Shown: positions 1 to 49,559 of the stretch, one piece after another
Layout: every line of letters starts with the position of its first letter
Numbering within the stretch: the first letter of the stretch is position 1
Source: a virus
Lineage: Duplodnaviria > Heunggongvirae > Uroviricota > Caudoviricetes
DNA length: 49,559 bases
Strand: one strand, 5' to 3'
Virus record (IMG/VR): IMGVR_UViG_2563366953_000002
Coordinates: 1 to 49,559 of that record
Position numbers and translations under genes: made by a program
Notes under the pieces: generated by a model
Databases searched by the model: none
What the model saw: the letters and a program-made list of their open reading frames with translations, nothing else
Told to the model about the DNA's origin: nothing

Positions 1-1236
1 CTACGATAACCGCGCATTCAACATAGCTACCTGTTCGTCGTTCATGTCATCAATCCACATACCGTAAATTTCATACACCATCTGCGCAGTTTCATGCCCC
101 ATCTGGCTGGCTATAAATGCCGGGTTCGCTCCTGCCGTCAACAGCCAGCAGGCAAAAGTATGTCGCGTATGGTACGGATTACGGCGGCGAATACCAGCAC
201 GTTTTACTGCTGCATTCCATCTCGCACCCAAACTGCTTACCGAGTAATAAGGTTTCTGTTTTCCGTTACACATCCTGGGCATGAAAACAAAATGCAGTTT
301 TTGCTTTTCGGTTCTGCCGTACTCCCGATGATAAAAAGTGATTTCGCTTTTGCGATGATGCCCGGTCAGTTTGTATTGCTCCTTCAGTGCTTCAAGAGCT
401 GGCTGTAGTAATGTTACCGTCCGGATCCCGGCATTTGTTTTTGGGGGACCGAACATATCAAGTATCGTCAGGTTTCTTCTGACATTCACAATTCCCTTCT
501 CGAAATCCACATCCTCCCACGCCAGAGCTGCCAGTTCCCCGTGACGAAGCCCGGAGTAAACGGCAAATTTCCACAAGTTTTGGCTCTGTCCTTTTTCACT
601 TTCCATTAATGCATTGAATTCTGTTTTAGATAACGGGTCAGGCTTTATTCTGTTTCGCTGTAATTTTTTTACTCCTTCAAATGGTTTGGTTGATATAAAT
701 CCCGACTGATACGCAAAACGTAACAGCGAACAGAGCAGGGCGATATAGTTATCAACTGTGCGCACGGTTCTTCCTTTTTTGTTGGATCTTGGATTATCCA
801 GGTAAAGCGTTTCTCCATGCAGCAGTTCATTCCGGTAGTTTAAGATATCGCTATAACGAATATATGATATCGGGGTACTTTCACAAATTATTATTCTGAG
901 TGTTTTTAATTGTGATTTCGTTTTCTTCATTGTGTTTGTTGTTAACTCTGTCTCTTTAATTTTTGTCCAGATATCACAAAGCTCCCCGAACGTTTTTATG
1001 ACTCTCGTTGTCACCATTTTTGCCCCAGTGCTGGACTGGGGAAAACGTCTTAAATACTCAAATTCACCGGAGTTTATTTCATGAACTATCAGCGCTCTTA
1101 AATTTCCGGCCTTTTTAATATTACTGTTTGTAATCTCCCAGCCTTTTAATGTTTCCCGACATCGTTTTCCTCGAAACATGAACCAGATGCGAATGTTTCT
1201 ACCTCTAATCTCGACACCTGTTGGTAATTTAGACAT
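1..1236 (-). CDS. int: phage tyrosine integrase
   Basis: 411-aa ORF with ATG at 1236 and stop at 1-3; C-terminal region carries tyrosine-recombinase-type motifs (..HTRHTFACWLL.., ..MGHETAQMVYEIYG..); terminal gene of the leftward early operon. Confidence 0.85.
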   Translation of the reverse strand: MSKLPTGVEIRGRNIRIWFMFRGKRCRETLKGWEITNSNIKKAGNLRALIVHEINSGEFEYLRRFPQSSTGAKMVTTRVIKTFGELCDIWTKIKETELTTNTMKKTKSQLKTLRIIICESTPISYIRYSDILNYRNELLHGETLYLDNPRSNKKGRTVRTVDNYIALLCSLLRFAYQSGFISTKPFEGVKKLQRNRIKPDPLSKTEFNALMESEKGQSQNLWKFAVYSGLRHGELAALAWEDVDFEKGIVNVRRNLTILDMFGPPKTNAGIRTVTLLQPALEALKEQYKLTGHHRKSEITFYHREYGRTEKQKLHFVFMPRMCNGKQKPYYSVSSLGARWNAAVKRAGIRRRNPYHTRHTFACWLLTAGANPAFIASQMGHETAQMVYEIYGMWIDDMNDEQVAMLNARLS

Positions 1237-1237
1237 A

Positions 1238-1453
1238 TCATGAGTCTTTGATAAACTGATTTATCTTTGGATAGTTGTACCAGATAATCCCTCGTTTGCT
1301 GTCTGGCTTACCTAAAGGAGATACTCGTTTGAAGTGAAAGCCTTCCACCCAGCAATTCTGACGGTATGCTTCAATTTGTCTGGCCCCCAGACCAGTACGA
1401 AGCATCAGACCGTATTCAACCATCCACTCTTCATTAAAAATCACTTGTGCCAT
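1238..1453 (-). CDS. putative excisionase-like protein
   Basis: Small ORF immediately upstream of int (stop 1 nt from the int start). The ORF track begins at a TTG; an in-frame ATG at 1453 is preceded by AGAGGTGA and gives a 71-aa product. Assignment by size and position only. Confidence 0.45.
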
Positions 1454-1552
1454 CGCATCACCTCTGGCGGGCGACAATATTAGACTGAAATTGACGCCCG
1501 ACGTTGATTATTAATAATCAGCTATGAAGTTTTAATTTGAATACAATGCAAC

Positions 1553-1741
1553 TCACGAGGACAGAATTTTCTCGCAATTAAAATTTATCAGTTTTACTTT
1601 CTGTTCTCTGGAAACGCCATCTTCTTTTTTCCCTGAGAGCATTTTTTCGCATTCTGATTTCGTTAATTTAGATTTTGAATATCTTGTCCAGTTAGTAGGT
1701 GTGTCACCTTCCTTTTCAATAGTGGCGGTAATTTTATACAT
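1553..1741 (-). CDS. hypothetical small protein
   Basis: ORF 1553-1813 trimmed to the internal ATG at 1741, which is preceded by GGAGGTG and abuts the stop of the upstream gene. Confidence 0.35.
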   Translation of the reverse strand: MYKITATIEKEGDTPTNWTRYSKSKLTKSECEKMLSGKKEDGVSREQKVKLINFNCEKILSS

Positions 1742-1943
1742 GAACACCTCCATTATTATTTCCAGTAGTTCGTTTATTCCATCTTGCAAGTGCTTCTTTT
1801 TCACTTCCACCATAACCGGTTCGGGATTCGCATCCGTTACACTTCGCTCGGTAATATCCTGAAATGGCTTTCACCGTTACTGATGGACAACCACAAAATG
1901 GACATGGTTTGACTTTTTCATACCGCATTGTCTTTTTTCTCAT
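1734..1943 (-). CDS. Lar-family restriction-alleviation-like protein
   Basis: 69-aa product with a KPCPFCG...C.GC...EA..RWNKR pattern that I recall as typical of Lar-family small zinc-ribbon proteins; sits in the int-proximal part of the early operon. Confidence 0.6.
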   Translation of the reverse strand: MRKKTMRYEKVKPCPFCGCPSVTVKAISGYYRAKCNGCESRTGYGGSEKEALARWNKRTTGNNNGGVHV

Positions 1944-1991
1944 AAAATAAAGTTTTGTTATGGCGGTGAGGCTACACCGCCATAGTAAATA

Positions 1992-3044
1992 TCAGGAGCC
2001 GATATATTCTGGTTTCATATCTGTCAGTGTCGTTTTATACGCCTCATATAATTCTCCCAGATGTGGTCGTGCAGCATTCAGCGTATTTTCCAGAGCAGTA
2101 AATTTTTGTTCTGCTTCCGGATCACCTGATGAAGGCAGGTCATTTATCATCTTCTCAATACGGGCAATAGCATTGAGACGGTGATGACGCTGAACCACTT
2201 TTCCTTTAAGTTCCGTATAGAGAGCGCCAAGTGTATTTTTATGCTCTTCCACTTCCTGCCGAAGTGCTGTTGTTTCTCCGGTGCTTTGTGCCTGCTCAAT
2301 ACGTTCACGGAAAGCACTGATCCAGTTTTCCCCGGCATCCTGCTCAATAATTGTTGTTTCACGTTCCGCACGGCAGGCGGATGTGTTTTTATGTTCCTGA
2401 ACCGGATTAATGATTTTTTCCTGTTGTTCGTCCAGTTCGTCCCTGGTGTACACTCCAAGAATCACTTCAGGGCAATAAAGGCGCGCCCAGCGTTTCAGTG
2501 CCAGATAGGCAAGCTGCTGACGAGGATCATCGGCCCATAACGTTGAGTTACGTGTTCTGGCCTGCGCCAGAAGTAACTCCAGTACGCGTGGTTTGCTCTC
2601 TCCGCGTAGTGTTGCCTGGACGCGAACTCCGATTCCGTTTTCATCGGCCAGCTTCCAGCCAGGTACACGATATTCTTTCCCTTTGTCGTTCTTCCTGATT
2701 TCAAATTTCCCGATAATTTTTTCCCACGGCCCGAACCAGTCATATTCAATACGCCCGGTTAGCGGCCCACGAGTACTGATTACGGCATTAACCAGTTGCG
2801 CTTCATATCCGAGCACACCATTCACAACGAAAGTTTTCTGAGCTACTGCATAAGGATTCATTTGCCACTGCATCGCCTGCATGGTGATGGCCATGCAGTC
2901 TGATGGATTTCCTCGGAGGTGTTCCGGTACAGTAGCCATGCCGGAAGCCATTACCTGAGAAAACGTCTGAATTGCAGCCAGAGACTGAGGGCTGAAAACC
3001 GCAACATTAGAGTTAATATTTTCTTGTTGAGTTAATTCGTTCAT
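1992..3044 (-). CDS. Bet/RecT-family single-strand annealing protein
   Basis: 350-aa ORF with ATG at 3044 after GAGGAAGG. The segment ..STLWADDPRQQLAYLALKRWARLYCPEVILGVYTRDE.. aligns by eye with my recollection of lambda Bet (..GPWQSHPKRMLRHKAMIQCARLAFGFAGIYDKDE..). Lies directly downstream of the large exonuclease gene. Confidence 0.7.
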   Translation of the reverse strand: MNELTQQENINSNVAVFSPQSLAAIQTFSQVMASGMATVPEHLRGNPSDCMAITMQAMQWQMNPYAVAQKTFVVNGVLGYEAQLVNAVISTRGPLTGRIEYDWFGPWEKIIGKFEIRKNDKGKEYRVPGWKLADENGIGVRVQATLRGESKPRVLELLLAQARTRNSTLWADDPRQQLAYLALKRWARLYCPEVILGVYTRDELDEQQEKIINPVQEHKNTSACRAERETTIIEQDAGENWISAFRERIEQAQSTGETTALRQEVEEHKNTLGALYTELKGKVVQRHHRLNAIARIEKMINDLPSSGDPEAEQKFTALENTLNAARPHLGELYEAYKTTLTDMKPEYIGS

Positions 3045-3055
3045 TGTGTCCTTCC

Positions 3056-6000
3056 TCAGATGCTCAGTGCTTCAAGACGACGAAGATCAAAGTCGTTTAA
3101 TTCGTCGGTATAACTTTCGGTAATCGGTGCTGGCCAGTTGTTTGTCTCCAGCGCTTCGTTTATCTGTCGTAGCGTCCGGCGATATTCCTGTCGACCAAGT
3201 TCCAGGAGTTCCTGCGAGGCTTCCACGACTGCCACCCAGTGATAGCCAGCATCTTTGTTGACGAAGATCCAGAAAAATTTGTCCAGGTTTGCCACATCGC
3301 AATACATTGCGGCGCTGAGGTGATAATCACGCTCAATAATTTCACGGTGCAGGCGATCTTTAAGTCGTTCCTGCCGCACATAACCGAGGCTGACTGACTT
3401 CACGTCAGCGCAAATGCTTTCGTATGGCAGCCGGATTTCGATATCAGGACGGACCCTAATTTCCAGCCCGGTTTCTTCATCAAACCCGAAATAGCTGATT
3501 TCAGATTTGCGATCCGGGTGGTTGAGTAGCCTTGCTGCATCGGTATTGTTTTGCAGTGCCGCGTGAATATTTTTTGCCTGTTCATACATATCCGGACTGA
3601 TAAACGTTTTCCCGGCGTTTTCTTCTTGCTGGCGTTTTTGCCAGTCCTCCAGTGTCACCAGGTCCGGGCGAATTTTCCGTGCGATTTCGGTTAATTGCTC
3701 TTTTGTGCCACTGATGTTGTAAGGCAAAGATTTAGCACGTTCTTTTTTTGCCAGTTCTGGGTCTACAGTTTCAATTTGATCCAGAAGCTGCTCCCGTGCT
3801 CCACTGGTTTTCAACAGAGGAGGGAGGCTTGCGTTGTATTCTTTAATACAGGCTTTCATTGCTGATGCTGTGTGTTTTTCCCCCTCAGGAATACGCCGAA
3901 ACTCCTCCGGAAGCGAACCGTAAAGGATGCCTGTTTCTTCGGCCCCAGCGCTTACCGACAGTGGCTGTATAAGAGTGCTGTTGTAGCTTTCGATCCACTC
4001 TTTCATCTGCTCTGGTGTCATCAGTGATGGCAGACTGGCATTATGTTTTTTAATGATGGTGATCAGTTCGTTAGAAGTAGTAACCACATATTCAGGAACC
4101 GGTACCGGAATGGCATATTCATCAGCGAATTTATCCGTTTCCAGAACATAGCTGTGAATGATCCGCCCACGCAGCAATGCATCACTTTCCTCGTTCGGGA
4201 TAGTTCCGGCAATGTGCCGCCCGTGGTAATACATCAGACTGATGCGGGCATCCTTCAGCATTGTGCTGCTTATTCCGTTGGCGGAGTGATAAACCTCGTT
4301 CGGGAGGTTTTCATAGCGACCAGGCTCGAAATATGACGGCCACATGATTTCAGTTGCTACATGAGCTGACGCTTCACCAGTTTCATCACTGCAATCGTGA
4401 TGCGGATGGTTGCCAGCGTTCTCCTTGTGCGGATGTTCAGCGCCTTCCATTTCCTCCGGATCTTTTTCCTGAGATTCATCCAGATTTTCTCCATCGAATG
4501 TTTCCTGGTATGTTGCGTCGCCCATCACCGCACCACAGTCAGGGCAGTTATCCCCGCCAGTCTGACCGCAGGCATTGCAGACTATTTCCGGTTCCCGTTG
4601 CACTACTGGCTCAGGTTGTTTCACATCCTGACTGGTTTTTTCCGTTTCTGGCTGGTTCTGGTTCACAGAATCGCGAGTCTGGATCCCTTTAACCCATTTC
4701 GGATCATTCGGGTCGCTAATTCCGTCAACAAATTCACCACGTGATGCAGCAAGCAATTTGTCGGCATCGACAGGATTTTTTGATGGAATGTTTTTCCGGG
4801 CTTCATGGAGCTCTTCCCGCAGTTCCTGATATTTCGCATCAACAGATTTTACCTGTGACTGAGCATCCAGCGGCTGCGTGTTCTGATGATGTTCAGTTGC
4901 ATCCGGTTCCACTGTTTCAGCCGTTGCCTGTTCATTTGCCATTGCGCAAGATGGTTGCGGTTTTTCTTCATCATCCTGTTTTTCTTCTGCTACACGCTGC
5001 GGCATTGGGGCAGAGGAGCGACCGCAGGCAATATCCACGATTTCCGGATCAGGGTTGGCATGATCGGTTTCAGTCAGCACCCTGCTCAGATATTCGGTGA
5101 CACGGTGGTGGGTAGCCTCGATACCAATTGGTGCTTCTTTTACGGACGCAACCACAATGGCGCGGGAATAATCCAGCCCGCCAGGCATGGTGATGAATTT
5201 GTCGCGGAAAACAGAAAAGGGCGGTTTATTTTCAGCGATAATTTCCTCAATGCGTTTAGCGTGTGCCGGATGAAGGTTATAGATGTCCACGTCCATTGAA
5301 CGGGCCAGTACGCCAGTGGCTACGTCGCGCGCCAGTGACGTAAGATCGTGGACGAAACCTTCGCCGCGATCGGTGAGGTTCCCGCCGCCAGCATTAGCAC
5401 CGGAAGCCGTGCGAGTGATGCGTGAAACACGATTCCCTTTTCGCCATTCTTTTGTCAGAAGACCGCGATCAATGTGTTCGGTATCCAGCCAGGCTGAAAT
5501 GAAATTCTTAAATTCATAGGGCTGATGTTTTTTCGTGATAGAGAAAACCGCCTTAATTGCATCAGTCAGGCGGAGCAGGGCGGCATTATCCAGAGTTGTC
5601 GGTTCTGCCATGCCGCGTATGGCCAACAGCAGATTCTGGACATAGCTGTTTTCCTGGTCCATCTCAAGAGCAGTAATGTGTTCGCGTTGTTCACGGGTGG
5701 CATGATGCAGGTATTTCCGATCCCCGGCCGCATACGTAAAAATGTGCAGAAGACGCTGTGTGAACCGCAAAGTGGCTACAGAGACTTCGCAATCCTGGCA
5801 ATCCCCGTGGGCGTCTGCCTGCGCGTTTTCTTCCTGGCCTCCCGCCAGTTCTTTGGTTTCCTGAGCATTATCCTGGTGGTTAACGTCGTCTGGCGCTGCA
5901 CCCGGTTTTAGTTCCCAGGTCATGGAGTCTTTGCTGAGTTGATAGCGTTCACTCCAGGTAAAATCGATCTCACCTTCAGGGGGCAGGTCATTAACGACAG

Positions 6001-6175
6001 GAAAATTAGTTGCAATAGCTTTAAAATAGTTGCTCAGTTTTTTACCTGACTTAACGATCAGGTAGTCCAGAGTGGCACAGGTTGATTCAAAATCGTCGCT
6101 TGCCCACAGGACGACGTCAGGCTCACCGGATGATTTTTTCGCTTTCCGTAAAAGGAAGAGTGGTTTTGTGCTCAT
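3056..6175 (-). CDS. RecE-like exonuclease (exodeoxyribonuclease VIII-like)
   Basis: 1039-aa ORF with ATG at 6175 after GAGG. Acidic low-complexity N-terminal half with a Cys cluster; the C-terminal domain has a PD-(D/E)xK-like arrangement (..[16 protein letters not shown]..). Paired with the Bet/RecT-like gene as in recE-recT modules. Confidence 0.65.
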
Positions 6176-6274
6176 TGTTTTTTAACCTCAACTCAGATTA
6201 AAATTACTGCGAGTGATGAATAAATGTCCCAGGTTCTTCACTCAGGCCTGCACACAGTGCAGGCTTTCTTTTTT

Positions 6275-6550
6275 TCAGATTTCACCGTTTAATTTCATTG
6301 CGATCAGAGTTGCCAGAAATCCGGCTTTTTTTTCTGCGGGCAGATTCTTTCCGATGTGAACCAGGCTCATTTTTGTGACACCTTCATCAAGTGTTTTTAC
6401 GTTGCCTGATGGACCATCGATATCAACCACAGTGAATGGGGTTTCTTTATTTTCTGTTTTAATTACGTAGCCAATGCGCTTTCCTTCCAGATTCACCTCG
6501 TGAACAATGTCATCGGTAGTTACAACAGTGGTTTCATAATTGGTAATCAT
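6275..6550 (-). CDS. hypothetical protein (RacC-like position)
   Basis: ORF 6275-6598 trimmed to the ATG at 6550, which follows AAGGAGAAAAAC; 91-aa product beginning MITNYETTVV. Confidence 0.4.
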   Translation of the reverse strand: MITNYETTVVTTDDIVHEVNLEGKRIGYVIKTENKETPFTVVDIDGPSGNVKTLDEGVTKMSLVHIGKNLPAEKKAGFLATLIAMKLNGEI

Positions 6551-6624
6551 GTTTTTCTCCTTAATTAAGGTTGAGCGAATCCCTGCCATTTCTGGCATAA
6601 ATTCAGTTTCGAATAGTCAGTTAA

Positions 6625-6801
6625 TTAAAGTTCGTGTGCCATCTGGTCTTTTTCGGCACAAGCTGCACTGCAATATTTTCTCGGTTCGTCTTTTGATAAA
6701 GTCCCGTGCATGAAGTGAAGCATTCTTTCAATAGCTTTACTTTCTTCAACGTCTTTTTTGCAAAGGTGGTAAGCACATTTTATTTTCTTAGTCATCACCA
6801 T
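6625..6801 (-). CDS. small Cys-rich protein, possible zinc-binding (YdaE-like)
   Basis: 58-aa ORF hand-translated (too short for the ORF track): [16 protein letters not shown]...[17 protein letters not shown]. Its start overlaps the stop of the upstream KilR-like gene. Confidence 0.4.
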
Positions 6802-7016
6802 GACTCCGCCTTTACAGGTAAACCATCACGACCGAGGAAGACTTTAATCATGCGGTCAGTAATGCATGTTTTTGTGGTCAGGTTACGAATATAAAGTTTT
6901 CGCTTTTTAATATTGTTTGCCGAGGCAATATATGTCCGGCCTTCATGAAGAACATAATCGCCAGGAGTCACACACTGACGTGGTATTTCATCAGTTCCAA
7001 AGTGATGAGCAATCAT
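6795..7016 (-). CDS. kilR: KilR-like cell-division inhibitor
   Basis: 73-aa product from the ATG at 7016 (GGAG 8 nt upstream): [46 protein letters not shown]... matches my recollection of Rac prophage KilR. Confidence 0.55.
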
Positions 7017-7422
7017 AATTATCTCCATTTTTTACAAATGAACTTTGTCGATGCGGTGCCTGGTGCCTCCAGGTGACTGCAACCAGTTAACAATTACAGT
7101 CGGCTTTCCCACCCAAACCAATAAGGACTAACATGACTTTTAACTGTGCCGCGTGCGCTTAGCCGCATTCACCGCATCACAAAATTCACTTTAAAAAGGG
7201 CGGACATCAGCCGAACTTCAAGAAAAAACTGATGCCGCCAGGACTACACACAGCAATGTCGTTATTTACAACCGGAGGCGCACTCCCACCATTTAAATTT
7301 AACAGACAAGACCGACTCTTTATGGATATCGGAAATGCGCCTTCGTGTTGTATGCCTGTCTTTTTACCACTTCAGGCTCGGTGGTATACTGGAGTTCTCA
7401 CACAACCAGTAAGGAATTGCTT

Positions 7423-7656
7423 ATGCCTATTCAATCTCAACACAAAAATATTGATTATCTTTCCGCCAGATTAGAGGCTACCGCGCTTGTTCTTGAAGAA
7501 CTTGTTAAACTTCTTACGCCAGAGCAGCGTGAAAAACTGAATCTGGCAATTGCCGGGCGTTGCCCGGGCGTGAAAAATGCATCTCTCAGGAATAGAAATT
7601 CTCCCGCATATCAATTATTACAGTTCATCAACGATGGCGTCGGCAGCAGCGATTAA
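7423..7656 (+). CDS. hypothetical protein, opposite strand within the early region
   Basis: ATG at 7423 preceded by AAGGAA; promoter-like TTTACC(A)..TGGTATACT upstream at about 7360-7395; 77-aa product; converges on and overlaps the next leftward gene by 39 nt. Confidence 0.4.
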   Translation: MPIQSQHKNIDYLSARLEATALVLEELVKLLTPEQREKLNLAIAGRCPGVKNASLRNRNSPAYQLLQFINDGVGSSD

Positions 7657-7923
7657 TTTTTCTAATGCCTCTTCGACATGATAATTGTATGGTTGTAGTG
7701 ACCTGAGATCTGTAATTGCATCAGCCAGGTTTTGTGCCATTACGGCTGGTGCGATTTTTTTTGCTACTGATACCCGGCTGGCGAGTTCCAGTGCGAGACG
7801 TGCCTGCCTTGGAGTTAGCTCTCTTTCCTTTGCCATTGTTGATGCCTGTACAGACAATTCATACGCCAGACAAAATACAGCATTATTCGTTTCTAGCGGG
7901 TCAATACTCTGAGTAATTGTCAT
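7618..7923 (-). CDS. hypothetical protein, first gene of the leftward early operon
   Basis: ORF 7618-7971 trimmed to the ATG at 7923 (AGGGGAGAGATAAG upstream); 101 aa; no recognisable motifs. Confidence 0.4.
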   Translation of the reverse strand: MTITQSIDPLETNNAVFCLAYELSVQASTMAKERELTPRQARLALELASRVSVAKKIAPAVMAQNLADAITDLRSLQPYNYHVEEALEKLIAAADAIVDEL

Positions 7924-8089
7924 CTTATCTCTCCCCTTAACGCCGGGTGGCGGAACTAAAACCTGCTGCACTGCAACATTTGAACCCTGCCGTCATGTTC
8001 TTACGCCTCGGGCTGGCTACTTACCCCCTGACCACTGCCTGGTAACTCGAAGTATTGCCCGGCGTTCTGTGGGGCGGGGTGGGTTGGTA

Positions 8090-8160
8090 GGTATATGATG
8101 TACTTTGTGTTCATTGTTGTAAAGTACTTTAAGTACATTTTGTGTGTAAAAAAATGAGAT
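8090..8160. promoter_or_regulatory. putative left operator/promoter region
   Basis: Copies of TGTACT/AGTACT at about 8099-8104, 8123-8128 and 8132-8137 (inverted), including the near-palindrome AAGTACTTTAAGTACA; lies between the repressor gene and the leftward operon. Coordinates approximate. Confidence 0.35.
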
Positions 8161-8213
8161 GGGATAAAGTGAAGCACAAACCCGGAGGGGGACGCTACCG
8201 GATTTATGCTGGT

Positions 8214-8633
8214 TTAAGAGGCTTTTTGTTTTTTCTTTCGTGCTAACTCTTCGTAAATTGCATTGTACTTCTGTTTTTTCTCCTCAAGAGTTTTTAAAAG
8301 TTCATCTGTCTCACTGTCAGGGAGCTCGTCCAGAAGGTCAATGATGATTTTTTGTCTTGGATTTAACTCCTGATAGAAACGTACCTGTCCACTTTCTTCT
8401 GTATCCTCTCCCAAAAGATAGGTTGGTGTTGTTCCAATGAGTGTTGCTAATTCCCTTAATTTCTCTCGGCGAGGAATTGTTTCGCCATTAAACCATTTGC
8501 TAACCGCTTTTGGTGTTAATTTCATTCGACGGGCAATTTCTGCCTGCCTTCCATGTTGTTCATAACCAGCGTTTTCACAGGCTAGCGCAAGCCTACTGGC
8601 GAACTCTTTACGCGCTTTATCTTCATGAACCAT
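8214..8633 (-). CDS. HTH (XRE-family) phage repressor, RacR/CI-like
   Basis: 139-aa ORF with a helix-turn-helix segment (..QAEIARRMKLTPKAVSKWFNGETIP..); no LexA-like S24 peptidase domain; divergent from the Cro-like gene. Confidence 0.75.
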   Translation of the reverse strand: MVHEDKARKEFASRLALACENAGYEQHGRQAEIARRMKLTPKAVSKWFNGETIPRREKLRELATLIGTTPTYLLGEDTEESGQVRFYQELNPRQKIIIDLLDELPDSETDELLKTLEEKKQKYNAIYEELARKKKQKAS

Positions 8634-8712
8634 AAGTTCAATGATATTCGCTCTTGAATGTACTGTCAGTTCTGTTATAGCATGTACTCAAAGTTCACAT
8701 TGTGAGGGTGAT
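8634..8712. promoter_or_regulatory. putative right operator/divergent promoter region
   Basis: 79-bp intergenic region between the divergent repressor and Cro-like genes with two ATGTACT copies (about 8658-8664 and 8682-8688) 24 bp apart. Confidence 0.4.
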
Positions 8713-8967
8713 ATGAACCAGAAAACACTTGAAGATGTAATCAAAACTGTTCGCGTTTCTGTTGTGGCCGACGTTTGTGGTGTCAGCCAAAGAGCAATCT
8801 ACAAATGGATGGATAACGGAAAACTGCCTCGCACAGAATATACCGGCGAAACAAATTACGCTGAAAAAATCGCTCATGCATCAAACGGATTATTTTCTGC
8901 CGATGCAATTTTAACTATTGGCAAAAATAAAACTACTACGAAAAAGCTGATGGGAGTTGATTCATGA
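8713..8967 (+). CDS. Cro/YdaS-like HTH DNA-binding protein
   Basis: ATG at 8713 after GAGGGTGA; 84 aa with an HTH segment (..VADVCGVSQRAIYKWMDNGKLP..); first gene of the rightward early operon. Confidence 0.55.
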   Translation: MNQKTLEDVIKTVRVSVVADVCGVSQRAIYKWMDNGKLPRTEYTGETNYAEKIAHASNGLFSADAILTIGKNKTTTKKLMGVDS

Positions 8968-9386
8968 AAATCAAGCATGAGCACATCGAATCAGTGTTGT
9001 TAGCCCTGGCAGCCGAAAAAGGGCAGGCATGGGTAGCCAATGCAATTACTGAAGAATATCTGCGCCAGGGGGGCGGCGAATTGCCCCTGGTTCCAGGCAA
9101 GGACTGGAACAATCAGCAGAATATCTATCACCGTTGGTTGAAAGGTGAAACGAAAACGCAAAGAGAAAAAATTCAGAAGCTGATCCCAGCAATTCTGGCA
9201 ATCCTTCCGCGCGAGCTGCGTCACCGACTCTGCATCTTCGATACCCTGGAACGCCGTGCATTACTGGCGGCGCAGGAAGCGTTGAGTACGGCAATTGATG
9301 CGCATGATGATGCAGTCCAGGCCATTTACCGGAAAGCGCATTTCAGCGGCGGTGGTTCGTCCGGCGATTCTGTTGTTGTTCATTAA
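8964..9386 (+). CDS. YdaT-like protein
   Basis: 140-aa ORF whose ATG overlaps the upstream stop (ATGA); begins MKIKHEHI and ends ..VVVH, as I recall for Rac YdaT; position after the Cro/YdaS-like gene. Confidence 0.5.
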   Translation: MKIKHEHIESVLLALAAEKGQAWVANAITEEYLRQGGGELPLVPGKDWNNQQNIYHRWLKGETKTQREKIQKLIPAILAILPRELRHRLCIFDTLERRALLAAQEALSTAIDAHDDAVQAIYRKAHFSGGGSSGDSVVVH

Positions 9387-9398
9387 GGTGATGTGGTG

Positions 9399-9695
9399 AT
9401 GGAAAAATATGAACTGAAAAAATACCGACTTAAAACACTGGAAGGCGAAACATTGCTTCAGCGTATAGCCCGAAATGTTGCCTGGTATGCCATACGACTC
9501 TCTCTGCATCGCCATCTTGTTAACGGGTATCCCTCGTCAACGCTGTTGTTCATCAATATCAAAGATAAAGAAAAAGCCGCAGAACACATTCGGTGGATGG
9601 AACTGGCGCAGGGACAAGCTCTTGATATTGAGTATGGCGATGAGATCGACTACAGCAAAGCTCAACCGCTGCGCCACGTAATTTTTAGGGGGTGA
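9399..9695 (+). CDS. hypothetical protein
   Basis: ORF track start is GTG at 9393; the ATG at 9399 is preceded by AAGGTGATGTGGTG; 98 aa. Confidence 0.4.
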   Translation: MEKYELKKYRLKTLEGETLLQRIARNVAWYAIRLSLHRHLVNGYPSSTLLFINIKDKEKAAEHIRWMELAQGQALDIEYGDEIDYSKAQPLRHVIFRG

Positions 9696-9947
9696 TTATG
9701 ACATCTTTTCTTTTAGCTTTTGTAGGGCAACGATCAGTTCATCAATTTGGGTTGCATCCATTATCAACTCTAGTTTGTGATAAGCCCCGTAATTTAGCTC
9801 CTGTGTGTGGAATTCCTGGGCAAGTATTTTTACTCCTCCGCGATTGAGCATTCCTGAGGTGCTAAAAATTTTTGACTCGGTTCCAGTAATACTGTCCACC
9901 CAAAATTTTTGTGGGAATGGAGCAGACTTATCAAATGTAAAAGACAT
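9696..9947 (-). CDS. hypothetical protein on the opposite strand
   Basis: 83-aa ORF with ATG at 9947 after a strong AAGGAGG; embedded between rightward early genes; no motifs recognised. Confidence 0.45.
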   Translation of the reverse strand: MSFTFDKSAPFPQKFWVDSITGTESKIFSTSGMLNRGGVKILAQEFHTQELNYGAYHKLELIMDATQIDELIVALQKLKEKMS

Positions 9948-10026
9948 GTCGAACCTCCTTTGGTTCTGTTGATTGGGGAATCACAGATTATATCCGGAGG
10001 AAGGTTCGACACCAGATGAGGCAATT

Positions 10027-11151
10027 ATGGTTAAGGCTAAAAATATGCCAAATCCCATGCCAAAAACTAAGGCAAACAATGAGCCTTATCGCAAGGTAAA
10101 AATAACGATATGGGATGATCCCAAATTTAGGGCGTTATCTCCTCTGCCTCCAAGTGGACAGAGTTTGTTTATTTATCTGCTGACCAGTCCATTTACCGGG
10201 ATTATTCCTGGGTTGTTTAAAGCCGGGCGGGCAGCAATGGCTGAAGAGTTGGGGTGGGATATCGAAGCCTTTGACTTAGCCTTAGGCGAAGCCATGAATC
10301 TTGGCATAGTGAAAGCAGATATCAAAGCCAGAGTTTTTTGGCTCCCGAATGCTGCGAAACACAATCCGCCAAACTCGATAAATGTCATTAAATCCTGGGC
10401 AAAGGCATTCGCTTTAATTCCTGATTGTCCTCTCAAATGGGAGGCTAGGGAATCGCTGAGAGCCGCGTCCTATGGGGTTTCTGAGGCTTTGGGGATGGCA
10501 TTCGATAAGGCAATCCCTTTGCCTGAGGATAAGCCTAAGGATAAGGCTAATGCTTTGTCATGCGGTATCCAGATAACAGATAACAGATATATAAACCCCA
10601 CACATAACGCGCGCGTGCGCGAGAGTGCTCCGGCCAGTGAGGCAAATGGCGTGCCGTTGCAGACAGCGGAACCTGATTACCTGGAAGGCCTGAACGAACC
10701 CATCGGGAAATTTCCGATGACTGATGGCTGGCATCCGTCGCTGGATTTTCGACGGCGGGCAGCTCTGTGGGGAGTGGCTCTGCCGGAGCCGGAATTTACA
10801 CCAGCTGAACTTGCCGCCTTCCGGGACTACTGGGCAGCGGAGGGGAAAGTTTTCACGCAGGTTCAGTGGGAGCAGAAATTCGCCCGTCACGTAAATCACG
10901 TCAGGGCGCAGGTTAAACCAGTCAGCAAGGGGGTGAACCATGCAGCAGCACCAGGTGGCACCGCATCACGGGCAGTTCAGGAAATTCGGGCAGCACGTGA
11001 GCAGTGGGAACGTGAAAACGGATTTATCAGCGACGGAAACGGCCTGGAAGTTGTGGGAACTCATGGGGGAGGTTTATTCGAACCGCTGGACCCAGAAGAA
11101 CGGGGCCGCACCTTCGAAGCTCTGGATTGCACAGATTGGTGCGATGACTGA
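10027..11151 (+). CDS. putative replication initiation protein (O-like / replisome organiser)
   Basis: ORF 9973-11151 trimmed to the ATG at 10027 (GAGG upstream). Sits directly upstream of the P-like gene and contains iteron-like repeats; the C-terminal tail resembles the part of lambda P upstream of its helicase-loader domain. Confidence 0.5.
10504..10625. repeat. iteron-like direct repeats with AT-rich and alternating-GC tracts (candidate ori)
   Basis: GATAAG(G/C) three times (about 10504, 10527, 10540) and AGATAACAGATAACAGATAT (about 10571-10590), followed by ATATATAAA and ACGCGCGCGTGCGCG; inside the O-like gene, as the origin is in lambda O. Confidence 0.4.
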
Positions 11152-11605
11152 GCAGCAAATCCGACAGGTCTGCCGCCAGTGCATGGACCGCTGCCGGACG
11201 GGTGAAACATGGCCTCCGGACCTGGCTGAGTTTGTGGCGCTGATTTCGGAAAGCGGGGCCAATCCATTCGGTCTGACGGTGGATGCTGTGATGGAGGAGT
11301 ACCGACGCTGGCGCAACGAGTCCTGGCGATACGACGGAAGCGATAAATACCCGTGGTCTCAGCCTGTGCTGTATCACATTTGCCTCGAGATGCGTTCAAA
11401 GGGGATTGAGCGCCAGATGACCGAAGGGGAGTTAAAACGACTTGCAGAACGGCAACTGGCGAAATGGGCAAAGCATGTTGGTGACGGCTTCAGCGTTCCG
11501 CCCGTACGGCGGCAACTGGCAGCACCAGAACGCCCGTCGGGGCCAACACCAATTGAGTTGCTGAAACAGGAATATGAACGCCGGAAAGCGGCTGGTTTTG
11601 TTTGA
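11144..11605 (+). CDS. lambda P-like replication protein (helicase-loader domain)
   Basis: ATG at 11144 overlaps the O-like stop. The product ([12 protein letters not shown]...[13 protein letters not shown]...[15 protein letters not shown]...[21 protein letters not shown]...) aligns by eye with my recollection of the C-terminal two-thirds of lambda P. The same frame is open upstream to 10940. Confidence 0.6.
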
Positions 11606-11638
11606 GTTGATAAGTAATTTTACCGGGAGGAAATTTTA

Positions 11639-12394
11639 ATGGAGACTGTTTTTGACGCACTGAAAGCAATGGGAAAAGCCACATCCATAGAACTTGCTGC
11701 GCGACTTGATATCAGTCGTGAAGAAGTGCTGAACGAACTATGGGAACTGAAAAAAGCTGGTTTCGTTGATAAAAGCGCGTACACCTGGCGTGTGGCTGAT
11801 AACAACGTTCAGCAGGAACAGCCAATGCAGGCAGAACTGCCGGAAGAAACCACCACGGCAACAGTAGCGAAAATCTCAGAGTGCGATTTAACTGCGACGA
11901 TTGAGCAGCGTGGACCACAAACGGCGGATGAACTGGCTACGCTGTTTGGTACAACATCCCGCAAAGTGGCTTCAACGCTGGCAATGGCAATCTGCAAAGG
12001 ACGCCTGATTCGCGTAAACCAGAACGGTAAATTTCGTTACTGCATACCGGGCGATAATTTACCAGCAGAGCCGAAAGCTGCATCGGTAACGGAAAATGAT
12101 GGTAAAGCCTTTCCTCAGCCAGCAGGTGTTGCGTTACCAGTACAGGAAGCTGCAACACAGGAAGATATTAAAACAGAAACTGTGGCGGACATTGTGCAGT
12201 CGCTGCCATCGTTTACTGAAACGCGAGCTGATGATCTGATTTTGCCATCGCTGCATCTGGCAAACCGCGAACTGCGTCGGGCGAAAAATCATGTCCAGAA
12301 GTGGGAGCGAGTCTGCGCCGCGCTGCGGGAGCTGAATAAATATCGCGATATTGTCGCCCAGCTTTGCCAGGAGGAAACCAGTGAGCAACATTAA
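11639..12394 (+). CDS. hypothetical protein with two winged-helix-like segments
   Basis: 251-aa ORF with ATG at 11639 after GGAGGAAA; two HTH-like stretches (..[30 protein letters not shown].. and ..[35 protein letters not shown]..). Confidence 0.45.
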
Positions 12395-12935
12395 TTACCA
12401 GGCACTGCGAATGGCGGCAGAAAATGCAACCCCTGGCGAATGGTGTTCTGATGATTATGGGTTAATTGCTGATGCCGGACTGAACGCAAATTACTACATA
12501 GCATCATGCTCAGGACCAGATAATCGCGCCAATAAGCGATTCATAGCAGCAGCCAATCCGGCTACCGTGCTGGCACTGCTGGATGAACGGGAAGCCCAAA
12601 GCAAACGCATTGCAGAGCTGGAGACTAATCTTGCTGCACTTTCGGCGGAGAATGCGGGGCTGAATAAATTTATCGTACAGAGTTGCTACGTGTTTGATGG
12701 CGAGCAGGATGAACTATCTGATGCCTATATCTGCGCAATAGACGGAAGGATGCCGCAAATCCCAGCCACCGACGCTTTCTTGTCGGATGTGCGGGCTGGG
12801 GCATTTAACGACCTTTGCGCGGCGTTTGTCAGGCACGCAAAAGTTGCAGGACTGGATGATGCCGATACCGTAACGCTTAAGGAAGTGACAGATGCGCTGC
12901 TGCATTGTGCAGAACAGCTTCGTATATCTGAATAA
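12381..12935 (+). CDS. Ea22-like protein
   Basis: GTG at 12381 after AGGAGG, overlapping the upstream stop; N-terminus [21 protein letters not shown] resembles the ead/Ea22-like family as I recall it. Confidence 0.45.
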
Positions 12936-13034
12936 TTAAATTTAGAACTGTAAATAAAATTTAATCCTTAACCGGAGGGGGTTCTGCACCCTCAGAACAT
13001 CAGGATGCCGCCCGAAAGGGCGGTGGAGATAATA

Positions 13035-13550
13035 ATGGAAATAACCAAAGAACGATTATTGGAAATAGCAAATCTTAGTGATAGGGTATTAAGTGATGAG
13101 AGAATTATTTCTCCTGATGCTTATGAATCAGTTACAAGTATAGAAATAATAACGATGGCCAGGATGCTTCTTGCTTGCTTCAAAAAAGAATATAAAAAAC
13201 AGGTAGATAGCAATGCTAATATATATGATATTTTGGACAGTTGGGGAGCTTGGGCTGCAGCTGGAAATAGTTCTGTCAATTGGCGGAAAGTAGCTGATAA
13301 ATATAAAAGTGTTGTACCTTATGGTAAAAAACTACGTCGTCAGTGCAGCGATGATGAGGGGCGTATGATTGATGAATGGATATTGAGGCTAGGGGAATAT
13401 AAAAATGAAGAATATGAGTTAATTATATCTCATTTTGTTATGGGAATATCTTTGCGTTCTATTTCCAAAGGAAAAGGTTGTTCTGAAGGCACGATAAGGA
13501 AGAATTTGCAAACAGCACTTGGATTTATAGAAGGGATAAGTTTGTTATGA
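13035..13550 (+). CDS. Q-family antiterminator paralog 1 (QuuD-like domain with N-terminal extension)
   Basis: ATG at 13035 after GGAGATAATA. The C-terminal 100 aa (..DSWGAWAAAGNSSVNW...RRQCSDDEGRMIDEWILRL...ELIISHFVMGISLRSISKGKGCSEGTIRKNLQTALGFIEGI) aligns with my recollection of DLP12 QuuD. AT-rich coding sequence. Confidence 0.6.
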   Translation: MEITKERLLEIANLSDRVLSDERIISPDAYESVTSIEIITMARMLLACFKKEYKKQVDSNANIYDILDSWGAWAAAGNSSVNWRKVADKYKSVVPYGKKLRRQCSDDEGRMIDEWILRLGEYKNEEYELIISHFVMGISLRSISKGKGCSEGTIRKNLQTALGFIEGISLL

Positions 13551-13558
13551 TAAAAACT

Positions 13559-13585
13559 AGGGAGGCGAGTCACCTCCCTGGTTTT
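13559..13585. terminator. bidirectional intrinsic terminator
   Basis: Hairpin AGGGAGGcgagtcaCCTCCCT with U-runs on both sides, between the convergent Q1 gene and the membrane-protein gene, whose stop codon lies inside the stem. Coordinates approximate. Confidence 0.45.
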
Positions 13586-14118
13586 ACATTTTGTTTTAGC
13601 AATATTCTAATGTTTTGTCTAATTATGATGAGGCAATGCAAAAGGAGAATTATTGTTAATATGGCTAGCCAGACACAAAAGAGACATGCGTATAGATTTG
13701 TTGATAGCCCAATAGTGAATTGTGATATTGCTGTCGTAAGTGATAACAGTATGGCAGTGTTAATAAATGATGATAAATTATCTAATGGTTTATACAAATC
13801 ACCATCATTAATTTTATCAATTGGCGTGCCAGTGGCGTTACTGTAAATAGCTCTATAATCTGGAGTTGAAAAAACTTTGTCACGTAAATTTACTATGACA
13901 AAAGTGTGTAGGCTCAATAAAAATGAACCGACGGAAATAAATCCTGAGAAAAGATATCCGCGTAAATTTCTATGATAAAAATCAAAAAAAACTTCGCTAA
14001 CTCTTGGAGTGTTTTTGTATAACAAAAACAGCCCCAGTAATACTAGGGCAGAAAATCCAAGCAGTATCACGTATTGATGTTTTAATTTTCTATTTATTAG
14101 CCATTCATATAAAGGCAT
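13570..14118 (-). CDS. polytopic membrane protein (four predicted TM helices), cargo-operon component
   Basis: 182-aa ORF with ATG at 14118. Four hydrophobic stretches (VILLGFSALVLLGLFLLY, GYLFSGFISVGSFLLSLHTFVIV, FINTAILLSLTTAISQFTIGL, LYACLFCVWLAILTIILLLHCLIII); very AT-rich; the start overlaps the upstream ORF by 14 nt, suggesting translational coupling. Confidence 0.55.
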   Translation of the reverse strand: MPLYEWLINRKLKHQYVILLGFSALVLLGLFLLYKNTPRVSEVFFDFYHRNLRGYLFSGFISVGSFLLSLHTFVIVNLRDKVFSTPDYRAIYSNATGTPIDKINDGDLYKPLDNLSSFINTAILLSLTTAISQFTIGLSTNLYACLFCVWLAILTIILLLHCLIIIRQNIRILLKQNVKPGR

Positions 14119-15035
14119 ATCTATTAGCCCCGTTTAGTATCTCATCTTTTATCATACCAAAAATAGGGTTTGTTGTATAATTGTCGCTTGTCAATCCATC
14201 TACTTTTTCGGCAATTGTATCAAAATCGTACGATTCGAAGAAAGTTGGACAATTCATAAAATCAATGACTTTTTCAAACCCAGCATGATCTACAGCTGTA
14301 ACTCTTGCTTTAACTATCCCCCCCCATTTGTTTATAGATATCATACATATGTTGAGATAGCGCTTGGATTTTCGTCTTATCCCCAGCATTAAAAGTCATG
14401 TCTATAGTGGTAGTGTTTGCAAATGGTTCAAGAGCTGTCATTGGCCCACCTTTAAAATCGATATAATTAAATTTAAATATAGTTTTTTTAATTTCTTTGA
14501 ATTGCCCTAAGATTTTTTTTATATCATCTTTATTCGTCATAATTTGAAATGATAGTCTGTCCTTATATTTTTTGTTTACAGCTATGATTTCTTTATGCTT
14601 TGGTTTATCCCCTAATGCTTTAACTTCTTTAGCATTTAGTTCCCTAATAAATTCATTGCTAATTGTCTGAAAGTGAGAGAACAGATTGTTCAGACTGCAT
14701 GAACCACGGTGGTACATGTAAAGTCCGGTAAGATTGGATTTTTTTATTAAGAAAAAATTGAAGTTGGCAAGTTTATCATTGCCCGCAAGATCTTCGATTT
14801 TCAGCTGAAACTTTCCACCCGTAAATTGTGATTTACAGTTCTTTTTTTGGTTTCGAAAGGTTACCACCAGACCATAATAATAATCATCATTTACGTCCGA
14901 TATCAGTATCCTACGAGTATAGTCGATACGGTTATGCTCCCTTGTTGATGCTCTAATAAAAGCTTCCATCACATCAGCTGTGTTAACGTTTGGGTTTGGG
15001 TTACTTATTGAAAAACCAATGCTTTTAACTCTCAT
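14105..15035 (-). pseudogene. frameshift-interrupted cargo gene: 241-aa ORF (14310-15035) continuing in a second frame (14105 to about 14330) across a G8 tract
   Basis: ATG at 15035 after AAGGTTG. The upstream frame ends ..YKQMGGDS at 14310; the second frame (..WGGIVKARVTAV..) runs to 14105. The two frames cross exactly at CCCCCCCC (14318-14325 on the plus strand); a tract of 7 would give one ORF of about 309 aa. The second frame has no SD of its own. No catalytic motifs recognised. Confidence 0.5.
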
Positions 15036-15367
15036 TTAACAACCTTGATTGTAACAAATTAGCTAACTTTGATAGTTTATTAAAAACTTTATGCGTACGC
15101 AAAAACTATCAACCTCAGGAGGTTAGTTGCTATTCTATTTGCGAGCATTGTCAGTGAAAGAGTTGGCATGGATATACGTGATAGGTAAAATCATTGCGGG
15201 TGCTTGAGGCTATCTGCCTCAGGCATGAACACCAAAAGGCAGATAGAGAAAAGCCCCAGTTAACATTACGCGTCCTGCAAGACGCTTAACATTAATCTGA
15301 GGCCGATTTCATGCTAGACACATGTAGGTTAGCCTCTTACGTGCCGAAAGGCAAGGAGAAGCAGGCT

Positions 15368-15523
15368 ATGAAGCAGCAAAAGGCGATGTTAATCGCCTTG
15401 ATCGTCATCTGTTTAACCGTCATAGTGACGGCACTGGTAACGAGGAAAGACCTCTGCGAGGTACGAATCCGAACCGGTCAGACGGAGGTCGCTGTCTTCG
15501 TAGACTACGAATCTAGAGAGTAA
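15368..15523 (+). CDS. hok: Hok/Gef-family type I toxin
   Basis: 51-aa product MKQQKAMLIALIVICLTVIVTALVTRKDLCEVRIRTGQTEVAVF... matches my recollection of Hok/Gef toxins nearly residue for residue. The ORF track reports the same frame from 15311 as a 70-aa ORF whose extra N-terminus is probably not translated. Structured leader upstream and hairpin plus U-run downstream. Confidence 0.8.
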   Translation: MKQQKAMLIALIVICLTVIVTALVTRKDLCEVRIRTGQTEVAVFVDYESRE

Positions 15524-15593
15524 GAGTGACCAGGCGAGGGATTTCTCCCTCGCCACCTCTGATGAGTCAGGCATCCTCAATGCACCCACACTT

Positions 15594-15620
15594 AACCCGC
15601 TTCGGCGGGTATATTTTATC
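15594..15620 (+). terminator. intrinsic terminator after hok
   Basis: CCCGCttcgGCGGG followed by TATATTTTA. Coordinates approximate. Confidence 0.5.
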
Positions 15621-15991
15621 TGTGAATATTTTTATAAAAATAATGCCCACGCACAGCATAAAACAAAAAGTATTACAGATAAAAAAGGAACGTAATGTGC
15701 AGATTTGTTGTTTTCCATATTTACTCACCTTAATATGATTAATCCTGATAGGGTTGTTATTTCAGCGGTTTTCAAATGAGATATTATGGTGATCTGGCAG
15801 ATTTGCATAACATTAAAATTTAATTTGTTTAACCGCTTTTAATAATAAGCGTTGTTTTTATCCCAGCAATTTGTTGTTTGGTTTTTATTCCATCAATGTG
15901 GGGGCTTTACACTGGAATCAGTTTATTTATACTTTATACGTCAGCCTGAACAACTGGCATCTGCTGCACTGCGCCATCGAGAGATTGAGAA

Positions 15992-16591
15992 ATGGCGCAT
16001 ATACAACTGGTCAAACAAACCTCTTCTGGTTTACTTCTCCCGGCGACGCCGGAGAGTTGCGATTTTCTGCATCAAATCAAAATAGGTGAGTGGATACACG
16101 CAGACTTTAAGCGTGTGCGTAACTACGCATTCCACAAGCGTTTTTTCAAACTCCTGCAACTGGGATTCGATTACTGGACTCCGGTCGGTGGGGCGATCAC
16201 GCCTCGCGAACGAGAACTGCTGTCTGGTTTCGTGGATTACCTGTGCGAATCAGTTGGTCGGGAACACACACCAGCCCTGAGTGATGCCGCAGAGCAATAT
16301 CTAAATACAGTTGCGACACGCAGAACCCGGGATACGGCATTGCTAAAGTCGTTTGAGGCTTTCCGCGAGTGGGTAACCATTCAGGCCGGATTTTACACCG
16401 AGCATCTTTATCCTGATGGTAGCCGTGGGCGTCGGGCGAAATCTATCGCGTTTGCGAATATGGACGAAACCGTGTTTCAGCAGGTTTATAAATCTGTACT
16501 GAATGTGCTGTGGAACTGGATTCTGTTCCGTAAATTTTCCTCTCCGGAACAAGTCGAAAATGTGGCCGCGCAGCTGCTGGAGTTTGCGTAA
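15992..16591 (+). CDS. nin-region protein (YbcN/DUF1367-like)
   Basis: 199-aa ORF immediately upstream of the Cys-rich gene and Q2; N-terminus MAHIQLVKQTSSGLLLPATPESCDFLHQIKIGEW resembles lambdoid nin-region proteins as I recall them. Confidence 0.45.
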   Translation: MAHIQLVKQTSSGLLLPATPESCDFLHQIKIGEWIHADFKRVRNYAFHKRFFKLLQLGFDYWTPVGGAITPRERELLSGFVDYLCESVGREHTPALSDAAEQYLNTVATRRTRDTALLKSFEAFREWVTIQAGFYTEHLYPDGSRGRRAKSIAFANMDETVFQQVYKSVLNVLWNWILFRKFSSPEQVENVAAQLLEFA

Positions 16592-16881
16592 TGGTGGACT
16601 TACGTAAAGCGACGCGGGGGCAGATGTGCACCGTCAGAATTCCTGGCTACTGCAATCACGATCCGGAAACGTCTGTGCTGGCGCATTACCGACTGGCGGG
16701 AACGTGCGGAACAGCGATAAAGCCACACGATATGCAGGCAGCGATTGCCTGTAGCTCGTGCCACGATTTAATCGACGGGCGGGTAAAAACCAGCGATTAC
16801 ACCAAAGAAGAATTACGCCTGATGCATGCAGAAGGTGTTTTTCGCACACAAGAAATCTGGAGAAAGGAGGGATATTTATGA
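16591..16881 (+). CDS. Cys-rich nin-region protein (YbcO/DUF1364-like)
   Basis: 96-aa ORF; ATG overlaps the upstream stop (TAATG); several Cys/His clusters (..CTVRIPGYCNHD.., ..CSSCHDL..); size and position match YbcO-like proteins upstream of Q. Confidence 0.45.
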   Translation: MVDLRKATRGQMCTVRIPGYCNHDPETSVLAHYRLAGTCGTAIKPHDMQAAIACSSCHDLIDGRVKTSDYTKEELRLMHAEGVFRTQEIWRKEGYL

Positions 16882-17414
16882 TTTACCCAACGAATACAGG
16901 AAAAAGCGGAGAACACCTTCGTCTCACCACGCTGGAAAGTGTCTGGATTCAGGGAAAACTACGTATGTGGGGGCGCTGGTCGTATATTGGCGGCGGCAGG
17001 TCAGGGAATATGTTTAACCAGTTGCTGGCATCCCAAAAAATGACAAAAACAGCCATCAATGAAGCCCTGCGCAGATTGAAAAAAGCGGGAATTGATAAAC
17101 CAGAGTTGGAAGCATTTTTGCGTGAGATGATCGAAGGAAAGCAAAAAAGCTGGTTAACTCACTGCACTGATGCAGAGGCACTAAAAATTGATAGTGTTAT
17201 AGGTGAAGTTCTGGCGGATCATCCAGGACTACTAAATGTCCTGAGTCAGCGTTATGTGGGGCGAGGGATGAGTAAGAGAAGGATGGCAGAGTTATTAAAC
17301 GAACAGTACCCAGAGTGGGCGTTGATTACATGCCGACGTCGTGTTGAGCAGTGGTTGCGTGTTGCTGAGTTCATTTTGTATTCACCTATGAGAGAAGCGT
17401 TCGATTATGCTTAA
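16878..17414 (+). CDS. Q-family antiterminator paralog 2
   Basis: ATG at 16878 overlaps the upstream stop, after AAGGAGG. Shares the WG.W...HCTDAEA...LSQRYVGRGMSKRRMAELLN...RRRVEQWLRVAEFI architecture with paralog 1 and QuuD; lies upstream of the tRNA and lysis genes. Confidence 0.55.
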   Translation: MIYPTNTGKSGEHLRLTTLESVWIQGKLRMWGRWSYIGGGRSGNMFNQLLASQKMTKTAINEALRRLKKAGIDKPELEAFLREMIEGKQKSWLTHCTDAEALKIDSVIGEVLADHPGLLNVLSQRYVGRGMSKRRMAELLNEQYPEWALITCRRRVEQWLRVAEFILYSPMREAFDYA

Positions 17415-17510
17415 AAAATCATTGCAAAATGAGCCACAAACTGCTTCAATTTTGGTACGCTTCGCAAAGCTGTATCGCGAGGCGAATCAAGCGCAATTGA
17501 ACTTTAATAG

Positions 17511-17540
17511 AACCCGCCATCGAGCGGGTTTTGTTGTTTC
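17511..17540 (+). terminator. intrinsic terminator downstream of Q2 (tR'-like candidate)
   Basis: CCCGCcatcgaGCGGG followed by TTTTGTTGTTT, about 100 nt after the Q2 stop. Coordinates approximate. Confidence 0.45.
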
Positions 17541-17778
17541 TGCGGTGTTATATAAGAAACGACATTTAATAATCTCCTTCAAAATAAATTTGTTTATATA
17601 TTGTCATGTATATTTTAAGTGAAAGTGAATTATTCACATAAAATAAAAACATATAAATAAATTTACATAACTTGACGCAAAGTGTTGTTGCGATTGGAAT
17701 ATTAAATCGTATCATCGAAAACGGTTCTGAGGGGGAACTCTTCTTTGCTCGGTGATATCGCTCCCCTGAAGAACCAAT

Positions 17779-17854
<76 letters not shown>

Positions 17855-17857
17855 TAT

Positions 17858-17932
<75 letters not shown>

Positions 17933-18295
17933 GCATTTGAAACAAGCCTTATTGTATTGCGGCACTGGCGTATTTTTTATTACGTGGGAGCAGGTTGTTT
18001 TGAAAAAACATTCTGTTCTCTGGCTATGATTTGAGGCCGGGTGTAGCCTCAGTGCTGATTTTTTTACGGCAGCAGAATGGTGCATTATCGGTGGAGATTT
18101 TGTATTTCCTGGCAGGGTCGGTGATGCATCATTCTGGTGTTGTAAATCGCACCATAGAGGCGCTCCTCAGTGCGAGGGTGGTTTAAAGAGTCGGTTTAGC
18201 GGGAAACCACAGTATCCATACAGCACGGAATACTTCGGGAGGCACCCGACGCCTCGGTTTAATAACAATTAAAAAATTCATCCCTTGCATTGACC

Positions 18296-18323
18296 AACCG
18301 CCATATCTGGCGGTTTTTTTTAT
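18296..18323 (+). terminator. intrinsic terminator
   Basis: CCGCCAtatcTGGCGG followed by TTTTTTTT. Coordinates approximate. Confidence 0.55.
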
Positions 18324-18646
18324 TCCTTTCTCAGGACAAAAAAAGACACGAGCATCCAGGAATACTCGTGGGACAACGTCCTTTGGATAGCAATTTGCGA
18401 GAGGGTGAAAAGTAGCGCGGTCGTCGGATTAAGACCGCGGGACAAAGTCCATGAAGAATAATAAGTATTGGCCCCCTTCCGGGGACATGTTCATACTACT
18501 AAGCTTCAGAAGTGGTTTAAATCCTCAAATTAACCTTAATTTCCGATAAGTCTTATTTCATTTCTTTGCGCCACATCTGGTGCGCATCAAATAACGCCAC
18601 GCAAAGGGCATCTGCGGATGCCGGTGCTTTTGACGGGGTGTTTTTT

Positions 18647-18672
18647 ACGGGCCGCTGGTGGCCCTTTTTTAT
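18647..18672 (+). terminator. intrinsic terminator just upstream of the holin gene
   Basis: GGGCCgctggtGGCCC followed by TTTTTT, ending about 18 nt before the holin RBS. Coordinates approximate. Confidence 0.5.
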
Positions 18673-18689
18673 TTACAGGAGAAAAAAGT

Positions 18690-19082
18690 ATGTCTGAACC
18701 CTTATCCGGTTCCGGCACGGCTGTGGCGCTCGGCGGGGCGACGGTATTCGGGCTGTTTACCGGAACGGATTTCGGGATTGTGTTTGGTGCGTTCGCCGGG
18801 GCGTTATTTGTGGCAACGATGCCGCAGGCGCTTTCAGCCTGGCGTGTGGCGGCGCATTTTCTGGTGTCGTTCATTATCGGCGTGCTGGGCGCAGAGGTTC
18901 TGGCATCCTGGCTGGTAAAGCATACAGAGTTTGACGGTGCACCTGTCGACGCACTGTGTGCAGTGCTGGTGTCAGTGGTGTCGGTGAAGATTCTCTCGTT
19001 CATCCACCAGCAGGATATTGCATCACTGGTGTCCGGCCTGTTCTCCCGTCTGCGGGGTGGAGGAGGCGGCAATGTTAAGTAA
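18690..19082 (+). CDS. putative holin
   Basis: ATG at 18690 after GGAGAAAAAAGT; 130-aa product with Gly/Ala-rich hydrophobic segments; first gene of the lysis cassette. Confidence 0.5.
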   Translation: MSEPLSGSGTAVALGGATVFGLFTGTDFGIVFGAFAGALFVATMPQALSAWRVAAHFLVSFIIGVLGAEVLASWLVKHTEFDGAPVDALCAVLVSVVSVKILSFIHQQDIASLVSGLFSRLRGGGGGNVK

Positions 19083-19350
19083 CATTCCCGGATTGCTGAA
19101 TGTAGCGTTATGCACGGTTATCGTGCTGACGCTCTTTTTTTATCGTCGCCGTGATTCCAGACATAAACCGCTGATGTCATGGCTGGCCTGGCTGCTGATG
19201 CTGCTGTATGCCTTTGCGCCCCTCAGCTATCTGTGTGGTCGCCCGTTAGCAACGGGCTGGCTGGAAGTGCTTTTTAACCTGCTGTTCTGCGTGCTGGTGA
19301 TACGCGCACGCGGGAACGTCACAAAAATCTTTGTATTACGAAGGCGCTGA
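19072..19350 (+). CDS. small membrane protein (holin/antiholin-like)
   Basis: ATG at 19072 after AGGAGG, overlapping the upstream stop; 92 aa with two or three hydrophobic helices and a basic C-terminus. Confidence 0.4.
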   Translation: MLSNIPGLLNVALCTVIVLTLFFYRRRDSRHKPLMSWLAWLLMLLYAFAPLSYLCGRPLATGWLEVLFNLLFCVLVIRARGNVTKIFVLRRR

Positions 19351-19351
19351 T

Positions 19352-19897
19352 ATGAAGTCGAAAGATGAAATTTTTGACGAAGTTCTGGGAAAAGAGGGCG
19401 GTTACGTCAATCACCCGGATGATAAAGGCGGACCGACAAAATGGGGTATTACGGAAAAAGTCGCCCGCGCTCACGGATATCAGGGCGATATGCGTGACCT
19501 GACACGCGAACAGGCGCTGGAAATCCTTGAGGCGGATTACTGGTTCGGACCACGCTTTGATCAGGTGGCCGCATTATCCTCTGATATTGCTGCAGAGTTG
19601 TGTGATACCGGTGTGAATATGGGGCCGTCCGTAGCATCGAAAATGCTCCAACGCTGGCTGAACGTTTTCAACCTGCAAGGCAAATTGTTCCCGGATATGG
19701 ACGCAGACGGGCGTATCGGCCCCCGCACGATTAATGCACTACGGACTTATCTGCAAAAACGTGGCAAAGACGGCGAACTGGTGATGCTGAAGGCGCTGAA
19801 TTGCACGCAGGGCGACCGCTATCTGGAGCTGGCAGAAAAACGCGAGGCCAACGAGTCGTTTGTCTACGGCTGGATGAAAGAGCGCGTAGCAGTTTAA
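19352..19897 (+). CDS. endolysin, GH108-like with peptidoglycan-binding domain
   Basis: Product carries EGGYVNHPDDKGGPTKWGIT, CDTGVNMGP and DMDADGRIGPRT, which I recall as signatures of the GH108 lysozyme plus PG-binding family found in phage lysis cassettes. Confidence 0.75.
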   Translation: MKSKDEIFDEVLGKEGGYVNHPDDKGGPTKWGITEKVARAHGYQGDMRDLTREQALEILEADYWFGPRFDQVAALSSDIAAELCDTGVNMGPSVASKMLQRWLNVFNLQGKLFPDMDADGRIGPRTINALRTYLQKRGKDGELVMLKALNCTQGDRYLELAEKREANESFVYGWMKERVAV

Positions 19898-19998
19898 AAA
19901 CTGACGCTGAAGTGCTGAACACCCTCAACTCACGCAGGCTCTTTTCTGGGGTTACGATGAGTGAAAGTAAGGGGTACAGCATCAAGCATCAGATAGCA

Positions 19999-20038
19999 AA
20001 AACCCCGGCTGCTGGAACAGTCCGGGGTTTTTAGTTTT
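19999..20038 (+). terminator. intrinsic terminator (copy 1 of a repeated hairpin)
   Basis: ACCCCGGctgctggaacagtCCGGGGT followed by TTTTAGTTTT, after the endolysin gene. Coordinates approximate. Confidence 0.5.
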
Positions 20039-20123
20039 CACGTCAAAGAGGAAATTGTGAGTAGTGAGTACGGAGAAAATCCTCGTGGGAAAGTATAAAA
20101 GATTCTTTTTGAGGTTGTCCATT

Positions 20124-20237
20124 ATGAAAGGTATTGAAGTGGAAACTCCCGCGAGCCTTGATTTGACAAGGGCTGCGGCCTTTGCAATTCGCCTTGTGGC
20201 GGTCGCTGTTCTGATTTGGGCTGTGCGTTGGTGGTGA
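20124..20237 (+). CDS. small single-TM protein (possible lysis accessory)
   Basis: Hand-translated 37-aa ORF MKGIEVETPASLDLTRAAAFAIRLVAVAVLIWAVRWW; stop abuts the start of the lipoprotein gene. Confidence 0.25.
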   Translation: MKGIEVETPASLDLTRAAAFAIRLVAVAVLIWAVRWW

Positions 20238-20238
20238 T

Positions 20239-20421
20239 ATGAGCCGAAAACACTGGACACACAGAATGCCGCGAGCGGCGGCAAAATGGGCACTGGTAGC
20301 GATACTGGTGCCTTTTTTATTGGTGGGGTGCGTCAGCCTGGATAAGGCGCGCCAGCTTTTCGATACAGCTTCTCAGGTCTGCGAAATTGTTGATAGTGTC
20401 CGGCGGTGTATGCAGAACTGA
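20239..20421 (+). CDS. lipoprotein (o-spanin-like candidate)
   Basis: 60-aa ORF after GGTGGTGA; signal peptide ending in the lipobox-like LLVGC; short Cys-containing mature part. Confidence 0.4.
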   Translation: MSRKHWTHRMPRAAAKWALVAILVPFLLVGCVSLDKARQLFDTASQVCEIVDSVRRCMQN

Positions 20422-20594
20422 TCGCCTGTAAGAGCAGAATATTTTGCTGAAAAATGAAGGATGCGCCAGCGTCCGGAAAGCATGAAATTCTGCTGCATGT
20501 GCCAATTTTATCTTATTCATTCTAAATCTTGCCGAATCAAGATGAAATTTGAACAACTGCCCAGCGGCAAGGGGCATTAAAACAGGAGAAAATT

Positions 20595-20702
20595 ATGTGG
20601 AAACCTACAGGTGACAAGTTAATCACCGCGTTGATTGACGGCAAGCCACAATACTTACGCATTGAAATGAGTGGTCAGCATGCTCGTTTGATTCGTGAGT
20701 AA
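20595..20702 (+). CDS. small hypothetical protein
   Basis: Hand-translated 35-aa ORF with a strong SD (CAGGAGAAAATT-ATG); hairpin plus T-run downstream. Confidence 0.25.
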   Translation: MWKPTGDKLITALIDGKPQYLRIEMSGQHARLIRE

Positions 20703-20825
20703 CAGGCATTACAGCAGCCCTTCAGTGTGAGGGGCTGCGATAATGTCAAAGCTCGTTATCAGCACCCGCCGCGCACCCAGCGCACTGGCCGATAGCGGGC
20801 TTTTTTATTCATAAAGCGAGTCTGT

Positions 20826-21617
20826 ATGAGCGAGAAATTGAAGATCGTCTATCGCCCTTTACAAGAACTGTCTCCGTATGCACACAACGCCAGGACACAC
20901 AGCACTGAGCAGGTGGCACAACTGGTAGAAAGCATTAAGCAATTCGGCTGGACTAATCCGGTGCTGATTGATGAAAAGGGCGAAATTATTGCTGGTCACG
21001 GTCGCGTTATGGCGGCTGAAGTGCTCAAAATGGATTCCATTCCGGTCATCGTTCTGTCTGGTTTGATGGATGATCAGAAAAAGGCGTACCGCCTGGCAGA
21101 TAATCGCCTGCCGATGAATGCTGGCTGGGATGAAGATCTGTTACGGATGGAGCTGTCGGACCTAATCAATGCTGATTTTGATGTCTCCCTGACAGGCTTC
21201 AGCCCGACAGAAATTGATGAACTGTTGACGGATGTTTTGCCCGGTACAGAAAATGAGGAGGAGCCGTATACGACGAAAATTGATACACCTGTTTATGAGC
21301 CGTCAGGCGATAAACCGGATATCGGCGAACTGTACGACGATACGAAAACTCAGGAGCTGGTCAGCCGGATACGTTCGGCGTCCCTTGATCCTGATATCGA
21401 AAAATTCCTCCTGTGTGCGGCAGAACGCCACACAGTGTTTAATTTCAGCAGAATTGCGGACTATTACGCTCACGCCCCCGCTGAAATTCAGTGTTTTTTC
21501 GAGGAGTCGGCACTGGTGATCATTGATTATCAGCAGGCTATTGAAAATGGATTTGTCCGGATGACGCAGCGCATGGTGGAGATCATGCATGGTGGTGAGG
21601 AGGAGGAATATGCGTGA
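20826..21617 (+). CDS. ParB-like nuclease-domain protein
   Basis: N-terminal ..PLQELSPYAHNARTHSTEQVAQLVESIKQFGWTNPVLIDEKGEIIAGHGRVMAA.. matches the ParB/Srx-fold N-terminal domain pattern; acidic C-terminus. Confidence 0.65.
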   Translation: MSEKLKIVYRPLQELSPYAHNARTHSTEQVAQLVESIKQFGWTNPVLIDEKGEIIAGHGRVMAAEVLKMDSIPVIVLSGLMDDQKKAYRLADNRLPMNAGWDEDLLRMELSDLINADFDVSLTGFSPTEIDELLTDVLPGTENEEEPYTTKIDTPVYEPSGDKPDIGELYDDTKTQELVSRIRSASLDPDIEKFLLCAAERHTVFNFSRIADYYAHAPAEIQCFFEESALVIIDYQQAIENGFVRMTQRMVEIMHGGEEEEYA

Positions 21618-22542
21618 TGATTTTTGCGCCTTTATTCTGACTCACGGGCGACCGGACAAAGTTCTGACTTACCGGACGTTGCGTCGTGCTGGCTATACCG
21701 GGAAAATTTTTATCGTTGTTGATGATGAAGATAAGACACGGCATCAGTACATGGCTGAATTTGGTGAACAGGTGCTGGTGTTTTCCAAAGCCGATATCGC
21801 CAGTCGTTTTGACGAAGCCGATAATTTCTGTGACCGCCGCTCAATTTTTTACGCCCGTAATGCCTGTTTCGACCTGGCAAAACTGGTCGGGTGTAAATAC
21901 TTCATTCAGCTCGATGATGATTATCACGAGTTTCAGTTTCGGGTGGATCGCAACTATGACCAGGCCTATTTTCCGATAAGGAAACTGGATGCGATCCTTT
22001 CTGAAATGCTGGCGTATTACGAATCAATACCTGCTCTTTCCATCGCTATGTCGCAGGGCGGGGATTTTCTTGGTGACAATGGCGGCCATGCTTCATGGGT
22101 GAAACGCAAGGCAATGAACAGCTTTATCTGTTCGGTCGAGCGACCGTTCTCATTCATGGGGCGCATTAACGAGGATGTGAATACGTACACGAATCTCGGT
22201 CGCCGTGGTGAATTGTTTATGACGATCGGTGCTGTCCAGTTAGGGCAGAAACAGACGCAGAAAAACAGCGGCGGAATGACCGAGCTGTATCTGGATTCCG
22301 GAACCTACGTTAAAAGTTTTTACTCCGTCATGTATGCGCCGTCGTGCGTAAAAATCTCACTGATGGGTGCCAGCCATAAACGCATTCACCATCAGGTCAC
22401 CTGGAACAACGCTGCAGTAAAAATCCTTCACGAAAAATACAGGAAGAAGACACCCTGCATATCAATGGGGGTGACAAATGATTCCGTATTCGAAAGTCGA
22501 GTCTCTGGCAGCGTGCCGGATGACTGCACAACAAATAGCTGA
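21610..22542 (+). CDS. putative nucleotide-sugar transferase-like protein (GT-A-like, DxD motifs)
   Basis: ATG at 21610 after GGAGGAGGAA, overlapping the ParB-like stop. Pattern FILTHGRP...KIFIVVDDED...YFIQLDDDY is spaced like the beta-strands and DxD motif of GT-A fold transferases. Inference only. Confidence 0.35.
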   Translation: MRDDFCAFILTHGRPDKVLTYRTLRRAGYTGKIFIVVDDEDKTRHQYMAEFGEQVLVFSKADIASRFDEADNFCDRRSIFYARNACFDLAKLVGCKYFIQLDDDYHEFQFRVDRNYDQAYFPIRKLDAILSEMLAYYESIPALSIAMSQGGDFLGDNGGHASWVKRKAMNSFICSVERPFSFMGRINEDVNTYTNLGRRGELFMTIGAVQLGQKQTQKNSGGMTELYLDSGTYVKSFYSVMYAPSCVKISLMGASHKRIHHQVTWNNAAVKILHEKYRKKTPCISMGVTNDSVFESRVSGSVPDDCTTNS

Positions 22543-22729
22543 CGTTCTGGATGTTGATCTGAACCGACTGAAAGAAAATCGGGAAGCAATGACAAATTTT
22601 TATGCGTCCATCCGTAAGGGCAGAGCGAAAGGTGAAGCCGAGCTACGGGCGGCATTGTTTAAGCTTGCCAGAAAAGGGGATGCCTTTGCCCTGCGCGAAC
22701 TACTCAGGGTGGATAAAAATCAGGACTAA
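22478..22729 (+). CDS. small putative DNA-binding protein
   Basis: 83-aa ORF after GGGGTGA, overlapping the upstream gene by 65 nt; HTH-like ..MTAQQIADVLDVDLNRLKENRE..; immediately upstream of TerS. Confidence 0.3.
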   Translation: MIPYSKVESLAACRMTAQQIADVLDVDLNRLKENREAMTNFYASIRKGRAKGEAELRAALFKLARKGDAFALRELLRVDKNQD

Positions 22730-22732
22730 CTG

Positions 22733-23824
22733 ATGAGCAGACCGGACTGGGGGGCGTTGCAGCAGGAGTATATTGCTGAATACACCCGCTCCGGTATATC
22801 TCCGGTGGCATGGTGTGAAGCAAGGGGACTGAATTACGCAACAGCCCGTCGTTACATCAAAAAACCTCCGAAAAATGCGCAGACAGAAATGCGCAAAACT
22901 GCGCAAAAAAGTGCGCAGAAAAAATCTGCGCAGACTGCGCAAAAGCGGAACGGAAAATCTCAGATAAAAAAGTCAGTATCCGATGCGTGCCTGAATGAGG
23001 GCGACGCAGAGGAAATTTCATTCTGTCCCGATGAATTCGGCATTTCTGACCAGCAGGCTAAGTTTGCGATGCTGGTTGCTCAGGGGAAAAAGCCGACAGA
23101 GGCATACCGACTGGCTGGTTATGAGGGGCAAGGTGCGACAGCTAACAGCAACGCCAGCCGTATGCTTAGAAATGCCAGGGTTTATCGTGCCATTAGCTAC
23201 TTCCGCAATCAGTACCAGAAACGCTATACCGCAGACCTGGATTTACTGGTGAGCCAGTTGATGGCTATTGTCCAGGCCGACCCCAATCAGTTGGCACAAT
23301 TTCGCCGTGTTAACTGCCGTTATTGCTGGGGCGAGAATCATCTCTACCAGTGGCGTGATATTGCAGAATTCGATAAGGCAGCGGCACAGGCCTCCAGAGA
23401 TGGCAAACCCGAGCCGGAATATGGAGGCCTCGGCTTTGTTGATAACGCCATACCCAATCCGGACTGCCCGAAGTGCTGCGGTGAGGGAACGGGGCAGCTT
23501 TATATGGCTGATACCACTCTGCTTGATGGGGAGGCGCGGCAATTATATGCAGGGGCAAAGCTCGGGAAATTTGGTGTTGAGATCCTGCTGGAGGATAAGG
23601 CTGCCGCCCGGCGCGAACTTATCAAGCTGATAATGGCGACGAAAGGAAGTTCTGCTGGTGGTGCAACTGACAGTCGCAATGATCTGGAGCTTGAAGGACT
23701 GAGGCTTCGCAACGAAAAGCTGCGCACTGAGATTGAAAACCTCAAAAAAGGCGTGGGTGGTGAGAATAACGAAATAATTATCCACAACTCTCTGCCGATG
23801 CCGGGAGTGGATAATGTCGATTGA
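22733..23824 (+). CDS. terminase small subunit
   Basis: Central ..AKFAMLVAQGKKPTEAYRLAGYEGQGATANSNASRMLRNARVYRAI.. resembles the terminase small-subunit HTH pattern; four-Cys zinc-ribbon-like segment; stop overlaps the TerL start. Confidence 0.6.
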   Translation: MSRPDWGALQQEYIAEYTRSGISPVAWCEARGLNYATARRYIKKPPKNAQTEMRKTAQKSAQKKSAQTAQKRNGKSQIKKSVSDACLNEGDAEEISFCPDEFGISDQQAKFAMLVAQGKKPTEAYRLAGYEGQGATANSNASRMLRNARVYRAISYFRNQYQKRYTADLDLLVSQLMAIVQADPNQLAQFRRVNCRYCWGENHLYQWRDIAEFDKAAAQASRDGKPEPEYGGLGFVDNAIPNPDCPKCCGEGTGQLYMADTTLLDGEARQLYAGAKLGKFGVEILLEDKAAARRELIKLIMATKGSSAGGATDSRNDLELEGLRLRNEKLRTEIENLKKGVGGENNEIIIHNSLPMPGVDNVD

Positions 23825-25142
23825 AATCTATCTCCCAAAACCTCATGAGGGGCAAATAGCTGCATGGACGGCGGCAATAGAAGAACGCTTCCACGCGGTA
23901 TGCTGTGGTCGTCGCTGGGGTAAAACGGTGATGCTGGTGAACATCGCTACCAGTTTCGCTACGCGGAAATTTGCCGTTCCTACCACCGGGCAACTTATCG
24001 CGGGTAGGGTGGGGATTTTTACCGCGCAATACCGCCAGTACCAGGAAATCTGGGATGAAATTAGCGCCGTTCTGCAACCGCTGATCCTCAGTCAGTCAAA
24101 AAATGAAAAGCGCATCATTCTCCGCAATGGGGGGCGCATCGACTTTTGGGTAACGGACAATAACAAACTGGCCGGGCGTGGGCGTAAATATCACGCTGTG
24201 CTGATTGATGAGGCCGCATTCACTAAATCGCCGGAAATGCTCGAGGAAATCTGGCCCCGAGCGATACGCCCGACGCTTGTCGATTACCGTGGCTGTGCGT
24301 GGGTATTTTCCACACCAAACGGTATCGACGAGAGCAATTTTTTCTACGCGATATGCCACGATGAATCCCTGGGATTTGTTATGCACCATGCGCCAACTTC
24401 ATCGAATCCGTATATTCCGAAAGAAGAACTGGAGGAAACGGAGAAGAAATCCGATCCGCGCGTCTGGCAGCAGGAATATCTTGCAGAGTTCGTAGACTGG
24501 TCCAAAGACGCGTTACTCGATGTCGATAAGCTGCTGGTGGACGGTCAACCAATTGAGATGCCGCCGTACTGCGACATGATTTTCGCAGTGATGGATACGG
24601 CGCTGAAAGGCGGGACCGAAAATGATGGTACTGGCGTGGTGTATTTCGCTTATGAGTCAACGTATTCGGACGAGCCAAAACTGACGATTATTGACTGGGA
24701 TGTGACGCAAATTAAAGCGTCATTGCTTCCTGAATATATCCCCGGCGTTTATGACAACCTCGAGCGCCTCGCGAAATTATGCCGTCCGCGTCTGGGCAGC
24801 CAGGGAATTTTTATGGAAGACGCCGCGATGGGGGCAATCCTCAACCAGAAGGCGGAAACCGAAGGCTGGGATATGACGCCGATTAAATCGGCACTGACCA
24901 GCAAAGGTAAAGACGAACGGGCGGTGATGGCATCCAGCTACCACTATCAGGGGATGTGCAAAATCGTCCGGGAGGCTTACGACAAGACCGTTTCATTCAA
25001 ACGTACCACCGCAAACCACCTCATTAAACAAATCGCCGGGTTCCACCTGGCAGACAAAGACGCGCATAAACGTGCTGATGACCTTTTCGATTGTTATACC
25101 TATGGATTGATTATCGCGCACGGTAATTACGCGGCGTTGTAA
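23814..25142 (+). CDS. terminase large subunit
   Basis: 442 aa; Walker A-like CGRRWGKT and Walker B-like VLIDEAA in the N-terminal ATPase region; canonical position. Confidence 0.8.
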   Translation: MSIEIYLPKPHEGQIAAWTAAIEERFHAVCCGRRWGKTVMLVNIATSFATRKFAVPTTGQLIAGRVGIFTAQYRQYQEIWDEISAVLQPLILSQSKNEKRIILRNGGRIDFWVTDNNKLAGRGRKYHAVLIDEAAFTKSPEMLEEIWPRAIRPTLVDYRGCAWVFSTPNGIDESNFFYAICHDESLGFVMHHAPTSSNPYIPKEELEETEKKSDPRVWQQEYLAEFVDWSKDALLDVDKLLVDGQPIEMPPYCDMIFAVMDTALKGGTENDGTGVVYFAYESTYSDEPKLTIIDWDVTQIKASLLPEYIPGVYDNLERLAKLCRPRLGSQGIFMEDAAMGAILNQKAETEGWDMTPIKSALTSKGKDERAVMASSYHYQGMCKIVREAYDKTVSFKRTTANHLIKQIAGFHLADKDAHKRADDLFDCYTYGLIIAHGNYAAL

Positions 25143-25160
25143 AAAATCAGGATATTTTTG

Positions 25161-26597
25161 ATGGCAGAGATCGAGATTACTGGCGGCCTCGGTTCAGCAC
25201 TGATGCATATTCTTGAGGCTGAAGAAATTCAGCCGGGAACCGACATTGGCTATGAATTGTGTAAGCAGCTGTGGCAATTCCATCCTCTGGGCGGAAAACT
25301 TGTCGAAAAACCCATACTGATGGCGATGTGTAAGCCGCGCCAGTATAACGTGGAGACAGACCCTGACGAGAGGGTTGTGAGGCGTTTTCAGGAGGTATGG
25401 GAACGCATGAAGGTCAACGAGAAGATTAAAAATCTGTTTTTTCTGTCTCGTTGCTACGGTGCTGCAGCGATCGGCGTGGGCACCGACAGCGTTCCATGTC
25501 GTGAACCGCTTCCGACGTTCGGACTGACAGAAGATGACGTGTATATCAACGCGTGGGACCCGTTGAACGCTTCCGGTTCGATGGTGACTGACCAGAACCC
25601 CAACAGCCCGTTTTTCCAGGAAGCCAATAAAAAACTGAAGATTGGTGGGAAAGACTGGCATCCGTCACGCACACTGAAAATCTTCAACGGCACACCGATT
25701 TATCTGGAGTTTCAGAGTTCATCGTTCGGATTCACCGGACGAAGTGTGTTTCAGCGCGTTCTTTATTCCCTGAAATCCTATATCAACACGATGGAGGCGA
25801 ATGATCTCGTCAGCCAGAAGGCGGGCGTACTGGTAGCTAAAGTTGTGCAGTACGGTTCGAAACTTGACGGGATCATGGCTGCCGCCACGGGACGAAAAAG
25901 GGAAAACGTCAAAGAGGCAAAAAATAAAGGTGTGCTTAGTATCGGGAAGGATGAGGACGTTACCTCGCTAAATCTACAAAACATCGATGGTGCGCTAAAC
26001 GCTGCACGCGACAATATTATTTCCGATATTGCGTCAGGGAGTGACGTTCCGGCGATCCTCATCAAAGAGGAAGCCTTTTCGAATGGTTTCGGTGAGGGGA
26101 CCGAAGATTCGAAAGCCATCAGCCAGTATATCGATGGTGTACGCCAGCAGATTGAACCCGTGATGGATTATTTCGAACGCCTGGTGCAGTACATCGCCTG
26201 GAACGAGGAATTTTATCAGTCGCTGAAAAATGATTACCCGGACATCATAACTGATGACTATAAAACCACGTTTTACCAGTGGCGACGTGAATTTACCGCG
26301 ACATGGCAGGAGCTGGTGGAGGAGTCGCCGGACAAACGCCGGGAAAGCGACAGTAAAGTGATTCAACAGGCGATAGCACTTTTCTCTGCCGTGTCGCCAC
26401 AGGTTGATCCTGAAAACCGTGCCGCCGTCACTGAATGGCTGGCAAGCCTTGTTAATGCCACGCAAACCTATGGCGAAGCTCCACTCATCATTGATGTGGA
26501 CGCGCTGGCGAATTATGAACCACCGAAGCAGGAGACGCCTGATGGCAATTTCCAGCCGGGCGGTGAGGAAGAAGAAACGGATCAGGACGCTATATGA
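25161..26597 (+). CDS. putative portal protein
   Basis: 478-aa ORF directly after TerL (ORF track start is TTG at 25158; ATG at 25161); acidic C-terminus. Assigned by synteny and size. Confidence 0.5.
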   Translation: MAEIEITGGLGSALMHILEAEEIQPGTDIGYELCKQLWQFHPLGGKLVEKPILMAMCKPRQYNVETDPDERVVRRFQEVWERMKVNEKIKNLFFLSRCYGAAAIGVGTDSVPCREPLPTFGLTEDDVYINAWDPLNASGSMVTDQNPNSPFFQEANKKLKIGGKDWHPSRTLKIFNGTPIYLEFQSSSFGFTGRSVFQRVLYSLKSYINTMEANDLVSQKAGVLVAKVVQYGSKLDGIMAAATGRKRENVKEAKNKGVLSIGKDEDVTSLNLQNIDGALNAARDNIISDIASGSDVPAILIKEEAFSNGFGEGTEDSKAISQYIDGVRQQIEPVMDYFERLVQYIAWNEEFYQSLKNDYPDIITDDYKTTFYQWRREFTATWQELVEESPDKRRESDSKVIQQAIALFSAVSPQVDPENRAAVTEWLASLVNATQTYGEAPLIIDVDALANYEPPKQETPDGNFQPGGEEEETDQDAI

Positions 26598-27375
26598 GGT
26601 TCTGACGGATGCCGTTAACTACTACGTAAATCACGGGTGGGATAGCGAAAAATCATTGCTCGAATGGTGCCGGAAACTCCGTGTAGCCGCTCAGCGAGAA
26701 ACCCCTGATGATACCGTAGCCAGAAAACACCTCACCGCTATCTACAGCCGTCTTGTCATCGACGGCGGGGCATTACGGGATCAGCCTCCTGACGGCCCTA
26801 AAAAAATCACTGTTGAAAAACTGAAACCTGAGTTTCGCAAGGAACTCGACAGGCGAATTTTCGCCAGTGCCAACCTGATAAAACTCAACCGCGAACAGGC
26901 TATCGAGAAAACTATACAGCGTTTTCAGGGATGGGTTACGTCCATTCCGCCTGACGGGGTGAGCGAAATTGATCGCCGGGAAGTGAAGTCCGGTTTTCAG
27001 AAGTCCGTGAAGGATATGGATTTTATCAGTCGCCGGGTGGCAATTGACCAGGGACATAAGCTGGCGAGCAACGTTAAGTATCTGCTGGCTGTTCAGAGTG
27101 GTGCGATTGCTCTGCGCTGGCATTCTAACTGGCGGCGTCCGGGCTACAAATACCGACAGGACCACAAAGAGCGCGACGAGAAAATTTATCTCCTCCGCGA
27201 TTCGTGGGCGCTGGAGCAGGGGCTGATTAAGCCCGTATATGGTTTTTATGACGAAATCACTGCTGCCGGGGAGGAGGTTTATTGCAGTTGCGATGCACTG
27301 CCGATCTACGCCCCTCAGAAACTACCCGACGAATTTTTAACGGAGAAGGGCAAACGTGAGTTTAACCGAGCTTGA
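26542..27375 (+). CDS. putative head morphogenesis / minor capsid protein
   Basis: ORF 26404-27375 trimmed to the ATG at 26542 after AGGAGA; overlaps the portal 3' end; position typical of MuF/gp7-like proteins. Confidence 0.35.
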   Translation: MAISSRAVRKKKRIRTLYEVLTDAVNYYVNHGWDSEKSLLEWCRKLRVAAQRETPDDTVARKHLTAIYSRLVIDGGALRDQPPDGPKKITVEKLKPEFRKELDRRIFASANLIKLNREQAIEKTIQRFQGWVTSIPPDGVSEIDRREVKSGFQKSVKDMDFISRRVAIDQGHKLASNVKYLLAVQSGAIALRWHSNWRRPGYKYRQDHKERDEKIYLLRDSWALEQGLIKPVYGFYDEITAAGEEVYCSCDALPIYAPQKLPDEFLTEKGKREFNRA

Positions 27376-28678
27376 AGTGGCAGAACGCATCAGGGACGGA
27401 ACCGTACCGTCTCCGGTGAAATTCTCCAACATGTGGTTGGTGAATTTGCGCATAACCGGAACCGGGCTTGCCTATCGCGCCGGGCTGAAAGAGCACGTCT
27501 GGCGTGATCCAAAGCTCTATCTGAACGAGGAGTTTTTAAGGCGATGCAATGGCCTTCCGGTTATCACAAACCATCCTGACGACGCAGTTCTGACGGAGGA
27601 GGATTTTAAATCGCGGATCGTCGGTAGCGTCATGCTGCCGTATATCCGGGGTGATGAGGTATGGGCGGTGTGCCGCGTTTACCTCCAGAGCATTGTTGAA
27701 GAAATCACTGAGGGGGATGTTTCGACAAGTCCGTCGGTGGTGTTCAACAGCACATCAGGAAATGTGGAAGTACAGGAAGGTGACACCAATTTTTTAATCG
27801 AGGGCGTTCCTTTCCTGGTTGATCACATCGCCCTGGTGACGAAAGCCCACGGCTCGCTGGGCGTGTGGGATAAAGACCGGATCCCCGCAGGGGTTGAAGT
27901 GACAAACACAGGTGAAATCGAGATGGAAAAAGAAGAACTCCAGGCCCTGTTACAGGGGGTTGTGAGCGATGCCCTGCAAGGCATTAATCAGAAAATCGAT
28001 GGTGTCGTTACGCGCATGGACTCACTGGAACAGCGGGACAAAGCGCGGGCGGATGCCGAAGAACAGGCGAAAAAAGAGGCCGAAGAAAAGGCCAAAGCCG
28101 ATGAAGCCGCAGAGGAACAGCGTAAAGCTGATGAAGCTGCGGCAAAGGAGGCGGAAGAAAAAGCCAAAGCTGACGAGGCAGCAGCTAAAGATGCTGAGGA
28201 GAAAGCAAAGGCTGATTCCGAAGCAGAAGAACAGCGTAAGGCCGACGAGGAGGCAGAAAAAGAACGCAATGATTCTGCCCTGGCAGAAGCGCAGGCAAAA
28301 GCCGACTCCGCATTCAGTGCCTGCGGTAAAAACGCGCCAGCACCGTTTTCTGGTGAAAATGCGCTGGACTACCGCAAGCGTGCGCTAATCGCTATGCAGA
28401 AACACTCTCCGGCACATAAGGACGTCAATATTCGCGCGATTGCGGATTCTGCAACGCTGGCTGTGCTTGAGGACGCAATTTTCAGTGCCGCCCGTCAGTC
28501 CATCGAAAAAGAAATGATGAGTACCCAGGGGCAACTGCATAAACGTATCCGCAACGATGAAGCCGGGCGTCGCATTACTGAATATCAGGGCGATCCGAAC
28601 GTCTGGCTGAGTGCCTTCAAAATTCCGGGGCGTCGTCTGGCAAAAATTAACACTCAAGGGAGCCTGAACAATGGCTGA
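27356..28678 (+). CDS. putative scaffold / prohead-processing protein with coiled-coil repeats
   Basis: 440 aa, GTG start after GAGAAGGG; central E/K/A-rich tandem repeats (EEKAKADEAA.. three times, EEQRKADE.. twice) typical of scaffold coiled coils. Confidence 0.4.
   Translation: MSLTELEVAERIRDGTVPSPVKFSNMWLVNLRITGTGLAYRAGLKEHVWRDPKLYLNEEFLRRCNGLPVITNHPDDAVLTEEDFKSRIVGSVMLPYIRGDEVWAVCRVYLQSIVEEITEGDVSTSPSVVFNSTSGNVEVQEGDTNFLIEGVPFLVDHIALVTKAHGSLGVWDKDRIPAGVEVTNTGEIEMEKEELQALLQGVVSDALQGINQKIDGVVTRMDSLEQRDKARADAEEQAKKEAEEKAKADEAAEEQRKADEAAAKEAEEKAKADEAAAKDAEEKAKADSEAEEQRKADEEAEKERNDSALAEAQAKADSAFSACGKNAPAPFSGENALDYRKRALIAMQKHSPAHKDVNIRAIADSATLAVLEDAIFSAARQSIEKEMMSTQGQLHKRIRNDEAGRRITEYQGDPNVWLSAFKIPGRRLAKINTQGSLNNG
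28060..28260 (+). repeat. in-frame imperfect tandem repeats inside the scaffold-like gene
   Basis: Three copies of a 14-24-codon unit (AEEKAKADEAA[EEQRKADEAAAKE]) with synonymous divergence at the DNA level. Confidence 0.5.
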
Positions 28679-29288
28679 TATTAACTTTCATCCGTTTAAA
28701 AACCGTGGAGCATTTGGTGGCCTTTTTAACGTCGAATCCCGTGGGCTGATGCAGGGGGATGCGCAGGATGATCCGGCAATTCGTCTGCAACTTTGCTCCG
28801 GTCGACTGGACAGCAAAATCACTGAACCGGTATGGGGTGGCGTTGGAGTTATGGAGTGCATTGCTCCCGCGAAAGACAGCGTTAACGGCGCGGTAATTAA
28901 ACAAGCCACGAAGGACGCCTGTAACGCCTTTACTGTCTTTAATCAGGCATTTCATGGCATTACCACGCCGGATAATCCGGTGCCGTTATATCTCGCGGGT
29001 GGCTTTGTTCACTATTACCGCGTTGGCTCAGGTGCCCGCATTCCTCTCCCTGTCAGTGCAGAAGTTGTTGCGCTGGCTGATGGAAATAACACCGTTGCTG
29101 CCAGTGGTTTTGTGTGGGATCTGACGAAAAACATGGTTGATGTTTATTCGGGATCACCCGGAGCTAATCCGAAAGTGGATATTAAGTTGCTGATGGTTTC
29201 AGTTGACGGAAACCTGACGGTGAAAAAAGAGGATGGTGGTAACGTTGTCTGGGAAATCGGCAAACCGTGCGGCCTGTTTTTAATTTAA
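28671..29288 (+). CDS. head structural protein (hypothetical)
   Basis: 205-aa ORF between the scaffold-like and capsid genes; start overlaps the upstream stop. Confidence 0.3.
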   Translation: MADINFHPFKNRGAFGGLFNVESRGLMQGDAQDDPAIRLQLCSGRLDSKITEPVWGGVGVMECIAPAKDSVNGAVIKQATKDACNAFTVFNQAFHGITTPDNPVPLYLAGGFVHYYRVGSGARIPLPVSAEVVALADGNNTVAASGFVWDLTKNMVDVYSGSPGANPKVDIKLLMVSVDGNLTVKKEDGGNVVWEIGKPCGLFLI

Positions 29289-29302
29289 GGGGATATTAAT
29301 TA

Positions 29303-30331
29303 ATGAGCGCATTTACTCCTGCGACTACTATTGTGTCGCCGTCAATGGTGCTGCCGGAAATGATCGTGCAACAGAGCATGGCTTCCGGGGCGTTTGAAGT
29401 CCTGGCTGGTGGTGCTCCGGCAGTAAAAATCAGTTCCAGTGATTTGATGGTCTATCAGAAATATCTGCGCATGACCTCGCAGGCGCAGGTCAGCCAGTCT
29501 CTGCCGGGCCAGTTACCGTCTTCCAGTATCTCTGGTGGCTATGACGGGATGATGACTTACCGAATTTCTTCCCGCTCGCAATACAGCTATCTCGATACTG
29601 ATGCAGCAGATCGCTGGGGCTATTCTCTGATTGAAGGCCTGCGCCTGGCTAACCGCCAGGGACACGCTCAAATGTTGCGTAATATGCTGCTGTACGGTGT
29701 TGAAGCGAAGAATAACGAAGGGATCACCAACTCCCCGAATGCAGTGACACTGAATCTGGGCAACGACAGCAAAGGTAACGATTCATACACCACCTGGGAT
29801 TCCGGCGAGATGGCTAAATTTATGCTTGGCCTGATTGCTGACCAGAAAACCCGCATGTTGCTGCTGGGGCAGCCATTAACGACTGTTATTCTGAGCCCAC
29901 AGCGATTCATGAAGGCGCTGGAGTGGACAGGAATTGTTGAGCTGACCAGTTATCAGCGTCCTGGTGGTGGTACCGGAACGGTGGGAACGATGGTTAAAGA
30001 TGTCGCCGATAAGGCGACAGGCGACGACATCATTTTCTGCCAGGACGACACGCTGATCGGTAAAGGCGCTGGTGGTAATGACCTGATCATCGTTACGAAC
30101 CCGACGATTGAGGTTCCGGAAGCGCGTCATACCATTAACACCAATATTTTCTCCACGCTGGTTCCTAACCAGCAGGCCGTCAACGTGATGTTCTGTGATA
30201 TGGCAGCGCCGACGGAAATACCATCCCCTATGCCGGATGGTGGCCTGACCACGTTGTATACCATGCGCGCGACGCCGGGCTGGAACTTCCGCCCTGAGGG
30301 GATCACCCTGTTGTCTGCCAAATACGCATAA
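29303..30331 (+). CDS. putative major capsid protein
   Basis: 342-aa ORF followed by a strong intrinsic terminator; position after the scaffold-like gene. Synteny and size only. Confidence 0.5.
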   Translation: MSAFTPATTIVSPSMVLPEMIVQQSMASGAFEVLAGGAPAVKISSSDLMVYQKYLRMTSQAQVSQSLPGQLPSSSISGGYDGMMTYRISSRSQYSYLDTDAADRWGYSLIEGLRLANRQGHAQMLRNMLLYGVEAKNNEGITNSPNAVTLNLGNDSKGNDSYTTWDSGEMAKFMLGLIADQKTRMLLLGQPLTTVILSPQRFMKALEWTGIVELTSYQRPGGGTGTVGTMVKDVADKATGDDIIFCQDDTLIGKGAGGNDLIIVTNPTIEVPEARHTINTNIFSTLVPNQQAVNVMFCDMAAPTEIPSPMPDGGLTTLYTMRATPGWNFRPEGITLLSAKYA

Positions 30332-30348
30332 ACGTTCAACCTGATAAC

Positions 30349-30376
30349 GCGGGGAGCTAAATGCTCCCCTTTTTTG
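30349..30376 (+). terminator. intrinsic terminator after the capsid gene
   Basis: GGGGAGCtaaatGCTCCCC followed by TTTTTT. Coordinates approximate. Confidence 0.55.
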
Positions 30377-30388
30377 TGGGAAAAATTT

Positions 30389-30859
30389 ATGAAGCTCTAC
30401 ATCGCTAACTGCTCACGTCAGCCGCACACGTTCAACTACAAACTCCCCGAAAAAACGCAGTCGTTCGGTGTGACAATTCCGTCCGGACGTCAGCATATGA
30501 TCGAAAATCAGTCCGATATTATCGACCACATCATCCGACAGCATGAGCCTTACGGATTCCAGCGTTGTGACAAGGTGGACAAGAATTTTTCCGGTATCTG
30601 CTATTCCATCGATAAGCCTGTGAGCGTTGGTCGCATTGAGGATTGCGCGGAGCAGAAAACGGAAAATCTGGAATCCATGTCAGAGGAAATTCTCGCGGCC
30701 AGCGCCGTATCGCTGAATAACGCAGTGGATCAGGCAGTGATTCAGAGCGGCGAAAAACCTCAACCGGGCGGTATTGAGATGGAAATCACCGGGGAAGCGG
30801 TTAACACCGAACAGGAAAATCCGCCCAGCACAAAGCGAAATATTAAGGTTAAAAAATAA
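30389..30859 (+). CDS. hypothetical head/connector protein
   Basis: ATG at 30389; 156 aa; acidic C-terminal part. Confidence 0.3.
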   Translation: MKLYIANCSRQPHTFNYKLPEKTQSFGVTIPSGRQHMIENQSDIIDHIIRQHEPYGFQRCDKVDKNFSGICYSIDKPVSVGRIEDCAEQKTENLESMSEEILAASAVSLNNAVDQAVIQSGEKPQPGGIEMEITGEAVNTEQENPPSTKRNIKVKK

Positions 30860-31299
30860 TGACCCTGCGTCCGTCACTGGAGGGGTTTATTCGCTTTGTT
30901 CGTGACGACATGAAAGTACCGGTTCACGCTATTGCTGACGATGATCCGACGCTGGAATGTTGCTTTCAGTCTGCGATGGAGCTAATCCCTCACGATCAGG
31001 GGCTGGAGCGTTTACCCATCATCTATGTGCGAACGGTTTATAACGCTGCCGCCTCATTTCTCCTGAATTTCGCTCCCGGCTCGTGGTTTGCCGACCTGAG
31101 AAAAAAACTCAACCTTGGGAAACTGGCTACTGGGCTTGTCAGTGCGGCAGCAGACCAGGGGACATCGGGTTCGATCACCATCAGCGATGCGCTGAGTAAT
31201 CTGTCTTTGCTGGATTTGCAGATGTTACAGGATCCGTATGGACGACAGGTTGTTGCGGTGCTGATGCAGATGGGCACGGTATGGGGTTACACGCCATGA
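30859..31299 (+). CDS. hypothetical head-tail joining protein
   Basis: 146-aa ORF with overlapping start/stop junctions to both neighbours. Confidence 0.3.
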   Translation: MTLRPSLEGFIRFVRDDMKVPVHAIADDDPTLECCFQSAMELIPHDQGLERLPIIYVRTVYNAAASFLLNFAPGSWFADLRKKLNLGKLATGLVSAAADQGTSGSITISDALSNLSLLDLQMLQDPYGRQVVAVLMQMGTVWGYTP

Positions 31300-31736
31300 A
31301 ACTTTGTTTTGGGGTTATCGACCAGCCGTATGACTACGGCGACGAGCCGGGAAAAACCACGTTTGACGTAGCCTGTGACCTCGAGGAGCGATACGAAATT
31401 TTTACGCACTTCTGGGAAATGCATAAGGACGAGATTATCCAGGAGGCAGGTACTGAACTGGCGTACCAGTTGGTCAATCACTTCAAGTATAAGGCTCCGC
31501 TACCTGGCGAGCATTTTCTGGAAGGGACCGGGAAGATTTTCCATATTTTTCTTGAAACTGAAGAAATGGCCGGGATGACGATTAACGGAAACCCTGTGCC
31601 AACTCAGGCCGCGCTACTGGGCGTTAACTCCAGGCTTAAGGACAAATATACCGGAGAGCGGCGTCCGTCATTCATAGACGGCGGCCTGTTTAAGGGCAGC
31701 TTTATAGCGTGGATAGATAATAATGCCGAGTCTTGA
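31296..31736 (+). CDS. hypothetical head-tail joining protein
   Basis: ATG at 31296 overlapping the upstream stop (ATGA); 146 aa. Confidence 0.3.
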   Translation: MKLCFGVIDQPYDYGDEPGKTTFDVACDLEERYEIFTHFWEMHKDEIIQEAGTELAYQLVNHFKYKAPLPGEHFLEGTGKIFHIFLETEEMAGMTINGNPVPTQAALLGVNSRLKDKYTGERRPSFIDGGLFKGSFIAWIDNNAES

Positions 31737-32667
31737 GGAATTAGCCGAACAGCACAGTTCGCAGCTCTCGTCCGTTCTTAAATCCGCAGTTGAAACCATC
31801 TCGTCAGACCAGGAAATCACGTTCAGGCTCTATGTCCGGCAGGTTCTGCCGCTGGATGGCTTTGTCTATTGGGTTAATGCGGAAATCATCAGTTGCGATG
31901 AACTGTGTCGCCTGAATATTGAGTCACCAACTCGTCTGAAAATCAAAGGCAGCCTGCATCGTCAGGTTATTGCGATTCAGGACGAGTCTGTCTCGAAGGA
32001 TGTGAACAACATTATTTTCACGCCTGTTCAGCAGGTTGATGATTTTAATGTGGAAAATCCCGATGCGATCTATCTCGGTGAGTACGGAGGCGTCCAGTTC
32101 GCTTTTTCACGAATGGAGAGCCGTTATCAGCAGTCGGGTATTTTTCATTATCGCGGCATGGCGATTTTACCAACCATGCGTTCTCAGATTATCGACTGCG
32201 AGAAGGATATCAGCGACGAGCAGATCATCTCCAACAGCATCCCGATCTGGCTGCAAATGAAAGATGCCGCGACCGTGTATCCGTCTTACCTGGTACCGCA
32301 GAACCTTCGCCCTCCGTATATCGCGGTGGATGTTCGCAACAGTATTCCGTTGCAGGTGGCTCCCGTTGTTTTCGGCGGTGAGCGGTTCCAGCTAGTCCAG
32401 GATTCGGTTCGCCTGACGCTTTACGGATTCAGCAACAAAATGGCGCTGGATCTTGTCGACTCGGTGGTGAACAGGGCGCTGGAGGAGGAAAAGTTTGGTG
32501 TAACCAATATTCCGGTGGTTCAGGACGCAAAGTCGGGACAGGTTGAAATCAACGCTCTGGCGAAGAAAAAGATTGTCGATTTTGACGTGAATTACTACCA
32601 GAGCACCGCCCGGGAAATGTCCCGGCAGTTGATTGAAAAAGTTATTTGTAAATATGAGGTTAAATAA
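31723..32667 (+). CDS. hypothetical virion protein
   Basis: 314-aa ORF upstream of the sheath-like gene, translationally coupled to its neighbours. Confidence 0.3.
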   Translation: MPSLEELAEQHSSQLSSVLKSAVETISSDQEITFRLYVRQVLPLDGFVYWVNAEIISCDELCRLNIESPTRLKIKGSLHRQVIAIQDESVSKDVNNIIFTPVQQVDDFNVENPDAIYLGEYGGVQFAFSRMESRYQQSGIFHYRGMAILPTMRSQIIDCEKDISDEQIISNSIPIWLQMKDAATVYPSYLVPQNLRPPYIAVDVRNSIPLQVAPVVFGGERFQLVQDSVRLTLYGFSNKMALDLVDSVVNRALEEEKFGVTNIPVVQDAKSGQVEINALAKKKIVDFDVNYYQSTAREMSRQLIEKVICKYEVK

Positions 32668-34004
32668 TGGGATTTAATATCGTCACGGTGAATGTGTCCC
32701 AGACCATCGGGGCCATTCCCTCGAATTTGCAGCAGATGTCTGCGGTTCTCTCGTTTGGTTCCACGACTCATGAGCTGGGAAAACCTGTATTACTCACCCG
32801 TAATCAGGATATTAACGAACTGGTTAAAAATCCGATTGCTGGCTTGTCGGCGGCTGCCGCAGGAAGATCTGCGGCAAGCGTCACCGTTACGATGACGCTT
32901 CCGGAAGGGAGCAACATCCGACGCGAAAACAGTTCTGAGGTGAAAATTGTTGTTTCCGGGTGTTCGCCCGACGCGTGGAATGGCGAATATACTGCTACCG
33001 TCACGGATGAAAAAACACTGACCTGGACTATTACTGATTCTCAGCTTTCCGGTTCTCCAGTGACGCTGGGGCAGTTTTCCATTGCTGGCAGTGAAAATCT
33101 GGTGACGGCAGTAAACACGTTTTTTGCCCAGGGAAATTCAGTGGGGATTTACCTGCTGGAGCTGGGAGTACAGAAAGGCGGAGTCAGTAAGGAAATCGCT
33201 GCGCTGAAATCTTATATGGAAGATCCGCTCCAGCGTTTTTACGCTTATCTGGTACCGCAGACGTGGGATGGCGACGCGGAGTTTATCAGTCTGGCAAAAC
33301 TCCACACCGCCAACGAAGCGATGCAGTATTTCTTCGTGCTGACGAAAACGCCGGATGACACGAATTACGTTTCGCCTTATGCCGGTATTAAGTCAGTTAT
33401 TGCAACGGCGGATGATACGTACCCGGCGACAAACGCGGCAGCAGCCGTAATGTGGAACTATGTTTCCGCATCACCTTCAGAAATCAACAAGGTGCCGCCG
33501 ATGGCATTTCGCTATCTACAGGCGGTAAACGCCCACAAGGGCAAAAATTCCATTCTGGCTACGATGACGAAGCAGAATATTAACTACGTCGAAACGGGGG
33601 CTGAGGGCGGAATCTCCAACACGATTCTGGTGAAAGGCGTTACCAGTGACGGTAACGATATGACGTACTGGTATTCCGTGGACTGGGTGCAGATTAATGT
33701 CGATATGCAGCTCGCCAACACGGTTATCAACGGCAGCAATAACCCAATTAACCCGCTTTACTACAACCAGGACGGGATCGACCGTCTACAGCAGGTCGCA
33801 CAGGCGGTGTTCAATACGGGCGTATCTTACGGCCTGGTCAACGGTCAGCCTGTCGTCGATGCAGTGCCTTTCCGTCAGTATATCAACACTAATCCGAATG
33901 ATTACGGTATCGGGCGTTATGCAGGCCTTTCGGCCTCCTATACGCCGATGCGCGGATTTGTCGAAATCATTTTTAACATCAATGTGACAATGCAGCTTTC
34001 GTGA
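32667..34004 (+). CDS. putative tail sheath protein
   Basis: 445-aa ORF after GAGG, followed by a 147-aa tube-like gene, a frameshifting chaperone and a tape measure (contractile-tail order). Confidence 0.5.
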   Translation: MGFNIVTVNVSQTIGAIPSNLQQMSAVLSFGSTTHELGKPVLLTRNQDINELVKNPIAGLSAAAAGRSAASVTVTMTLPEGSNIRRENSSEVKIVVSGCSPDAWNGEYTATVTDEKTLTWTITDSQLSGSPVTLGQFSIAGSENLVTAVNTFFAQGNSVGIYLLELGVQKGGVSKEIAALKSYMEDPLQRFYAYLVPQTWDGDAEFISLAKLHTANEAMQYFFVLTKTPDDTNYVSPYAGIKSVIATADDTYPATNAAAAVMWNYVSASPSEINKVPPMAFRYLQAVNAHKGKNSILATMTKQNINYVETGAEGGISNTILVKGVTSDGNDMTYWYSVDWVQINVDMQLANTVINGSNNPINPLYYNQDGIDRLQQVAQAVFNTGVSYGLVNGQPVVDAVPFRQYINTNPNDYGIGRYAGLSASYTPMRGFVEIIFNINVTMQLS

Positions 34005-34015
34005 GGGACTGAACC

Positions 34016-34459
34016 GTGCCTAATCCAATGATCCCCGTTGGCACCCTTAACCGGGTTCGCGCCAGCGTTAAATTCACCTCTCATTCCGAACTGAATGTGT
34101 CCGCCTCATTTCTGGCAAAAGAAGGCGTCGAATTGTCCTTTCAGGGCAATATCACGGAGTTTTTACCCGCTATGACGGGAGCCGTGCAGTCGCCGCAGCC
34201 ATACATGATTTTACAGGCGCGTGTTCATCTGCTGCGTAGCCAGGCGCTGGGAAAACAATTCAAGGCGCAATGGGAAAAAAACGCCACGATCGGCGACGCA
34301 AAAGTGTATAGCGACAGCACGGTGTTCGGTGACTTCGATATCTATAACACAGCGATTACCAACGTGCAGGATATGACCTTCGCCGGGGGGGAGCCGGGTG
34401 TGGCCATCACCATTACCGGTACGTATTACATCAATTCTGAAATGTGGGATCTGGTATGA
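34016..34459 (+). CDS. putative tail tube protein
   Basis: 147 aa, GTG start after GAGGGA; stop overlaps the chaperone ATG. Confidence 0.45.
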   Translation: MPNPMIPVGTLNRVRASVKFTSHSELNVSASFLAKEGVELSFQGNITEFLPAMTGAVQSPQPYMILQARVHLLRSQALGKQFKAQWEKNATIGDAKVYSDSTVFGDFDIYNTAITNVQDMTFAGGEPGVAITITGTYYINSEMWDLV

Positions 34460-35073
34460 AAATCTCCCGAAATCTGAATCTGATTATTCCTGTCCGGACA
34501 GAAAAGGGTAATGGCTGGATCCATGCCACGCCGATCAGCAAAGAGGTGTTTAAAGAGCATTTCTTCATCCTGAGTAAAACCTTTTCTGCCATTTTTTCTG
34601 AAGGTCTTGGCGTCGTTGCGGGTCCGCGTATCGCCTGCCTTATGCTGGAACGGATCTCCTCAGATATGAACATCTGGGATGGCGAAAAGGGCGTTCGTAA
34701 TACGCTCGTGAATGAAATCATTCGCCTTGCGAATCTGGTTTACCCAGTCGAAGGGAAAGGTTATGACACGCTCCCGCTTGATATGGCGCTGGAGCGCGGC
34801 ATCGTTGAATTTGATGATGTGGCAGGTGAACTCGTTTTTTTTACATGCGTCTCGTCGATAAACACACCGGAGCAGACGGAGCAGATGATGCTGGCAGTCA
34901 GTGGAATGTGGAACAGTCGCACTTCATCCTTGAGTCTTACGGAATGGATTGCTTCATTGCCGACATTGAAGCCTGTCGCCAGTTCTGGCGCGACGGCGAG
35001 CACGTTATCAGCGACATCCTCGACTACTCAGCCGGAGACGGATTCAGCGACATCTGGGCAAATTCCGGTCTGA
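34456..35073 (+). CDS. tail assembly chaperone (zero-frame product)
   Basis: ATG at 34456 overlaps the tube stop; lies between the tube and tape-measure genes; contains a T8 slippery tract at 34835-34842. Confidence 0.55.
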   Translation: MKISRNLNLIIPVRTEKGNGWIHATPISKEVFKEHFFILSKTFSAIFSEGLGVVAGPRIACLMLERISSDMNIWDGEKGVRNTLVNEIIRLANLVYPVEGKGYDTLPLDMALERGIVEFDDVAGELVFFTCVSSINTPEQTEQMMLAVSGMWNSRTSSLSLTEWIASLPTLKPVASSGATASTLSATSSTTQPETDSATSGQIPV

Positions 35074-35147
35074 ATGTAAAAACAGCAGCTCAGTTTCGTG
35101 AGCTGCGTAAATGCACGACGCCGGGAGGTGTATTGAATGTCAGGTAA
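34456..35147 (+). CDS. tail assembly chaperone, predicted -1 frameshift-extended isoform
   Basis: The -1 frame is open from the T8 tract (34835-34842) to a stop at 35147, which overlaps the tape-measure start; this matches the conserved G/GT-type chaperone frameshift arrangement. Confidence 0.45.
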
Positions 35148-37125
35148 TCAGATGCCAGTTCTGACACTGGACGTTAATGAAGAACATCTTAAGCGACTTG
35201 AGGCGATATTTGAAAAGTATCGCAACGGGCTGATGATTGGCCCTGCCGGTACGCCGCTTAAAATACCTTCAAATACAGGTCCGGCAGGTGGCGCCCGGCA
35301 GACAACCACAGGCGGAGAAGCCAATCAGGCTCCCAGGAAACCATCTTCACCCGAGCCAGTTTCGGCTGCTTCCACTGATGGACGTTTAAGGGATGAAAAA
35401 GGGCGCTTTGTTGGAAGCGGGAAAACACCTGATTCGCTGGTGAGCAACTATAAAGGTCGCGGCGAAACGATGTTTGATAAGTACCTCAACGGGCTGGGTA
35501 AAAACGCTCAGGGAACGCTGAAAACTTACAAACAGATCAATTCAACGCTTAAAACGACTAATTCCCGGTTAAAAAGCCTGTTTAAAACCACGGTTTCGTG
35601 GGGGGCGAAAATAGCTGCAATAGGGGTTGCGGGGCCGTTTGGCTACGGCTATATGGCGAGTAAAGTCGCAGCACAGTATAGCGTGGCTCAGGGGTTAGGG
35701 ATGGAAACCGCCCAAATGCAGGCCGCACGTGCCACCTATTCACCATATTTTTCTGGCACAGAAGAACTGGTTCAGCATCTGGCGAACGCACAGAAAAATC
35801 CAAACGATCCAAACTATGCTGGTCTGGTTAGTCTTGGAATTGATCCGCGAGATGGTGCAGCAAAGAATCTGCCCAAACTTATGAGTGCGCTTGCATCTCT
35901 AGTTAAGCAATATAAAGGTTCAGGACTTACTCAGGGGATTCTCAACGGACAAGGACTTGGATTTGTTGATGTCGCGACAACTAACCAGGTGGAAGCGAAT
36001 CTGGACAAGATCCCCCAACTGAATGAGAAATTTGCAGCAAATACCCGGTTACTCGGCGCTTACCTCACGCCAGCTATGCAGTCAGGTTATCAGGACACGG
36101 TGAGTAACCTGATGGTAAATGGAAACAGAATATCAAATTCCTGGTATGCAGCTCTTGCCAGATATAACCCATTAATCAGAGGTGCATCTGATGGGCTGAC
36201 ATCCAATATTGAAGGTTTTCTGAATGGTGGAAATTTTAAACAAATTCTCACTGAGGCTGGAGAAGGGCTGGAGAAACTTGGTAAGTGGCTAAATAGTGAA
36301 CAGTTTAAAAATGATCTTGATGATTTTTCTCTGGCGGTGAGCCGTATTGCAAAAGCAATATGGTCAGCTATCAAATGGATCGGCGGGGAAGATAAATATC
36401 TCCCCGGAACCGGAGTTGGTGCTGAACAGGCAGATCCAGTTCTTGTGGCATTTGGGGATAAATATCTCGGCGGTGCGTTGCCGGGAGCAAACCCGATGAC
36501 AAATCAGTATACGGGTGAGTTTTATAAACAGGATGATGTATATAAAAATTACCGTATGCCTAATGATTTAAAGAGAAATATTCAGAACTTTGTAGAGCAA
36601 GCCAATAATACTTATCGACTTCCTAAAAATATGATGTCTGCAATTGCAGAAGCCGAATCATCGTGGAATCCCCTAGCGAAAGGAAGCCCCGATGAAAATG
36701 GCAATTATGCTAAGGGGTTGTGGCAATTCTGGGATAGCACCGCAAAACAGTATGGTCTGGTGGGAGATGATGTTTATGATCCAAATAAATCCACTCTTGC
36801 GGCTGGCCGCTTTTTAAATGATCTGAATCGGCGTTATAAAGGCGATGTGGCAAAAATGCTTACGGCATATAACGGAGGTCGTATTGATAGAGATGGAAAT
36901 CTAAGTTTGAGAATGGAGACTGTAAAATATTTAATTAAATTATTGCCTCAGATACAGGGAGCCTTGGATCAACACCCTGGTATTATGAATCAGCTAAGAA
37001 ATGCCAAAGATAACCTTCAGGGTGCTGGCAAAAATGCCCGCGCAATAATTGAGCTTCAGGTGCGACAATCGCCAGGTTCCGACATACTGGCACAACTCGC
37101 CGGAACGCAACAAATACCGGGGTAA
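35137..37125 (+). CDS. tail tape-measure protein with lytic-transglycosylase-like domain
   Basis: 662 aa; C-terminal region has SLT-like motifs (..AEAESSWNPLAKGSPDENGNYAKGLWQFWDSTAKQYGL..); position after the frameshifting chaperone. Confidence 0.6.
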   Translation: MSGNQMPVLTLDVNEEHLKRLEAIFEKYRNGLMIGPAGTPLKIPSNTGPAGGARQTTTGGEANQAPRKPSSPEPVSAASTDGRLRDEKGRFVGSGKTPDSLVSNYKGRGETMFDKYLNGLGKNAQGTLKTYKQINSTLKTTNSRLKSLFKTTVSWGAKIAAIGVAGPFGYGYMASKVAAQYSVAQGLGMETAQMQAARATYSPYFSGTEELVQHLANAQKNPNDPNYAGLVSLGIDPRDGAAKNLPKLMSALASLVKQYKGSGLTQGILNGQGLGFVDVATTNQVEANLDKIPQLNEKFAANTRLLGAYLTPAMQSGYQDTVSNLMVNGNRISNSWYAALARYNPLIRGASDGLTSNIEGFLNGGNFKQILTEAGEGLEKLGKWLNSEQFKNDLDDFSLAVSRIAKAIWSAIKWIGGEDKYLPGTGVGAEQADPVLVAFGDKYLGGALPGANPMTNQYTGEFYKQDDVYKNYRMPNDLKRNIQNFVEQANNTYRLPKNMMSAIAEAESSWNPLAKGSPDENGNYAKGLWQFWDSTAKQYGLVGDDVYDPNKSTLAAGRFLNDLNRRYKGDVAKMLTAYNGGRIDRDGNLSLRMETVKYLIKLLPQIQGALDQHPGIMNQLRNAKDNLQGAGKNARAIIELQVRQSPGSDILAQLAGTQQIPG

Positions 37126-37128
37126 AAG

Positions 37129-37797
37129 ATGTCACTTAATTACTTTGGACAAGCTTTCAAACTGGCGTTTGAAGTATCGCCCATTCTTTTAGTTGATGGC
37201 ATAGCGTCGAAAATTCCTGGCGGGGTGATGCCGATTGCTGTTCTGACCGAAGGACTAAGCATCGCGAACGGTCTGCTGCATGGAGAGATTCGTACACGTT
37301 CGATGGCGGCATTCACGCCAATGGCGGGGACAACGTTAGTCCAGCAGGATATTTGCAACCTGAATTTCTATAACCAGGTAACGGCAGCGAATGCGACCGT
37401 CAGGAAGCCTAACCGGGTAGTCATGCAGATGATCCGTCCGGCATCTACGGAGGACGGTGGCTACACCACGAAGGGAATGACGTTCACGGCGCTGAAAATG
37501 GCGCTTGATATGCATAACCATTATGGCGGTTGCTACACCGTTCTGACTCCCTCGTTTATCTACACGCGCTGCCTGATGCGGTCGTTTATCGATACATCCG
37601 GTTTCTCTGAGCAGAACAAGCAAGTGCAGCACACCTGGCAGATTGAGTTTGAGCAACCATTGTCGTCTGTCGAACAAACAGTAAAGACGCTGGCGAGCGT
37701 TCTGGATAAATTTGATAAAGGGATGCCGTCAGACGGGCCGCTATCGTGGTCAGGTATTAAGAACCAGGTCGTGCAGGAGTTTGGTATTGGCTTATGA
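37129..37797 (+). CDS. tail/baseplate-associated protein (hypothetical)
   Basis: 222-aa ORF directly after the tape measure. Synteny only. Confidence 0.3.
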   Translation: MSLNYFGQAFKLAFEVSPILLVDGIASKIPGGVMPIAVLTEGLSIANGLLHGEIRTRSMAAFTPMAGTTLVQQDICNLNFYNQVTAANATVRKPNRVVMQMIRPASTEDGGYTTKGMTFTALKMALDMHNHYGGCYTVLTPSFIYTRCLMRSFIDTSGFSEQNKQVQHTWQIEFEQPLSSVEQTVKTLASVLDKFDKGMPSDGPLSWSGIKNQVVQEFGIGL

Positions 37798-38060
37798 CAA
37801 CGTTAATTCCTTTTAAACCAGACGGGCGAGGTCCGTTTCAGTTCACGGCCAGAATCGGAGAATATGAAGCATTCGCCCGCGTTCCGTTTAATCTGTACGC
37901 AAACCGTTACTATCTGGAACTGAAAGACAGTTCTGGCAAGGTCATTGTATATACGCCTCTGATTGCTTCCCCTGATGGTTACGATATTAATCTGGCGCTG
38001 CCTTGCTCGCCGGGGAAACTCATTTTTCGCGAAAGTACGAATCAGTTTGAGGTTTCGTAA
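37794..38060 (+). CDS. small tail protein (hypothetical)
   Basis: 88-aa ORF with overlapping stop/start junctions. Confidence 0.3.
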   Translation: MTTLIPFKPDGRGPFQFTARIGEYEAFARVPFNLYANRYYLELKDSSGKVIVYTPLIASPDGYDINLALPCSPGKLIFRESTNQFEVS

Positions 38061-39067
38061 TGCGTTATTACCGACTGGAAATCATTAACCCTAAAACAGG
38101 CAAGCCGCCAGTGGATAGCAACGGAAATACCATTGGTCCGTTTGATACCAGCAGAACGCCGGGATGCGGGCTACATGTTGAATTTGATGTGGAGGTGGCT
38201 GGGCTTGATGTAGTGAATTCAGGAACGATGCTCACAATATACGGTTTGCCTATCGACATGCTGAAGCAAAGCGTGAGTTTGCAGGGGTGTCTGGTCCGTA
38301 TGAAAGCGGGCTTTGTTGAGGGATTGCCTTTGGCAAATCCACAGCAACAGGGTGAGGTAATTTATGGCGAAATTTATCTGGCCTATGCCAACTGGATCGG
38401 CACGAACCAGACCTTAAACCTGGTAATAAATCCAACCGTACGCAAAACAGATGATGGTAAACCGTTCTCTATCGAGGGAGAGGGGCTTAAAGGGGAAAAG
38501 GTTAGTGATGTAATCTCCCGTGCGTTGCAAAAGGCATTTCCGAATAAATTGATCGACTGCACAGTCAGTGACAGTCTGGTTTTACCAGAGCCGTGGAAGG
38601 GAACCTACGACAATATTGGGTCGTTGGCGATGGTAGTCCGTAGTGCTTCAATCGCAATGATGCGTAATGAAAGGTATAGCGGAGTCGCTATCAGTATTCT
38701 TTCCGACAGGATACGAATCTACGATAACGTATCGGCAAATTGGGGTGAGCCAAAAACAATTCATGCCCATGAACTGGTCGGGCAGCCGACATGGATAGCG
38801 CCGTTTACCGTCAGTTTCAAATGCCCCATGAGGGGCGACATAAGATGTGGTGATGTGATCAAATTGCCAGAGGGGCTTTATTCTGGCTCTGCGTCGATCG
38901 TGATGGCTAATACAACGGCACCCAGCGTTATCGCAAAAAATTCGACCACGTTTACCGGGAAATTTCTTGTGAAATCAGTCAGACACATTGGTTCGTATCT
39001 GACAGCCGATGGCGATGCCTGGGTGACGGTATTCGAGGCATATGCTGAGAACTGGGCGAGGGTGTAA
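38060..39067 (+). CDS. baseplate/tail protein (hypothetical)
   Basis: 335-aa ORF in the baseplate gene block. Synteny only. Confidence 0.35.
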   Translation: MRYYRLEIINPKTGKPPVDSNGNTIGPFDTSRTPGCGLHVEFDVEVAGLDVVNSGTMLTIYGLPIDMLKQSVSLQGCLVRMKAGFVEGLPLANPQQQGEVIYGEIYLAYANWIGTNQTLNLVINPTVRKTDDGKPFSIEGEGLKGEKVSDVISRALQKAFPNKLIDCTVSDSLVLPEPWKGTYDNIGSLAMVVRSASIAMMRNERYSGVAISILSDRIRIYDNVSANWGEPKTIHAHELVGQPTWIAPFTVSFKCPMRGDIRCGDVIKLPEGLYSGSASIVMANTTAPSVIAKNSTTFTGKFLVKSVRHIGSYLTADGDAWVTVFEAYAENWARV

Positions 39068-39780
39068 TGTCAAACGCTCAAAAAATACCGTTTCTCCGAA
39101 CGCTGTCAGAGATAATGACCAGTTCTGGTAACCAGCAAGCCGAGCTTAAAGGCCGTGAATTGCCCTGCCATGTTGTCGATGTCAGCGGGCAGATAGTGAC
39201 AGTTCAGTTTGATATGCTGCCGGAGGGGATCAACTTTCCGCAGATAACAATCCCTGTCGCCACATTCCCGTATATTCGTTACCCGATACAGCCGGGCGAT
39301 CGAGGAGTAACAATTGCCGCTGATGTATCACTGCGCGGTGTGTCTGGATTGGGAACCGGTATGGCGACGCTCTCTTACTCGATGTCGCTCACTCCACTGT
39401 TTTTCGTGCCACTGGCAAACAAGGACTGGTCCGACGAAGATCCGCAAAAAATAGTTTTGTACGGTCCGGATGGCGCGATCCTCAAAACAGAGGACGGCAG
39501 TAGCTCGGTAACGGTGGCACCGGAAGAAATCAGGCTAAAGTCGAAAGCTGTTTACCTCGAGGCCGAAGATATCTTCATGAACGGGAAAATTCATCTCAAC
39601 GGTCCAATCGTACAGGACAAAGAACAAATGAAGGATACAACCGCTTCGCTGATTGGCCCTCTCAAGGTCGAGAAAGATGCAGTTATCAACGGCGTGAGCG
39701 CCAGCGGCCACAGCCACGATGTGACTGGCGTTCAAAGCGGCGGCAGCACGATCACGTCGAAGAAACCAAATCCGGGTTAA
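39067..39780 (+). CDS. putative baseplate spike (gpV-like)
   Basis: 237 aa; N-terminal OB-fold-like pattern (..CHVVDVSGQIVTVQFDMLP..) and a Gly/Ser-rich C-terminus; position before the baseplate wedge genes. Confidence 0.4.
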   Translation: MSNAQKIPFLRTLSEIMTSSGNQQAELKGRELPCHVVDVSGQIVTVQFDMLPEGINFPQITIPVATFPYIRYPIQPGDRGVTIAADVSLRGVSGLGTGMATLSYSMSLTPLFFVPLANKDWSDEDPQKIVLYGPDGAILKTEDGSSSVTVAPEEIRLKSKAVYLEAEDIFMNGKIHLNGPIVQDKEQMKDTTASLIGPLKVEKDAVINGVSASGHSHDVTGVQSGGSTITSKKPNPG

Positions 39781-39813
39781 TACCGGCTCACTTTAAATTA
39801 CATCCATAAAGCG

Positions 39814-39850
39814 AAAGCCCCGGCTGCTGCAACAGTTCGGGGCTTTTTGT
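39814..39850 (+). terminator. intrinsic terminator (copy 2 of the repeated hairpin)
   Basis: GCCCCGgctgctgcaacagttCGGGGC followed by TTTTT; nearly identical in stem and loop to the element at about 20000. Coordinates approximate. Confidence 0.5.
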
Positions 39851-39995
39851 ATCAACAGAACAGTATTTGAAATGGCATGGAGATTACTCATGCAGCCAAA
39901 TTCTAGCGCACCTAAAGATAAATTTGGAGACGATTTGATGATTAAGGCTGAGACCACTCCGCAAGGAGCAATAAGGCTGCGAGGATAATCGCGGT

Positions 39996-40202
39996 ATGCC
40001 GAGGGATTCGTCACATACTTACGCCTGTTGCCTGGATCACTTGTACTGCATTAGTGGCGGGTACATTGATTTACCTGAAAAACTGATAAAGGAGTTACGA
40101 GAAATGGGCGAAAGATTACCCAACTGGAAATTCCTGTTGATATGGTGTGTGTTTTTCTTATTTGGACTATCCGCTTTGATTCAGGCGATCCGGTGGCGGT
40201 AA
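39996..40202 (+). CDS. small C-terminally hydrophobic protein, copy 1
   Basis: 68-aa ORF; an internal ATG near 40103 is preceded by AAAGGAG; C-terminus ..LIKELREMGERLPNWKFLLIWCVFFLFGLSALIQAIRWR is one TM helix. Confidence 0.35.
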   Translation: MPRDSSHTYACCLDHLYCISGGYIDLPEKLIKELREMGERLPNWKFLLIWCVFFLFGLSALIQAIRWR

Positions 40203-40321
40203 TTTTTACATAACTTTACATATGGCAATGAAAAAACAACAAATTACTTCATGGATGATTTGCTACGTGAACTCAAGCATAGAATGACATGGTGTTAAGT
40301 AATTGTTACAAAGGGATTGGT

Positions 40322-40468
40322 ATGAAGTTTCTTTTCATTGTTTATAAATTACTAGTTGAGATTCGAGTTATGGGCGAGAAATTTCCCAATTGGAAGTTTT
40401 TACTTATCTGGTTGGTCTTTCTGATTCTGGCGTCTGGATATTTTGTTGGGCAGATCCGATGGTGGTGA
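40322..40468 (+). CDS. small C-terminally hydrophobic protein, copy 2 (paralog of copy 1)
   Basis: Hand-translated 48-aa ORF (AAGGGA upstream): MKFLFIVYKLLVEIRVMGEKFPNWKFLLIWLVFLILASGYFVGQIRWW; conserved with copy 1 over about 40 residues. Confidence 0.35.
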   Translation: MKFLFIVYKLLVEIRVMGEKFPNWKFLLIWLVFLILASGYFVGQIRWW

Positions 40469-40475
40469 GGGCACG

Positions 40476-40823
40476 ATGAGGACATGGGGCCGCGTCACCG
40501 ACGTGAACGGCAATAAAAAATGGGTTGCTGTAGAATCTGACGCCAACGGTGATTTCTCCTACGGCTGGCTGACGACGCTCATTCAGACGTTAAAGCTGGG
40601 GGTGGGGGAGTCGCCGTTTTACGCGAATTACGGCATTCCAGCACAGCAGTGCATCGTGCAGCAGATTTACCCGGACTACTATGTGAACATGGTTCAGCAA
40701 CAGTTTGCCGGGTATTTTGCATCACTGGCAATTTCAAGGGTAGATGGGGCTGAGAACCCCACCTATAACATCGATGTTGTGTTTTTTAATGGGACCAGTT
40801 ACCGGATGCAGGTTCCGGTGTGA
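40476..40823 (+). CDS. putative baseplate protein
   Basis: ORF track start is TTG at 40443; ATG at 40476 follows GGTGAGG; 115 aa; lies between the spike-like and J-like genes. Confidence 0.35.
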
Positions 40824-41173
40824 GGCAAATTTTCGGGCATCAGTTGGGCCAGTGGCGTGTTAAGAAGTTCATCGCGTGGCATGACAATCCATCCACTTTT
40901 GCGTAGTAAGTGAATTGCCCATTCTGTGGTGATAACTGAGCCTGATTTGTGGTGCTCAATGTGGGTAACCGAGCCGTTTCTGACGCGCATGATGATGTCA
41001 ACATTCAGAGGGGATTGTGTGCTGGTGGTATCTTCGCGCAGCTTCTTCTCGCACTCGATGAAGTATCGGCGGATCTGGCGTCCTTTTTCGTTGCGCTCGA
41101 CCATTGCCAGTTCTTTGGCGGTGTCCAGGGTGAGGTGGTAGTCCTTGCGGCGGCGGCCTGGAGTTTTCGCCAA
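40799..41173 (-). pseudogene. antirepressor C-terminal-domain fragment lacking a proper start
   Basis: Frame opens with TTG directly after an in-frame stop, with no ATG or SD. The product (..[35 protein letters not shown]..) resembles the C-terminal domain of phage antirepressors, which normally follows an N-terminal domain. Confidence 0.45.
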
Positions 41174-41185
41174 ATTTGGCGAAAA
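41164..41185. repeat. perfect 22-bp palindrome TTTTCGCCAAATTTGGCGAAAA
   Basis: Read directly from the sequence; overlaps the 5' end of the antirepressor fragment at the border of AT-rich DNA; no flanking U-tract. Confidence 0.6.
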
Positions 41186-41213
41186 TAGAATGTAGTCTAA
41201 AAAAGTCTAACAA

Positions 41214-41753
41214 CTACTTATTTTCAGACACACATTTTTCAAAATTTTTTATCGAGTCATTGAAAACTGAATTCATTATCTCATAAGTTTTATGATCTAT
41301 CTTTTTGTCTAGATAATCTTTATTGTTTTTCTTTATTTTTTCCTTAGTATCAGTAATGGCTTTTTTACAAATTTGATAATTTATCTGCTGATCGTTTAAA
41401 CCGCCTCCATTGACAATTAGAGAAATAGCTGTATTCATGTCTTGTATATTGTAGGAATAGTGTAATGTGTCATTGGTTGGATGGCTGGGATTATCATAAT
41501 AAACATTACCGAATTTCATTAACATTATTCCCGATTTCCCATAAACAGAATCAGATAAGTATGCGGCATTCATATTTCCGGCAGTAAAATTATCAGTATG
41601 ACATATAAAACGCCGACCATATTGAAGCTGTAATTTATGCATAGCATCGTTGCAGGCAGCTCTTATTAGACGGGTATGATTATTGTCTTCTTCTTAAGCG
41701 CATACTGAAAATGAAAGAGTGGATGCAATTAGCAATGAAATTAATTTCTTCAT
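41214..41753 (-). pseudogene. AT-rich secreted-protein gene interrupted by one in-frame TAA after the signal peptide
   Basis: Hand translation: ATG at 41753 gives MKKLISLLIASTLSFSVCA, then TAA (41694-41696), then the same frame continues EEDNNHTRLIRAACNDA-MHKLQ... through the 142-aa ORF 41214-41642; four Cys in the mature part. Confidence 0.45.
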
Positions 41754-41774
41754 AAATTACCCTTGAGATTAACT

Positions 41775-43001
41775 ATGTCAGAAATACCAATTACTATGAC
41801 CAGTGCGGGTGCGCAGCCTACGCCACCCAATGATTTGCTTGCGAATCTTATCACCAGGGTTGCTGAAAAAGTACCTGGATATACAGCCAACCTTCCGGCG
41901 GGACTTATTACAGACCTTGCCAGCACGGCAGTCGGGGCGGTGGCATTAATAGACCAGGCGCGGGTTGATCTTATTAACTCCGTAAGCCCATACGGCGCGA
42001 ATATTCCGTTACTGATGCAACTCGGAAACATTTATGGAGCACAGAAGGGATTAAGTACAAATACGGCGGTATACGTGGTGTTTGAGGCGTTGCCGGGATT
42101 TGGTATCCCTAAAGGATTTGTGGTTGGAGACGGTAACTACCAGTATGCGGTTTCCCGCGATACGGTGGTGCCGGAAAATGGGCAGACTGAGCCAGTCTAC
42201 TGTGTGGCCACAACGTCAGGCTCATGGGCTGTACCGGAAGGGACCGTGACGCAGGTCATTACATCAGTACCCAAAGACCAGCCTGTAAAATGCACGAACC
42301 TTACCGCAGGAATGCCCGGTCAGGAGGCGCAGACGTGGGCATCTTACCGCGCCGAAGTCATGGAGTCCGGCATGTTTGGTGTGCAGGGAACACCGGATTG
42401 CTTTAAAGCGATGCTCAAATCAGTAAGCGGTGTGCGCGAAAACCTGATTTCTTTCCGGCAGTCGTCGCTGGGGAAATGGGTTGCGGTTGTTGGTGGCGGT
42501 GATCCGTATGACGTGGCTTATGCGATTTACAAATCTGTACCGGATATTTCGAAACTGACCAACGATGTAAGCAATCCATCCGGTGCGGCAGTGGAAAAAC
42601 GCACGGTTTCAATAACCGTTTCGCCGGACGTTTATCAGGTGCCGTTCGTTATCCCGTCATCACAAAACGTCATGGTGCTAATCACCTGGAACACGGTGTC
42701 TGATGATTATGTTGACCCGGCGGGTATTGCTATGGCTGTGCAGCAAAACGTTGCTGATTACATCAATTCTATTGAAGTCGGTCACCCGATAAATCTGCTG
42801 CGAATCCAGGATATTTTTACCAGCTCCGTAAAATTGCTGGTTGATGCGACGTTGATCTCAACAATCAGTGTGAGCATTGGTATTAACGGTCATATTGTTC
42901 TTCCGGCAAAAGACACAAGCCTGGTTTATGGCGATACCTATTCCTATTTTTCGACGGTGGCATCACAGGTTCAGGTCAATAAGTATGCAATATCTGACTG
43001 A
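41775..43001 (+). CDS. baseplate J-like protein
   Basis: ORF track start is TTG at 41763; ATG at 41775; 408 aa; followed by a gpI-like gene and tail fibres. Confidence 0.5.
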   Translation: MSEIPITMTSAGAQPTPPNDLLANLITRVAEKVPGYTANLPAGLITDLASTAVGAVALIDQARVDLINSVSPYGANIPLLMQLGNIYGAQKGLSTNTAVYVVFEALPGFGIPKGFVVGDGNYQYAVSRDTVVPENGQTEPVYCVATTSGSWAVPEGTVTQVITSVPKDQPVKCTNLTAGMPGQEAQTWASYRAEVMESGMFGVQGTPDCFKAMLKSVSGVRENLISFRQSSLGKWVAVVGGGDPYDVAYAIYKSVPDISKLTNDVSNPSGAAVEKRTVSITVSPDVYQVPFVIPSSQNVMVLITWNTVSDDYVDPAGIAMAVQQNVADYINSIEVGHPINLLRIQDIFTSSVKLLVDATLISTISVSIGINGHIVLPAKDTSLVYGDTYSYFSTVASQVQVNKYAISD

Positions 43002-43611
43002 GAAAATACTTCCTGCTTATCCGTTTGTGCAGTACAGAGATGATCCGAATGTTGTTGCGTTCTTTGAAGCATACAATGAAATTGCTCAGGAATACCTCGA
43101 TTCGCTCAACAATCTGGCATTGCCATGCTGGACATCGGAATCAATAACCGGGCAGTTGCTGGACTGGATAGCACTTGGTATTTACGGTGTTGAAAGACCT
43201 TTACTACAGGTTTCAGAGGAGGCTATTGCGCGCGGTGCATACGATACCATTGAATACAATACGATCCCGTACGCAGCAATGCGGAATTACGTTCCGGGGC
43301 AGGCATCGTATGTCCCTGATGATTATTTCAAACGAATATTAACGTGGAATTTTTATAAGGCTGACGGTTCGCATTTCTGCATTGACTGGTTAAAGCGCCG
43401 TGTGGCGCGGTTCATTCATGGGAAAAACGGAATAGACCCGCCGTTGCAGCACACTTTTGATGTGAGCGTGACTGTATCGGACAGTGTTTTTTCTATTCAG
43501 ATACCAGAATATGGTGATGGTATAGGCTATTTTCTGAAAGATGCCATTGACCAGAAATATGTAAAACTCCCTTTTATTTATTCCTATGCAACAACGGTGA
43601 TTCAAAAATGA
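42985..43611 (+). CDS. tail protein (gpI-like)
   Basis: ORF 42877-43611 trimmed to the ATG at 42985, which overlaps the J-like stop; 208 aa beginning MQYLTEKILPAYPFVQYRDDPNVVAFFEAYNE. Confidence 0.4.
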   Translation: MQYLTEKILPAYPFVQYRDDPNVVAFFEAYNEIAQEYLDSLNNLALPCWTSESITGQLLDWIALGIYGVERPLLQVSEEAIARGAYDTIEYNTIPYAAMRNYVPGQASYVPDDYFKRILTWNFYKADGSHFCIDWLKRRVARFIHGKNGIDPPLQHTFDVSVTVSDSVFSIQIPEYGDGIGYFLKDAIDQKYVKLPFIYSYATTVIQK

Positions 43612-44993
43612 TTCTTGGATTCGGCAATAACGTTGTTTCAGCACTGGCTGGTGATATTACGACGATTCAGACTGATATTCCGGTGATGCCGGGCACGGGA
43701 GCTAAATTTGCAAAATTGCTTTCTGCCGATTTTGAAAATAAATCGAACGGGCAACGCGTCTATGCAAAAATTACGCTTACCGATAATAAAGAGTCTGCAT
43801 TTGAGATTTGTCACCTGGTATCGGTAAGCGGTGATGTGCTGAAAGTCATTCGTGGGCAGGAAGGAACAACCGCGAAAGGTTGGTCCCTTAATGACGTTGT
43901 GGCTAACTTTGCCACGCGTGGATCGGAAAACTATTTCGTACAGATTGCGCAGCTTCAGAGCGGTCATTATATTGCGGGTGTTGCTGGTGGCACTGCAAAC
44001 ACACTGACGCTGGAACTTCCTTCGACGTTTTTTGTTAATGAGGGTACAGATTGGACACTACGAACCCCGATTATCGTTTTCCCCGTTCAGAACAATACCA
44101 ACGCGGCGACACTTCAACTAACACTAGGCGGAAAGGTTCTTGGTACGTTCCCACTTTATAAGGGGAACAAGTCCGAGCTGGTGGCGAATGATATCATTAA
44201 GGGTATTCCTTTGATTTGCCTTCTTGATAGCGAGAAAAGCTATTTCAGTGTGATAAACCCTGGAAATATCTATTCAGATTTTGATCTGCGATATGTAAAA
44301 AAATCTGGTGATTTGATGACCGGGGAACTGAAAATCCGTGGTGTTAATGCGCTGAGGATTTTCAACGAAGCCTTTGGCCTGATTTTTCGTCGTTCGGAAG
44401 AGAGCCTGCACCTCATTCCCACCCAGGAAAACCAGGGCGAAAACGGCGATATTGGCCCACTGCGACCGTTCAGCATTAACCTGCGGACGGGTGAAGTTTC
44501 AATGTCTCACCCGGTATCTGTTGGCGGCGGCTCGAAAGTAAACGGTGCATTAGGTATCGGCGTTCAGAACGCACTGGGCGGAAACTCAATTGCGTTCGGG
44601 GATAACGATACCGGTCTGAAACAGAATGGTGATGGCCTGCTGGATGTTTATGCCAATAGCGTGCATGTGTTGCGTTTTCAGAGTGGCAGTATCCAGAGTA
44701 ATAAAGCTGTAAACGTTACAGGACGGGTAACACCGTCAGACTATGGAAACTTTGATGCCCGTTACCAGACCAAAACAGGCTGCGTGCAGGATGTGCGTTA
44801 TGGTTCCGAAATGTATTACAACCCGGGAGGTAACCAGATATCCTGGACATTTCGCTCACCTTCAGGCCACGGGTTATCCGGTATTAATGTGCAGGAAACC
44901 GGAAGTAATTCGGCAGATAACATCGGTGGCGTGTATTACCGACCGCTTCAGAAACTGATTAACGGCACCTGGTATAACGTGGCGAGTGTTTAA
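43608..44993 (+). CDS. tail fibre protein (set 1)
   Basis: 461 aa; Gly/Asn/Ser-rich C-terminal half; followed by a tail-fibre assembly gene. Confidence 0.55.
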   Translation: MILGFGNNVVSALAGDITTIQTDIPVMPGTGAKFAKLLSADFENKSNGQRVYAKITLTDNKESAFEICHLVSVSGDVLKVIRGQEGTTAKGWSLNDVVANFATRGSENYFVQIAQLQSGHYIAGVAGGTANTLTLELPSTFFVNEGTDWTLRTPIIVFPVQNNTNAATLQLTLGGKVLGTFPLYKGNKSELVANDIIKGIPLICLLDSEKSYFSVINPGNIYSDFDLRYVKKSGDLMTGELKIRGVNALRIFNEAFGLIFRRSEESLHLIPTQENQGENGDIGPLRPFSINLRTGEVSMSHPVSVGGGSKVNGALGIGVQNALGGNSIAFGDNDTGLKQNGDGLLDVYANSVHVLRFQSGSIQSNKAVNVTGRVTPSDYGNFDARYQTKTGCVQDVRYGSEMYYNPGGNQISWTFRSPSGHGLSGINVQETGSNSADNIGGVYYRPLQKLINGTWYNVASV

Positions 44994-44995
44994 CA

Positions 44996-45541
44996 ATGTT
45001 GCATTTAAAAAATATTACTGCAGGCCATCCGAAAACCGCAGAACAATATCAGATGACAAAACAACATGGTATCACCTGGCTTTTTTCGGAAGATGACAAA
45101 AACTGGTATAAAGAGCTGAAAAATTTTGCCAGTGACACCATAAAAATGGTTTACACCGGAGACGGGCGCGTGGTGTGGGTCGGTAAGGATGTGACAGGCA
45201 TTGAACCCCGTAACGCCAGTGTTATTGAAGTTCCTGATATTACCGCTAACCGCCGTATTACCGTGCCTGGTTACTGGTTTTACCGCGACGATAAATTTGT
45301 CTTCGACTACAAACTTAAAGCGGAAGATGAGCGTGATGCCCTGTTACAACAGGCCAGCATCATGACCAGCGAATGGGAAAAAGACCTGCTGCTGGGATTA
45401 ATCAGTGACGAAGACAGGGAGAGGCTGAAAGCGTACCGCATTTACGCGAAATCGCTGCAGGCGATGGATTTCAACATTATCACTGATAAAACCTCATATA
45501 ACGCCATTGAATGGCCCGTCTCTCCGGAAGCCTCTTCCTGA
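44996..45541 (+). CDS. tail fibre assembly protein (Tfa-like)
   Basis: 181 aa; C-terminal ..NAIEWPVSPE.. resembles the conserved Tfa C-terminal motif; immediately downstream of tail fibre 1. Confidence 0.6.
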   Translation: MLHLKNITAGHPKTAEQYQMTKQHGITWLFSEDDKNWYKELKNFASDTIKMVYTGDGRVVWVGKDVTGIEPRNASVIEVPDITANRRITVPGYWFYRDDKFVFDYKLKAEDERDALLQQASIMTSEWEKDLLLGLISDEDRERLKAYRIYAKSLQAMDFNIITDKTSYNAIEWPVSPEASS

Positions 45542-45564
45542 TTTAATTTATCGCGAGAAAAACT

Positions 45565-49559: not shown

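Follow-up and report, generated by a model that had tools for sequence, protein, structure and literature searches.

Within the window, by which we mean the whole 49,559-nt stretch of prophage DNA that was analyzed, a replication initiator gene and a helicase loader gene lie in a neighborhood that corresponds to a lambdoid immunity and replication module. The initiator consists of an N-terminal domain (approximately amino acids 1 to 160), a disordered linker, and a DnaT-like C-terminal domain, and the principal coding features are as follows:

10027-11151, plus strand: initiator gene, an ORF with its ATG at 10027, a GAGG Shine-Dalgarno sequence, and its stop at 11151
10711-10911, plus strand: DnaT-like single-stranded-DNA-binding domain of the initiator (Pfam PF17948, E=1.8e-17, 63 bits against a cutoff of 25)
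11144-11605, plus strand: lambda-P-like helicase loader gene, with its ATG at 11144 and overlapping the initiator stop

The loader matched Pfam PF06992 (E=1e-15, 58 bits against a cutoff of 26) and phrog_109, "P-like helicase loader" (E=2e-53). For the initiator, the best PHROG match was phrog_1408, "replication initiation protein" (E=2e-90), while its N-domain gave weak matches to the "DnaD-like helicase loader" and "replisome organizer" families (phrog_1701, E=6e-13; phrog_6251, E=5e-4). The DnaT-like domain matched the DnaT structures 6AEP, 4OU6, and 2RU8 in the PDB (E=1e-20 to 4e-17); the NCBIfam DnaT model scored 96.6 bits, below its curated cutoff of 201, so the protein is no full-length DnaT equivalog. 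The N-terminal 200 amino acids had no Pfam match at E≤0.01, Phage_rep_O included, and the N-domain had no sequence match in the PDB. Judged by these searches, the initiator is not a homologue of lambda O, and its N-domain appears to be novel. The preliminary description had called this gene O-like; the elements that it listed do lie inside the initiator ORF, but the likeness is one of function only, as the N-domain lacks a Phage_rep_O match and the C-domain is DnaT-like, whereas the C-terminus of lambda O is of the PF09524 type (PMC5509034).

An AF2 model of the initiator, of low confidence (mean pLDDT 56) and built on an alignment that was shallow because the homologue search gave only 14 N-domain relatives, has helices and strands up to amino acid 156 and no secondary structure in residues 157 to 202, with pLDDT below 50 from 166 to 202. 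A Foldseek search of the PDB with the N-domain model returned nothing below E=0.17, and a DNA-binding fold is therefore only putative. The weak matches in that search were nearly all winged-helix domains, which can be taken as a hint only.

The initiator gene contains three clusters of a 12-bp-period unit, the last of which is followed by further elements:

10033-10100, plus strand: array I, at the gene's 5' end, a candidate for initiator binding in a control or auxiliary role
10264-10293, minus strand: mid-gene block GAAGCCTTTGACTTAGCCTTAGGCGAAGCC, a candidate auxiliary iteron pair, found by synonymous-site conservation
10504-10569, plus strand: array II, candidate iterons, with the 12-bp-period units GATAAGGCAATC, CCTTTGCCTGAG, GATAAGCCTAAG, GATAAGGCTAAT, GCTTTGTCATGC, and (GGTATC)
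10570-10595, plus strand: 7-bp tandem CAGATAA, CAGATAA, CAGATAT, then ATAAA, a candidate DNA-unwinding element by repeat search and duplex stability
10592-10611, plus strand: conserved core TAAACCCCACACATAACGCG, common to initiators with differing N-domains and divergent DnaT-like C-domains
10607-10621, plus strand: alternating purine-pyrimidine GC tract ACGCGCGCGTGCGCG, which holds the 10-bp palindrome ACGCGCGCGT

Three copies of GATAAG(G/C) had been described in this region, and all three are present (GATAAGG at 10504-10510 and 10540-10546, GATAAGC at 10528-10534), each as in-frame Asp-Lys codons. They are only a subset, however, of a 12-bp-period unit that occurs in five to six copies and in two sequence types, ATAAGGCT and CTTTGCCT, with the core T-W-W-G-S-C-W. 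Array II has 4 to 5 units across the family, and in Citrobacter relatives the third GATAAG copy (10540) is swapped for the other unit type. By per-position information, the unit hardly varies at positions 3, 6, and 8, two of which are third codon positions, whereas variation is seen at first codon positions. The units also code for a tetrapeptide-like repeat, [DP][KL][AP][KN], and the protein may make some contribution to their conservation.

Array I contains AAGGCTAA, ATGCCAAA, ATGCCAAA, and AAGGCAAA at an exact 12-bp spacing, followed by GAGCCTTA and AAGGTAAA; matches to WWGSCWAA begin at 10033, 10045, 10057, and 10069, and the 12-bp periodicity at the 5' end of the gene is found in all family members. 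Read on the minus strand, the mid-gene block consists of two 12-bp-spaced units, CTAAGGCT and CGAAGGCT. It forms a second dip in synonymous differences (0.22-0.25 in a sliding window; 34/329 in the block itself), its rare TTA codons are near-invariant across the family, and a distant homologue (L216) has three copies of GGAAGGCATACG at the equivalent position. The unit motif was clustered in 9/9 loci, with a density at conserved positions of 23.6/kb in the 5' half of the gene versus 0.86/kb in the flanks of the nine loci; this enrichment is circular for array II, because the motif was derived there, while array I and the mid-gene block are independent of the derivation.

Downstream of array II, the tandem block had been described as AGATAAC at 10571 and 10578 followed by AGATAT (10571-10590), with two tracts after it, ATATATAAA at 10587-10595 and ACGCGCGCGTGCGCG at 10607-10621, and we found each of these in place. 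What had been called an AT-rich tract does lie in the least stable 20- to 40-bp duplex of the 8000-12500 region (10565-10606), but it is short and only moderately rich in A+T (69% over the approximately 29 bp of 10570-10598; lowest 40-bp GC content, 0.375). The heptads are kept as CAGNWAR in three to four copies in all family members, and 6-bp CAGATA repeats occupy the same place in other N-domain families. In one relative (L081), there is one heptad more and the reading frame is disrupted. The alternating GC tract is likewise present, although it proved to be the least constrained part of the element: it codes for A-R-V-R with common codons, and its length differs by 6-nt indels among close relatives.

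Taken as a single sequence, the repeats exceed chance only modestly. GATAAGS occurs 17 times in the window versus 10.6 ± 3.2 in shuffles. When the codons of the gene are shuffled, 6% of the versions have some 6-mer three times within 50 bp, so that such a cluster is weak evidence; a 20-nt tandem with an exact period of 7 arose in only 0.15% of shuffles. Significance comes only with comparative data.

The comparison used 10 family members aligned by codon, 9 of them non-redundant, drawn from E. coli, Salmonella, Citrobacter, Serratia, Pluralibacter, Dryocola, and viral contigs. Comparing the repeats with synonymous drift in homologs, as the preliminary description had proposed, gave a strongly positive result. 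Among pairs with identical residues, synonymous differences ranged from 0.42 to 0.65 in the N-domain and from 0.43 to 0.65 in the C-domain but fell to 0.03-0.04 in the stretch of amino acids 146 to 170 (approximately nt 10516-10590); the level elsewhere in the gene, in either protein domain, is about 46-56%, or roughly 0.5. Amino acid divergence in the same stretch was 0.35-0.43, greater than in the N-domain. Nucleotide identity in the linker (0.80) exceeds amino acid identity (0.63), while the N-domain shows 0.77 and 0.82, respectively. Given these low synonymous differences and an identity that is higher for nucleotides than for protein, the DNA itself must be under selection; on the evidence of the alignment, purifying selection acts on the linker DNA and not on the peptide. 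Single-codon columns make up 15/21 in the linker versus 21/112 in the N-domain (Fisher p=4e-6, a test that overstates independence because the aligned sequences are related). Codon choice in the 12-bp array is correspondingly skewed relative to the rest of the gene: AAG for Lys (32/33 versus 44/152), TTG for Leu (22/23 versus 41/243), CC[AT] for Pro (32/32 versus 120/221), and GC[AT] for Ala (27/28 versus 167/351).

These data bear directly on the possibility that the repeats merely reflect a flexible, low-complexity linker rich in Lys, Pro, and Ala that was born by slippage, and that they have no function at the DNA level. The in-frame Asp-Lys copies, the correspondence of units to tetrapeptides, the predicted disorder of the linker, and the 6% of codon-shuffled genes with a three-hexamer cluster would all fit such an origin. 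It is at odds, however, with the extreme codon bias, with the excess of nucleotide over amino acid identity, and with a unit whose third codon positions are the most conserved and whose first positions vary; moreover, neither the 7-bp tandem nor the frame-shifted core yields peptide repeats. A tandem of period 7 cannot be a peptide repeat. We regard slippage without DNA function as largely refuted and give it almost no weight.

Synonymous constraint could also arise from a feature of the other strand or of the RNA, namely an antisense ORF, an antisense RNA with a terminator, or mRNA structure. A minus-strand frame of 43 amino acids (10470-10601) is indeed open, with 0 to 2 stops, in all family members, and a consensus scan flagged a minus-strand GC hairpin whose tail contains T (10621-10599). 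But the antisense peptide is conserved no better than the sense peptide, and we rejected this ORF as open without preferential conservation. We likewise rejected an RNA element, as the sole Rfam match at E≤1 was to a miRNA, spurious and outside the region, and a promoter, as no sigma-70-like site was found near 10500-10650 and the terminator-like matches were the GC tract itself. An overlapping ORF would also leave unexplained the 12-bp periodicity, its recurrence at two other sites in the gene, and the unrelated replacements in other families, and we consider explanations of this kind improbable.

The replacements in other families are found at a sharp boundary. BLAST similarity to phages with other N-domains begins exactly at 10567-10592, which marks a mosaic junction, and the sequence from there on is common to prophages with at least seven unrelated N-terminal domains. 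Immediately upstream of this shared cassette, each N-domain family has a repeat set of its own, with unrelated sets in at least six other families: GTCACG at 10/11-bp spacing in 3 to 9 copies, ACTACG in seven copies, ACCCAAA, GTCCGC/GCGGAC, a GTTCAAACA inverted repeat, and AAGGGGGCAAA and others. Distant N-domain homologues (50-55% identity) keep the 12-bp periodicity with the unit shifted to GAAGGCWT, and after the units come TATCCAG and a short tandem repeat; one of these homologues has a lambda-O-type C-terminus. These comparisons show that the type of repeat covaries with the N-terminal domain family, and that the A/T-rich segment and core downstream of the repeats form a cassette common to several such families. 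A spacing of 12 bp does not match the helical repeat, in contrast to the 10/11 bp of the GTCACG family, and this counts against an origin.

The core recurs in many phages. It is matched by more than 120 viral contigs, and TAAACCCCACACAT was present in 79/79 loci found via the DnaT-domain protein, in a search with the DnaT-domain alignment that recovered close relatives only (92-100% identity). In L014 and L011 the core DNA is translated in a different reading frame, and L038 and L083, despite far more divergent DnaT domains, are identical to it at 19 to 20 of 20 positions. A full-text literature search for the core sequence returned nothing.

As similarity to phages with other N-domains starts so exactly at 10567-10592, one might ascribe the conservation to the recombination junction itself, either because a recent module exchange homogenized the region or because it is retained as a "linker" that lets modules be shuffled. 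Yet the linker is not unusually similar (80% nucleotide identity versus 77% in the N-domain), and it has many nonsynonymous and almost no synonymous changes, a pattern that recent transfer cannot yield. We judge this explanation very improbable.

Because the repeats are conserved far beyond the needs of the protein, 10504-10625 is most likely an origin. We put at roughly 70% the probability that this segment is the replication-origin core of the prophage and works by the following mechanism. The N-terminal DNA-binding domain of the initiator would bind the 12-bp-spaced units of array II through their shared core, and probably the clusters at 10033-10100 and 10264-10293 as well. The resulting nucleoprotein array would strain and open the adjoining A/T-rich tandem at 10570-10598, the DnaT-like C-domain would bind the exposed single strand around TAAACCCCACACATAACGCG, and the initiator together with the P-like protein (11144-11605) would deliver host DnaB. 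Replication would thus start within 10504-10625, in an origin that, as we propose, lies within the stretch of the initiator gene coding for the disordered linker between the two domains.

A different role for the same sites is conceivable: they may be bound by the initiator as an operator for autoregulation or as an array for copy control ("handcuffing"), and replication may truly start elsewhere, for example in array I or in the intergenic A/T-rich stretch at 9400-9700. The presence of three unit clusters in the gene would suit such a role, array I overlaps the translation start, and similarly unstable A/T-rich segments lie at 9403-9433, 9546-9576, and 11592-11640. Only array II, however, directly adjoins the tandem A/T-rich segment and the core shared across N-domain families, and it is there that synonymous sites are most frozen and that the mosaic junction falls. 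We therefore see a cis site other than an origin as unlikely, though it keeps a small real chance. A DnaA-dependent (oriC-like) origin was rejected, as there is no DnaA-box cluster: 8154-17629 contains no perfect TTWTNCACA box, and one site with 1 mismatch lies in the gene at 10524-10532.

The layout of the proposed origin is most likely lambda-style, with parts that differ from those of lambda. The resemblance to the lambda origin that had been noted at the outset is borne out by the comparison: by analogy with lambda ori, the segment would be an origin inside the initiator gene, in the linker between a DNA-binding N-domain and a loader-recruiting C-domain, where family-specific direct repeats (at least four in a lambda-type origin, five to six 12-bp units here) are followed by a shared A/T-rich segment, a C/GC-rich segment with a palindrome, and, downstream, a P-like loader gene. 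The DNA is conserved beyond the coding requirement, the repeats covary with the type of N-domain, and the proposed origin coincides with the mosaic junction; in lambda, too, the junction of specificity and loader modules is at the origin. The easily melted segment lies directly downstream of the candidate iterons but is weaker than that of lambda, whose A/T-rich segment is roughly 40 bp; the one here spans about 29 bp and consists of 7-bp tandem repeats. The lambda iterons, four in number, are dyad-symmetric, approximately 18-19 bp long, and about two helical turns apart, whereas the units here have a 12-bp period and a 7- to 8-bp core and show only partial dyads (e.g., AGGCAAtccctTTGCCT at 10508-10524). 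Two extra unit clusters elsewhere in the gene also set this locus apart from lambda.

In Bacillus phage SPP1, the gene 38 replisome organizer contains oriL within its own gene, and the proposed origin would resemble it in being embedded in an initiator/organizer gene; SPP1 differs in its host clade, its loader (G39P), its phage-encoded helicase (G40P), and its repeats. The Rac prophage (ydaS-ydaT-ydaU-ydaV) offers another parallel, with a DicA/RacR-like repressor followed by Cro-like, YdaT/CII-like, initiator, loader, and DUF1627/YdaW genes, as here. An active origin, oriJ, has been reported for Rac (PMC3945230), and we found no nucleotide-level mapping of it in the literature on oriJ or the Rac prophage. 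Rac-SA53 has the DNA from 10567 onward in common with this prophage at 94% identity, and a repeat of the same GATACAGATAAAGATCT type occurs where the domains meet in the K-12 ydaU linker. Rac differs, however, in its DUF1376 N-domain, with an inverted repeat (GTTCAAACA/TGTTTGAAC) in place of the 12-bp units, and K-12 differs further in that YdaU has another C-terminus, YdaV is DnaC-like, and the GATA repeat is followed by C7TAAATC7G5 in place of the CCCCACACA core.

DopC and DopE are domesticated lambda-O/P-like chromosomal genes of Cellvibrionales and Oceanospirillales, in which the authors found no iterons and at whose locus they found no origin (Brezellec et al. 2017, PMC5509034). There, as here, a DnaT C-terminal motif is fused to an N-terminal domain, O-like and DNA-binding in that case and putatively DNA-binding here, and a P-like gene follows; the gene described here, in contrast, is part of a prophage and contains arrays of conserved repeats. 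Stx-phage origins vary in iteron number (PMC7466680), much as array II has 4 to 5 units in this family and the GTCACG array 3 to 9 in a sister family, but Stx-phage initiators are true lambda O homologues with lambda-type iterons.

A broader reading, which we offer only tentatively and hold to be doubtful, is that the locus represents a widespread, undescribed class of lambdoid origins assembled from two exchangeable cassettes, in which the DnaT-like domain recognizes the single-stranded core and nucleates DnaB loading. If so, one cassette would confer specificity and consist of the N-domain and its own iterons, spread over three clusters and even over structured parts of the gene; the other, a universal one, would serve opening and loading and comprise (CAGATA/CAGATAA)n, TAAACCCCACACATAACGCG, the DnaT-like domain, and the P-like loader. 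Phages would then have re-used a replication-restart fold for PriA-independent origin firing.

The module of a variable N-domain, a DnaT-like C-domain, and a P-like loader is very common, and we found no mapped origin for it in the literature. The analysis provides a nucleotide-level origin prediction and, for this family and six others, a defined candidate iteron, and the conserved core is a testable candidate for the site at which the DnaT-like domain and the P-like loader act. The locus is also a clean example of a cis element within a gene that determines which codons, and even which peptide repeats, the gene contains. Synonymous recoding of the linker would probably kill replication, which makes the element relevant to annotation, recoding, and synthetic-phage work. 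The core itself was found in 715/5426 complete E. coli genomes, and the prophages that bear it include those of O157:H7 and Stx-associated ones.

The gene order of this region, with regulatory genes followed by a DnaT-type initiator, a P-like gene and a DUF1627 gene, identifies it as a Rac-type lambdoid replication module.

8214-8633, minus strand: DicA/CI-like HTH repressor (Pfam/PHROG), upstream of the initiator
Upstream of the initiator: Cro-like HTH protein gene (Pfam/PHROG)
8964-9386: YdaT/CII-like protein gene (Pfam/PHROG), upstream of the initiator
10027-11151, plus strand: initiator ORF, likely start ATG at 10027, with GAGG 5' of the ATG
11144-11605: lambda-P-like gene (PF06992), directly after the initiator
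After the P-like gene: DUF1627 gene

The initiator ORF matches the PHROG family 'replication initiation protein' (phrog_1408, E=2e-90), and a DnaT ssDNA-binding domain makes up its C-terminal part (PF17948, E=2e-17; PDB 6AEP and 4OU6, E about 1e-20). Its N-terminal 200 residues have no Pfam match, lambda O specifically included, so the gene, called O-like in the preliminary description, is O-like in role but not in sequence. A low-confidence structure model of the N-domain (pLDDT 56) has a helix-helix-hairpin pattern in its core (aa 56-156); Foldseek searches with this model returned weak matches that were nearly all winged-helix proteins, none of them significant. Two ORFs without Pfam or PHROG matches lie between the YdaT/CII-like gene and the initiator, one at 9393-9695 (100 aa, plus strand) and one at 9696-9947 (83 aa, minus strand); several A/T-rich stretches of low duplex stability also fall within 9393-9947 (at 9403-9433, 9546-9576 and 9695-9725).

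The three GATAAG(G/C) copies, the tandem block and the two tracts that had been claimed are all present exactly as listed, inside this one ORF.

10504, plus strand: GATAAGG, in-frame Asp-Lys codons
10528, plus strand: GATAAGC, in-frame Asp-Lys codons
10540, plus strand: GATAAGG, in-frame Asp-Lys codons
10571 and 10578, plus strand: AGATAAC, twice, with AGATAT next
10587-10595, plus strand: ATATATAAA, by sequence inspection
10607-10621, plus strand: alternating GC tract ACGCGCGCGTGCGCG, by sequence inspection

The AT-rich tract claimed beside them is indeed the least stable duplex of 8000-12500, but it is short (69% A+T over 10570-10598). Judged from the single sequence alone, the repeats are only modestly unusual: some hexamer occurs three times within 50 bp in 6% of codon-shuffled genes, and an exact period-7 tandem of 20 nt in 0.15%.

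Using a codon alignment of relatives with the same N-domain (Citrobacter phage Chris1, seven bacterial genomes from Salmonella, Citrobacter, Serratia, Pluralibacter and Dryocola, and two viral contigs), we measured the fraction of identical-residue pairs with different codons. This fraction was 0.42-0.65 through most of the N-domain and 0.43-0.65 in the C-domain, but fell to 0.03-0.04 at alignment columns 146-170 (about nt 10516-10590), in a zone that extends over about 10492-10610, the interval originally proposed. Amino-acid divergence in this zone was 0.35-0.43, above the N-domain level, and nucleotide identity in the linker (0.80) exceeded protein identity (0.63), whereas the N-domain had the usual ranking (0.77 for nucleotides, 0.82 for protein). 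Of the columns in the linker, 15/21 were single-codon, versus 21/112 in the N-domain (Fisher p=4e-6). Relative to the rest of the same genes, the array has extreme codon preferences: AAG for Lys (32/33 versus 44/152), TTG for Leu (22/23 versus 41/243), CC[AT] for Pro (32/32 versus 120/221) and GC[AT] for Ala (27/28 versus 167/351). Shared ancestry means that the sequences are less independent than such p-values assume; the effect sizes are unaffected by it. The repeats are thus clearly kept beyond what the protein needs, which bears out the preliminary description in the comparison it had suggested, conservation against synonymous drift, and strong purifying selection acts on the DNA between 10492 and 10610.

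A second coding function could in principle impose such constraint, and an antisense ORF (10470-10601, minus strand) is open in relatives; its peptide, however, is conserved no better than the sense peptide. Recent recombination cannot yield many nonsynonymous yet almost no synonymous differences. Among other elements that might explain the constraint, a consensus scan gave no promoter-like site near 10500-10650, no Rfam family matched and no DnaA-box cluster was found. Selection on the DNA itself is also consistent with the predicted properties of the linker (aa 157-202, nt 10513 onward), for which no secondary structure is predicted and pLDDT is <50 at residues 166-202 (nt 10540 onward), as might be expected of a peptide tolerating a sequence dictated by DNA.

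The upstream part of the constrained zone is an array in register with a 12-bp period, and the same unit occurs in two further conserved clusters of the gene.

10504, 10516, 10528, 10540, 10552 and (10564), plus strand: unit starts of array II
10033-10076: array I, four 8-mers (AAGGCTAA, ATGCCAAA, ATGCCAAA, AAGGCAAA) at exact 12-bp spacing
10264-10293: mid-gene block GAAGCCTTTGACTTAGCCTTAGGCGAAGCC, 30 bp, two inverted iteron-like units spaced 12 bp apart, in the structured N-domain coding region

Array II has two unit types, GATAAG(G/C)C... and (C/G)CTTTG(G/C)C..., whose order differs among relatives and which number four or five plus a half unit; the GATAAG copies first noticed are units 1, 3 and 4, the last of which belongs to the other type in the Citrobacter group. 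The information profile over 42 units reads T3, W4, W5, G6, S7, C8, W9. Unit positions 3, 6 and 9, which are third codon positions, are best conserved and the first codon positions (1, 7 and 10) vary, the opposite of coding constraint. The 12-bp periodicity at the gene's 5' end is found in all relatives, and the mid-gene block is a second dip in synonymous differences, with rare TTA codons kept across genera (near-invariant in 10/10 family members). Over nine loci the motif occurs 23.6 times per kb in the gene's 5' half versus 0.86 times per kb in the flanks; as evidence this enrichment is circular where array II is concerned, though not for array I or the mid-gene cluster. Two distant homologues (50-55% identical, one with a lambda-O-type PF09524 C-terminus) retain the periodicity with an altered unit. 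Locus L216 has a perfect threefold tandem of GGAAGGCATACG in the same place as the mid-gene block, and GAAGGCWT units followed by TATCCAG and (GARCAG)x5 in its linker; L217 has GAAGCCTW three times mid-gene and 12-bp-spaced WWGGC/WWGCC-core units in its linker. Initiator codons 1 to about 25 (10033-10100) are made of 12-bp-period units (WWGSCWAA at 10033, 10045, 10057 and 10069), and array I is overlapped by a minus-strand promoter-like site (10051-10024). As it covers the translation start, array I could serve autoregulation or be an auxiliary binding array for the initiator.

Downstream of array II lie a heptad tandem and a conserved core.

10570-10590, plus strand: 7-bp tandem CAGATAA, CAGATAA, CAGATAT
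10592-10611, plus strand: core TAAACCCCACACATAACGCG

The heptads are kept as CAGNWAR, three to four times, in every family member, and because their period is 7 they cannot be a peptide repeat. Together with the following ATAAA they form the least stable 20-, 30- and 40-bp duplex within 8000-12500. In viral contig L081 (IMGVR_UViG_2690316123_000001) one extra CAGATAA heptad shifts the frame and breaks the initiator, and in E. coli SC476 (L004, NZ_LR778151.1 1889497-1893063) a 1-nt insertion just past the core leaves the gene annotated as two CDSs, which suggests slippage-prone repeats or decaying prophages. Across 79 loci, collected via the DnaT-domain protein and not via DNA, TAAACCCCACAC of the core is invariant and ATAACGCG nearly so. 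L038 and L083 have far more divergent DnaT domains, yet their cores match at 19-20/20 positions, and in L014 and L011 translation of the corresponding DNA runs in another frame (Q-T-P-H versus N-P-T-H, and CTC-TCT versus TCT-CTT). Near-invariance, identity despite divergent domains and the shifted frame together argue that the core, too, is conserved at the DNA level. In L038 (minus strand), the gene after the divergent, core-carrying DnaT-type initiator is not P-like but an ORF that looks like a RuvC-like resolvase (MAAVLGIDPGCSGSL...), so the core is not strictly tied to a P-like loader. The alternating GC tract is the weakest element: its length varies in 6-nt steps among close relatives and it consists of common Ala, Arg and Val codons. 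Read on the minus strand (10599-10621), the GC tract gives a short hairpin, CGCGC/GCGCG, with TTATGTGTGGGGTTTATAT after it, and the consensus scan flags this as terminator-like; it may be incidental.

A mosaic junction emerged from searches of phages (megablast) and of 5426 complete E. coli genomes (blastn). The whole initiator gene is common to only 38/5426 genomes and one phage record at 97%, whereas the sequence from 10567-10592 onward is present in 715/5426 genomes and many phages. Initiators with unrelated N-domains all run into a single cassette, in which (C)AGATA(A/C) repeats and a few A-rich bases precede TAAACCCCACACATAACGCG(CGCG...), each family with its own repeat set immediately upstream.

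L006, L007, L058, L110, L122: GTCACG at alternating 10/11-bp spacing, 3 to 9 copies
L105: ACTACG, seven copies
L002: ACCCAAA-type repeats
L038: GTCCGC/GCGGAC at 11-bp spacing
L083: AAGGGGGCAAA, TGAGGGGTYAAA and GATCCGTCAT
YdaU family, K-12 Rac included: inverted repeat GTTCAAACA/TGTTTGAAC

In lambdoid origins, specificity repeats move with the N-domain and the unwinding/loading part moves with the C-domain; the N-domain-specific repeats and shared cassette seen here are that same arrangement. The GTCACG sister family (also L026 and L065; prophages of E. coli O157:H7 and others), whose repeats adjoin the shared cassette, varies from 3 to 9 copies among otherwise similar prophages. The 433-aa L105 initiator (minus strand, plus coordinates 2124-3422) joins a DUF1376/YdaU-like N-terminus and the ACTACG array to the same DnaT-like C-terminus, with an inserted segment that we take, from its sequence by eye, to resemble a T5orf172/GIY-YIG-like domain. 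A record named 'Actinobacillus phage vB_Apl-pPE4' (L003, PP818812.1 8417-10049) is 97% identical to the replication genes here, and E. coli chromosomes match them at 99.5% (H14). The host given in that name seems questionable, or else the phage moves between families.

Across these loci, repeat type co-varies with the N-domain, and the A/T-rich segment, which is the local minimum of duplex stability, makes up together with the core one cassette shared with the DnaT-like/P-like module. From the parallel with lambda O/P and the ssDNA binding known for DnaT's C-domain (PDB entries 4OU6 and 4OU7), we propose that the N-domain would oligomerise on the 12-bp units, the heptad segment would open, the DnaT-like domain would capture single strand at the core, and the P-like protein would deliver DnaB. 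More speculatively, array I and the mid-gene pair may act in autoregulation, looping or copy control.

In layout and logic the element matches ori-lambda, with repeats in the initiator gene and an A/T-rich segment beside them, as had been claimed; it differs in iteron geometry, and the initiator is not a member of the lambda O family, with which it has no homology. Its nearest relatives in kind are Rac-type modules and DopC/DopE, in which the domains follow the same logic but iterons are absent (PMC5509034). A literature search found no description of this type of origin or its conserved core. Such an origin would not surprise a specialist in phage replication; what makes the detail useful is how widespread the module is among E. 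coli prophages, and that the predictions can be tested directly. The oriJ of Rac has been reported active (PMC3945230), and our literature search found no nucleotide mapping of it; by sequence, the domain junction of K-12 ydaU is a plausible position. At that junction (L135, locus 4540-4660; NC_000913.3 about 1421539-1421659), GTTCAAACA...TGTTTGAAC is followed by GATACAGATAAAGATCTAAAAACAGATC and then C7TAAATC7G5.

Follow-up and report, generated by a model that had tools for sequence, protein, structure and literature searches.

A long-form Q protein and a probable Rex-like gene pair form a separately inherited module in a Rac-type prophage

Results

Organisation of the locus

The window, i.e. 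the whole stretch of 49,559 nucleotides analysed here, is a Rac-type lambdoid prophage with two Q proteins, Q1 (13035-13550) and Q2 (16878-17414). The features around and between them are:

12959..13034, plus strand: conserved leader of the Rac/Qin backbone, directly 5' of Q1; left boundary of the foreign block
13035..13550, plus strand: Q1, long-form Q21-family (QuuD-type) Q of 171 aa (PF06530, phrog_79)
13553..13585, both strands: bidirectional intrinsic terminator hairpin, separating Q1 from the convergent cargo genes (terminator scan)
13570..14118, minus strand: cargo gene 2, 182-aa membrane protein with four hydrophobic segments (hydropathy analysis)
14105..15035, minus strand: cargo gene 1, RexA/RdgC-fold protein (predicted model), 309 aa when intact, phrog_2802
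15090..15110, no strand assigned: remnant of the Q-cognate cassette, TATGCGTACGCAAAAACTATC (16-mer match with 2 mismatches)
15157..15610, plus strand: hok/mok/sok type I toxin-antitoxin locus; right boundary of the foreign block
15163-15191 and 15595-15610, plus strand: predicted promoter and terminator of the hok locus (promoter and terminator scan)
15371-15523, plus strand: hok coding sequence (PF01848, E 4e-23)
15992-16591, plus strand: DUF1367 (IrsA/YbcN-like), resident nin-like gene (Pfam, E 8e-96)
16591-16881, plus strand: YbcO, resident nin-like gene (Pfam, E 7e-44)
16878..17414, plus strand: Q2, DUF1133 protein (PF06576), resident Q of Rac-type phages
17424-17452, plus strand: candidate late promoter TTGCAA-N17-TTCAAT, predicted, 3' of Q2
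17511-17540, plus strand: predicted terminator hairpin of a short leader 3' of Q2 (-17.4 kcal/mol, z -3.4)
17779..17932, plus strand: tRNA-Thr(TGT) and tRNA-Gly(TCC), between Q2 and the lysis genes (ARAGORN, Rfam tRNA)

Two remotely related Q proteins

The Q1 reading frame runs from 13005 or 13035 to 13550. The ATG at 13035 is preceded by a GGAG Shine-Dalgarno sequence and is the annotated start in a near-identical copy from E. coli E7-1N7. An earlier, sequence-only reading had called Q1 a Q protein, and the profile search gives clear membership of PF06530 (Phage_antitermQ; E 4e-31; 107.8 bits, cut-off 26; residues 72-178). Q1 also matches the solved phage 21 Q (6P18/6JNX, E 1e-4) and is 35% identical to DLP12 QuuD. 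The Q domain (residues 63-171) follows an N-terminal extension of approximately residues 1-62 (13035-13220), i.e. about 62 aa when measured against the 113-aa short-form Qs, not the 75 aa first proposed. The N-terminal part matches a separate family, phrog_3323, and the Q domain matches phrog_79.

Q2 matches PF06576 (DUF1133) with E 1e-101 and PF06530 only marginally (30 bits, cut-off 26); its PHROG matches are phrog_753, 943 and 79. It aligns with the phage 21 Q structure (6P18/6JNX) at both ends, E 2e-4, and a DUF1133 homologue is annotated as Q in KU052037 and MN652886.

Both proteins match PHROG families 79 and 943, "anti-termination protein Q-like", and by these searches each is distantly related to the antiterminator Q of phage 21. 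The pair had been described as paralogs. Both open reading frames are real and Q-like; however, their direct comparison is not significant: BLASTP aligns only the WG.W stretch (E 0.4), and when the two families are compared with hhalign, 86 collinear columns align at E 0.022. On this comparison Q1 and Q2 are remote homologues and separate acquisitions, not duplicates.

Q2 is the late switch of the prophage

Q2 occupies the usual nin-Q-tRNA-lysis position, as the sequence-only reading had it, with nin-like genes on its 5' side, in the same DUF1367-YbcO order as in phage Rac and Rac-SA53, and the two tRNAs and lysis genes (a holin-sized ORF, then lysozyme) on its 3' side. The DUF1133 protein Q2 is the late switch of this prophage. 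A promoter-like site and a terminator within about 100 nt 3' of Q2 form a layout common to four Rac-type phages; an alternative promoter is predicted at 17688-17715. We also looked for a pR'/qut-like element shared by the two Q genes: neither the DNA 3' of Q1 nor that beyond the cargo has any sequence in common with the DNA 3' of Q2.

The AT-rich block is foreign to the Rac backbone

A foreign origin had been proposed for the block, and both the composition and the boundaries bear this out. The GC profile confirms the AT-richness, with 31-38% GC across 13000-15200 compared with about 50% in the flanks. Homology with phage Rac (MN652886) and Rac-SA53 ends at 13034 and restarts at 15157 in the hok locus, and homology to Rac phages lacking Q1 stops at 13033/13034. 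By this comparison, the AT-rich block 13035-15156 does not belong to the Rac backbone and is a separately inherited module. It contains Q1, the bidirectional terminator, a counter-oriented two-gene operon and a 12-nt core, GCGTACGCAAAA.

To the left, the leader forms two hairpins, the second being GCCGCCC-GAAA-GGGCGGU, and carries the GGAG Shine-Dalgarno (fold -24.6 kcal/mol, z -2.5). It is kept in all long-form Q loci. To the right, sok is matched by Rfam with 121 bits.

The parental module in short-form relatives

Short-form relatives of Q1 are found in mEp460-like phages and as QuuD in DLP12. Here the layout is a Q gene, a variable slot of 0.6-3 kb, a conserved pR'-like cassette and the lysis genes. 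A 16-mer scan of viral contigs identified 120 loci, and 93 of these have a Q1-type Q gene on the same strand, 631-3041 bp further upstream. In 48 out of 53 loci the cassette is followed by lysis genes in the same orientation, and in none do they come before it. Relatives of the cassette are present in 3730 of 5426 E. coli genomes.

In the cassette, the core is accompanied by a TAnnnT-type -10, an AAGAGT element, a hairpin and a terminator; the -10, pause element and QBE (Q-binding element) are assigned from conservation patterns only. Phage 21 Q binds its QBE between the -35 and the -10 and requires a -10-like pause element (PMC6606751). The cassette would be the pR'/QBE-tR' of this Q clade.

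At least 40 protein families occupy the slot, almost always encoded on the opposite strand; among them are KwaB (Kiwa), NA37, GmrSD_N, HEPN, RelA_SpoT/PDC-S33, PDC-S42 and an OLD-like ATPase. Many of the counter-oriented slot genes are defence-related. The foreign block has its origin in the late-control module of such QuuD-type phages.

Only the core of the cassette remains in the window

We aligned the window with nine related loci and 102 unique cassettes. The remnant is the sole 16-mer match within the window, and its core, GCGTACGCAAAA(A), lies at 15093-15105. The right half of the cassette has no match in the window, which keeps the 12-nt core only; the -10, the pause-like element and the terminator are all absent. 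The same holds at all long-form Q loci, where the core is present and the right half absent whatever the cargo. Since only the core is left, Q1 is probably unable to start late transcription here, and no Q1-dependent antisense transcript through the cargo is expected.

On the minus strand the core contains the -35-like hexamer TTGCGT, with TAAACT 17 nt downstream; together they make a candidate cargo promoter. The conservation of the core could come partly from this use; cargo type L137 has no good -10 at the expected spacing from it.

The junction between Q1 and the cargo

The genes 3' of Q1 are indeed convergent with it (13570-14118 and 14105-15035, minus strand). The terminator at 13553-13585 folds with -20.1 and -19.4 kcal/mol on the two strands (z -4.1 and -5.5) and has a T-run on each side. 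The sequence-only reading had imagined any late transcript from Q1 as antisense to the cargo. In its full form, Q1 would be an active late antiterminator with pR'/qut directly 3' of its stop codon, and the modified polymerase would cross and silence the cargo and continue into hok, nin and Q2. We regard both parts of this model as very improbable. An extended -10-like site (TTTATA-16-TATGAT, with TG; 13524-13551) does overlap the Q1 stop codon, and with the hairpin directly after it superficially resembles a promoter-terminator pair. However, a transcript from about 13558 would start within that hairpin, the core motif is absent from this junction, and among short-form relatives only the hairpin position is conserved. 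The element conserved across over 100 loci is found on the far side of the cargo, directly 5' of the lysis genes, and of this pR'-like cassette the window has the core alone. Between Q1 and the cargo there is instead the strong bidirectional terminator.

Long-form Q is maintained across genomes

The two-Q layout with a long-form Q occurs in 60 out of 5426 complete E. coli genomes and also in Salmonella. A chance origin of the junction is thus not supported: the layout recurs in related prophages, where the cargo is of four kinds and the resident late Q comes from three families. Recurrence with uniform base composition would have spoken against an insertion; the recurrence is found, the uniform composition is not. 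In these Rac/Qin-type prophages the module lies in the early-right operon, 5' of hok. It has gained a conserved N-terminal domain, kept the core and lost the half of the cassette with promoter, pause and terminator. One prophage has both a long-form and a short-form Q.

Could Q1 be a functionless leftover, from a single capture of Q plus cargo followed by loss of pR' and decay? The truncated cassette, the frameshifted cargo gene and the sufficiency of Q2 in Rac phages without Q1 would fit. However, E. coli and Salmonella together provide 24 protein clusters of long-form homologues (170-185 aa) that are intact and retain all family-invariant residues. Their dN/dS is 0.12-0.40 in the N-terminal extension and the Q domain alike, by which measure the long-form Q is under purifying selection. 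Further, the cargo has been swapped four times or more, with Q, core and hok remaining at their positions. We find decay an improbable explanation.

The cargo is a probable Rex-like gene pair

In the window, cargo gene 1 carries a +1 frameshift in a G8 run (14318-14325), which splits it into ORFs of 241 and 94 aa; because of it, the cargo is probably inactive here. Its RexA fold is assigned from a predicted structure with a pLDDT of 76. The sequence itself lends the fold no support: the hhalign result is not significant, and neither the Pfam RexA/RexB families nor PADLOC give a match. Cargo gene 2 has no family match in Pfam, PADLOC, PHROG or NCBIfam and no sequence similarity to RexB or a KwaA-like protein; it resembles RexB in architecture only.

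Both in other genera and in viral contigs, the membrane-protein gene always comes directly 3' of the gene with the RexA fold. The two genes and a convergent Q are kept together in five other Enterobacterales loci (Xenorhabdus, Yersinia, Citrobacter, Enterobacter and an Enterobacteriaceae bacterium), with protein identities down to 42%. We call the cargo Rex-like because it combines a RexA-fold protein with a partner of four transmembrane segments; it is a probable phage-defence gene pair. It would act as a Rex-like exclusion system at the membrane, expressed from its own promoter with the -35 inside the core. The fold is also common to RdgC and kinetochore DNA-binding proteins, and together with the lack of PADLOC matches this leaves some room for an RdgC-like modulator of DNA or recombination, or for a membrane function in lysogenic conversion. 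We judge such a role unlikely, given that the RexA-fold gene is always paired and overlapping with a gene for a small polytopic membrane protein, as in rexA-rexB, and that the same slot elsewhere holds Kiwa, GmrSD-like, HEPN, toxSAS-like and OLD-like genes.

Proposed role of Q1

Our overall reading, which we hold with slightly better than even confidence, is an inherited QuuD-derived module with Rex-like cargo, in which Q1 binds the core and the late genes are left to Q2. If the cassette is pR'/QBE-tR', the core alone would not let Q1 load onto the polymerase here, and late-gene expression would depend on Q2. Q1 would be made once early-right transcription is derepressed and would then bind the core, most likely modulating, i.e. 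shutting off, the cargo promoter; it could, in addition, reach in trans the cognate cassettes of prophages resident in the same cell. A purely DNA-binding role leaves the retention of residues beyond the helix-turn-helix unexplained; these invariant residues suggest that Q1 still engages RNA polymerase somewhere.

Alternatively, action in trans may be what Q1 is for. It would load onto polymerase at the cognate pR' cassettes of QuuD-type phages, whether co-resident or superinfecting, an idea we consider possible but unlikely. The outcome would be either cross-activation of late genes on induction or, through the N-terminal extension, dominant-negative exclusion, and to this pair of outcomes we give similarly little credence. 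The recognition helix of Q1, GTIRK.LQ, is the same as in the short-form Qs adjoining the AACGCGTACGCAAAAA cassette, and such a role is consistent with the retained residues, with the wide occurrence of cassette relatives in E. coli and with the prophage where both forms coexist. However, the promoter scan predicts no promoter for lysogen expression upstream of Q1, and action in trans leaves unexplained why the core is kept in cis beside every cargo.

Comparison with known systems

One of the closest known systems is phage 21 Q (Q21/Q933W family, PF06530; 6P18, 6JNX), of whose family Q1 is a confident and Q2 a marginal member. Both align with it, and the alignment takes in the WG.W helix at the N-terminus and the sigma-R4-like helix-turn-helix at the C-terminus. 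In phage 21, pR' comes directly after Q21, with a direct-repeat QBE (TGAGCA), a pause element and tR', whereas Q1 is followed by a terminator, counter-oriented cargo and the 12-nt core only. The core has an 8-bp palindrome instead of the direct repeat, and Q1 has the extra 62-aa N-terminal extension.

DLP12 qsr' of E. coli K-12 is arranged like the short-form parents: quuD, the convergent moron nmpC, the cassette, and essD-rrrD-rzpD. The right half of its cassette is nearly identical to theirs (TGTTAAGAGTGGTTACTTCG.CAC...terminator) and lies 5' of the lysis genes. Unlike in the window, QuuD is a short-form and sole Q, the cassette is complete and the cargo is a porin gene. The core is a different palindrome, ACGTACGT compared with GCGTACGC, and the QuuD recognition helix differs.

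The cargo shares with lambda RexA/RexB a gene of about 300 aa with the (predicted) RexA/RdgC fold, directly upstream of and overlapping a gene for a small four-helix membrane protein, and both pairs are carried by prophages and run counter to the lytic operons. The two share no sequence similarity; the window pair is not beside cI, its membrane partner has 182 aa compared with 144 aa, and its copy is frameshifted. Kiwa (KwaA/KwaB) is likewise a two-gene system of a membrane protein and a soluble protein of about 300 aa, and occupies the same Q-to-cassette slot in nine viral contigs. However, its membrane-protein gene comes first, the opposite order, and the KwaA and KwaB models do not match the window proteins.

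The late region of Stx phages (Q933W, pR', tR', tRNAs, stx, lysis) also has cargo in the Q-to-lysis interval and tRNAs after Q. There the cargo is 3' of pR', co-oriented and Q-dependent, whereas here it is upstream of the pR'-like cassette and counter-oriented. Finally, Gifsy-1 AntQ (PMC4825925) is a prophage Q-like protein whose expression has consequences beyond one late operon, and so sets a precedent for non-canonical roles of Q proteins. It differs in being a resident Q located 5' of lysis genes.

Two remotely related Q proteins

Both open reading frames that the sequence-only reading had taken for Q antiterminators are present, and each of them matches Q families in profile and sequence searches.

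13035-13550, plus strand: Q1, starting at an ATG (13035) with a GGAG Shine-Dalgarno sequence; the same start is annotated in the closest relative
16878-17414, plus strand: Q2

A second in-frame ATG is open for Q1 at 13005. According to Pfam, residues 72-178 of Q1 belong to PF06530 (Phage_antitermQ; E 4e-31, 107.8 bits against a cut-off of 26), the Q21/Q933W family (bioRxiv 10.1101/651190). For Q2 the best family is DUF1133 (PF06576; E 1e-101, 338 bits), and its match to PF06530 is a narrow pass, with 30 bits against the cut-off of 26. PHROGs 79 and 943 ("anti-termination protein Q-like") are matched by both proteins, and so is the solved phage 21 Q (phmmer, PDB). Residues 76-154 of Q1 align to Q21 residues 19-98 (E 1.1e-4), and the match of Q2 is collinear at both ends (E 2.3e-4). 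An AlphaFold2 model of Q1, made from a 49-sequence alignment, obtained a pLDDT of only 49.5, which is too poor to judge the Q21 fold or the N-terminal extension.

The two proteins had been described as paralogs. Direct BLASTP finds no significant similarity between them (E 0.4) and the comparison of the two families by hhalign gives a weak match (E 0.022), so that by these comparisons Q1 and Q2 are remote homologues rather than duplicated paralogues. The N-terminal extension claimed for Q1 does exist, but it is shorter than the 75 aa proposed: measured against the 113-aa Q of mEp460-like phages it has about 62 aa. It matches a PHROG of its own, 3323.

The DNA downstream of Q2

The setting ascribed to Q2 was read correctly: tRNA-Thr and tRNA-Gly lie downstream, followed by a holin-sized ORF and a lysozyme gene. 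The Q2 gene is followed by a promoter-like site at 17424-17452 and by a terminator at 17511-17540, in a layout common to four Rac-type phages, and the tRNAs and the lysis genes are downstream of both. This layout accords with Q2 being the late switch, and we infer that the late genes of the window prophage depend on it. Downstream of Q2, neither a QBE nor a pause element could be made out.

A second promoter-like site (17688-17715, plus strand, TTGCGA-16-TATCAT) lies just 5' of the tRNA genes; 3' of them, and before the holin-sized ORF, comes a strong terminator (18296-18315, plus strand). These two could be an alternative placement of the Q2-dependent promoter and terminator, with the tRNAs within the leader.

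The pR'/qut-like element that the two Q genes had been suspected to share did not emerge: when the DNA 3' of Q1, or past the cargo genes that follow Q1, was compared with the DNA 3' of Q2, only chance 7-11-mers were found. An Rfam scan with gathering and E-value thresholds returned only RalA, sok and the tRNAs, and no IsrK-like or other RNA 3' of either Q.

A foreign block in a Rac-type backbone

The window is a Rac-type prophage. The sRNA RalA, the antitoxin of the Rac RalR/RalA pair, is found at 1557-1735 on the plus strand (Rfam RF02694, 191 bits), which confirms the Rac-type backbone, and a 1039-aa ORF at 3056-6175 occupies the recE position of the near-identical prophage of E. coli E7-1N7. 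The gene order replication genes-hok-DUF1367-YbcO-DUF1133 Q is common to the window, phage Rac MN652886 and Rac-SA53, and in the records of both phages the DUF1133 protein carries the Q annotation.

Homology to MN652886 and Rac-SA53 ends at 13034, one base 5' of the Q1 start codon, and resumes at 15157, the start of the hok locus (blastn). The interval 13035-15156 is therefore a foreign block, and other genes occupy its position in other Rac phages. The AT-richness noticed around Q1 is borne out by the GC profile, with 31-38% GC across 13000-15200. The conserved leader 5' of Q1 (12975-13034, plus strand) contains two hairpins, the second of which, GCCGCCC-GAAA-GGGCGGU, abuts the Shine-Dalgarno sequence; because this leader is common to Rac phages with other genes at the Q1 position, it is part of the backbone. 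The hok/sok locus, a type I toxin-antitoxin system, is identified by both its protein (Hok, PF01848, E 4e-23) and its sok RNA (Rfam RF01794, 121 bits against a cut-off of 59).

Long-form Q proteins recur and are maintained

The mosaic junction proposed from the sequence holds in that the block is foreign to the Rac phages, but the arrangement of two Q genes is no one-off and recurs in other prophages of E. coli and Salmonella. The whole block is carried at 97.8% identity by the Rac prophage of E. coli E7-1N7, which also has a DUF1133 Q. A protein search yields 24 clusters of Q proteins of 170-185 aa, 66-97% identical to Q1 over the full length, in E. coli and Salmonella. The genes of these long-form Q proteins, i.e. 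those with the added N-terminal domain, always lie within the early-right operon of Rac/Qin-type prophages (YdaS/YdaT immunity region, replication genes, DUF977 or DUF1627), in the order long-form Q, convergent two-gene cargo, hok, nin region and second Q. Four kinds of cargo are seen: a RexA-fold protein with a protein of four transmembrane segments (4-TM), a DUF6731 protein with a 159-aa protein, an NA37 protein with a 410-aa protein, and a 273-aa protein with a 161-aa protein. The second Q comes from three families (DUF1133, the lambda type PF03589 and short-form PF06530). DNA for the Q1-type N-terminal extension occurs in 60 of 5426 complete E. coli genomes.

Four long-form Q genes, compared in pairs, have dN/dS values of 0.18-0.40 overall; for the most diverged pairs the values are 0.12-0.33 (Q domain) and 0.17-0.38 (extension). 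All residues that are invariant across the short and long forms are kept. Purifying selection together with these residues argues that Q1 is a maintained protein, not debris.

E7-1N7, the closest relative, has extra genes between hok and DUF1367 (L001 11718-15866): a 179-aa hypothetical protein, HsdM, HsdS and an IS4 fragment. This insert shows that the early-right region has a second variable spot, one that also bears defence genes. Another prophage (L141 6001-12522, L142 5230-11751) combines an early long-form Q, cargo and hok with a short-form PF06530 Q after DUF968-RusA, and this short-form Q itself precedes counter-oriented genes.

The cargo, a gene pair Rex-like in predicted fold and architecture

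As the sequence-only reading had it, the genes 3' of Q1 are convergent with Q1.

14105-15035, minus strand: gene of the larger cargo protein, with a predicted RexA/RdgC fold
13570-14118, minus strand: gene of the membrane partner

The two genes overlap by 14 nt (14105-14118), with the RexA-fold gene directly upstream of the membrane-protein gene. When intact, the larger protein has 309 aa and belongs to the PHROGs family phrog_2802 (unknown function). In the window, a G8 run at 14318-14325 (minus strand) frameshifts its gene into two ORFs; the copy in E7-1N7, 99.6% identical, has G7 and an intact 309-aa ORF. The G8 frameshift could mark a pseudogene or a tract prone to slippage, or it could be a sequencing error in the homopolymer; the cargo of the window is probably inactive. 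The membrane partner has 182 aa and four hydrophobic segments. No Pfam (E<=0.01), PADLOC or NCBIfam model matches either cargo protein, and PHROGs holds nothing for the membrane partner.

An AlphaFold2 model of the larger protein, based on 26 homologues, has a pLDDT of 76. Its nearest structures in the PDB are RexA (E 4.8e-5) and RdgC (E 1.5e-4), the top matches of Foldseek, and a second fold-search method agrees. In BFVD, the model matches only uncharacterised phage proteins and one RdgC-like protein. The predicted model has the two-domain fold of RexA/RdgC. At the sequence level, hhalign of the 26-sequence family against lambda RexA is not significant (E 0.29), and BLASTP of the membrane partner against RexB gives no match. 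Gene order, sizes and the membrane partner are as in lambda rexA-rexB, where RexB also has four hydrophobic segments; the position differs, the cargo pair not adjoining cI. Since architecture and fold match and sequence similarity is absent, we call the cargo Rex-like and not a member of the RexA/RexB sequence family. It would be an exclusion system expressed in the lysogen.

Of the 5426 complete E. coli genomes, 218 (~4%) carry an allele of the Rex-like pair with 75% nucleotide identity, for example at NC_018658.1 2163930-2165389; O104:H4 2011C-3493 and an ST131 strain are among them. All of the records listed annotate its two products as hypothetical proteins. The allele of the window itself occurs in one of the 5426 genomes.

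The parental module: a cargo slot and a putative late-promoter cassette

In mEp460_4F5 and vB_EcoS-569R4 the sole Q has 113 aa, and 3' of it lie the two convergent genes of the window at 75% nucleotide identity, followed by a methylase gene and the lysis genes. A scan of genome contigs with the cargo identified five other Enterobacterales loci (Xenorhabdus, Yersinia, Citrobacter, Enterobacter and one further Enterobacteriaceae bacterium) in which the RexA-fold gene, the membrane-protein gene and a convergent Q occur together, at protein identities down to 42%. The pairing of the two cargo genes is kept in these loci and in viral contigs.

The DNA just past the cargo is conserved in all of these phages and loci and forms a cassette, aAAAa.acT-AACGCGTACGCAAAAA-nTATnGTAnnnTGtTAAGAGTGGtt.CT..G.cAC....CTTAA, which is followed by a terminator. 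Viral contigs were scanned for an exact 16-mer of this cassette, giving at least 120 loci. In 93 of them a Q1-type Q gene lies upstream on the same strand at a distance of 631-3041 bp from the 16-mer, never closer. At least 40 protein families fill the slot delimited by the Q gene and the 16-mer, and nearly all of their genes run on the opposite strand. One of these is KwaB of the Kiwa system (E 1e-125), with a KwaA-like partner; the proteins of the window, in contrast, match neither KwaA nor KwaB (DUF4868) at a PADLOC threshold of E<=1. Other representatives are NA37, C5 DNA methylase, HEPN_MAE_28990, GmrSD_N, RelA_SpoT/PDC-S33, PDC-S42 and an OLD-like ATPase. Of the 53 loci with enough sequence, 48 have recognisable lysis genes 3' of the cassette and co-oriented with it (median distance 862 bp), and in none do such genes precede it.

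The 91 unique cassettes carry a -10 signature of the sigma-70 type, in which the T, A and last T of TAnnnT are nearly invariant and which TATnGT overlaps. It is followed by an invariant TAAGAGTGG containing AAGAGT, with A at position 2 and T at position 6 as in a -10-like pause element. A terminator-like hairpin, ending ~80 nt from the start of the 16-mer, is found in 57 of the 91. Q-dependent late promoters have been described as having a QBE between the -35 and -10 elements, a -10-like pause element and a nearby terminator (PMC6606751). Read from its sequence, the cassette has this same layout, and it would be the pR'/QBE-tR' of the Q1-type clade of Q proteins. In QuuD-type phages the Q gene and its loading site would then be kept apart by a swappable, counter-oriented cargo slot. 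Relatives of the cassette are present in 3730 of 5426 complete E. coli genomes (~69%), and among the matches listed no annotated feature covers them.

Besides Kiwa, the slot in the viral contigs (L011-L130) contains several other pairs of a soluble 270-300-aa protein and a small 4-TM protein (clusters 7+6 and 27+26), as well as many families that match nothing in Pfam or PADLOC, e.g. proteins of 404, 427, 343 and 249 aa. These pairs and families are candidate new defence genes.

The remnant of the putative control site in the window

The 16-mer has a single match in the window, TATGCGTACGCAAAAA (15090-15105, two mismatches). It diverges from the cassette after ...CTATC. This remnant lacks the -10 positions, TAAGAGTGG, the hairpin and the terminator, and there is no copy of the right half of the cassette anywhere in the window. 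The remaining core, GCGTACGCAAAA, lies 1.5 kb downstream of Q1, past the cargo, and is followed by hok, not by late genes. The Q1 gene is not adjoined by a complete cognate pR' (QBE, pause element, terminator) with late genes and, as far as can be read from the DNA, Q1 is without the elements needed for loading onto RNA polymerase at this locus. A possible pR' directly 3' of Q1 (TGtTATGAT and a hairpin) was rejected, the site not being conserved. Between Q1 and the cargo there is a strong terminator.

13553-13585, both strands: bidirectional terminator (-20.1/-19.4 kcal/mol, z -4.1/-5.5)

Because the cassette is reduced to its core and this terminator intervenes, the late transcript from Q1 running antisense through the cargo, as envisaged earlier, is not expected.

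In the long-form loci, the 12-nt core is always kept, 55-85 nt past the start of the cargo and whatever the cargo is, and the right half of the cassette is missing in all. The minus strand of the core includes TTGCGT, and in four of the five cargo types a -10-like hexamer (TAAACT in the window) follows 17-18 nt downstream; the core may therefore double as the -35 of the cargo promoter. A plus-strand promoter beside the core was also considered. Some long-form loci (L133, L137) have -10-like hexamers there; the window and L141 lack them, and we therefore see no consistent plus-strand element.

Proposed role of Q1

The most economical explanation is that Q1 controls the counter-oriented promoter of the cargo. 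Q1 would be made once the early-right operon is derepressed, and would bind the retained 12-nt core, which overlaps the putative -35 of the cargo promoter. Bound there, it could for example turn off an abortive-infection cargo during the lytic growth of its own prophage, providing self-immunity. A serious alternative is that Q1 acts in trans at the cognate cassettes of other prophages, which gives a better account of the conserved residues outside the DNA-binding helices. Alternatively, a dominant-negative long-form Q might block the late transcription of superinfecting QuuD-type phages.

In its broadest form, the proposal is that the long-form Q is a Q-fold protein repurposed as the switch of a swappable defence cassette, or a dominant-negative Q, and that the QuuD-type Q-pR' interval is a dedicated counter-oriented defence hotspot whose promoter shares the binding site of the late switch. 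We consider this broad form speculative and rather unlikely to be right as it stands.

Relation to known systems

Q proteins, the quuD-nmpC-essD order of the prophage DLP12, hok/sok and RexAB are already known, as are morons in the interval between Q and the lysis genes, e.g. stx in Stx phages. Our literature searches returned no description of the cassette as a defined element, of a general counter-oriented cargo slot between a Q gene and the cassette, of a long-form Q without its promoter, or of the Rex-like sequence family of the cargo. If the present readings are true, a ubiquitous pR'-like cassette, unannotated among the matches listed, has been identified, QuuD-type phages hold a swappable counter-oriented slot between the Q gene and the Q loading site, and a new sequence family is added to the Rex-like two-gene systems. 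As the slot holds Kiwa and many known or candidate defence genes, it is a practical place to seek new defence systems. The long-form Q, parted from its promoter, is a tractable case for studying roles of the Q fold beyond late-gene antitermination. For annotation, an "antiterminator Q family protein" at the position of Q1 should not be taken as the late switch of the prophage.

DLP12 of E. coli K-12 has the same layout as the cassette phages: quuD, convergent nmpC, the cassette and essD. Its cassette, at ~5400-5510 of the DLP12 locus (L131) and upstream of essD, is nearly identical to the Q1-type cassettes in the right half and the terminator. The core, however, is ACGTACGT (also given as TACGTACGTAAAAAA) in DLP12 and GCGTACGC in the Q1-type cassettes, and the recognition helix reads GYIGKRLQ in QuuD of DLP12 against GTIRK.LQ in the Q1-type proteins. 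In this single instance the recognition helix and the core differ together, a possible covariation of protein and site.

Follow-up and report, generated by a model that had tools for sequence, protein, structure and literature searches.

The stretch of DNA analysed (49,559 nucleotides, hereafter the window) carries, around position 15,100, two divergently oriented units: a cargo operon of two genes on the minus strand, which is flanked by a gene for a Q-family protein, and a hok locus on the plus strand (Table 1). The initial annotation recorded at this place a hok-like toxin gene with a long structured leader and a terminator, left the mok frame and the antisense Sok RNA unmapped, and pointed to a 10-bp inverted repeat that was thought to be either an operator of the cargo operon or a part of the hok mRNA fold. 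Judged from its sequence, the plus-strand unit (15163-15616) represents a hok/mok/sok type I toxin-antitoxin module that is intact and of the hokW/hokD lineage, which occurs in lambda-like prophages. All canonical hok/sok elements were found at the locus, and the structure of the mRNA is conserved. The inverted repeat is very probably independent of this module and part of the divergent cargo promoter region. The hok/sok module itself is already known and holds nothing new.

Table 1. Genes, predicted RNAs and sequence elements around the hok locus and the cargo operon, with coordinates in the window
Feature	Coordinates	Strand	Basis or remark
Q-family protein	13005..13550		Pfam
Cargo gene 2, 182-aa membrane protein	13570..14118	-	3-4 hydrophobic segments; always found after gene 1
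Cargo gene 1, with a RexA-like predicted fold, split by a frameshift into 241 and 94 aa	14105..15035	-	Run of 8 C at 14318-14325
Inverted-repeat arm TTGATAGTTT	15069..15078		Script check; overlaps the predicted cargo -10 TAAACT (15079-15074, minus strand)
Conserved core TTTTTGCGTACGC, containing the palindrome GCGTACGC	15088..15105	-	Invariant before cargo genes in 92 phage contigs
Inverted-repeat arm AAACTATCAA	15103..15112		Script check; matches the conserved backbone AAACTATC beside the core
hok/mok sigma-70 promoter-like site, TTGGCA (15163-15168), 17 nt, TAAAAT (15186-15191)	15163..15191	+	Consensus scan, 10/12 matches
Predicted full-length hok mRNA (170-nt leader, mok/hok coding part, 3' UTR)	15198..15616	+	Fold; start of the Rfam match
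5' element (tac-like)	15198..15209	+	Pairs with 15575-15587 in the MFE fold
Predicted Sok-like RNA, ~71 nt	15249..15319	-	Coordinates transferred from sokW annotated in 933W
mok-like ORF, 70 aa, in frame with hok	15311..15523	+	ORF list; GAGG at 15299-15302, 8 nt upstream
Sok promoter-like hexamers, TTGCCT (15354-15349), 17 nt, TAACCT (15331-15326)	15326..15354	-	Read from the sequence
hok toxin gene, 51 aa	15368..15523	+	Pfam, PHROG and identity; AAGGAG at 15353-15358
3' fold-back (fbi-like) region	15562..15587	+	Pairs with the 5' end and the mok start region
Terminator-like hairpin of the hok mRNA	15595..15610	+	Terminator scan; compensatory changes in helix 17

The hok/mok/sok module

The assignment of the toxin to the Hok/Gef family was borne out by a match to Pfam family PF01848 (HOK_GEF; E=1.1e-22, 79.8 bits with a cut-off of 22) and by the identity of 49 of its 51 residues to those of HokW of 933W. 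The protein likewise resembles the product of a gene named hokD by RefSeq in E. coli E7-1N7 (48/51 identical) and to HokC/Gef of K-12 (40/51), it falls in PHROG 251 ('MokW-like host killing') of the PHROGs, and a 100% identical Hok is encoded on ten IMG/VR phage contigs. The overlapping mok frame could now be mapped: its product shares 67 of 70 residues with MokW (933W) and 50 of 70 with MokC (K-12), and the in-frame arrangement of mok and hok is found likewise in 933W, in K-12 and in the IncFII locus.

Both the long structured leader and the terminator that had been proposed were recovered, the latter as a hairpin by a terminator scan. The leader (15198-15367) is matched by the Rfam family RF01794 ('sok') over positions 15198-15373 of the plus strand (121 bits, E=1.8e-28, gathering score 59). 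Since this match lies on the plus strand and ends at the hok AUG, the family models the leader of the hok mRNA and not the antisense RNA, and an RF01794 'sok' match thus carries no information on the strand of the antitoxin RNA. The hok mRNA probably starts near 15198, downstream of a promoter-like site that in 933W has TAGAAT as -10 at the same position. The comparison with hok/sok and with chromosomal hok loci, which had been put forward as a check, revealed leader blocks common to the window, K-12 hokC/sokC and the IncFII hok/sok locus, for instance the 5' element block GGGTGCTTGAGGCT.

The 419-nt RNA that begins at 15198 has a predicted minimum free energy (MFE) of -172.7 kcal/mol (z=-9.3 as compared to shuffles). 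In the MFE fold the 5' end is closed by the 3' end, as was anticipated for a hok mRNA, and the mok start region (15311-15323) is paired with 15562-15574. The structure is kept in 54 distinct homologous loci, where 95% of its cells are standard pairs as compared to 33-41% with the partners slid. Changes on both sides of a pair were observed at 13 pairs in these 54 loci, in helices 2, 5, 6, 16 and 17, and they were recurrent in helices 2, 5, 16 and 17. The pairs between 15198-15209 and 15575-15587 are 98% kept across the 54 loci, almost without variation, and for this closing 5'-3' helix the support thus comes from conservation only, with covariation speaking neither for nor against it. Upon removal of the last 48 nt, the truncated RNA (15198-15568) is predicted to form, in its MFE fold, a hairpin at 15299-15336, a hairpin that is present in the Rfam consensus too.

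According to the mechanism of the family, the full-length mRNA would be locked by the pairing of 15198-15209 and 15311-15323 with 15562-15587. Trimming of the 3' end would then allow the mok region to refold into a hairpin, mok could be translated, and the coupled translation of hok would yield a membrane-damaging peptide. A short and unstable Sok RNA (minus strand, 15319 to about 15249) would counteract this by pairing with the mok start and blocking mok translation.

A search for such an antisense RNA on the minus strand had been advised, and at the level of the sequence both promoter-like hexamers and a hairpin followed by a U tail were indeed found. The -10 hexamer reads TAACCT or TAATCT in all 54 related loci; in a consensus scan the Sok promoter stayed below detection, with TAACCT matching the consensus at 3 of 6 positions only. 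The 5' end of the annotated antisense sokW of 933W is located 9 nt inside mokW, and sokC of K-12 is placed likewise with respect to mokC. The predicted Sok fold (71 nt; -28.8 kcal/mol, z=-5.0) consists of a 15-nt free 5' tail, a long hairpin and the U tail, and the 5' tail is complementary to positions 15305-15319, which cover the mok AUG. In Sp5, mutation of the sokW promoter was found to abolish antitoxin activity (PMC8621323). The annotation of the window thereby gains positions for mok and for the antisense Sok RNA.

The hok loci of K-12 are largely inactive. The locus in the window could similarly be a decayed and silent copy, which we consider quite unlikely. The T run of its terminator is interrupted (GGGTATATTTTAT, where most loci have GGGTTTTTT), but this variant occurs in several other loci as well. 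Moreover, no damage is seen in any element of the locus, from the promoter and the leader through mok, hok and the Sok promoter and RNA to the fold-back and the terminator hairpin; each corresponds to its counterpart in active relatives, and the locus is free of insertions and frameshifts. We would thus expect this hok copy to be expressed.

The cargo operon and the inverted repeat

The frameshift in cargo gene 1 lies in a run of cytosines in which four sister copies have seven residues where the window has eight; the eighth C may reflect a genuine frameshift or else a sequencing error in the homopolymer. In E. coli E7-1N7, of which the DNA is 99.6% identical, the operon encodes proteins of 309 and 182 aa. 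The homologues fall into 53 protein clusters, are found in Enterobacterales where the source names the organism, and have a full length of mostly 308-309 aa. A copy of the cargo with about 76% DNA identity is present in 212 other E. coli genomes. In the two loci of this kind that were examined, the cargo immediately follows a gene for a Q antiterminator and has the opposite orientation, and the upstream regions of the ~76% copies have only a short stretch around TTTTTGCGTACGC in common with the window.

No match was found for either cargo protein in Pfam, PADLOC or NCBIfam, and gene 1 belongs to PHROG 2802, for which the PHROGs give no known function. The lack of a PADLOC match also led us to discard Kiwa-like and other known two-gene membrane defence systems as candidates for the cargo. 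The structural model of the gene 1 product (mean pLDDT 75.8) had its best structural match in RexA of lambda by two methods.

A candidate promoter for the operon is formed on the minus strand by TTGCGT (15102-15097) and TAAACT (15079-15074), with a spacing of 17 nt. This promoter is a prediction, in which TTGCGT matches only 3 of the 6 consensus positions. The inverted repeat overlaps the same region. It was described initially as a perfect 10-bp repeat around a central palindrome. The first part of this description holds, as the arms are exactly complementary and sit upstream of the cargo start codon (15035), at a distance of 34-77 bp; a general repeat search with two settings did not list the repeat, and it was confirmed by a script. 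The second part does not hold, as GCGTACGC (15093-15100, centre at 15096.5) sits 6 bp off the centre of the repeat (15090.5).

Of the two roles that had been suggested for the repeat, a contribution to the fold of the hok mRNA has practically no likelihood left. The sole point in its favour is the short distance to hok (86 bp upstream of the inferred 5' end of the mRNA). A gap of 51 bp separates the repeat from the hok -35, so that it lies upstream of the whole hok promoter (15163-15191), while the Rfam model and the leader blocks of K-12 hokC and IncFII begin only at 15198. We found hok homology in 4722 E. coli genomes, and for only 10 of these was 80% or more of the 601-bp query included in a match. 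Among the matches listed, E7-1N7 is the only one that spans the repeat and the others start at positions 118-156 of the query, corresponding to 15157-15195 of the window. The hok matches in phages likewise begin at 15157-15195, and 933W has no similarity to the window upstream of the hok promoter. As the repeat is located upstream of the hok promoter and outside the DNA that hok loci have in common, it belongs neither to the hok module nor to its mRNA.

The other suggested role, that of an operator of the cargo operon, would imply that, in this lineage, both arms are bound by a dimeric or tetrameric regulator with a repressing or activating effect on the cargo promoter. We consider this improbable. 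It would be in line with the perfection of the repeat, since only 1.2% of the dinucleotide shuffles of the 127-bp intergenic stretch yielded a perfect 10-bp repeat with a loop of at most 60 nt, and with the position of the arms, one of them covering the predicted -10 and the other lying immediately before the predicted -35, where a repressor could plausibly bind. The sequence of the repeat is also identical in five copies of the lineage (the window, E7-1N7 and three metagenome contigs), but these are about 99.6% identical overall and their agreement on the repeat therefore carries no weight. In the whole window there are about 10 comparable repeats, where a rough estimate predicts about 3 by chance in 49.6 kb, and the repeat alone is thus not compelling.

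The comparison of 11 promoter variants that precede cargo homologues (42-100% protein identity) speaks against an operator: the repeat is found in the variant of the window lineage only and is absent from the 10 other variants (42-74% protein identity), an outcome that had been named at the outset as grounds for refutation. The arms are 34 bp apart from centre to centre, which is unusual for a simple dimer operator, and the cargo operon contains no regulator gene, in that neither of its genes has a family match. DNA-binding proteins encoded near the repeat are the Q-family protein and the RexA-like protein, neither of which is linked to the arms. Furthermore, each arm can be explained separately, the right one by the conserved backbone and the left one by the -10 region TAAACTAT, which it covers and which is common to close cargo homologues. 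Most likely, the repeat is a by-product of the adjoining cargo -10 and the conserved backbone beside the -35, and not a conserved operator. It should be treated as a regulatory element only on the strength of experiments.

The conserved core and the phage block

The 92 contigs in which the core is invariant before cargo genes represent 81 distinct contexts, and the consensus GCGTACGCAAAAACTATCG was seen in these 81 distinct contexts. In the window, GCGTACGC occurs once, inside the core. A scan of IMG/VR for TTTTTGCGTACGCNTNA yielded at least 120 stretches, and among the matches listed 97 of 126 have a conserved block of about 75 bp that extends from about -45 to +28 around the core. In the cargo direction, a TAnnnT is found 16-18 nt after TTGCGT in 60 of the 81 distinct contexts, as compared to a background of 7.8%. 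The conservation ends at the cargo -10, and beyond it at least 25 unrelated protein families are encoded. Many of these cargo families look defence-like.

In the phage direction, a TAnnnT directly precedes the conserved GTTAAGAGTGG in nearly all of the about 70 motif-bearing contexts, and a terminator is located about 40 nt beyond GTTAAGAGTGG. In SfII, Stx2a_1447 and DLP12 the order is Q gene, cargo on the opposite strand, block and late genes, the last being S/R/Rz or a methylase, tRNAs and stx2; DLP12 has nmpC as its cargo and ACGTACGT as its core. By its position, the block would thus be the late-promoter region of short-Q phages, with a built-in divergent cargo promoter. We found no convincing -35 hexamer 16-18 nt upstream of the conserved TAnnnT, and the promoter in the phage direction is therefore proposed from position only. 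Rfam has no family for the short phage-direction transcript in DLP12, and the late-promoter sequence of this Q family was not found in the literature searched on Q proteins and late promoters. Because one study (10.1101/651190) prints the same Pfam number for two Q families, the Q protein of the window was not assigned to the 21 or the 82 type. In Stx phages of Sakai, the small RNA StxS derives from a 258-nt late-promoter transcript (PMC7547250). The phage-direction stretch of the block is about 60 nt and we do not equate the two.

The window retains only the core and the cargo -10, and the remainder of the block is absent. It is possible, though somewhat short of probable, that the core is mainly a relic of the short-Q late-promoter region, for instance a Q-binding site, which came along with the Q-like gene at 13005-13550, and that it is not the -35 of the cargo promoter. 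Such an origin fits with the location of the block in SfII, Stx2a_1447 and DLP12, exactly where the late promoter is expected (between Q plus cargo and S/R/Rz or stx2), with its layout in the phage direction, in which about 35 nt of conserved sequence and then a terminator come after the block, and with the TAnnnT directly before GTTAAGAG in nearly all of the ~70 contexts that hold the motif. Moreover, the 13-18 invariant bases of the core are more than a -35 hexamer needs. Nevertheless, where the cargo lies beside hok (in the window and in L022/L119), the core alone was kept while the phage -10, the transcribed stretch and the terminator were lost, and this retention fits a role for the cargo. 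The about ten-fold enrichment of TAnnnT at 16-18 nt in the cargo direction also argues for such a role, and the two roles, late-promoter relic and cargo promoter, are not mutually exclusive.

More tentatively, and with less likelihood, the core of the window could be the remnant of a block with two back-to-back promoters. In the phage direction the block would then act as the late promoter and give rise to a short terminated transcript, and in the other direction it would drive whatever cargo has been inserted between Q and the late promoter. An extension of this idea would have Q bind the shared core and switch the cargo off as late transcription starts. If true, the Q-like gene, the RexAB-like cargo and the core would have moved beside hok as a self-contained piece.

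In a widespread group of lambda-like prophages, the short conserved block with TTTTTGCGTACGC points to a cargo hotspot, and new defence genes carried by prophages, among them the RexAB-like pair, could be sought with its help. No description of the block and its cargo hotspot was found in the searchable literature, including searches with sequence strings, which is weak evidence of novelty. Of all elements treated here, only the block and the cargo hotspot may merit follow-up.

Relation to known systems

The closest described relative of the hok locus is hokW/mokW/sokW of 933W and of Sakai Sp5 (VT2-Sakai), with about 93% nucleotide identity from the 5' end of the mRNA to the fold-back region. 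In 933W, sokW has the same position relative to mok and the host is a lambda-like prophage as well. In Sp5, hokW-sokW is a proven type I system that depends on RNase III and Hfq and that speeds lysis and phage release upon induction (PMC8621323). Differences with 933W and Sp5 reside in the promoter and the upstream DNA, in the last residues of Hok (SRE versus SEK) and, as compared to 933W, in a few of the bases that surround the mok start, the site of pairing with Sok. The genomic position is different too, as the locus of the window lies in the early/nin region, between the cargo operon and a DUF1367 gene.

The hok/sok locus of plasmid R1 and the IncF plasmids has the same architecture, in that mok is in frame, the antisense Sok covers the mok start, the 5' element is rich in GC and the 3' region folds back, and the leader blocks GCTTGAGGCT, GGCAGA, AGCCCC, AGCCTCTTAC and CAAGGAGAAG are common to the window and IncF hok/sok. 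R1 hok/sok is, however, plasmid-borne and mediates post-segregational killing, and its Hok is identical to that of the window at only 22 of 52 residues. As compared to the K-12 hokC locus, which has an IS186 annotated 20 bp away, the Sok hairpin of the window has 21 extra nt.

The cargo pair looks like the RexA/RexB exclusion system of lambda in fold, gene order and setting, a resemblance that falls short of proven membership. The 182-aa membrane protein has no detectable similarity to RexB, and for RexA a structure has been described (PMC11077077). Common to both pairs is the order of a gene for a soluble protein of about 300 aa followed by a gene for a small multi-pass membrane protein, and both are prophage-borne, with transcription running opposite to that of the lytic genes.

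A conserved block beside variable cargo genes

A block of about 75 bp with the core TTTTTGCGTACGC was found in many lambda-like prophages, including SfII, an Stx2a phage and DLP12, where it is flanked by a Q gene and opposite-strand cargo on one side and by the late genes on the other. At least 25 cargo families, unrelated to one another, follow the block, which resembles a late promoter combined with a cargo promoter pointing the other way. Besides the window, we observed a second, independent instance of a cargo gene that has the TTTTTGCGTACGC core only, at two of the loci compared (L022, positions 300-560, and L119); this gene is divergent and adjoins a hok locus, and its protein has the N-terminal start MEIKQVIVHELIKE.

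In the window itself, a run of eight C (eight G in the sense of the gene) at 14318-14325 splits the first gene of the cargo operon, RexA-like by fold, by a frameshift into parts of 241 and 94 aa. The same run counts seven, and the gene is intact (309 aa), in E. coli E7-1N7, which has a 99.6% identical copy of the cargo DNA, and in three metagenome contigs. The eighth C may reflect a genuine mutation, slippage or an error in sequencing the homopolymer.

Sok and the variable mok start

The match to Rfam RF01794 ('sok antitoxin') at 15198-15373 lies on the sense strand, where it covers the leader of the hok mRNA and ends at the hok AUG. The family does not model the antisense RNA, and automatic annotation based on it would assign Sok to the wrong strand. 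Across the 54 hok loci, which are otherwise 84-96% identical, variation is highest in the stretch around the mok start (15303-15325; columns 107-131 of alignment A2), the pairing site of the free 5' tail of Sok. This variability could prevent cross-talk between co-resident hok/sok copies. Among E. coli genomes with at least one copy, the median number is 2 and the maximum 9.

Immediately past the hok terminator, the AT-rich spacer contains an imperfect 20-nt inverted repeat (15614-15684; 80% complementary, 31 nt between the arms). At 1557-1735 the window also matches the Rfam family RalA with 191 bits. RalA is the RNA antitoxin in the type I system RalR/RalA, which belongs to Rac-like prophages, and the match marks a second type I toxin-antitoxin locus in the window.

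Q-like genes and tRNAs

The PF06530 gene belongs to the early region and immediately precedes the cargo on its upstream side. The late-promoter and terminator unit that goes with this type of Q is absent from the whole window.

Conserved block, Q-like genes and tRNA genes
Feature	Window position	Context	Other loci
Conserved block with core TTTTTGCGTACGC (window position: core)	15088-15105		L086-L205; L206 6190-6280; L207 3501-3596; L208 2501-2594
Q-antiterminator-family gene (PF06530), 181 aa	13005-13550	convergent with cargo	
Different Q-like gene (DUF1133)	about 16878-17414		
Two tRNA genes	17779-17929	just downstream of DUF1133 gene	

The placement of the tRNA pair is similar to the arrangement in the Stx2a_1447 phage, whose tRNAs lie between Q and stx2.

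Follow-up and report, generated by a model that had tools for sequence, protein, structure and literature searches.

What does a prophage gain from a ParB-like gene that runs into the reading frame of a putative sugar transferase just upstream of its packaging genes, and on what molecule would such a pair act? The locus lies in a 49,559-nucleotide stretch of DNA (the window), and its host element is a Rac-like Escherichia coli prophage with a contractile tail. An earlier note on this DNA had read the two genes, from motifs, as a ParB-like nuclease-domain protein and a DxD-motif transferase that would fit DNA modification or anti-restriction. To our knowledge, every known case of DNA glycosylation in phages follows the action of enzymes that first make 5hmC or 5hmU. 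In a published survey, about 65% of the viral contigs with a glycosyltransferase (GT) had no 5hmC- or 5hmU-making enzyme nearby, and the role of these GTs was left open. The window is a tractable example of this orphan GT class: a module of two genes, carried by a prophage that is common in E. coli and has close relatives naturally without the pair.

Both genes lie on the + strand. The ParB-like partner gene (20826..21617) encodes 263 aa and is the full-length form of K-12 YnaK, while the gene that follows (21610..22542) encodes a GT of 310 aa from the TAGT (TET-associated glycosyltransferase) family. The mechanical ORF of the latter spans 21589-22542 (317 aa); the ATG at 21610, which gives the 310-aa protein, is the start used in the databases and the one meant in the earlier note. 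This ATG is preceded by a strong Shine-Dalgarno sequence, GAGGAGGAGGAA, and the ParB-like stop codon occupies 21615-21617, giving the overlap that the note had described, 8 nt in length, within a translational-coupling junction at 21596..21617 (+). The 3' end of the TAGT gene is in turn overlapped by a small ORF (22520..22729, +; 69 aa when read from the start set by PGAP) whose product is similar to part of a terminase small subunit (phrog_309, E 2.5e-22). It is a PGAP CDS in the identical E. coli locus, and a counterpart beside the pair is absent in the phi jlb1, Porphyromonas and NTR1 contexts. The terminase small subunit gene TerS (22733-23824, +) and, after it, the large subunit gene TerL (23814-25142, +) stand directly downstream, with matches across 22733..25142 to Pfam Terminase_2 and Terminase_6N and to phrog_51 and phrog_2, so the placement of the pair upstream of the terminase holds. 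No promoter-like site above background was detected upstream of the pair, nor any parS-like palindrome or palindromic repeat family above background around the cassette.

The 310-aa protein is a GT-A-fold nucleotide-sugar transferase of the TAGT family. Profile searches could have placed it in a non-transferase family; instead they bore out the GT-A guess of the earlier note, matching Pfam PF20691 TAGT (E 1.3e-35, 123.6 bits against a cut-off of 27.5, positions 4-205 of 205) and phrog_842 (E 2.5e-103), and PF20691 is present in all 120 homologues listed. The newer PGAP and UniRef name for the protein is 'GREB1-related protein', and NCBIfam has no model for TAGT. The AF2 model has an alternating β-α core, with a pLDDT of 76.6 overall and of at least 90 for most of residues 1-215, the GT-A core. 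Its best Foldseek matches in the PDB are all GT-A enzymes (GpgS, SpsA, SunS/ThuS, glycogenin and GnT-I) at low TM (about 0.3-0.4), and its best matches in BFVD are TAGT-domain phage proteins with TM values of 0.73-0.81. A PDB sequence search with the protein and with the family profile returned nothing.

The active-site elements of the enzyme are intact. In an alignment of 60 homologues sharing 59-98% identity, R14 (21649..21651, +), the first GT-A active-site element, is invariant, as is D102-D103-D104, followed by Y105 (21913..21921, +; GATGATGATTAT), the metal- and nucleotide-sugar-binding motif of DxD type that the note had singled out. The third element, N187-E188-D189 (22168..22176, +), supplies the 'ED' of EDY/F; N187 and D189 do not vary in the alignment, and E188 reaches at least 90% conservation. 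The arrangement R...DDD...EDY/F is the published signature of phage DNA GT-A enzymes and of JGT, the kinetoplastid base-J glucosyltransferase (bioRxiv 10.1101/2023.12.21.572611). Characterised phage members of the TAGT family glycosylate modified bases in DNA, the second glucose of T6 being one example (Burke 2021, PMC8256090; Pyle 2024, bioRxiv 10.1101/2023.12.21.572611; PMC13390438; for the family, Iyer et al. 2013 as quoted by later papers). The protein shares Pfam family, GT-A fold and signature with known TAGTs, including the metavirome 5hmC GTs and the T2/T6 beta-glucosyl-HMC alpha-glucosyltransferase, and like known phage TAGTs it is phage-encoded and soluble, with no membrane or Gtr-type features. 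Its matches among T4-like TAGTs (Aeromonas phages 65 and Ah1) are 22-24% identical to it, and the pI is 8.0-8.7.

The partner has a composite layout, in which a ParB/Srx NTP-binding fold is followed by short helices, an acidic disordered linker and a conserved C-terminal module. In the AF2 model these correspond to a nucleotide-binding domain (NBD) at residues 1-100, helices at 103-134, a disordered segment at 137-168 and a helical region at 172-255. The N-terminal module with its helices (residues 1-136; 20826..21233, +) is predicted with pLDDT mostly above 80. It matches Pfam PF02195 ParB_N (28.3 bits, cut-off 26.3) and phrog_620 'ParB-like partition protein' (E 4.9e-89), and Foldseek aligns the model with the CTPase domains of ParB, Noc, PadC and KorB (E 1.6e-6 to 1e-5; PDB entries 6sdk, 7nfu, 7bnk and 8qa9). 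ParB N-domains were also the only matches in a PDB sequence/profile search, and PGAP names the protein 'ynaK ParB/Srx family N-terminal domain-containing protein'. The GHGR that the earlier note had recognised is box II (GxxR) of the ParB NTP-binding pocket (20994..21005, +). It lies within IAGHGR, residues 55-60, and aligns with GERR of Noc/ParB, with G57, G59 and R60 invariant in the partner alignment. The invariant D92-N93 aligns with box III 'EN' of Noc, so that the pocket variants in the partner are GHGR for GERR and D for E.

The partner thus resembles ParB, Noc and KorB of ParABS systems in its N-terminal NTP-binding fold, GxxR arginine and (E/D)N box. Unlike ParABS ParB, it belongs to a late phage operon, has a strongly acidic sequence along its whole length (pI 4.43) and lacks ParA, parS, an HTH domain and a canonical C-terminal dimerisation domain. 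No HTH or other DNA-binding domain was recognisable by Pfam profiles or in the AF2 model, Pfam gave no HTH_ParB or dimerisation-domain match, TIGR00180 scored 35.6 bits, under its cut-off of 58.45, and neither the window nor the identical locus as annotated by PGAP contains a ParA. Of the description 'DNA-binding ParB', the ParB/Srx fold therefore stands and the DNA binding does not find a recognisable domain in this acidic protein; 'nuclease' is a historical Pfam label, and nothing indicates nuclease activity.

The N-module also has relatives in enzymatic fusions. In prophages, ParB-CTPase-fold domains are fused to N6/N4 DNA methyltransferases (Kaljevic et al., PNAS 2025, PMC12704722), and residues 3-142 of the partner match phrog_498 'DNA methyltransferase' (E 1.7e-50) while residues 10-146 match PADLOC MTase_II (E 1.1e-38, profile positions 13-153 of 436). 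On the strength of these alignments, the first 140-146 residues of the partner and the N-terminal part of the phage fusions are clearly homologous. Unlike in those fusions, the catalytic partner here is a separate protein and a glycosyltransferase; no methyltransferase domain follows the N-module, and the C-module stands in its place.

Two further segments of the partner are conserved. The acidic linker (residues 137-171; 21234..21338, +) is predicted to be disordered, with pLDDT below 50 at 137-168, and yet it carries the motif Y148-[ST]149-x-K151-I-x-x-P155-x-Y157-E-P159 (21267-21302, +), whose residues are invariant in 15 partners from E. coli, Lactobacillus, Vibrio, haloarchaeal viruses and metagenomes. 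The C-terminal 'TAGT-partner' module (residues 146-263; 21261..21614, +) is acidic and unannotated. Its invariant residues are L195, R201-H202, F205, A211, Y214, E226, L230, D234, A238 and G242, and AF2 predicts roughly 115 all-helical residues at low confidence (pLDDT 35-79). No credible Pfam or PDB relative of the module emerged, the PDB search giving spurious repeat-protein matches only. The module is present in the ORF directly upstream of TAGT in all 86 loci compared, and it forms 1174 representative clusters, occupying the C-terminal end of the protein in nearly all of the 150 listed. In Vibrio phage pv27 it is a stand-alone protein (E 4e-43), and in Vibrio jumbo phages the partner consists of the C-module alone, with no ParB fold. 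Thus, the constant element of the partner is the unannotated acidic C-module and not the ParB fold, and the enzyme cannot depend on a ParB clamp.

The pairing itself is widely kept. At all 86 related loci a partner ORF runs into the TAGT start, and the overlap measures 8-17 nt at 82 of 88 junctions. Phages of Lactobacillus, Nocardia and Porphyromonas repeat the order ParB-TAGT(-terminase), which is found with at least three terminase types, and the ParB-TAGT genes of a haloarchaeal virus lie about 3 kb upstream of TerL; in all, the pairing extends across five phyla and into Archaea. In virulent Lactobacillus phage c5 the two genes are ORF1 and ORF2, beside cos, and P0378 is a natural fusion of TAGT, ParB_N and C-module in one protein. 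Small cultured phages with counterparts are Lactobacillus c5 and phi jlb1, Nocardia NTR1 and Haloarcula HHTV-2; the HHTV-2 literature yielded nothing on DNA modification. Together, the TAGT and phrog_842 E-values and an overlapping pair at every one of the 86 loci lie far beyond chance, and pairing by chance is rejected. Unlike other known TAGTs, this clade is marked by an obligate upstream partner gene and a terminase-adjacent position.

In E. coli the pair is carried as cargo. The cassette, delimited by blastn break-points at 20807..23026, comprises the ParB-like gene, TAGT, a small HTH ORF and the 5' portion of TerS. Phage vB_Apl-pPE4 has 335 bp in place of these 2220 bp, and among close relatives with the same flank and terminase, pPE4 has the slot empty whereas Rac-SA53 holds LT-IIa toxin genes in it. 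Since such pair-less relatives use the same terminase to package their DNA, the pair is dispensable for packaging, and the place that it occupies is a dispensable cargo slot. Of 5426 complete E. coli genomes, 889 (roughly one in six) contain 80% or more of the pair. Both genes are under purifying selection, as dN/dS is 0.06-0.2 for TAGT and 0.07-0.16 for the partner, in each case from closer alleles, distant ones being unusable because dS is saturated.

These data bear on whether the two genes are neighbours merely by accident, a ParB-like nuclease or partition protein beside an unrelated GT moron such as a cell-surface or O-antigen modifier, or else decaying remnants. Historical annotations ('chromosome (plasmid) partitioning protein', 'ParB-like nuclease', 'hypothetical protein') would suit that reading, as would the K-12 Rac prophage, which retains only a stump of the first gene, and the 677 genomes that carry partial matches only among the 1566 E. 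coli genomes with any match. It is nevertheless at odds with the co-occurrence and overlapping frames at 86 of 86 loci, the retention of the pairing across five phyla and Archaea, the natural fusion protein and the purifying selection on both genes. Nor does it sit with the lack of ParA, HTH or parS-like repeat, with a soluble TAGT that has no membrane or Gtr-type features, or with pair-less relatives that package DNA with the same terminase. Incidental adjacency is effectively refuted by these comparative data, and we consider it extremely improbable.

If the pair is a functional unit, what is its acceptor? The known acceptors of DNA-type TAGTs are 5hmC, 5hmU or a sugar already attached to either, and E. 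coli DNA contains neither base. The ORFs scanned in the 49.6-kb window yielded no TET/JBP (5mYOX) enzyme, no thymidylate-synthase-type hydroxymethylase and no C5-methyltransferase. Nor were such enzymes found in Lactobacillus phage c5, whose genome was covered in full (31.8 kb), or in the 8-10 kb around TAGT at other loci: three contexts with Pfam annotation have none within 8 kb, and none recurs among 138 upstream ORFs of 16 loci. A very divergent 5mYOX would escape these Pfam-based searches. With no 5hmC- or 5hmU-making enzyme in the phage, the known TAGT acceptors are not supplied. Unlike the genomes of canonical TAGTs, this one has no TET/5mYOX, C5-methyltransferase or dCMP/dUMP hydroxymethylase. 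A hidden modification enzyme was suspected in the low-GC ORFs at 13570-15035 and rejected: they are a split phrog_2802 gene of unassigned function with no Pfam or PADLOC match.

One answer would be that the target is not encoded by the phage at all. The pair might glycosylate 5hmC, 5hmU or glucosyl-hmC in the DNA of a rival phage, in inter-phage warfare or superinfection exclusion, or might act on a host small molecule, for example as an anti-defence function that glycosylates a nucleotide immune signal. The T6 TAGT does add a sugar to glucosyl-hmC, T-even phages prey on E. coli, and the GT survey raises the possibility that prophage GTs hypermodify invading genomes. The toxin genes held by the same cargo slot in relatives would also fit, as would the diverse NTPs bound by the ParB fold (PMC12704722). 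However, the two genes belong to the late operon, and upstream of them no promoter-like site rises above background; the pair also occurs in an archaeal virus, and it forms ORF1 and ORF2 of c5, a virulent phage for which prophage-mediated exclusion is meaningless. The cos- or terminase-adjacent position kept across phyla would be unneeded by a generic anti-defence moron, and the PADLOC matches of both proteins are limited to the methyltransferase N-module. An external target is, in our judgement, quite improbable.

A second answer is that the acceptor is protein. In this case TAGT would O-glycosylate its partner, or a packaging or virion protein from the adjacent genes, and the partner would be a substrate, primer or targeting subunit; on the partner itself the target could be Y148, S/T149 or Y157 of the disordered motif, in a glycogenin-like or substrate-adaptor arrangement. 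The family offers a precedent, as human GREB1, a TAGT-family protein, O-GlcNAcylates ER-alpha on Thr/Ser (PMC7968844), making protein acceptors possible. According to the literature, JGT and animal GREB1 belong to the same GT-A superfamily and clade as phage TAGTs; unlike the 310-aa protein they are eukaryotic and multidomain, and the likeness is taken from the literature alone. The closest folds in our structural searches include the peptide S-glycosyltransferases SunS/ThuS and self-glucosylating glycogenin, generic GT-A matches whose low TM (about 0.3-0.4) tells against reading much into them. The invariant Tyr/Ser-Thr/Tyr motif within a predicted-disordered segment would suit a glycosylation site, but a docking peptide explains its conservation equally well. 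Also on the side of a protein acceptor are the proximity of structural and packaging genes, the acidic partner with no DNA-binding domain, the Vibrio phages that pair TAGT with the C-module alone and the fact that no DNA acceptor pathway was found in these phages. Against it, the characterised viral and kinetoplastid TAGT/JGT enzymes all act on DNA, and elsewhere the ParB NTP-binding fold goes with DNA transactions and, in phages, with DNA-modifying enzymes (methyltransferase fusions and 5mYOX activators). We regard protein glycosylation as rather unlikely.

We consider that phage DNA is the target in the reading to which we give an even chance, namely that the ParB-like protein serves as activator or tether for a DNA glycosyltransferase acting late on phage DNA. 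The experimental precedent is the ParB-dependent phage thymine dioxygenases, in which ParB176 activates 5mYOX176 on dsDNA, terminases and GTs are frequent neighbours, and the pairs are cognate-specific (O'Toole et al., PNAS 2026, PMC13229309). As in that system, the gene for an enzyme of a DNA-modification family adjoins a dedicated ParB-like gene, and ParB176 and the partner have in common an NBD, short helices, a long disordered linker, a C-terminal domain (CTD) and the lack of a DNA-binding domain. The two differ in that 5mYOX176 is a 2OG/Fe dioxygenase whereas the enzyme here is a GT-A glycosyltransferase, with a dioxygenase wholly absent. The partner is also longer, 263 aa compared with 194 aa for ParB176, and unlike in ParB176 its C-module is roughly 115 aa, predicted all-helical, equipped with enzyme-like invariant residues and separable from the ParB fold. 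A further relative by enzyme family is JGT, which requires JBP-made 5hmU; we know of no ParB-like partner described for JGT or GREB1.

On this reading, the two genes would form one accessory, late-expressed module of the Rac-like prophage. The 310-aa TAGT would be an active GT-A glycosyltransferase taking a host nucleotide-sugar as donor, with the 263-aa protein as its dedicated partner, the helical C-module most likely binding the transferase. By analogy with the dioxygenases, the partner would activate TAGT or tether it on double-stranded phage DNA, possibly as an NTP-gated clamp, and contact with the DNA could come from the mildly basic TAGT enzyme. Glycosylation would then follow replication, at about the time of packaging, and might serve counter-defence or mark the DNA. 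We infer that the two proteins interact physically, that the genes are expressed late and that DNA is the target, and the biological role is inferred with them. Points counted against the DNA model are the acidic partner with no DNA-binding domain, the C-module-only partners, GREB1 and the missing acceptor pathway.

The identities of the TAGT and ParB folds, the coupling of the genes and the precedent of the ParB-dependent T-dioxygenases (PMC13229309) make DNA modification the leading hypothesis; as no 5hmC- or 5hmU-making enzyme was found, the DNA-modification and anti-restriction function that the earlier note had proposed is a putative one. A bolder variant would dispense with the hydroxymethylated base: the pair would attach its sugar to a canonical base, to a phosphate or to the end of the DNA, and perhaps do so locally, around the packaging site. 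The RH, E, D and Y residues of the C-module might then supply part of acceptor recognition or catalysis. We think this variant unlikely. Were it true, it would constitute a previously unknown post-replicative glycosylation chemistry for which two phage proteins suffice, and it would occur in about one complete E. coli genome in six as well as in phages whose hosts range from Firmicutes to haloarchaea.

Each acceptor would have its own consequences. If it is DNA, the pair would make a new DNA modification, relevant to evasion of restriction and defence, to sequencing artefacts and to enzyme tools; if it is protein, phage TAGTs would be protein glycosyltransferases like human GREB1. The locus adds to a role of ParB-fold proteins that has only lately been recognised, as partners to enzymes that modify DNA, and it defines an unannotated partner domain with about 1,170 sequence clusters.

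Finally, the locus bears on an orphan gene of the laboratory strain. Homology between the window and the K-12 Rac prophage stops at window position 21079, and K-12 YdaY, tried as a TAGT remnant, has no similarity to the enzyme. K-12 YnaK corresponds to partner residues 1-85 only. On this sequence comparison, the K-12 orphan gene ynaK is a stump of the partner gene.

[quoted passage not shown] Both open reading frames proposed in the earlier note exist at these positions. The first contains the IAGHGR motif and matches Pfam ParB_N and phrog_620, bearing out its ParB-like assignment, while the second starts at ATG 21610, as its proposed length of 310 aa implied, has GAGGAGGAGGAA ahead of it as a Shine-Dalgarno sequence and overlaps the ParB-like stop by 8 nt.

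The 310-aa protein matches the Pfam TAGT profile with an E value of 1.3e-35, far over the curated cut-off, and phrog_842 with an E value of 2.5e-103; its newer PGAP and UniRef name is "GREB1-related protein". An AlphaFold2 model, with 60 homologues as input, showed a confident GT-A core. Foldseek searches with this model against the PDB returned GT-A enzymes only, and their low TM scores indicate that there is no close solved structure; against a viral library they returned TAGT-domain phage proteins (TM 0.73-0.81). Residues R14, D102-D103-D104-Y105, N187 and D189 are invariant and E188 is at least 90% conserved, which reproduces the published "R...DDD...EDY/F" active-site signature of phage DNA glycosyltransferases and the base-J glucosyltransferase (bioRxiv 10.1101/2023.12.21.572611). 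The DxD motif of the earlier note is the DDD at residues 102-104, invariant across the family, and its identification of a GT-A nucleotide-sugar transferase was right by profile match, fold model and active-site residues. This family is known for modifying DNA, and the T6 enzyme that places the second glucose on glucosyl-hmC is a member of the same Pfam family.

Residues 1-136 of the ParB-like partner are predicted, by structural model and Foldseek, to adopt the ParB/Noc/KorB-type NTP-binding domain fold. The box II arginine is kept (G57-H-G59-R60) and the invariant D92-N93 aligns with the "EN" of box III. This N-terminal module matches phrog_498 (E 1.7e-50) and PADLOC MTase_II (E 1.1e-38) and, as judged by sequence, shares ancestry with the corresponding module of phage ParB-methyltransferase fusions. 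Profile searches of the partner found neither an HTH DNA-binding domain nor a canonical dimerisation domain, and annotation and a repeat search found no ParA or parS-like repeat at the locus. The partner is acidic along its whole length (pI 4.4); after the N-terminal module, an acidic, predicted-disordered linker leads into a C-terminal region, predicted to be helical, whose model is poor but whose sequence is conserved very strongly. In PGAP annotation the gene is ynaK. The K-12 YnaK protein (b1365, 87 aa) corresponds only to residues 1-85 of the full 263 aa; homology of K-12 ynaK (fetched locus 2378-2641) to the window stops at 21079, and the remainder of the gene has been lost from the cryptic Rac prophage along with the transferase gene. 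YdaY, which adjoins ynaK in K-12, is unrelated to TAGT.

Alignment of 15 of the most divergent partners revealed an invariant motif, Y148-[ST]-x-K-I-x-x-P-x-Y-E-P, within the disordered segment, and invariant L195, R201-H202, F205, Y214, E226, D234 and G242 in the helical part. Sequence searches with this C-terminal module (residues 146-263, window 21261-21614) yielded no convincing match to a Pfam family or a solved structure. An exhaustive search placed it in 1174 representative clusters at 50% identity; among the 150 matches listed it is the C-terminal end of nearly all proteins and lies mostly behind a ParB-type N-region. In Vibrio jumbo phages a 139-aa ORF upstream of TAGT (Vibrio phage pv27, fetched locus 6459-6878) consists of nothing but the module (E 4e-43) and lacks the ParB fold. 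The module is an unannotated domain family and the constant partner of TAGT. Its invariant Tyr/Ser-Thr/Tyr motif is also a candidate acceptor should TAGT carry out protein O-glycosylation, the main rival to a role on DNA and one with an in-family precedent in GREB1 (PMC7968844), which we nevertheless consider unlikely.

The pairing was counted in 86 fetched loci with a TAGT of the same clade (58-100% identity). The ORF directly upstream carries the C-terminal module in all 86 and a detectable ParB N-domain as well in 84, and the reading frames overlap by 8-17 nt at 82 of the 88 junctions examined. In Pfam-annotated contexts ParB_N is followed by TAGT, at times in two copies, and by terminases of three types; none of these contexts has a TET/JBP gene closer than 8 kb. 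A tblastn search of cultured phages found overlapping pairs in the Lactobacillus phages c5 (ORF1 and ORF2, immediately beside cos and preceding the terminase) and phi jlb1 (in the order ParB-TAGT-TerS-TerL), Nocardia phage NTR1, Porphyromonas phages (TAGT identity 26%) and the haloarchaeal virus HHTV-2. A 534-aa protein of the representative library, P0378, is a natural, Pfam-confirmed fusion of TAGT, ParB N-domain and C-terminal module; because this domain order is opposite to that of the operon, it is not a read-through product. Both genes are under purifying selection (dN/dS 0.06-0.2). Pairing of TAGT with its partner is obligatory in this clade, and chance adjacency is effectively excluded.

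Soil metagenome and Sphingomicrobium MAG contigs (fetched 1357-3938) carry the partner followed by two tandem TAGT paralogues, an arrangement suggesting that two sugars are added sequentially in some phages; an HNH endonuclease gene precedes the partner gene.

DNA-type TAGTs are known to glycosylate 5hmC, 5hmU or a sugar that one of these bases already bears. Among the window ORFs scanned there was no TET/JBP dioxygenase, thymidylate-synthase-type hydroxymethylase or C5-methyltransferase, although very divergent dioxygenases could escape Pfam. No hydroxymethyl-base enzyme recurred in 138 ORFs sampled at 16 diverse loci from the 10 kb preceding the pair, and none was found in the complete genome of the virulent phage c5 (31.8 kb, 50 ORFs).

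The closest experimental precedent for the pair is the system of O'Toole et al. 2026, in which phage ParB-like proteins are required for a cognate thymine dioxygenase to work on double-stranded DNA (PMC13229309). Those proteins have a layout like that of the partner, with an NBD, short helices, a disordered linker of roughly 50 aa and a CTD but no DNA-binding domain, and the authors proposed that the enzyme takes the place of the DNA-binding domain, with the NBD on one side and the CTD on the other (PMC13229309). Aravind and colleagues had earlier suggested, as quoted in PMC8256090, that ParB may direct modification enzymes during packaging, and ParB-fold-methyltransferase fusions are enriched in prophages (PMC12704722). 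Because of the ParB-dependent dioxygenase and ParB-methyltransferase precedents, we favour, at about an even chance, the reading that the pair may form a two-component DNA glycosylation module. The partner's motif and C-terminal module would dock the mildly basic TAGT (pI 8.0-8.7), which late in infection would be held on phage DNA or activated there. Weighing most against this are the missing acceptor pathway, the fact that the partner is acidic and lacks a DNA-binding domain, and the existence in Vibrio phages of a version with no ParB fold.

Both families, and a ParB-GT-terminase association noted in surveys, were already known. The literature searched held no account of a partner-coupled TAGT clade without any hydroxymethyl-base pathway, of an obligate C-terminal partner module of TAGT or of the clade's prevalence in E. 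coli prophages. A glycosyltransferase survey put orphan enzymes of such kind aside as unclear in function (bioRxiv 10.1101/2023.12.21.572611); with the pair, this question becomes directly testable.

In the window, a Rac-like lambdoid E. coli prophage, the integrase gene (1-1236, minus strand) is followed by genes for RecT, RecE/ExoVIII (1039 aa), a cI-like repressor and YdaS/YdaT, then by replication genes and two Q-type antiterminators. The tRNA-Thr(TGT) and tRNA-Gly(TCC) genes (17779-17932) separate a Q-like gene from the lysis cassette, which comprises two holins and a GH108 endolysin; next come the pair, TerS, TerL, portal and head genes, and a contractile-tail module (sheath, baseplate, fibres). 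No promoter-like site over background was found upstream of the pair, which together with gene orientation suggests late expression from a Q-dependent operon. Action on foreign hm-DNA or small molecules is disfavoured, and to us improbable, given this late-operon location, the presence of the pair in a virulent phage and its conserved place beside cos and terminase.

The 1.76-kb segment with the pair is 100% identical in E. coli SC418 (NZ_LR778147). Among 5426 complete E. coli genomes, 1566 have a match to it, which in 889 spans at least 80% of the segment. Phage vB_Apl-pPE4 aligns with the window at about 95% identity along the left flank to 20806 and in the terminase from 23027, with 335 bp (fetched locus 2146-2480) in place of the window's 2220 bp, and in the Escherichia phage Rac-SA53 LT-IIa enterotoxin genes occupy the same slot (fetched locus 1989-3129). 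This slot, which separates the lysis genes from TerS, is a hot-spot for cargo, empty in pPE4 and filled by ParB-TAGT here; packaging therefore does not need the pair.

The recorded host of pPE4 (PP818812.1, "Actinobacillus phage vB_Apl-pPE4") is Actinobacillus pleuropneumoniae. Its DNA is about 95% identical to this E. coli Rac-like prophage in the lysis-flank and terminase regions; the host assignment looks questionable, and pPE4 may be an induced E. coli prophage. The SC418 prophage, despite its identical ParB-TAGT segment, has an early region unlike the window's, including a small SAM-dependent methyltransferase (fetched locus 10400-10843), a difference that exemplifies how the pair moves as a mosaic module in its own right.

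A low-GC island (13570-15035, minus strand; GC 0.37 versus about 0.50) separates the two Q-type genes. Its ORFs 14310-15035 and 14105-14389 jointly span the 308-aa phrog_2802, whose function is unknown, and have the look of a single frameshift-split gene; ORF 13570-14118 had no match in Pfam, PHROGs or PADLOC. Short direct repeats (TGCGCAGA with A-rich spacers) are clustered at 22858-22934 inside TerS, where they code for a repetitive AQK-rich segment and contribute most of the excess of "terminator-like" matches in the region (13, where 2.8 were expected); the cluster may be a pac array or one that TerS binds, or just coding sequence of low complexity. The protein at the portal position (25158-26597, 479 aa) had no PADLOC match, and the name that PGAP gives it at the identical locus in E. 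coli, "anti-CBASS protein Acb1 family protein", looks doubtful given its position and size.

What the first reader, a model, noticed from the sequence alone, without database searches (positions are those of the whole stretch)
34835..35147. Programmed -1 frameshift signature in the tail assembly chaperone
Inside the chaperone gene a T8 run (34835-34842) is read GTT-TTT-TTT-ACA in the zero frame. The -1 frame is open from that point (..TTT-TTT-TAC-ATG-CGT..) for about 100 codons and stops at 35147, overlapping the tape-measure start. A slippery heptamer plus a downstream extension ending at the tape-measure gene is the conserved chaperone arrangement in tailed phages.
Basis: partly seen in the sequence, partly recalled or inferred. 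Interest (0 to 1): 0.4.

Follow-up and report, generated by a model that had tools for sequence, protein, structure and literature searches.

The report
Unannotated tail-chaperone frameshift site, mid-gene
An E. coli prophage gene between the tail tube and tape-measure genes has a run of T's, conserved across its whole family, where some ribosomes most likely slip back one base to make a second, longer protein; this is a well-known phage trick, but it is unannotated here and sits unusually far from the end of the gene.

Summary
T8 lies at 34835-34842 and reads GTT TTT TTT ACA in the 205-codon gene 34456-35073. The -1 frame opens at 34830 and runs to TAA at 35145-35147, 11 nt into the SLT-domain tape-measure-like gene (ATG 35137).

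- In 110 distinct homologous genes (about 30-100% aa identity), 101 keep TTT TTT. The preceding codon ends in T in 103, across five amino acids (background 27%).
- In all 79 distant loci scored, the -1 frame stays open for 96-124 codons and ends at the next large ORF. Its peptide is conserved.
- The ATG after the site is present in only 53 of 112, so a separate start is unlikely.
- No record or family library examined annotates the frameshift.

Two features are unusual. The slip is 228 nt before the zero-frame stop (typical chaperone genes: about 26 nt). It also falls inside a helix of the predicted fold, so the two products share 129 residues and then carry different conserved C-termini encoded by a 231-nt dual-coding stretch.

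No stimulatory RNA structure was found. Transcriptional slippage cannot be excluded. The chaperone role rests on gene order only.

Verdict: a new member of a known kind; moderate interest.

The parts
34456..35073 (+). Zero-frame gene ('G', 205 aa). Its ATG overlaps the stop of the upstream tube-position gene (ATGA). Annotated as hypothetical protein in every record examined.
   Evidence: It matches phrog_11810 (unknown function) at E 2e-84, and has no Pfam or NCBIfam match. There are 704 clusters at 50% identity with E<=1e-3, typically 185-200 aa and aligning over residues 1 to about 183. The AF2 model has pLDDT 87.7 and folds residues 1-170 as one domain.
34836..34842 (+). In-phase slippery heptamer T_TTT_TTT, part of the T8 run 34835-34842. 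P- and A-site tRNA-Phe can both re-pair perfectly in the -1 frame. It is followed by A, so the first -1 codon is TAC (Tyr).
   Evidence: It is invariant in 46 distinct close sequences. TTT TTT is present in 101 of 110 distinct genes, against 54% TTT at other Phe codons. The preceding codon ends in T in 103 of 110 (GTT, ATT, TGT, GCT, ACT), against a background of 27%. The next codon is A[CT]N in 109 of 110.
34842..35147 (+). -1 frame extension ('T', 101 codons plus TAA). Fused to residues 1-129 of G it gives a predicted 230-aa GT protein (MKIS...GELVFF|YMRLVDK...GVLNVR).
   Evidence: It matches phrog_14324 (unknown function) at E 4.5e-62 from the ATG at 34845. The -1 frame is open for 96-124 codons from the homologous site in all 79 distant loci scored, and ends within a few tens of bases of the start of the next large ORF in nearly all. 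The conserved motif is LYG..F.ADID..R..WRDG....LDW...EGF...EFRQRHL. pN/pS is 0.38-0.42 in 34933-35070 and 0.16 in 35073-35096.
34843..35073 (+). Dual-coding overlap of 231 nt. Constraint is mainly on the zero frame in 34846-34932, on both frames in about 34903-34992, and mainly on the -1 frame in 34993-35070, where the zero frame encodes a Ser/Thr-rich variable tail.
   Evidence: Third-position entropy drops from 0.96 upstream to 0.42 in the overlap. Zero-frame pS falls from 0.50 to 0.13. Family-wide conserved residues interleave: zero frame W152, S167, L168; -1 frame Y33, G34, D41, R46.
34825..34830 (+). Shine-Dalgarno-like AGGTGA, 5 nt upstream of the heptamer. It is a possible modulator of slippage; its status is unresolved.
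   Evidence: Read directly from the sequence. It is not conserved among close relatives (GGCGAA, GGCAGC). SD-like strings are enriched at -4 to -6 and -12 to -16 across the family, but this is confounded by a conserved E-V-E/G peptide motif.
34016..34459 (+). Upstream neighbour, the presumed tail tube gene (147 aa), assigned by its position after the sheath gene.
   Evidence: phrog_6566, unknown function. The sheath gene 32667-34004 matches phrog_205 'tail sheath' at E 6e-52.
35137..37125 (+). Downstream neighbour: a 662-aa tape-measure-like protein with a C-terminal SLT lytic transglycosylase domain. Its start overlaps the end of the -1 ORF by 11 nt.
   Evidence: Pfam SLT PF01464 at E 1.7e-20, residues 486-583. 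phrog_7694. The homologous gene in Pantoea phage PdC23 is annotated 'tail length tape measure protein'.

Best explanation
Gene 34456-35073 and the overlapping -1 ORF ending at 35147 form a G/GT-type pair expressed from one start codon. Most ribosomes read straight through and make the 205-aa G protein. A minority, with tRNA-Phe in both the P and A sites on T_TTT_TTT (34836-34842), slip back one base. They then read TAC ATG CGT... and terminate at 35145-35147, giving a 230-aa GT protein. GT shares residues 1-129 with G and carries a different, conserved 101-residue C-terminal module. By position (sheath, tube, this gene, tape measure), the pair most likely acts as the tail assembly chaperone, with the two products made at a fixed ratio. 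Shown here: the sequence features, their family-wide conservation, and purifying selection on both frames. Inferred: that slippage happens and is ribosomal, the ratio of products, and the chaperone function.
For: (1) Anatomy. There is an in-phase heptamer; the -1 frame opens 2 codons upstream of it after four closely spaced stops; and it closes 11 nt into the next gene. (2) Selection on the nucleotides. Among 110 distinct genes, 101 have TTT TTT (other Phe codons in the same genes are 54% TTT). The preceding codon ends in T in 103, whether it encodes V, I, C, A or T (27% T elsewhere). Among 46 close sequences the 14-mer GTTTTTTTTACATG never varies, although 97% of upstream third positions do. 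(3) The -1 ORF is open for 96-124 codons in all 79 distant loci scored and ends at the next 500-800-aa ORF. The +1 frame closes within about 30 codons in nearly all of them. (4) The -1 peptide is a conserved protein under purifying selection. (5) There is no conserved independent start. The codon after Tyr is ATG in 53 of 112 and otherwise TGT, CTG, TGC, AGC and others; 47 of 112 have no ATG before the conserved YG motif. In the window the ATG is preceded by the T-run, with AGGTGA 14 nt away. Gene callers almost never call the ORF: 17 clusters against 427 hits for the query containing G. (6) Synteny places it between the tube-position gene and the tape-measure-like gene, in phages that include electron-microscopy-confirmed myoviruses (PMC9224151). 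(7) Precedent. Myovirus P2 makes E and E+E' by a -1 shift on TTTTTTG without a downstream hairpin (PMC3091744). Lambda makes G and GT (PMC5009743).
Against: There is no experimental evidence for the fusion protein. U_UUU_UUU was reported as much less shifty than A_AAA_AAG in E. coli test constructs (PMC5009743). No stimulatory RNA structure was found. The downstream 90 nt fold worse than shuffles (z +1.8). The RNAalifold consensus energy is -2.55 kcal/mol. The family-wide downstream MFE z is only -0.5. There is no Rfam hit. The protein matches no described chaperone family by sequence or fold, with only weak BFVD hits, some of them named chaperone. The slip site lies 228 nt from the zero-frame stop, unlike typical chaperone genes. 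FF is also conserved as protein, inside a predicted helix, so part of the conservation is at the amino-acid level. About 8% of family members lack the heptamer (TAT TTT, TCT TTT, TTT TTC).
Confidence: 0.85

Rival explanations
1. Transcriptional slippage. RNA polymerase stutters on the T8 tract and adds one U to a fraction of transcripts. Ordinary translation of those mRNAs then gives the same GT protein. This could act alone or alongside ribosomal slippage.
For: The site is a homopolymer of 8, and 78 of 110 family members have T8 rather than T7 (GTT or ATT before TTT TTT). The run length is unstable at the DNA level: a T9 allele that encodes GT as one ORF occurs in at least three independent assemblies. 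No ribosomal stimulator was found. The protein product would be identical, so the sequence cannot exclude this.
Against: 25 of 110 genes make do with T7 (TGT, GCT or ACT before TTT TTT), and none has a longer run as the normal state. From general knowledge, efficient bacterial slippage sites usually have 9 or more A/T. The pattern that is conserved is exactly the in-phase X_XXY_YYZ, including the third base of the preceding codon. The characterised chaperone cases (lambda, P2) are described as translational.
Confidence: 0.1
2. Two separate genes. The ORF from ATG 34845 to 35147 is translated on its own as a 100-aa protein, as PHROGs and a few gene calls treat it, and the T-run is incidental.
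For: An ATG lies 3 nt after the T-run in the window. phrog_14324 models it as a 97-aa family. Seventeen database proteins start there or nearby.
Against: There is no Shine-Dalgarno at a workable distance: AGGTGA ends 14 nt upstream, is not conserved, and the intervening bases are the T-run. ATG is absent at that position in 59 of 112 distinct relatives, and 47 have no ATG at all before the conserved part of the peptide. This model does not explain the T at the third position of the preceding codon, nor why the -1 frame usually opens only a few codons upstream of the heptamer.
Confidence: 0.04
3. There is no recoding. The -1 ORF is a by-product of composition or a decaying gene, or T8 is an assembly error for T9 and the true gene is a single 230-codon ORF.
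For: T9 versions exist. Some database 'fusion' proteins exist (P0001-P0004).
Against: T8 (or T7) is found in more than 100 distinct sequences, including complete E. coli genomes and isolated phages. P0002-P0004 shift frame at different, scattered points, as expected of indel errors. The zero-frame sequence after the site is conserved family-wide (W152, S167, L168) and folds confidently with the rest. The -1 frame shows pN/pS of 0.16-0.42, against 1.2-1.8 for the +1 frame.
Confidence: 0.01

Closest known systems
Bacteriophage P2 gpE / gpE+E' (myovirus tail assembly chaperone pair; Christie et al. 2002, as summarised in PMC3091744)
   Same: Contractile-tail phage. The gene pair sits between the tube and tape-measure genes. 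A -1 shift occurs on a T-run heptamer (P2: T_TTT_TTG; here: T_TTT_TTT). No downstream hairpin is present. Two products share an N-terminus.
   Different: No detectable sequence or family relationship (no Pfam, NCBIfam or PDB match). P2 E is 91 aa and E+E' 142 aa; here the products are 205 and 230 aa. Here the zero frame continues for 76 codons past the slip and that part is conserved.
Bacteriophage lambda gpG / gpGT and the conserved frameshift of dsDNA phage tail assembly genes (Levin et al. 1993; Xu, Hendrix, Duda 2004, 2013, 2014; reviewed in PMC5009743)
   Same: The position before the tape-measure gene, the -1 shift, an extension that ends at the tape-measure start, and no requirement for an RNA structure. 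The likely logic is also shared: a fixed low ratio of long to short product, a shared part that binds the tape measure, and an extension that recruits the tube protein. The last point is inference here.
   Different: [quoted passage not shown] Here the shift lies at residue 129 of 205, inside predicted helix 119-135, so GT lacks the last 40 or so structured residues of G. Mean distance from slip to zero-frame stop in annotated SEA-PHAGES chaperones is 26 nt (PMC10885494); here it is 228 nt.
E. coli dnaX tau/gamma -1 frameshift
   Same: A -1 tandem slippage on a homopolymeric heptamer in E. coli. There is possibly an upstream SD-like element (AGGTGA at 34825-34830; enrichment).
   Different: dnaX uses A_AAA_AAG with a strong downstream hairpin and an SD 10 nt upstream, and is highly efficient (general knowledge). 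Here no hairpin was found, and the SD-like string is 5 nt away and not conserved.
PHROGs families phrog_11810 and phrog_14324
   Same: The two window ORFs are full-length members (E 2e-84 and 4.5e-62).
   Different: Both families are labelled 'unknown function' and are treated as unrelated separate genes. The evidence here links them as the two parts of one recoded gene.

Membership tests
G/GT-type programmed frameshift of tail assembly chaperone genes (Xu, Hendrix, Duda 2004) | Located between the major tail (tube) gene and the tape-measure gene | tested here: met
   The order is sheath (phrog_205), a 147-aa tube-position gene, this gene, then a 662-aa SLT-domain gene. The homologous downstream gene is annotated as tape measure in PdC23. 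The same order holds in the relatives examined.
G/GT-type programmed frameshift of tail assembly chaperone genes (Xu, Hendrix, Duda 2004) | Second ORF in the -1 (or another shifted) frame that overlaps the first, extends to about the tape-measure start, and lacks its own conserved start signal | tested here: met
   The -1 frame is open from 34830 to 35147. It is open for 96-124 codons in all 79 distant loci scored and ends at the next large ORF. ATG is present in only 53 of 112, and no conserved SD was found.
G/GT-type programmed frameshift of tail assembly chaperone genes (Xu, Hendrix, Duda 2004) | Slippery sequence, in phase, inside the overlap and conserved among relatives | tested here: met
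   T_TTT_TTT at 34836-34842. 101 of 110 genes have TTT TTT, and 103 of 110 have T at the preceding third position.
G/GT-type programmed frameshift of tail assembly chaperone genes (Xu, Hendrix, Duda 2004) | Slip site close to the 3' end of the upstream ORF, so that GT contains essentially all of G | tested here: not met
   The slip follows codon 129 of 205, 228 nt before the stop. The zero-frame remainder is conserved and structured. Typical distance is 26 nt (PMC10885494). This is a usual feature rather than a strict definition.
G/GT-type programmed frameshift of tail assembly chaperone genes (Xu, Hendrix, Duda 2004) | Both products are made at a fixed ratio, are required for tail assembly, and are absent from virions | not testable with these tools
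   This needs protein detection and genetics in an induced lysogen.
Described tail assembly chaperone protein families (Pfam Phage_TAC families, P2 gpE-like, solved chaperone structures) | Sequence or fold similarity to a described chaperone family | tested here: not met
Transcriptional slippage sites | Homopolymeric A/T run long enough for frequent polymerase stuttering (usually 9 or more), with phase irrelevant | tested here: inconclusive
   The window has T8. The family has T8 in 78 and T7 in 25 of 110, always in the ribosomal phase. T9 alleles exist at the DNA level. The contribution of slippage at the RNA level cannot be measured here.
-1 frameshift sites with cis stimulators (dnaX-like) | Downstream hairpin or pseudoknot, or an upstream SD-like element at a stimulatory distance | tested here: not met
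   Downstream fold z is +1.8 and +1.6. RNAalifold gives -2.55 kcal/mol with no covariation support. Family-wide z is -0.5. No Rfam hit. The upstream SD-like enrichment exists but is confounded by the peptide motif, so that part is inconclusive.

The most novel reading that the evidence does not exclude
This is a large, so far undescribed family of tail-chaperone-position genes: 704 clusters at 50% identity, found in E. coli, Salmonella and Citrobacter prophages, in Klebsiella, Yersinia, Pantoea and Shewanella phages, and in many environmental viral contigs. In it the programmed -1 shift does not append a domain to a complete G protein. It switches between two alternative C-terminal modules part-way through the fold. 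G would finish its own domain (helices to about residue 170, then a Ser/Thr-rich tail ending in a conserved [IV]P[STV]). GT would drop those elements and carry a different conserved domain. The two modules are encoded by a dual-coding stretch of about 230 nt that has been maintained across the family, with roughly 27 codons constrained in both frames. If so, the shared 'G part binds the tape measure' model of lambda may not carry over unchanged. The family would also be a clean natural system for studying long-term evolution of overlapping frames.
Probability: 0.5. Interest if true: 0.55.

Novelty: new member of a known kind. Interest (0 to 1): 0.4.

Why it matters
On the practical side, the gene is labelled 'hypothetical protein' in every record examined (RefSeq E. 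coli, phages Rac-SA53, vB_Apl-pPE4, PdC23). The -1 ORF is left unannotated, and in PHROGs the two halves sit in two 'unknown function' families. The same correction (one joined CDS with ribosomal slippage at T_TTT_TTT) would apply to hundreds of prophages and phages. Current predictors probably miss it because they expect the slip near the zero-frame stop: PRFect recovered only 2 of 43 test cases with a distance above 51 nt.

On the biological side, the mid-fold position of the slip and the long, doubly constrained overlap are an unusual form of a classic recoding event. They offer a test of which part of a G/GT pair is really needed in both products.

Tried and rejected
- **Known RNA elements:** an Rfam scan of 34400-35300 at E <= 1 found nothing.
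- **Downstream stimulatory structure:** single-sequence folds, RNAalifold on 12 relatives and a family-wide MFE comparison gave no support.
- **T-run as an intrinsic terminator tail or promoter element:** no + strand terminator-like or promoter-like site lies at the run.
- **afdb50 fold search:** the library was unavailable.
- **Structure of the fusion protein:**
  - A second alignment gave a confident N-part (residues 1-138), but pLDDT was below 50 for the -1 module because few homologues could be supplied. The fold of the T module is therefore unresolved.
- **Distant loci search:** the search with the broad alignment A1 failed because no stretch was conserved enough. A narrower alignment worked.
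- **Genome-contig scan:** the single-protein query returned only one locus.
- **'Fused' database proteins P0001-P0004:** these looked at first like natural fusions. P0002-P0004 change frame at scattered positions and are best read as indel errors. Only P0001 (the T9 allele) is at the slip site.
- **Literature:** searches on Rac-SA53, vB_Kpn_Chronis, PdC23 and the Yersinia vB_YenM phages found no mention of a frameshift or chaperone.

Full report
**1. The observation**

The window holds a T8 run at 34835-34842. It lies in a 205-codon gene whose ATG at 34456 overlaps the stop of the upstream gene (ATGA) and whose stop is TGA at 35071-35073.
- In that frame the run reads GTT TTT TTT ACA (V-F-F-T).
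- The only in-phase X_XXY_YYZ heptamer is T_TTT_TTT at 34836-34842.
- The -1 frame has stops at 34806, 34812, 34815 and 34827, then none until TAA at 35145-35147.
- After a -1 slip the ribosome would read TAC ATG CGT ... for 101 codons.
- It would stop 11 nt inside the next gene, whose ATG is at 35137.

A T8 run is not rare in this window: there are six T8 runs, one A8 and one C8. The case therefore rests on conservation.

**2. Context**

The window is an E. coli prophage.
- It is 100% identical over this stretch to strain SC418 and 99% identical to E. coli W.
- The stretch is present in 93 of 5,426 complete genomes.
- It is 96% identical to phage Rac-SA53.

The gene order is sheath (32667-34004, phrog_205, E 6e-52), a 147-aa tube-position gene, this gene, then a 662-aa protein with a C-terminal SLT lytic transglycosylase domain (PF01464, E 1.7e-20). 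Further downstream lies a baseplate hub (phrog_196). The homologue of the 662-aa gene in Pantoea phage PdC23 is annotated as the tape measure.

In RefSeq, Rac-SA53, vB_Apl-pPE4 and PdC23 the gene is 'hypothetical protein' and the -1 ORF is not annotated. PHROGs places the two ORFs in two separate families of unknown function, phrog_11810 and phrog_14324. Pfam and NCBIfam do not match either ORF.

**3. Close relatives**

I examined 63 loci from viral contigs plus one genome locus, at 55-100% protein identity.

All carry T8 followed by ACATG at the same position, apart from two loci with T9. The flanking bases vary.

In 46 distinct sequences, 97% of third codon positions in the 378 nt upstream of the site are variable (mean entropy 0.96). 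Yet GTTTTTTTTACATG never changes.

Past the site, zero-frame third-position entropy drops to 0.42. The periodicity gradually changes to that of the -1 frame.

A Nei-Gojobori count gives the following:

| Region | Zero-frame pN/pS | -1 frame pN/pS | +1 frame pN/pS | Zero-frame pS |
|---|---|---|---|---|
| N-terminal part (34459-34833) | 0.18 | 1.98 | 1.88 | 0.50 |
| 34846-34932 | 0.61 | 0.78 | 1.20 | 0.30 |
| 34933-34992 | 0.75 | 0.38 | 1.79 | 0.135 |
| 34993-35070 | 0.96 | 0.42 | 1.18 | 0.131 |
| 35073-35096 | n/a | 0.16 | n/a | n/a |

The -1 frame is therefore a real coding frame, and synonymous change in the zero frame is suppressed where the two frames overlap.

**4. Distant relatives**

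An exhaustive HMMER search found 704 clusters at 50% identity with E <= 1e-3. They are mostly 185-200 aa and align over residues 1 to about 183 of the window protein.

Their alignment shows F128-F129 nearly invariant within the motif (V/I/C/A/T)FF(T/I). It also shows a conserved zero-frame continuation (W152, S167, L168).

DNA for 80 distant viral loci (33-56% identity to one family representative, P0127) was fetched. The results follow.

- **Heptamer.** Over all 110 distinct genes (close and distant), 101 have TTT TTT. Other Phe codons in the same genes are TTT only 54% of the time.
- **Preceding codon.** It is GTT, ATT, TGT, GCT or ACT, that is, it ends in T, in 103 of 110. Other V, I, A, C and T codons end in T 27% of the time.
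- **Following codon.** It is A[CT]N in 109 of 110. The first -1 codon is therefore TAY (Tyr) and never a stop.
- **Reading frames.** In all 79 distant loci scored, the -1 frame is open for 96-124 codons from the site. It ends within a few tens of bases of the start of the next 500-800-aa ORF in nearly all.
  - The +1 frame closes within about 30 codons in nearly all of them.
  - The -1 frame usually opens only 4-14 codons upstream of the site.
- **The -1 peptides are homologous.** An invariant Tyr is followed by about 28 variable residues. Then comes LYG(V/I)..F.ADID..R..(Y/F)WR(D/E)G....LDW...EGF...(E/D)FRQRHL.

The third-position T of a codon that encodes five different amino acids is the signature of selection on X_XXY_YYZ itself, not on the protein.

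**5. Against an independent start**

- The ATG that follows the site in the window is present in only 53 of 112 distinct relatives. Elsewhere the codon is TGT, CTG, TGC, AGC and others.
- 47 of 112 have no ATG at all before the conserved YG motif.
- In the window the nearest SD-like string (AGGTGA) ends 14 nt before the ATG and is not conserved.
- A profile search with the -1 peptides found only 17 database proteins. The fusion query containing G found 427. Gene callers therefore almost never see this ORF as a gene.

**6. What is unusual**

The slip is after codon 129 of 205, which is 228 nt before the zero-frame stop.
- The mean distance in annotated SEA-PHAGES chaperone genes is 26 nt.
- The predictor PRFect recovered only 2 of 43 cases with a distance above 51 nt (PMC10885494).

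An AlphaFold model of G, built from a 26-sequence alignment, has mean pLDDT 87.7. It folds residues 1-170 as one domain and places F128-F129 inside helix 119-135. GT would therefore lack helix 138-152, strand 155-157 and helix 161-167 of G, and would carry the T module in their place.

Family-wide conservation maps as follows.
- The zero frame is the better conserved frame up to about 34930.
- Both frames are conserved between about 34903 and 34992. In the zero frame the conserved residues are W, SS, TE, SL, T and G. In the -1 frame they are YG, F, D, R and WR.
- Beyond that the -1 frame dominates, while the zero frame encodes a variable Ser/Thr-rich tail.

**7. Mechanism**

Tandem -1 slippage of two tRNA-Phe on U_UUU_UUU allows perfect re-pairing.

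P2, also a myovirus, uses TTTTTTG for E and E+E' and has no downstream hairpin (PMC3091744).

No stimulatory structure was found here.
- The downstream 90 nt fold worse than shuffles (z +1.8), and a 191-nt stretch gives z +1.6.
- RNAalifold on 12 relatives gives -2.55 kcal/mol.
- The family-wide downstream MFE z is -0.5.
- There is no Rfam match.

SD-like strings are enriched 4-6 and 12-16 nt upstream of the heptamer. They coincide with a conserved E-V-E/G peptide motif, so this is inconclusive.

Transcriptional slippage on the T-run would give the same protein and cannot be excluded. Three points weigh against it as the main route. A quarter of the family has only T7. The conserved pattern is the ribosomal phase. 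The characterised precedents are translational.

I put -1 recoding of G into GT, by whichever route, at about 0.85. A mainly transcriptional route is a rival at about 0.1.

**8. Function**

'Tail assembly chaperone' is inferred from gene order and from the recoding itself. No sequence or fold match to a described chaperone was obtained.
- A PDB profile search returned nothing.
- Foldseek against PDB gave nothing.
- BFVD gave one uncharacterised hit at E 2e-4 and only weak hits to proteins named chaperone.

The fusion model was confident only for residues 1-138, so the T module fold is unknown.

**9. Literature**

Full-text searches for Rac-SA53, vB_Kpn_Chronis, PdC23 and the Yersinia vB_YenM phages found no mention of a frameshift or chaperone in this group. 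The Yersinia relatives are myoviruses by electron microscopy (PMC9224151).

**10. Verdict**

In kind it is the classic G/GT recoding, so it is a new, unannotated member of a known kind.

Its mid-fold slip site and long, doubly constrained overlap are a noteworthy departure that deserves an experiment. Interest is moderate, at 0.4.

Noticed in passing
L061:2880-2888; L148 and L149 (about 1880-1888); protein P0001: A T9 allele of the slip site (GGTGAGCTCA T9 ACATG) encodes GT as a single 227-codon ORF. It occurs in an IMG/VR contig and in Logan assemblies of at least two different sequencing runs (ERR200279, SRR18964995; six contigs in all). It therefore looks like a real lineage allele rather than a random read error. 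Such prophages would make GT only, unless slippage restores G.
   Followed up: partly
L095, L098, L108, L113, L126, L131, L144, L146 (about 380-390 nt into the gene); also L105, L112: A minority subclade has TAT TTT A (Y-F) instead of TTT TTT A, leaving only a T_TTT tetramer in phase, yet keeps the full -1 ORF. L131 and L126 carry a canonical T_TTA_AAG or T_TTA_AAA heptamer about 9 codons downstream, which suggests the slip site has moved.
   Followed up: partly
window 35137-37125: The tape-measure-position protein (662 aa) carries a C-terminal SLT lytic transglycosylase domain (residues 486-583). Records annotate it only as 'transglycosylase SLT domain-containing protein', not as a tape measure.
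   Followed up: partly
window 35059-35070 (last residues of G) and homologues in alignment A1: After a variable Ser/Thr/Pro-rich tail, most G homologues end in a short conserved motif ([SL][IV]P[STVH]). This may be a terminal docking peptide that GT lacks.
   Followed up: no
phage records PP818812.1; OK094664.1 and OP650936.1: 'Actinobacillus phage vB_Apl-pPE4' is about 90% identical in DNA to this E. coli prophage over the 1.4-kb stretch compared, an odd host assignment. 'Shewanella phage vB_Sb_QDWS' and 'Hujiaoplasma phage zrk29-1' have the same record length (47,902) and identical match statistics, so they may be one genome deposited under two hosts.
   Followed up: no
window 34276-34282: The tube-position gene contains an in-phase A_AAA_AAC heptamer (GAA AAA AAC), plus a G7 run at 34385-34391. 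The -1 frame there closes about 10 codons later (stop at 34309), so no extended product is expected.
   Followed up: partly
window 17779-17932: Two adjacent tRNA genes, Thr(TGT) and Gly(TCC), lie inside the prophage, upstream of the late genes.
   Followed up: no
window 39793-41642: The run of + strand tail and baseplate genes is interrupted after 39780 by a stretch of about 1.9 kb containing short ORFs, several on the minus strand. This may be an inserted cargo ('moron') region.
   Followed up: no
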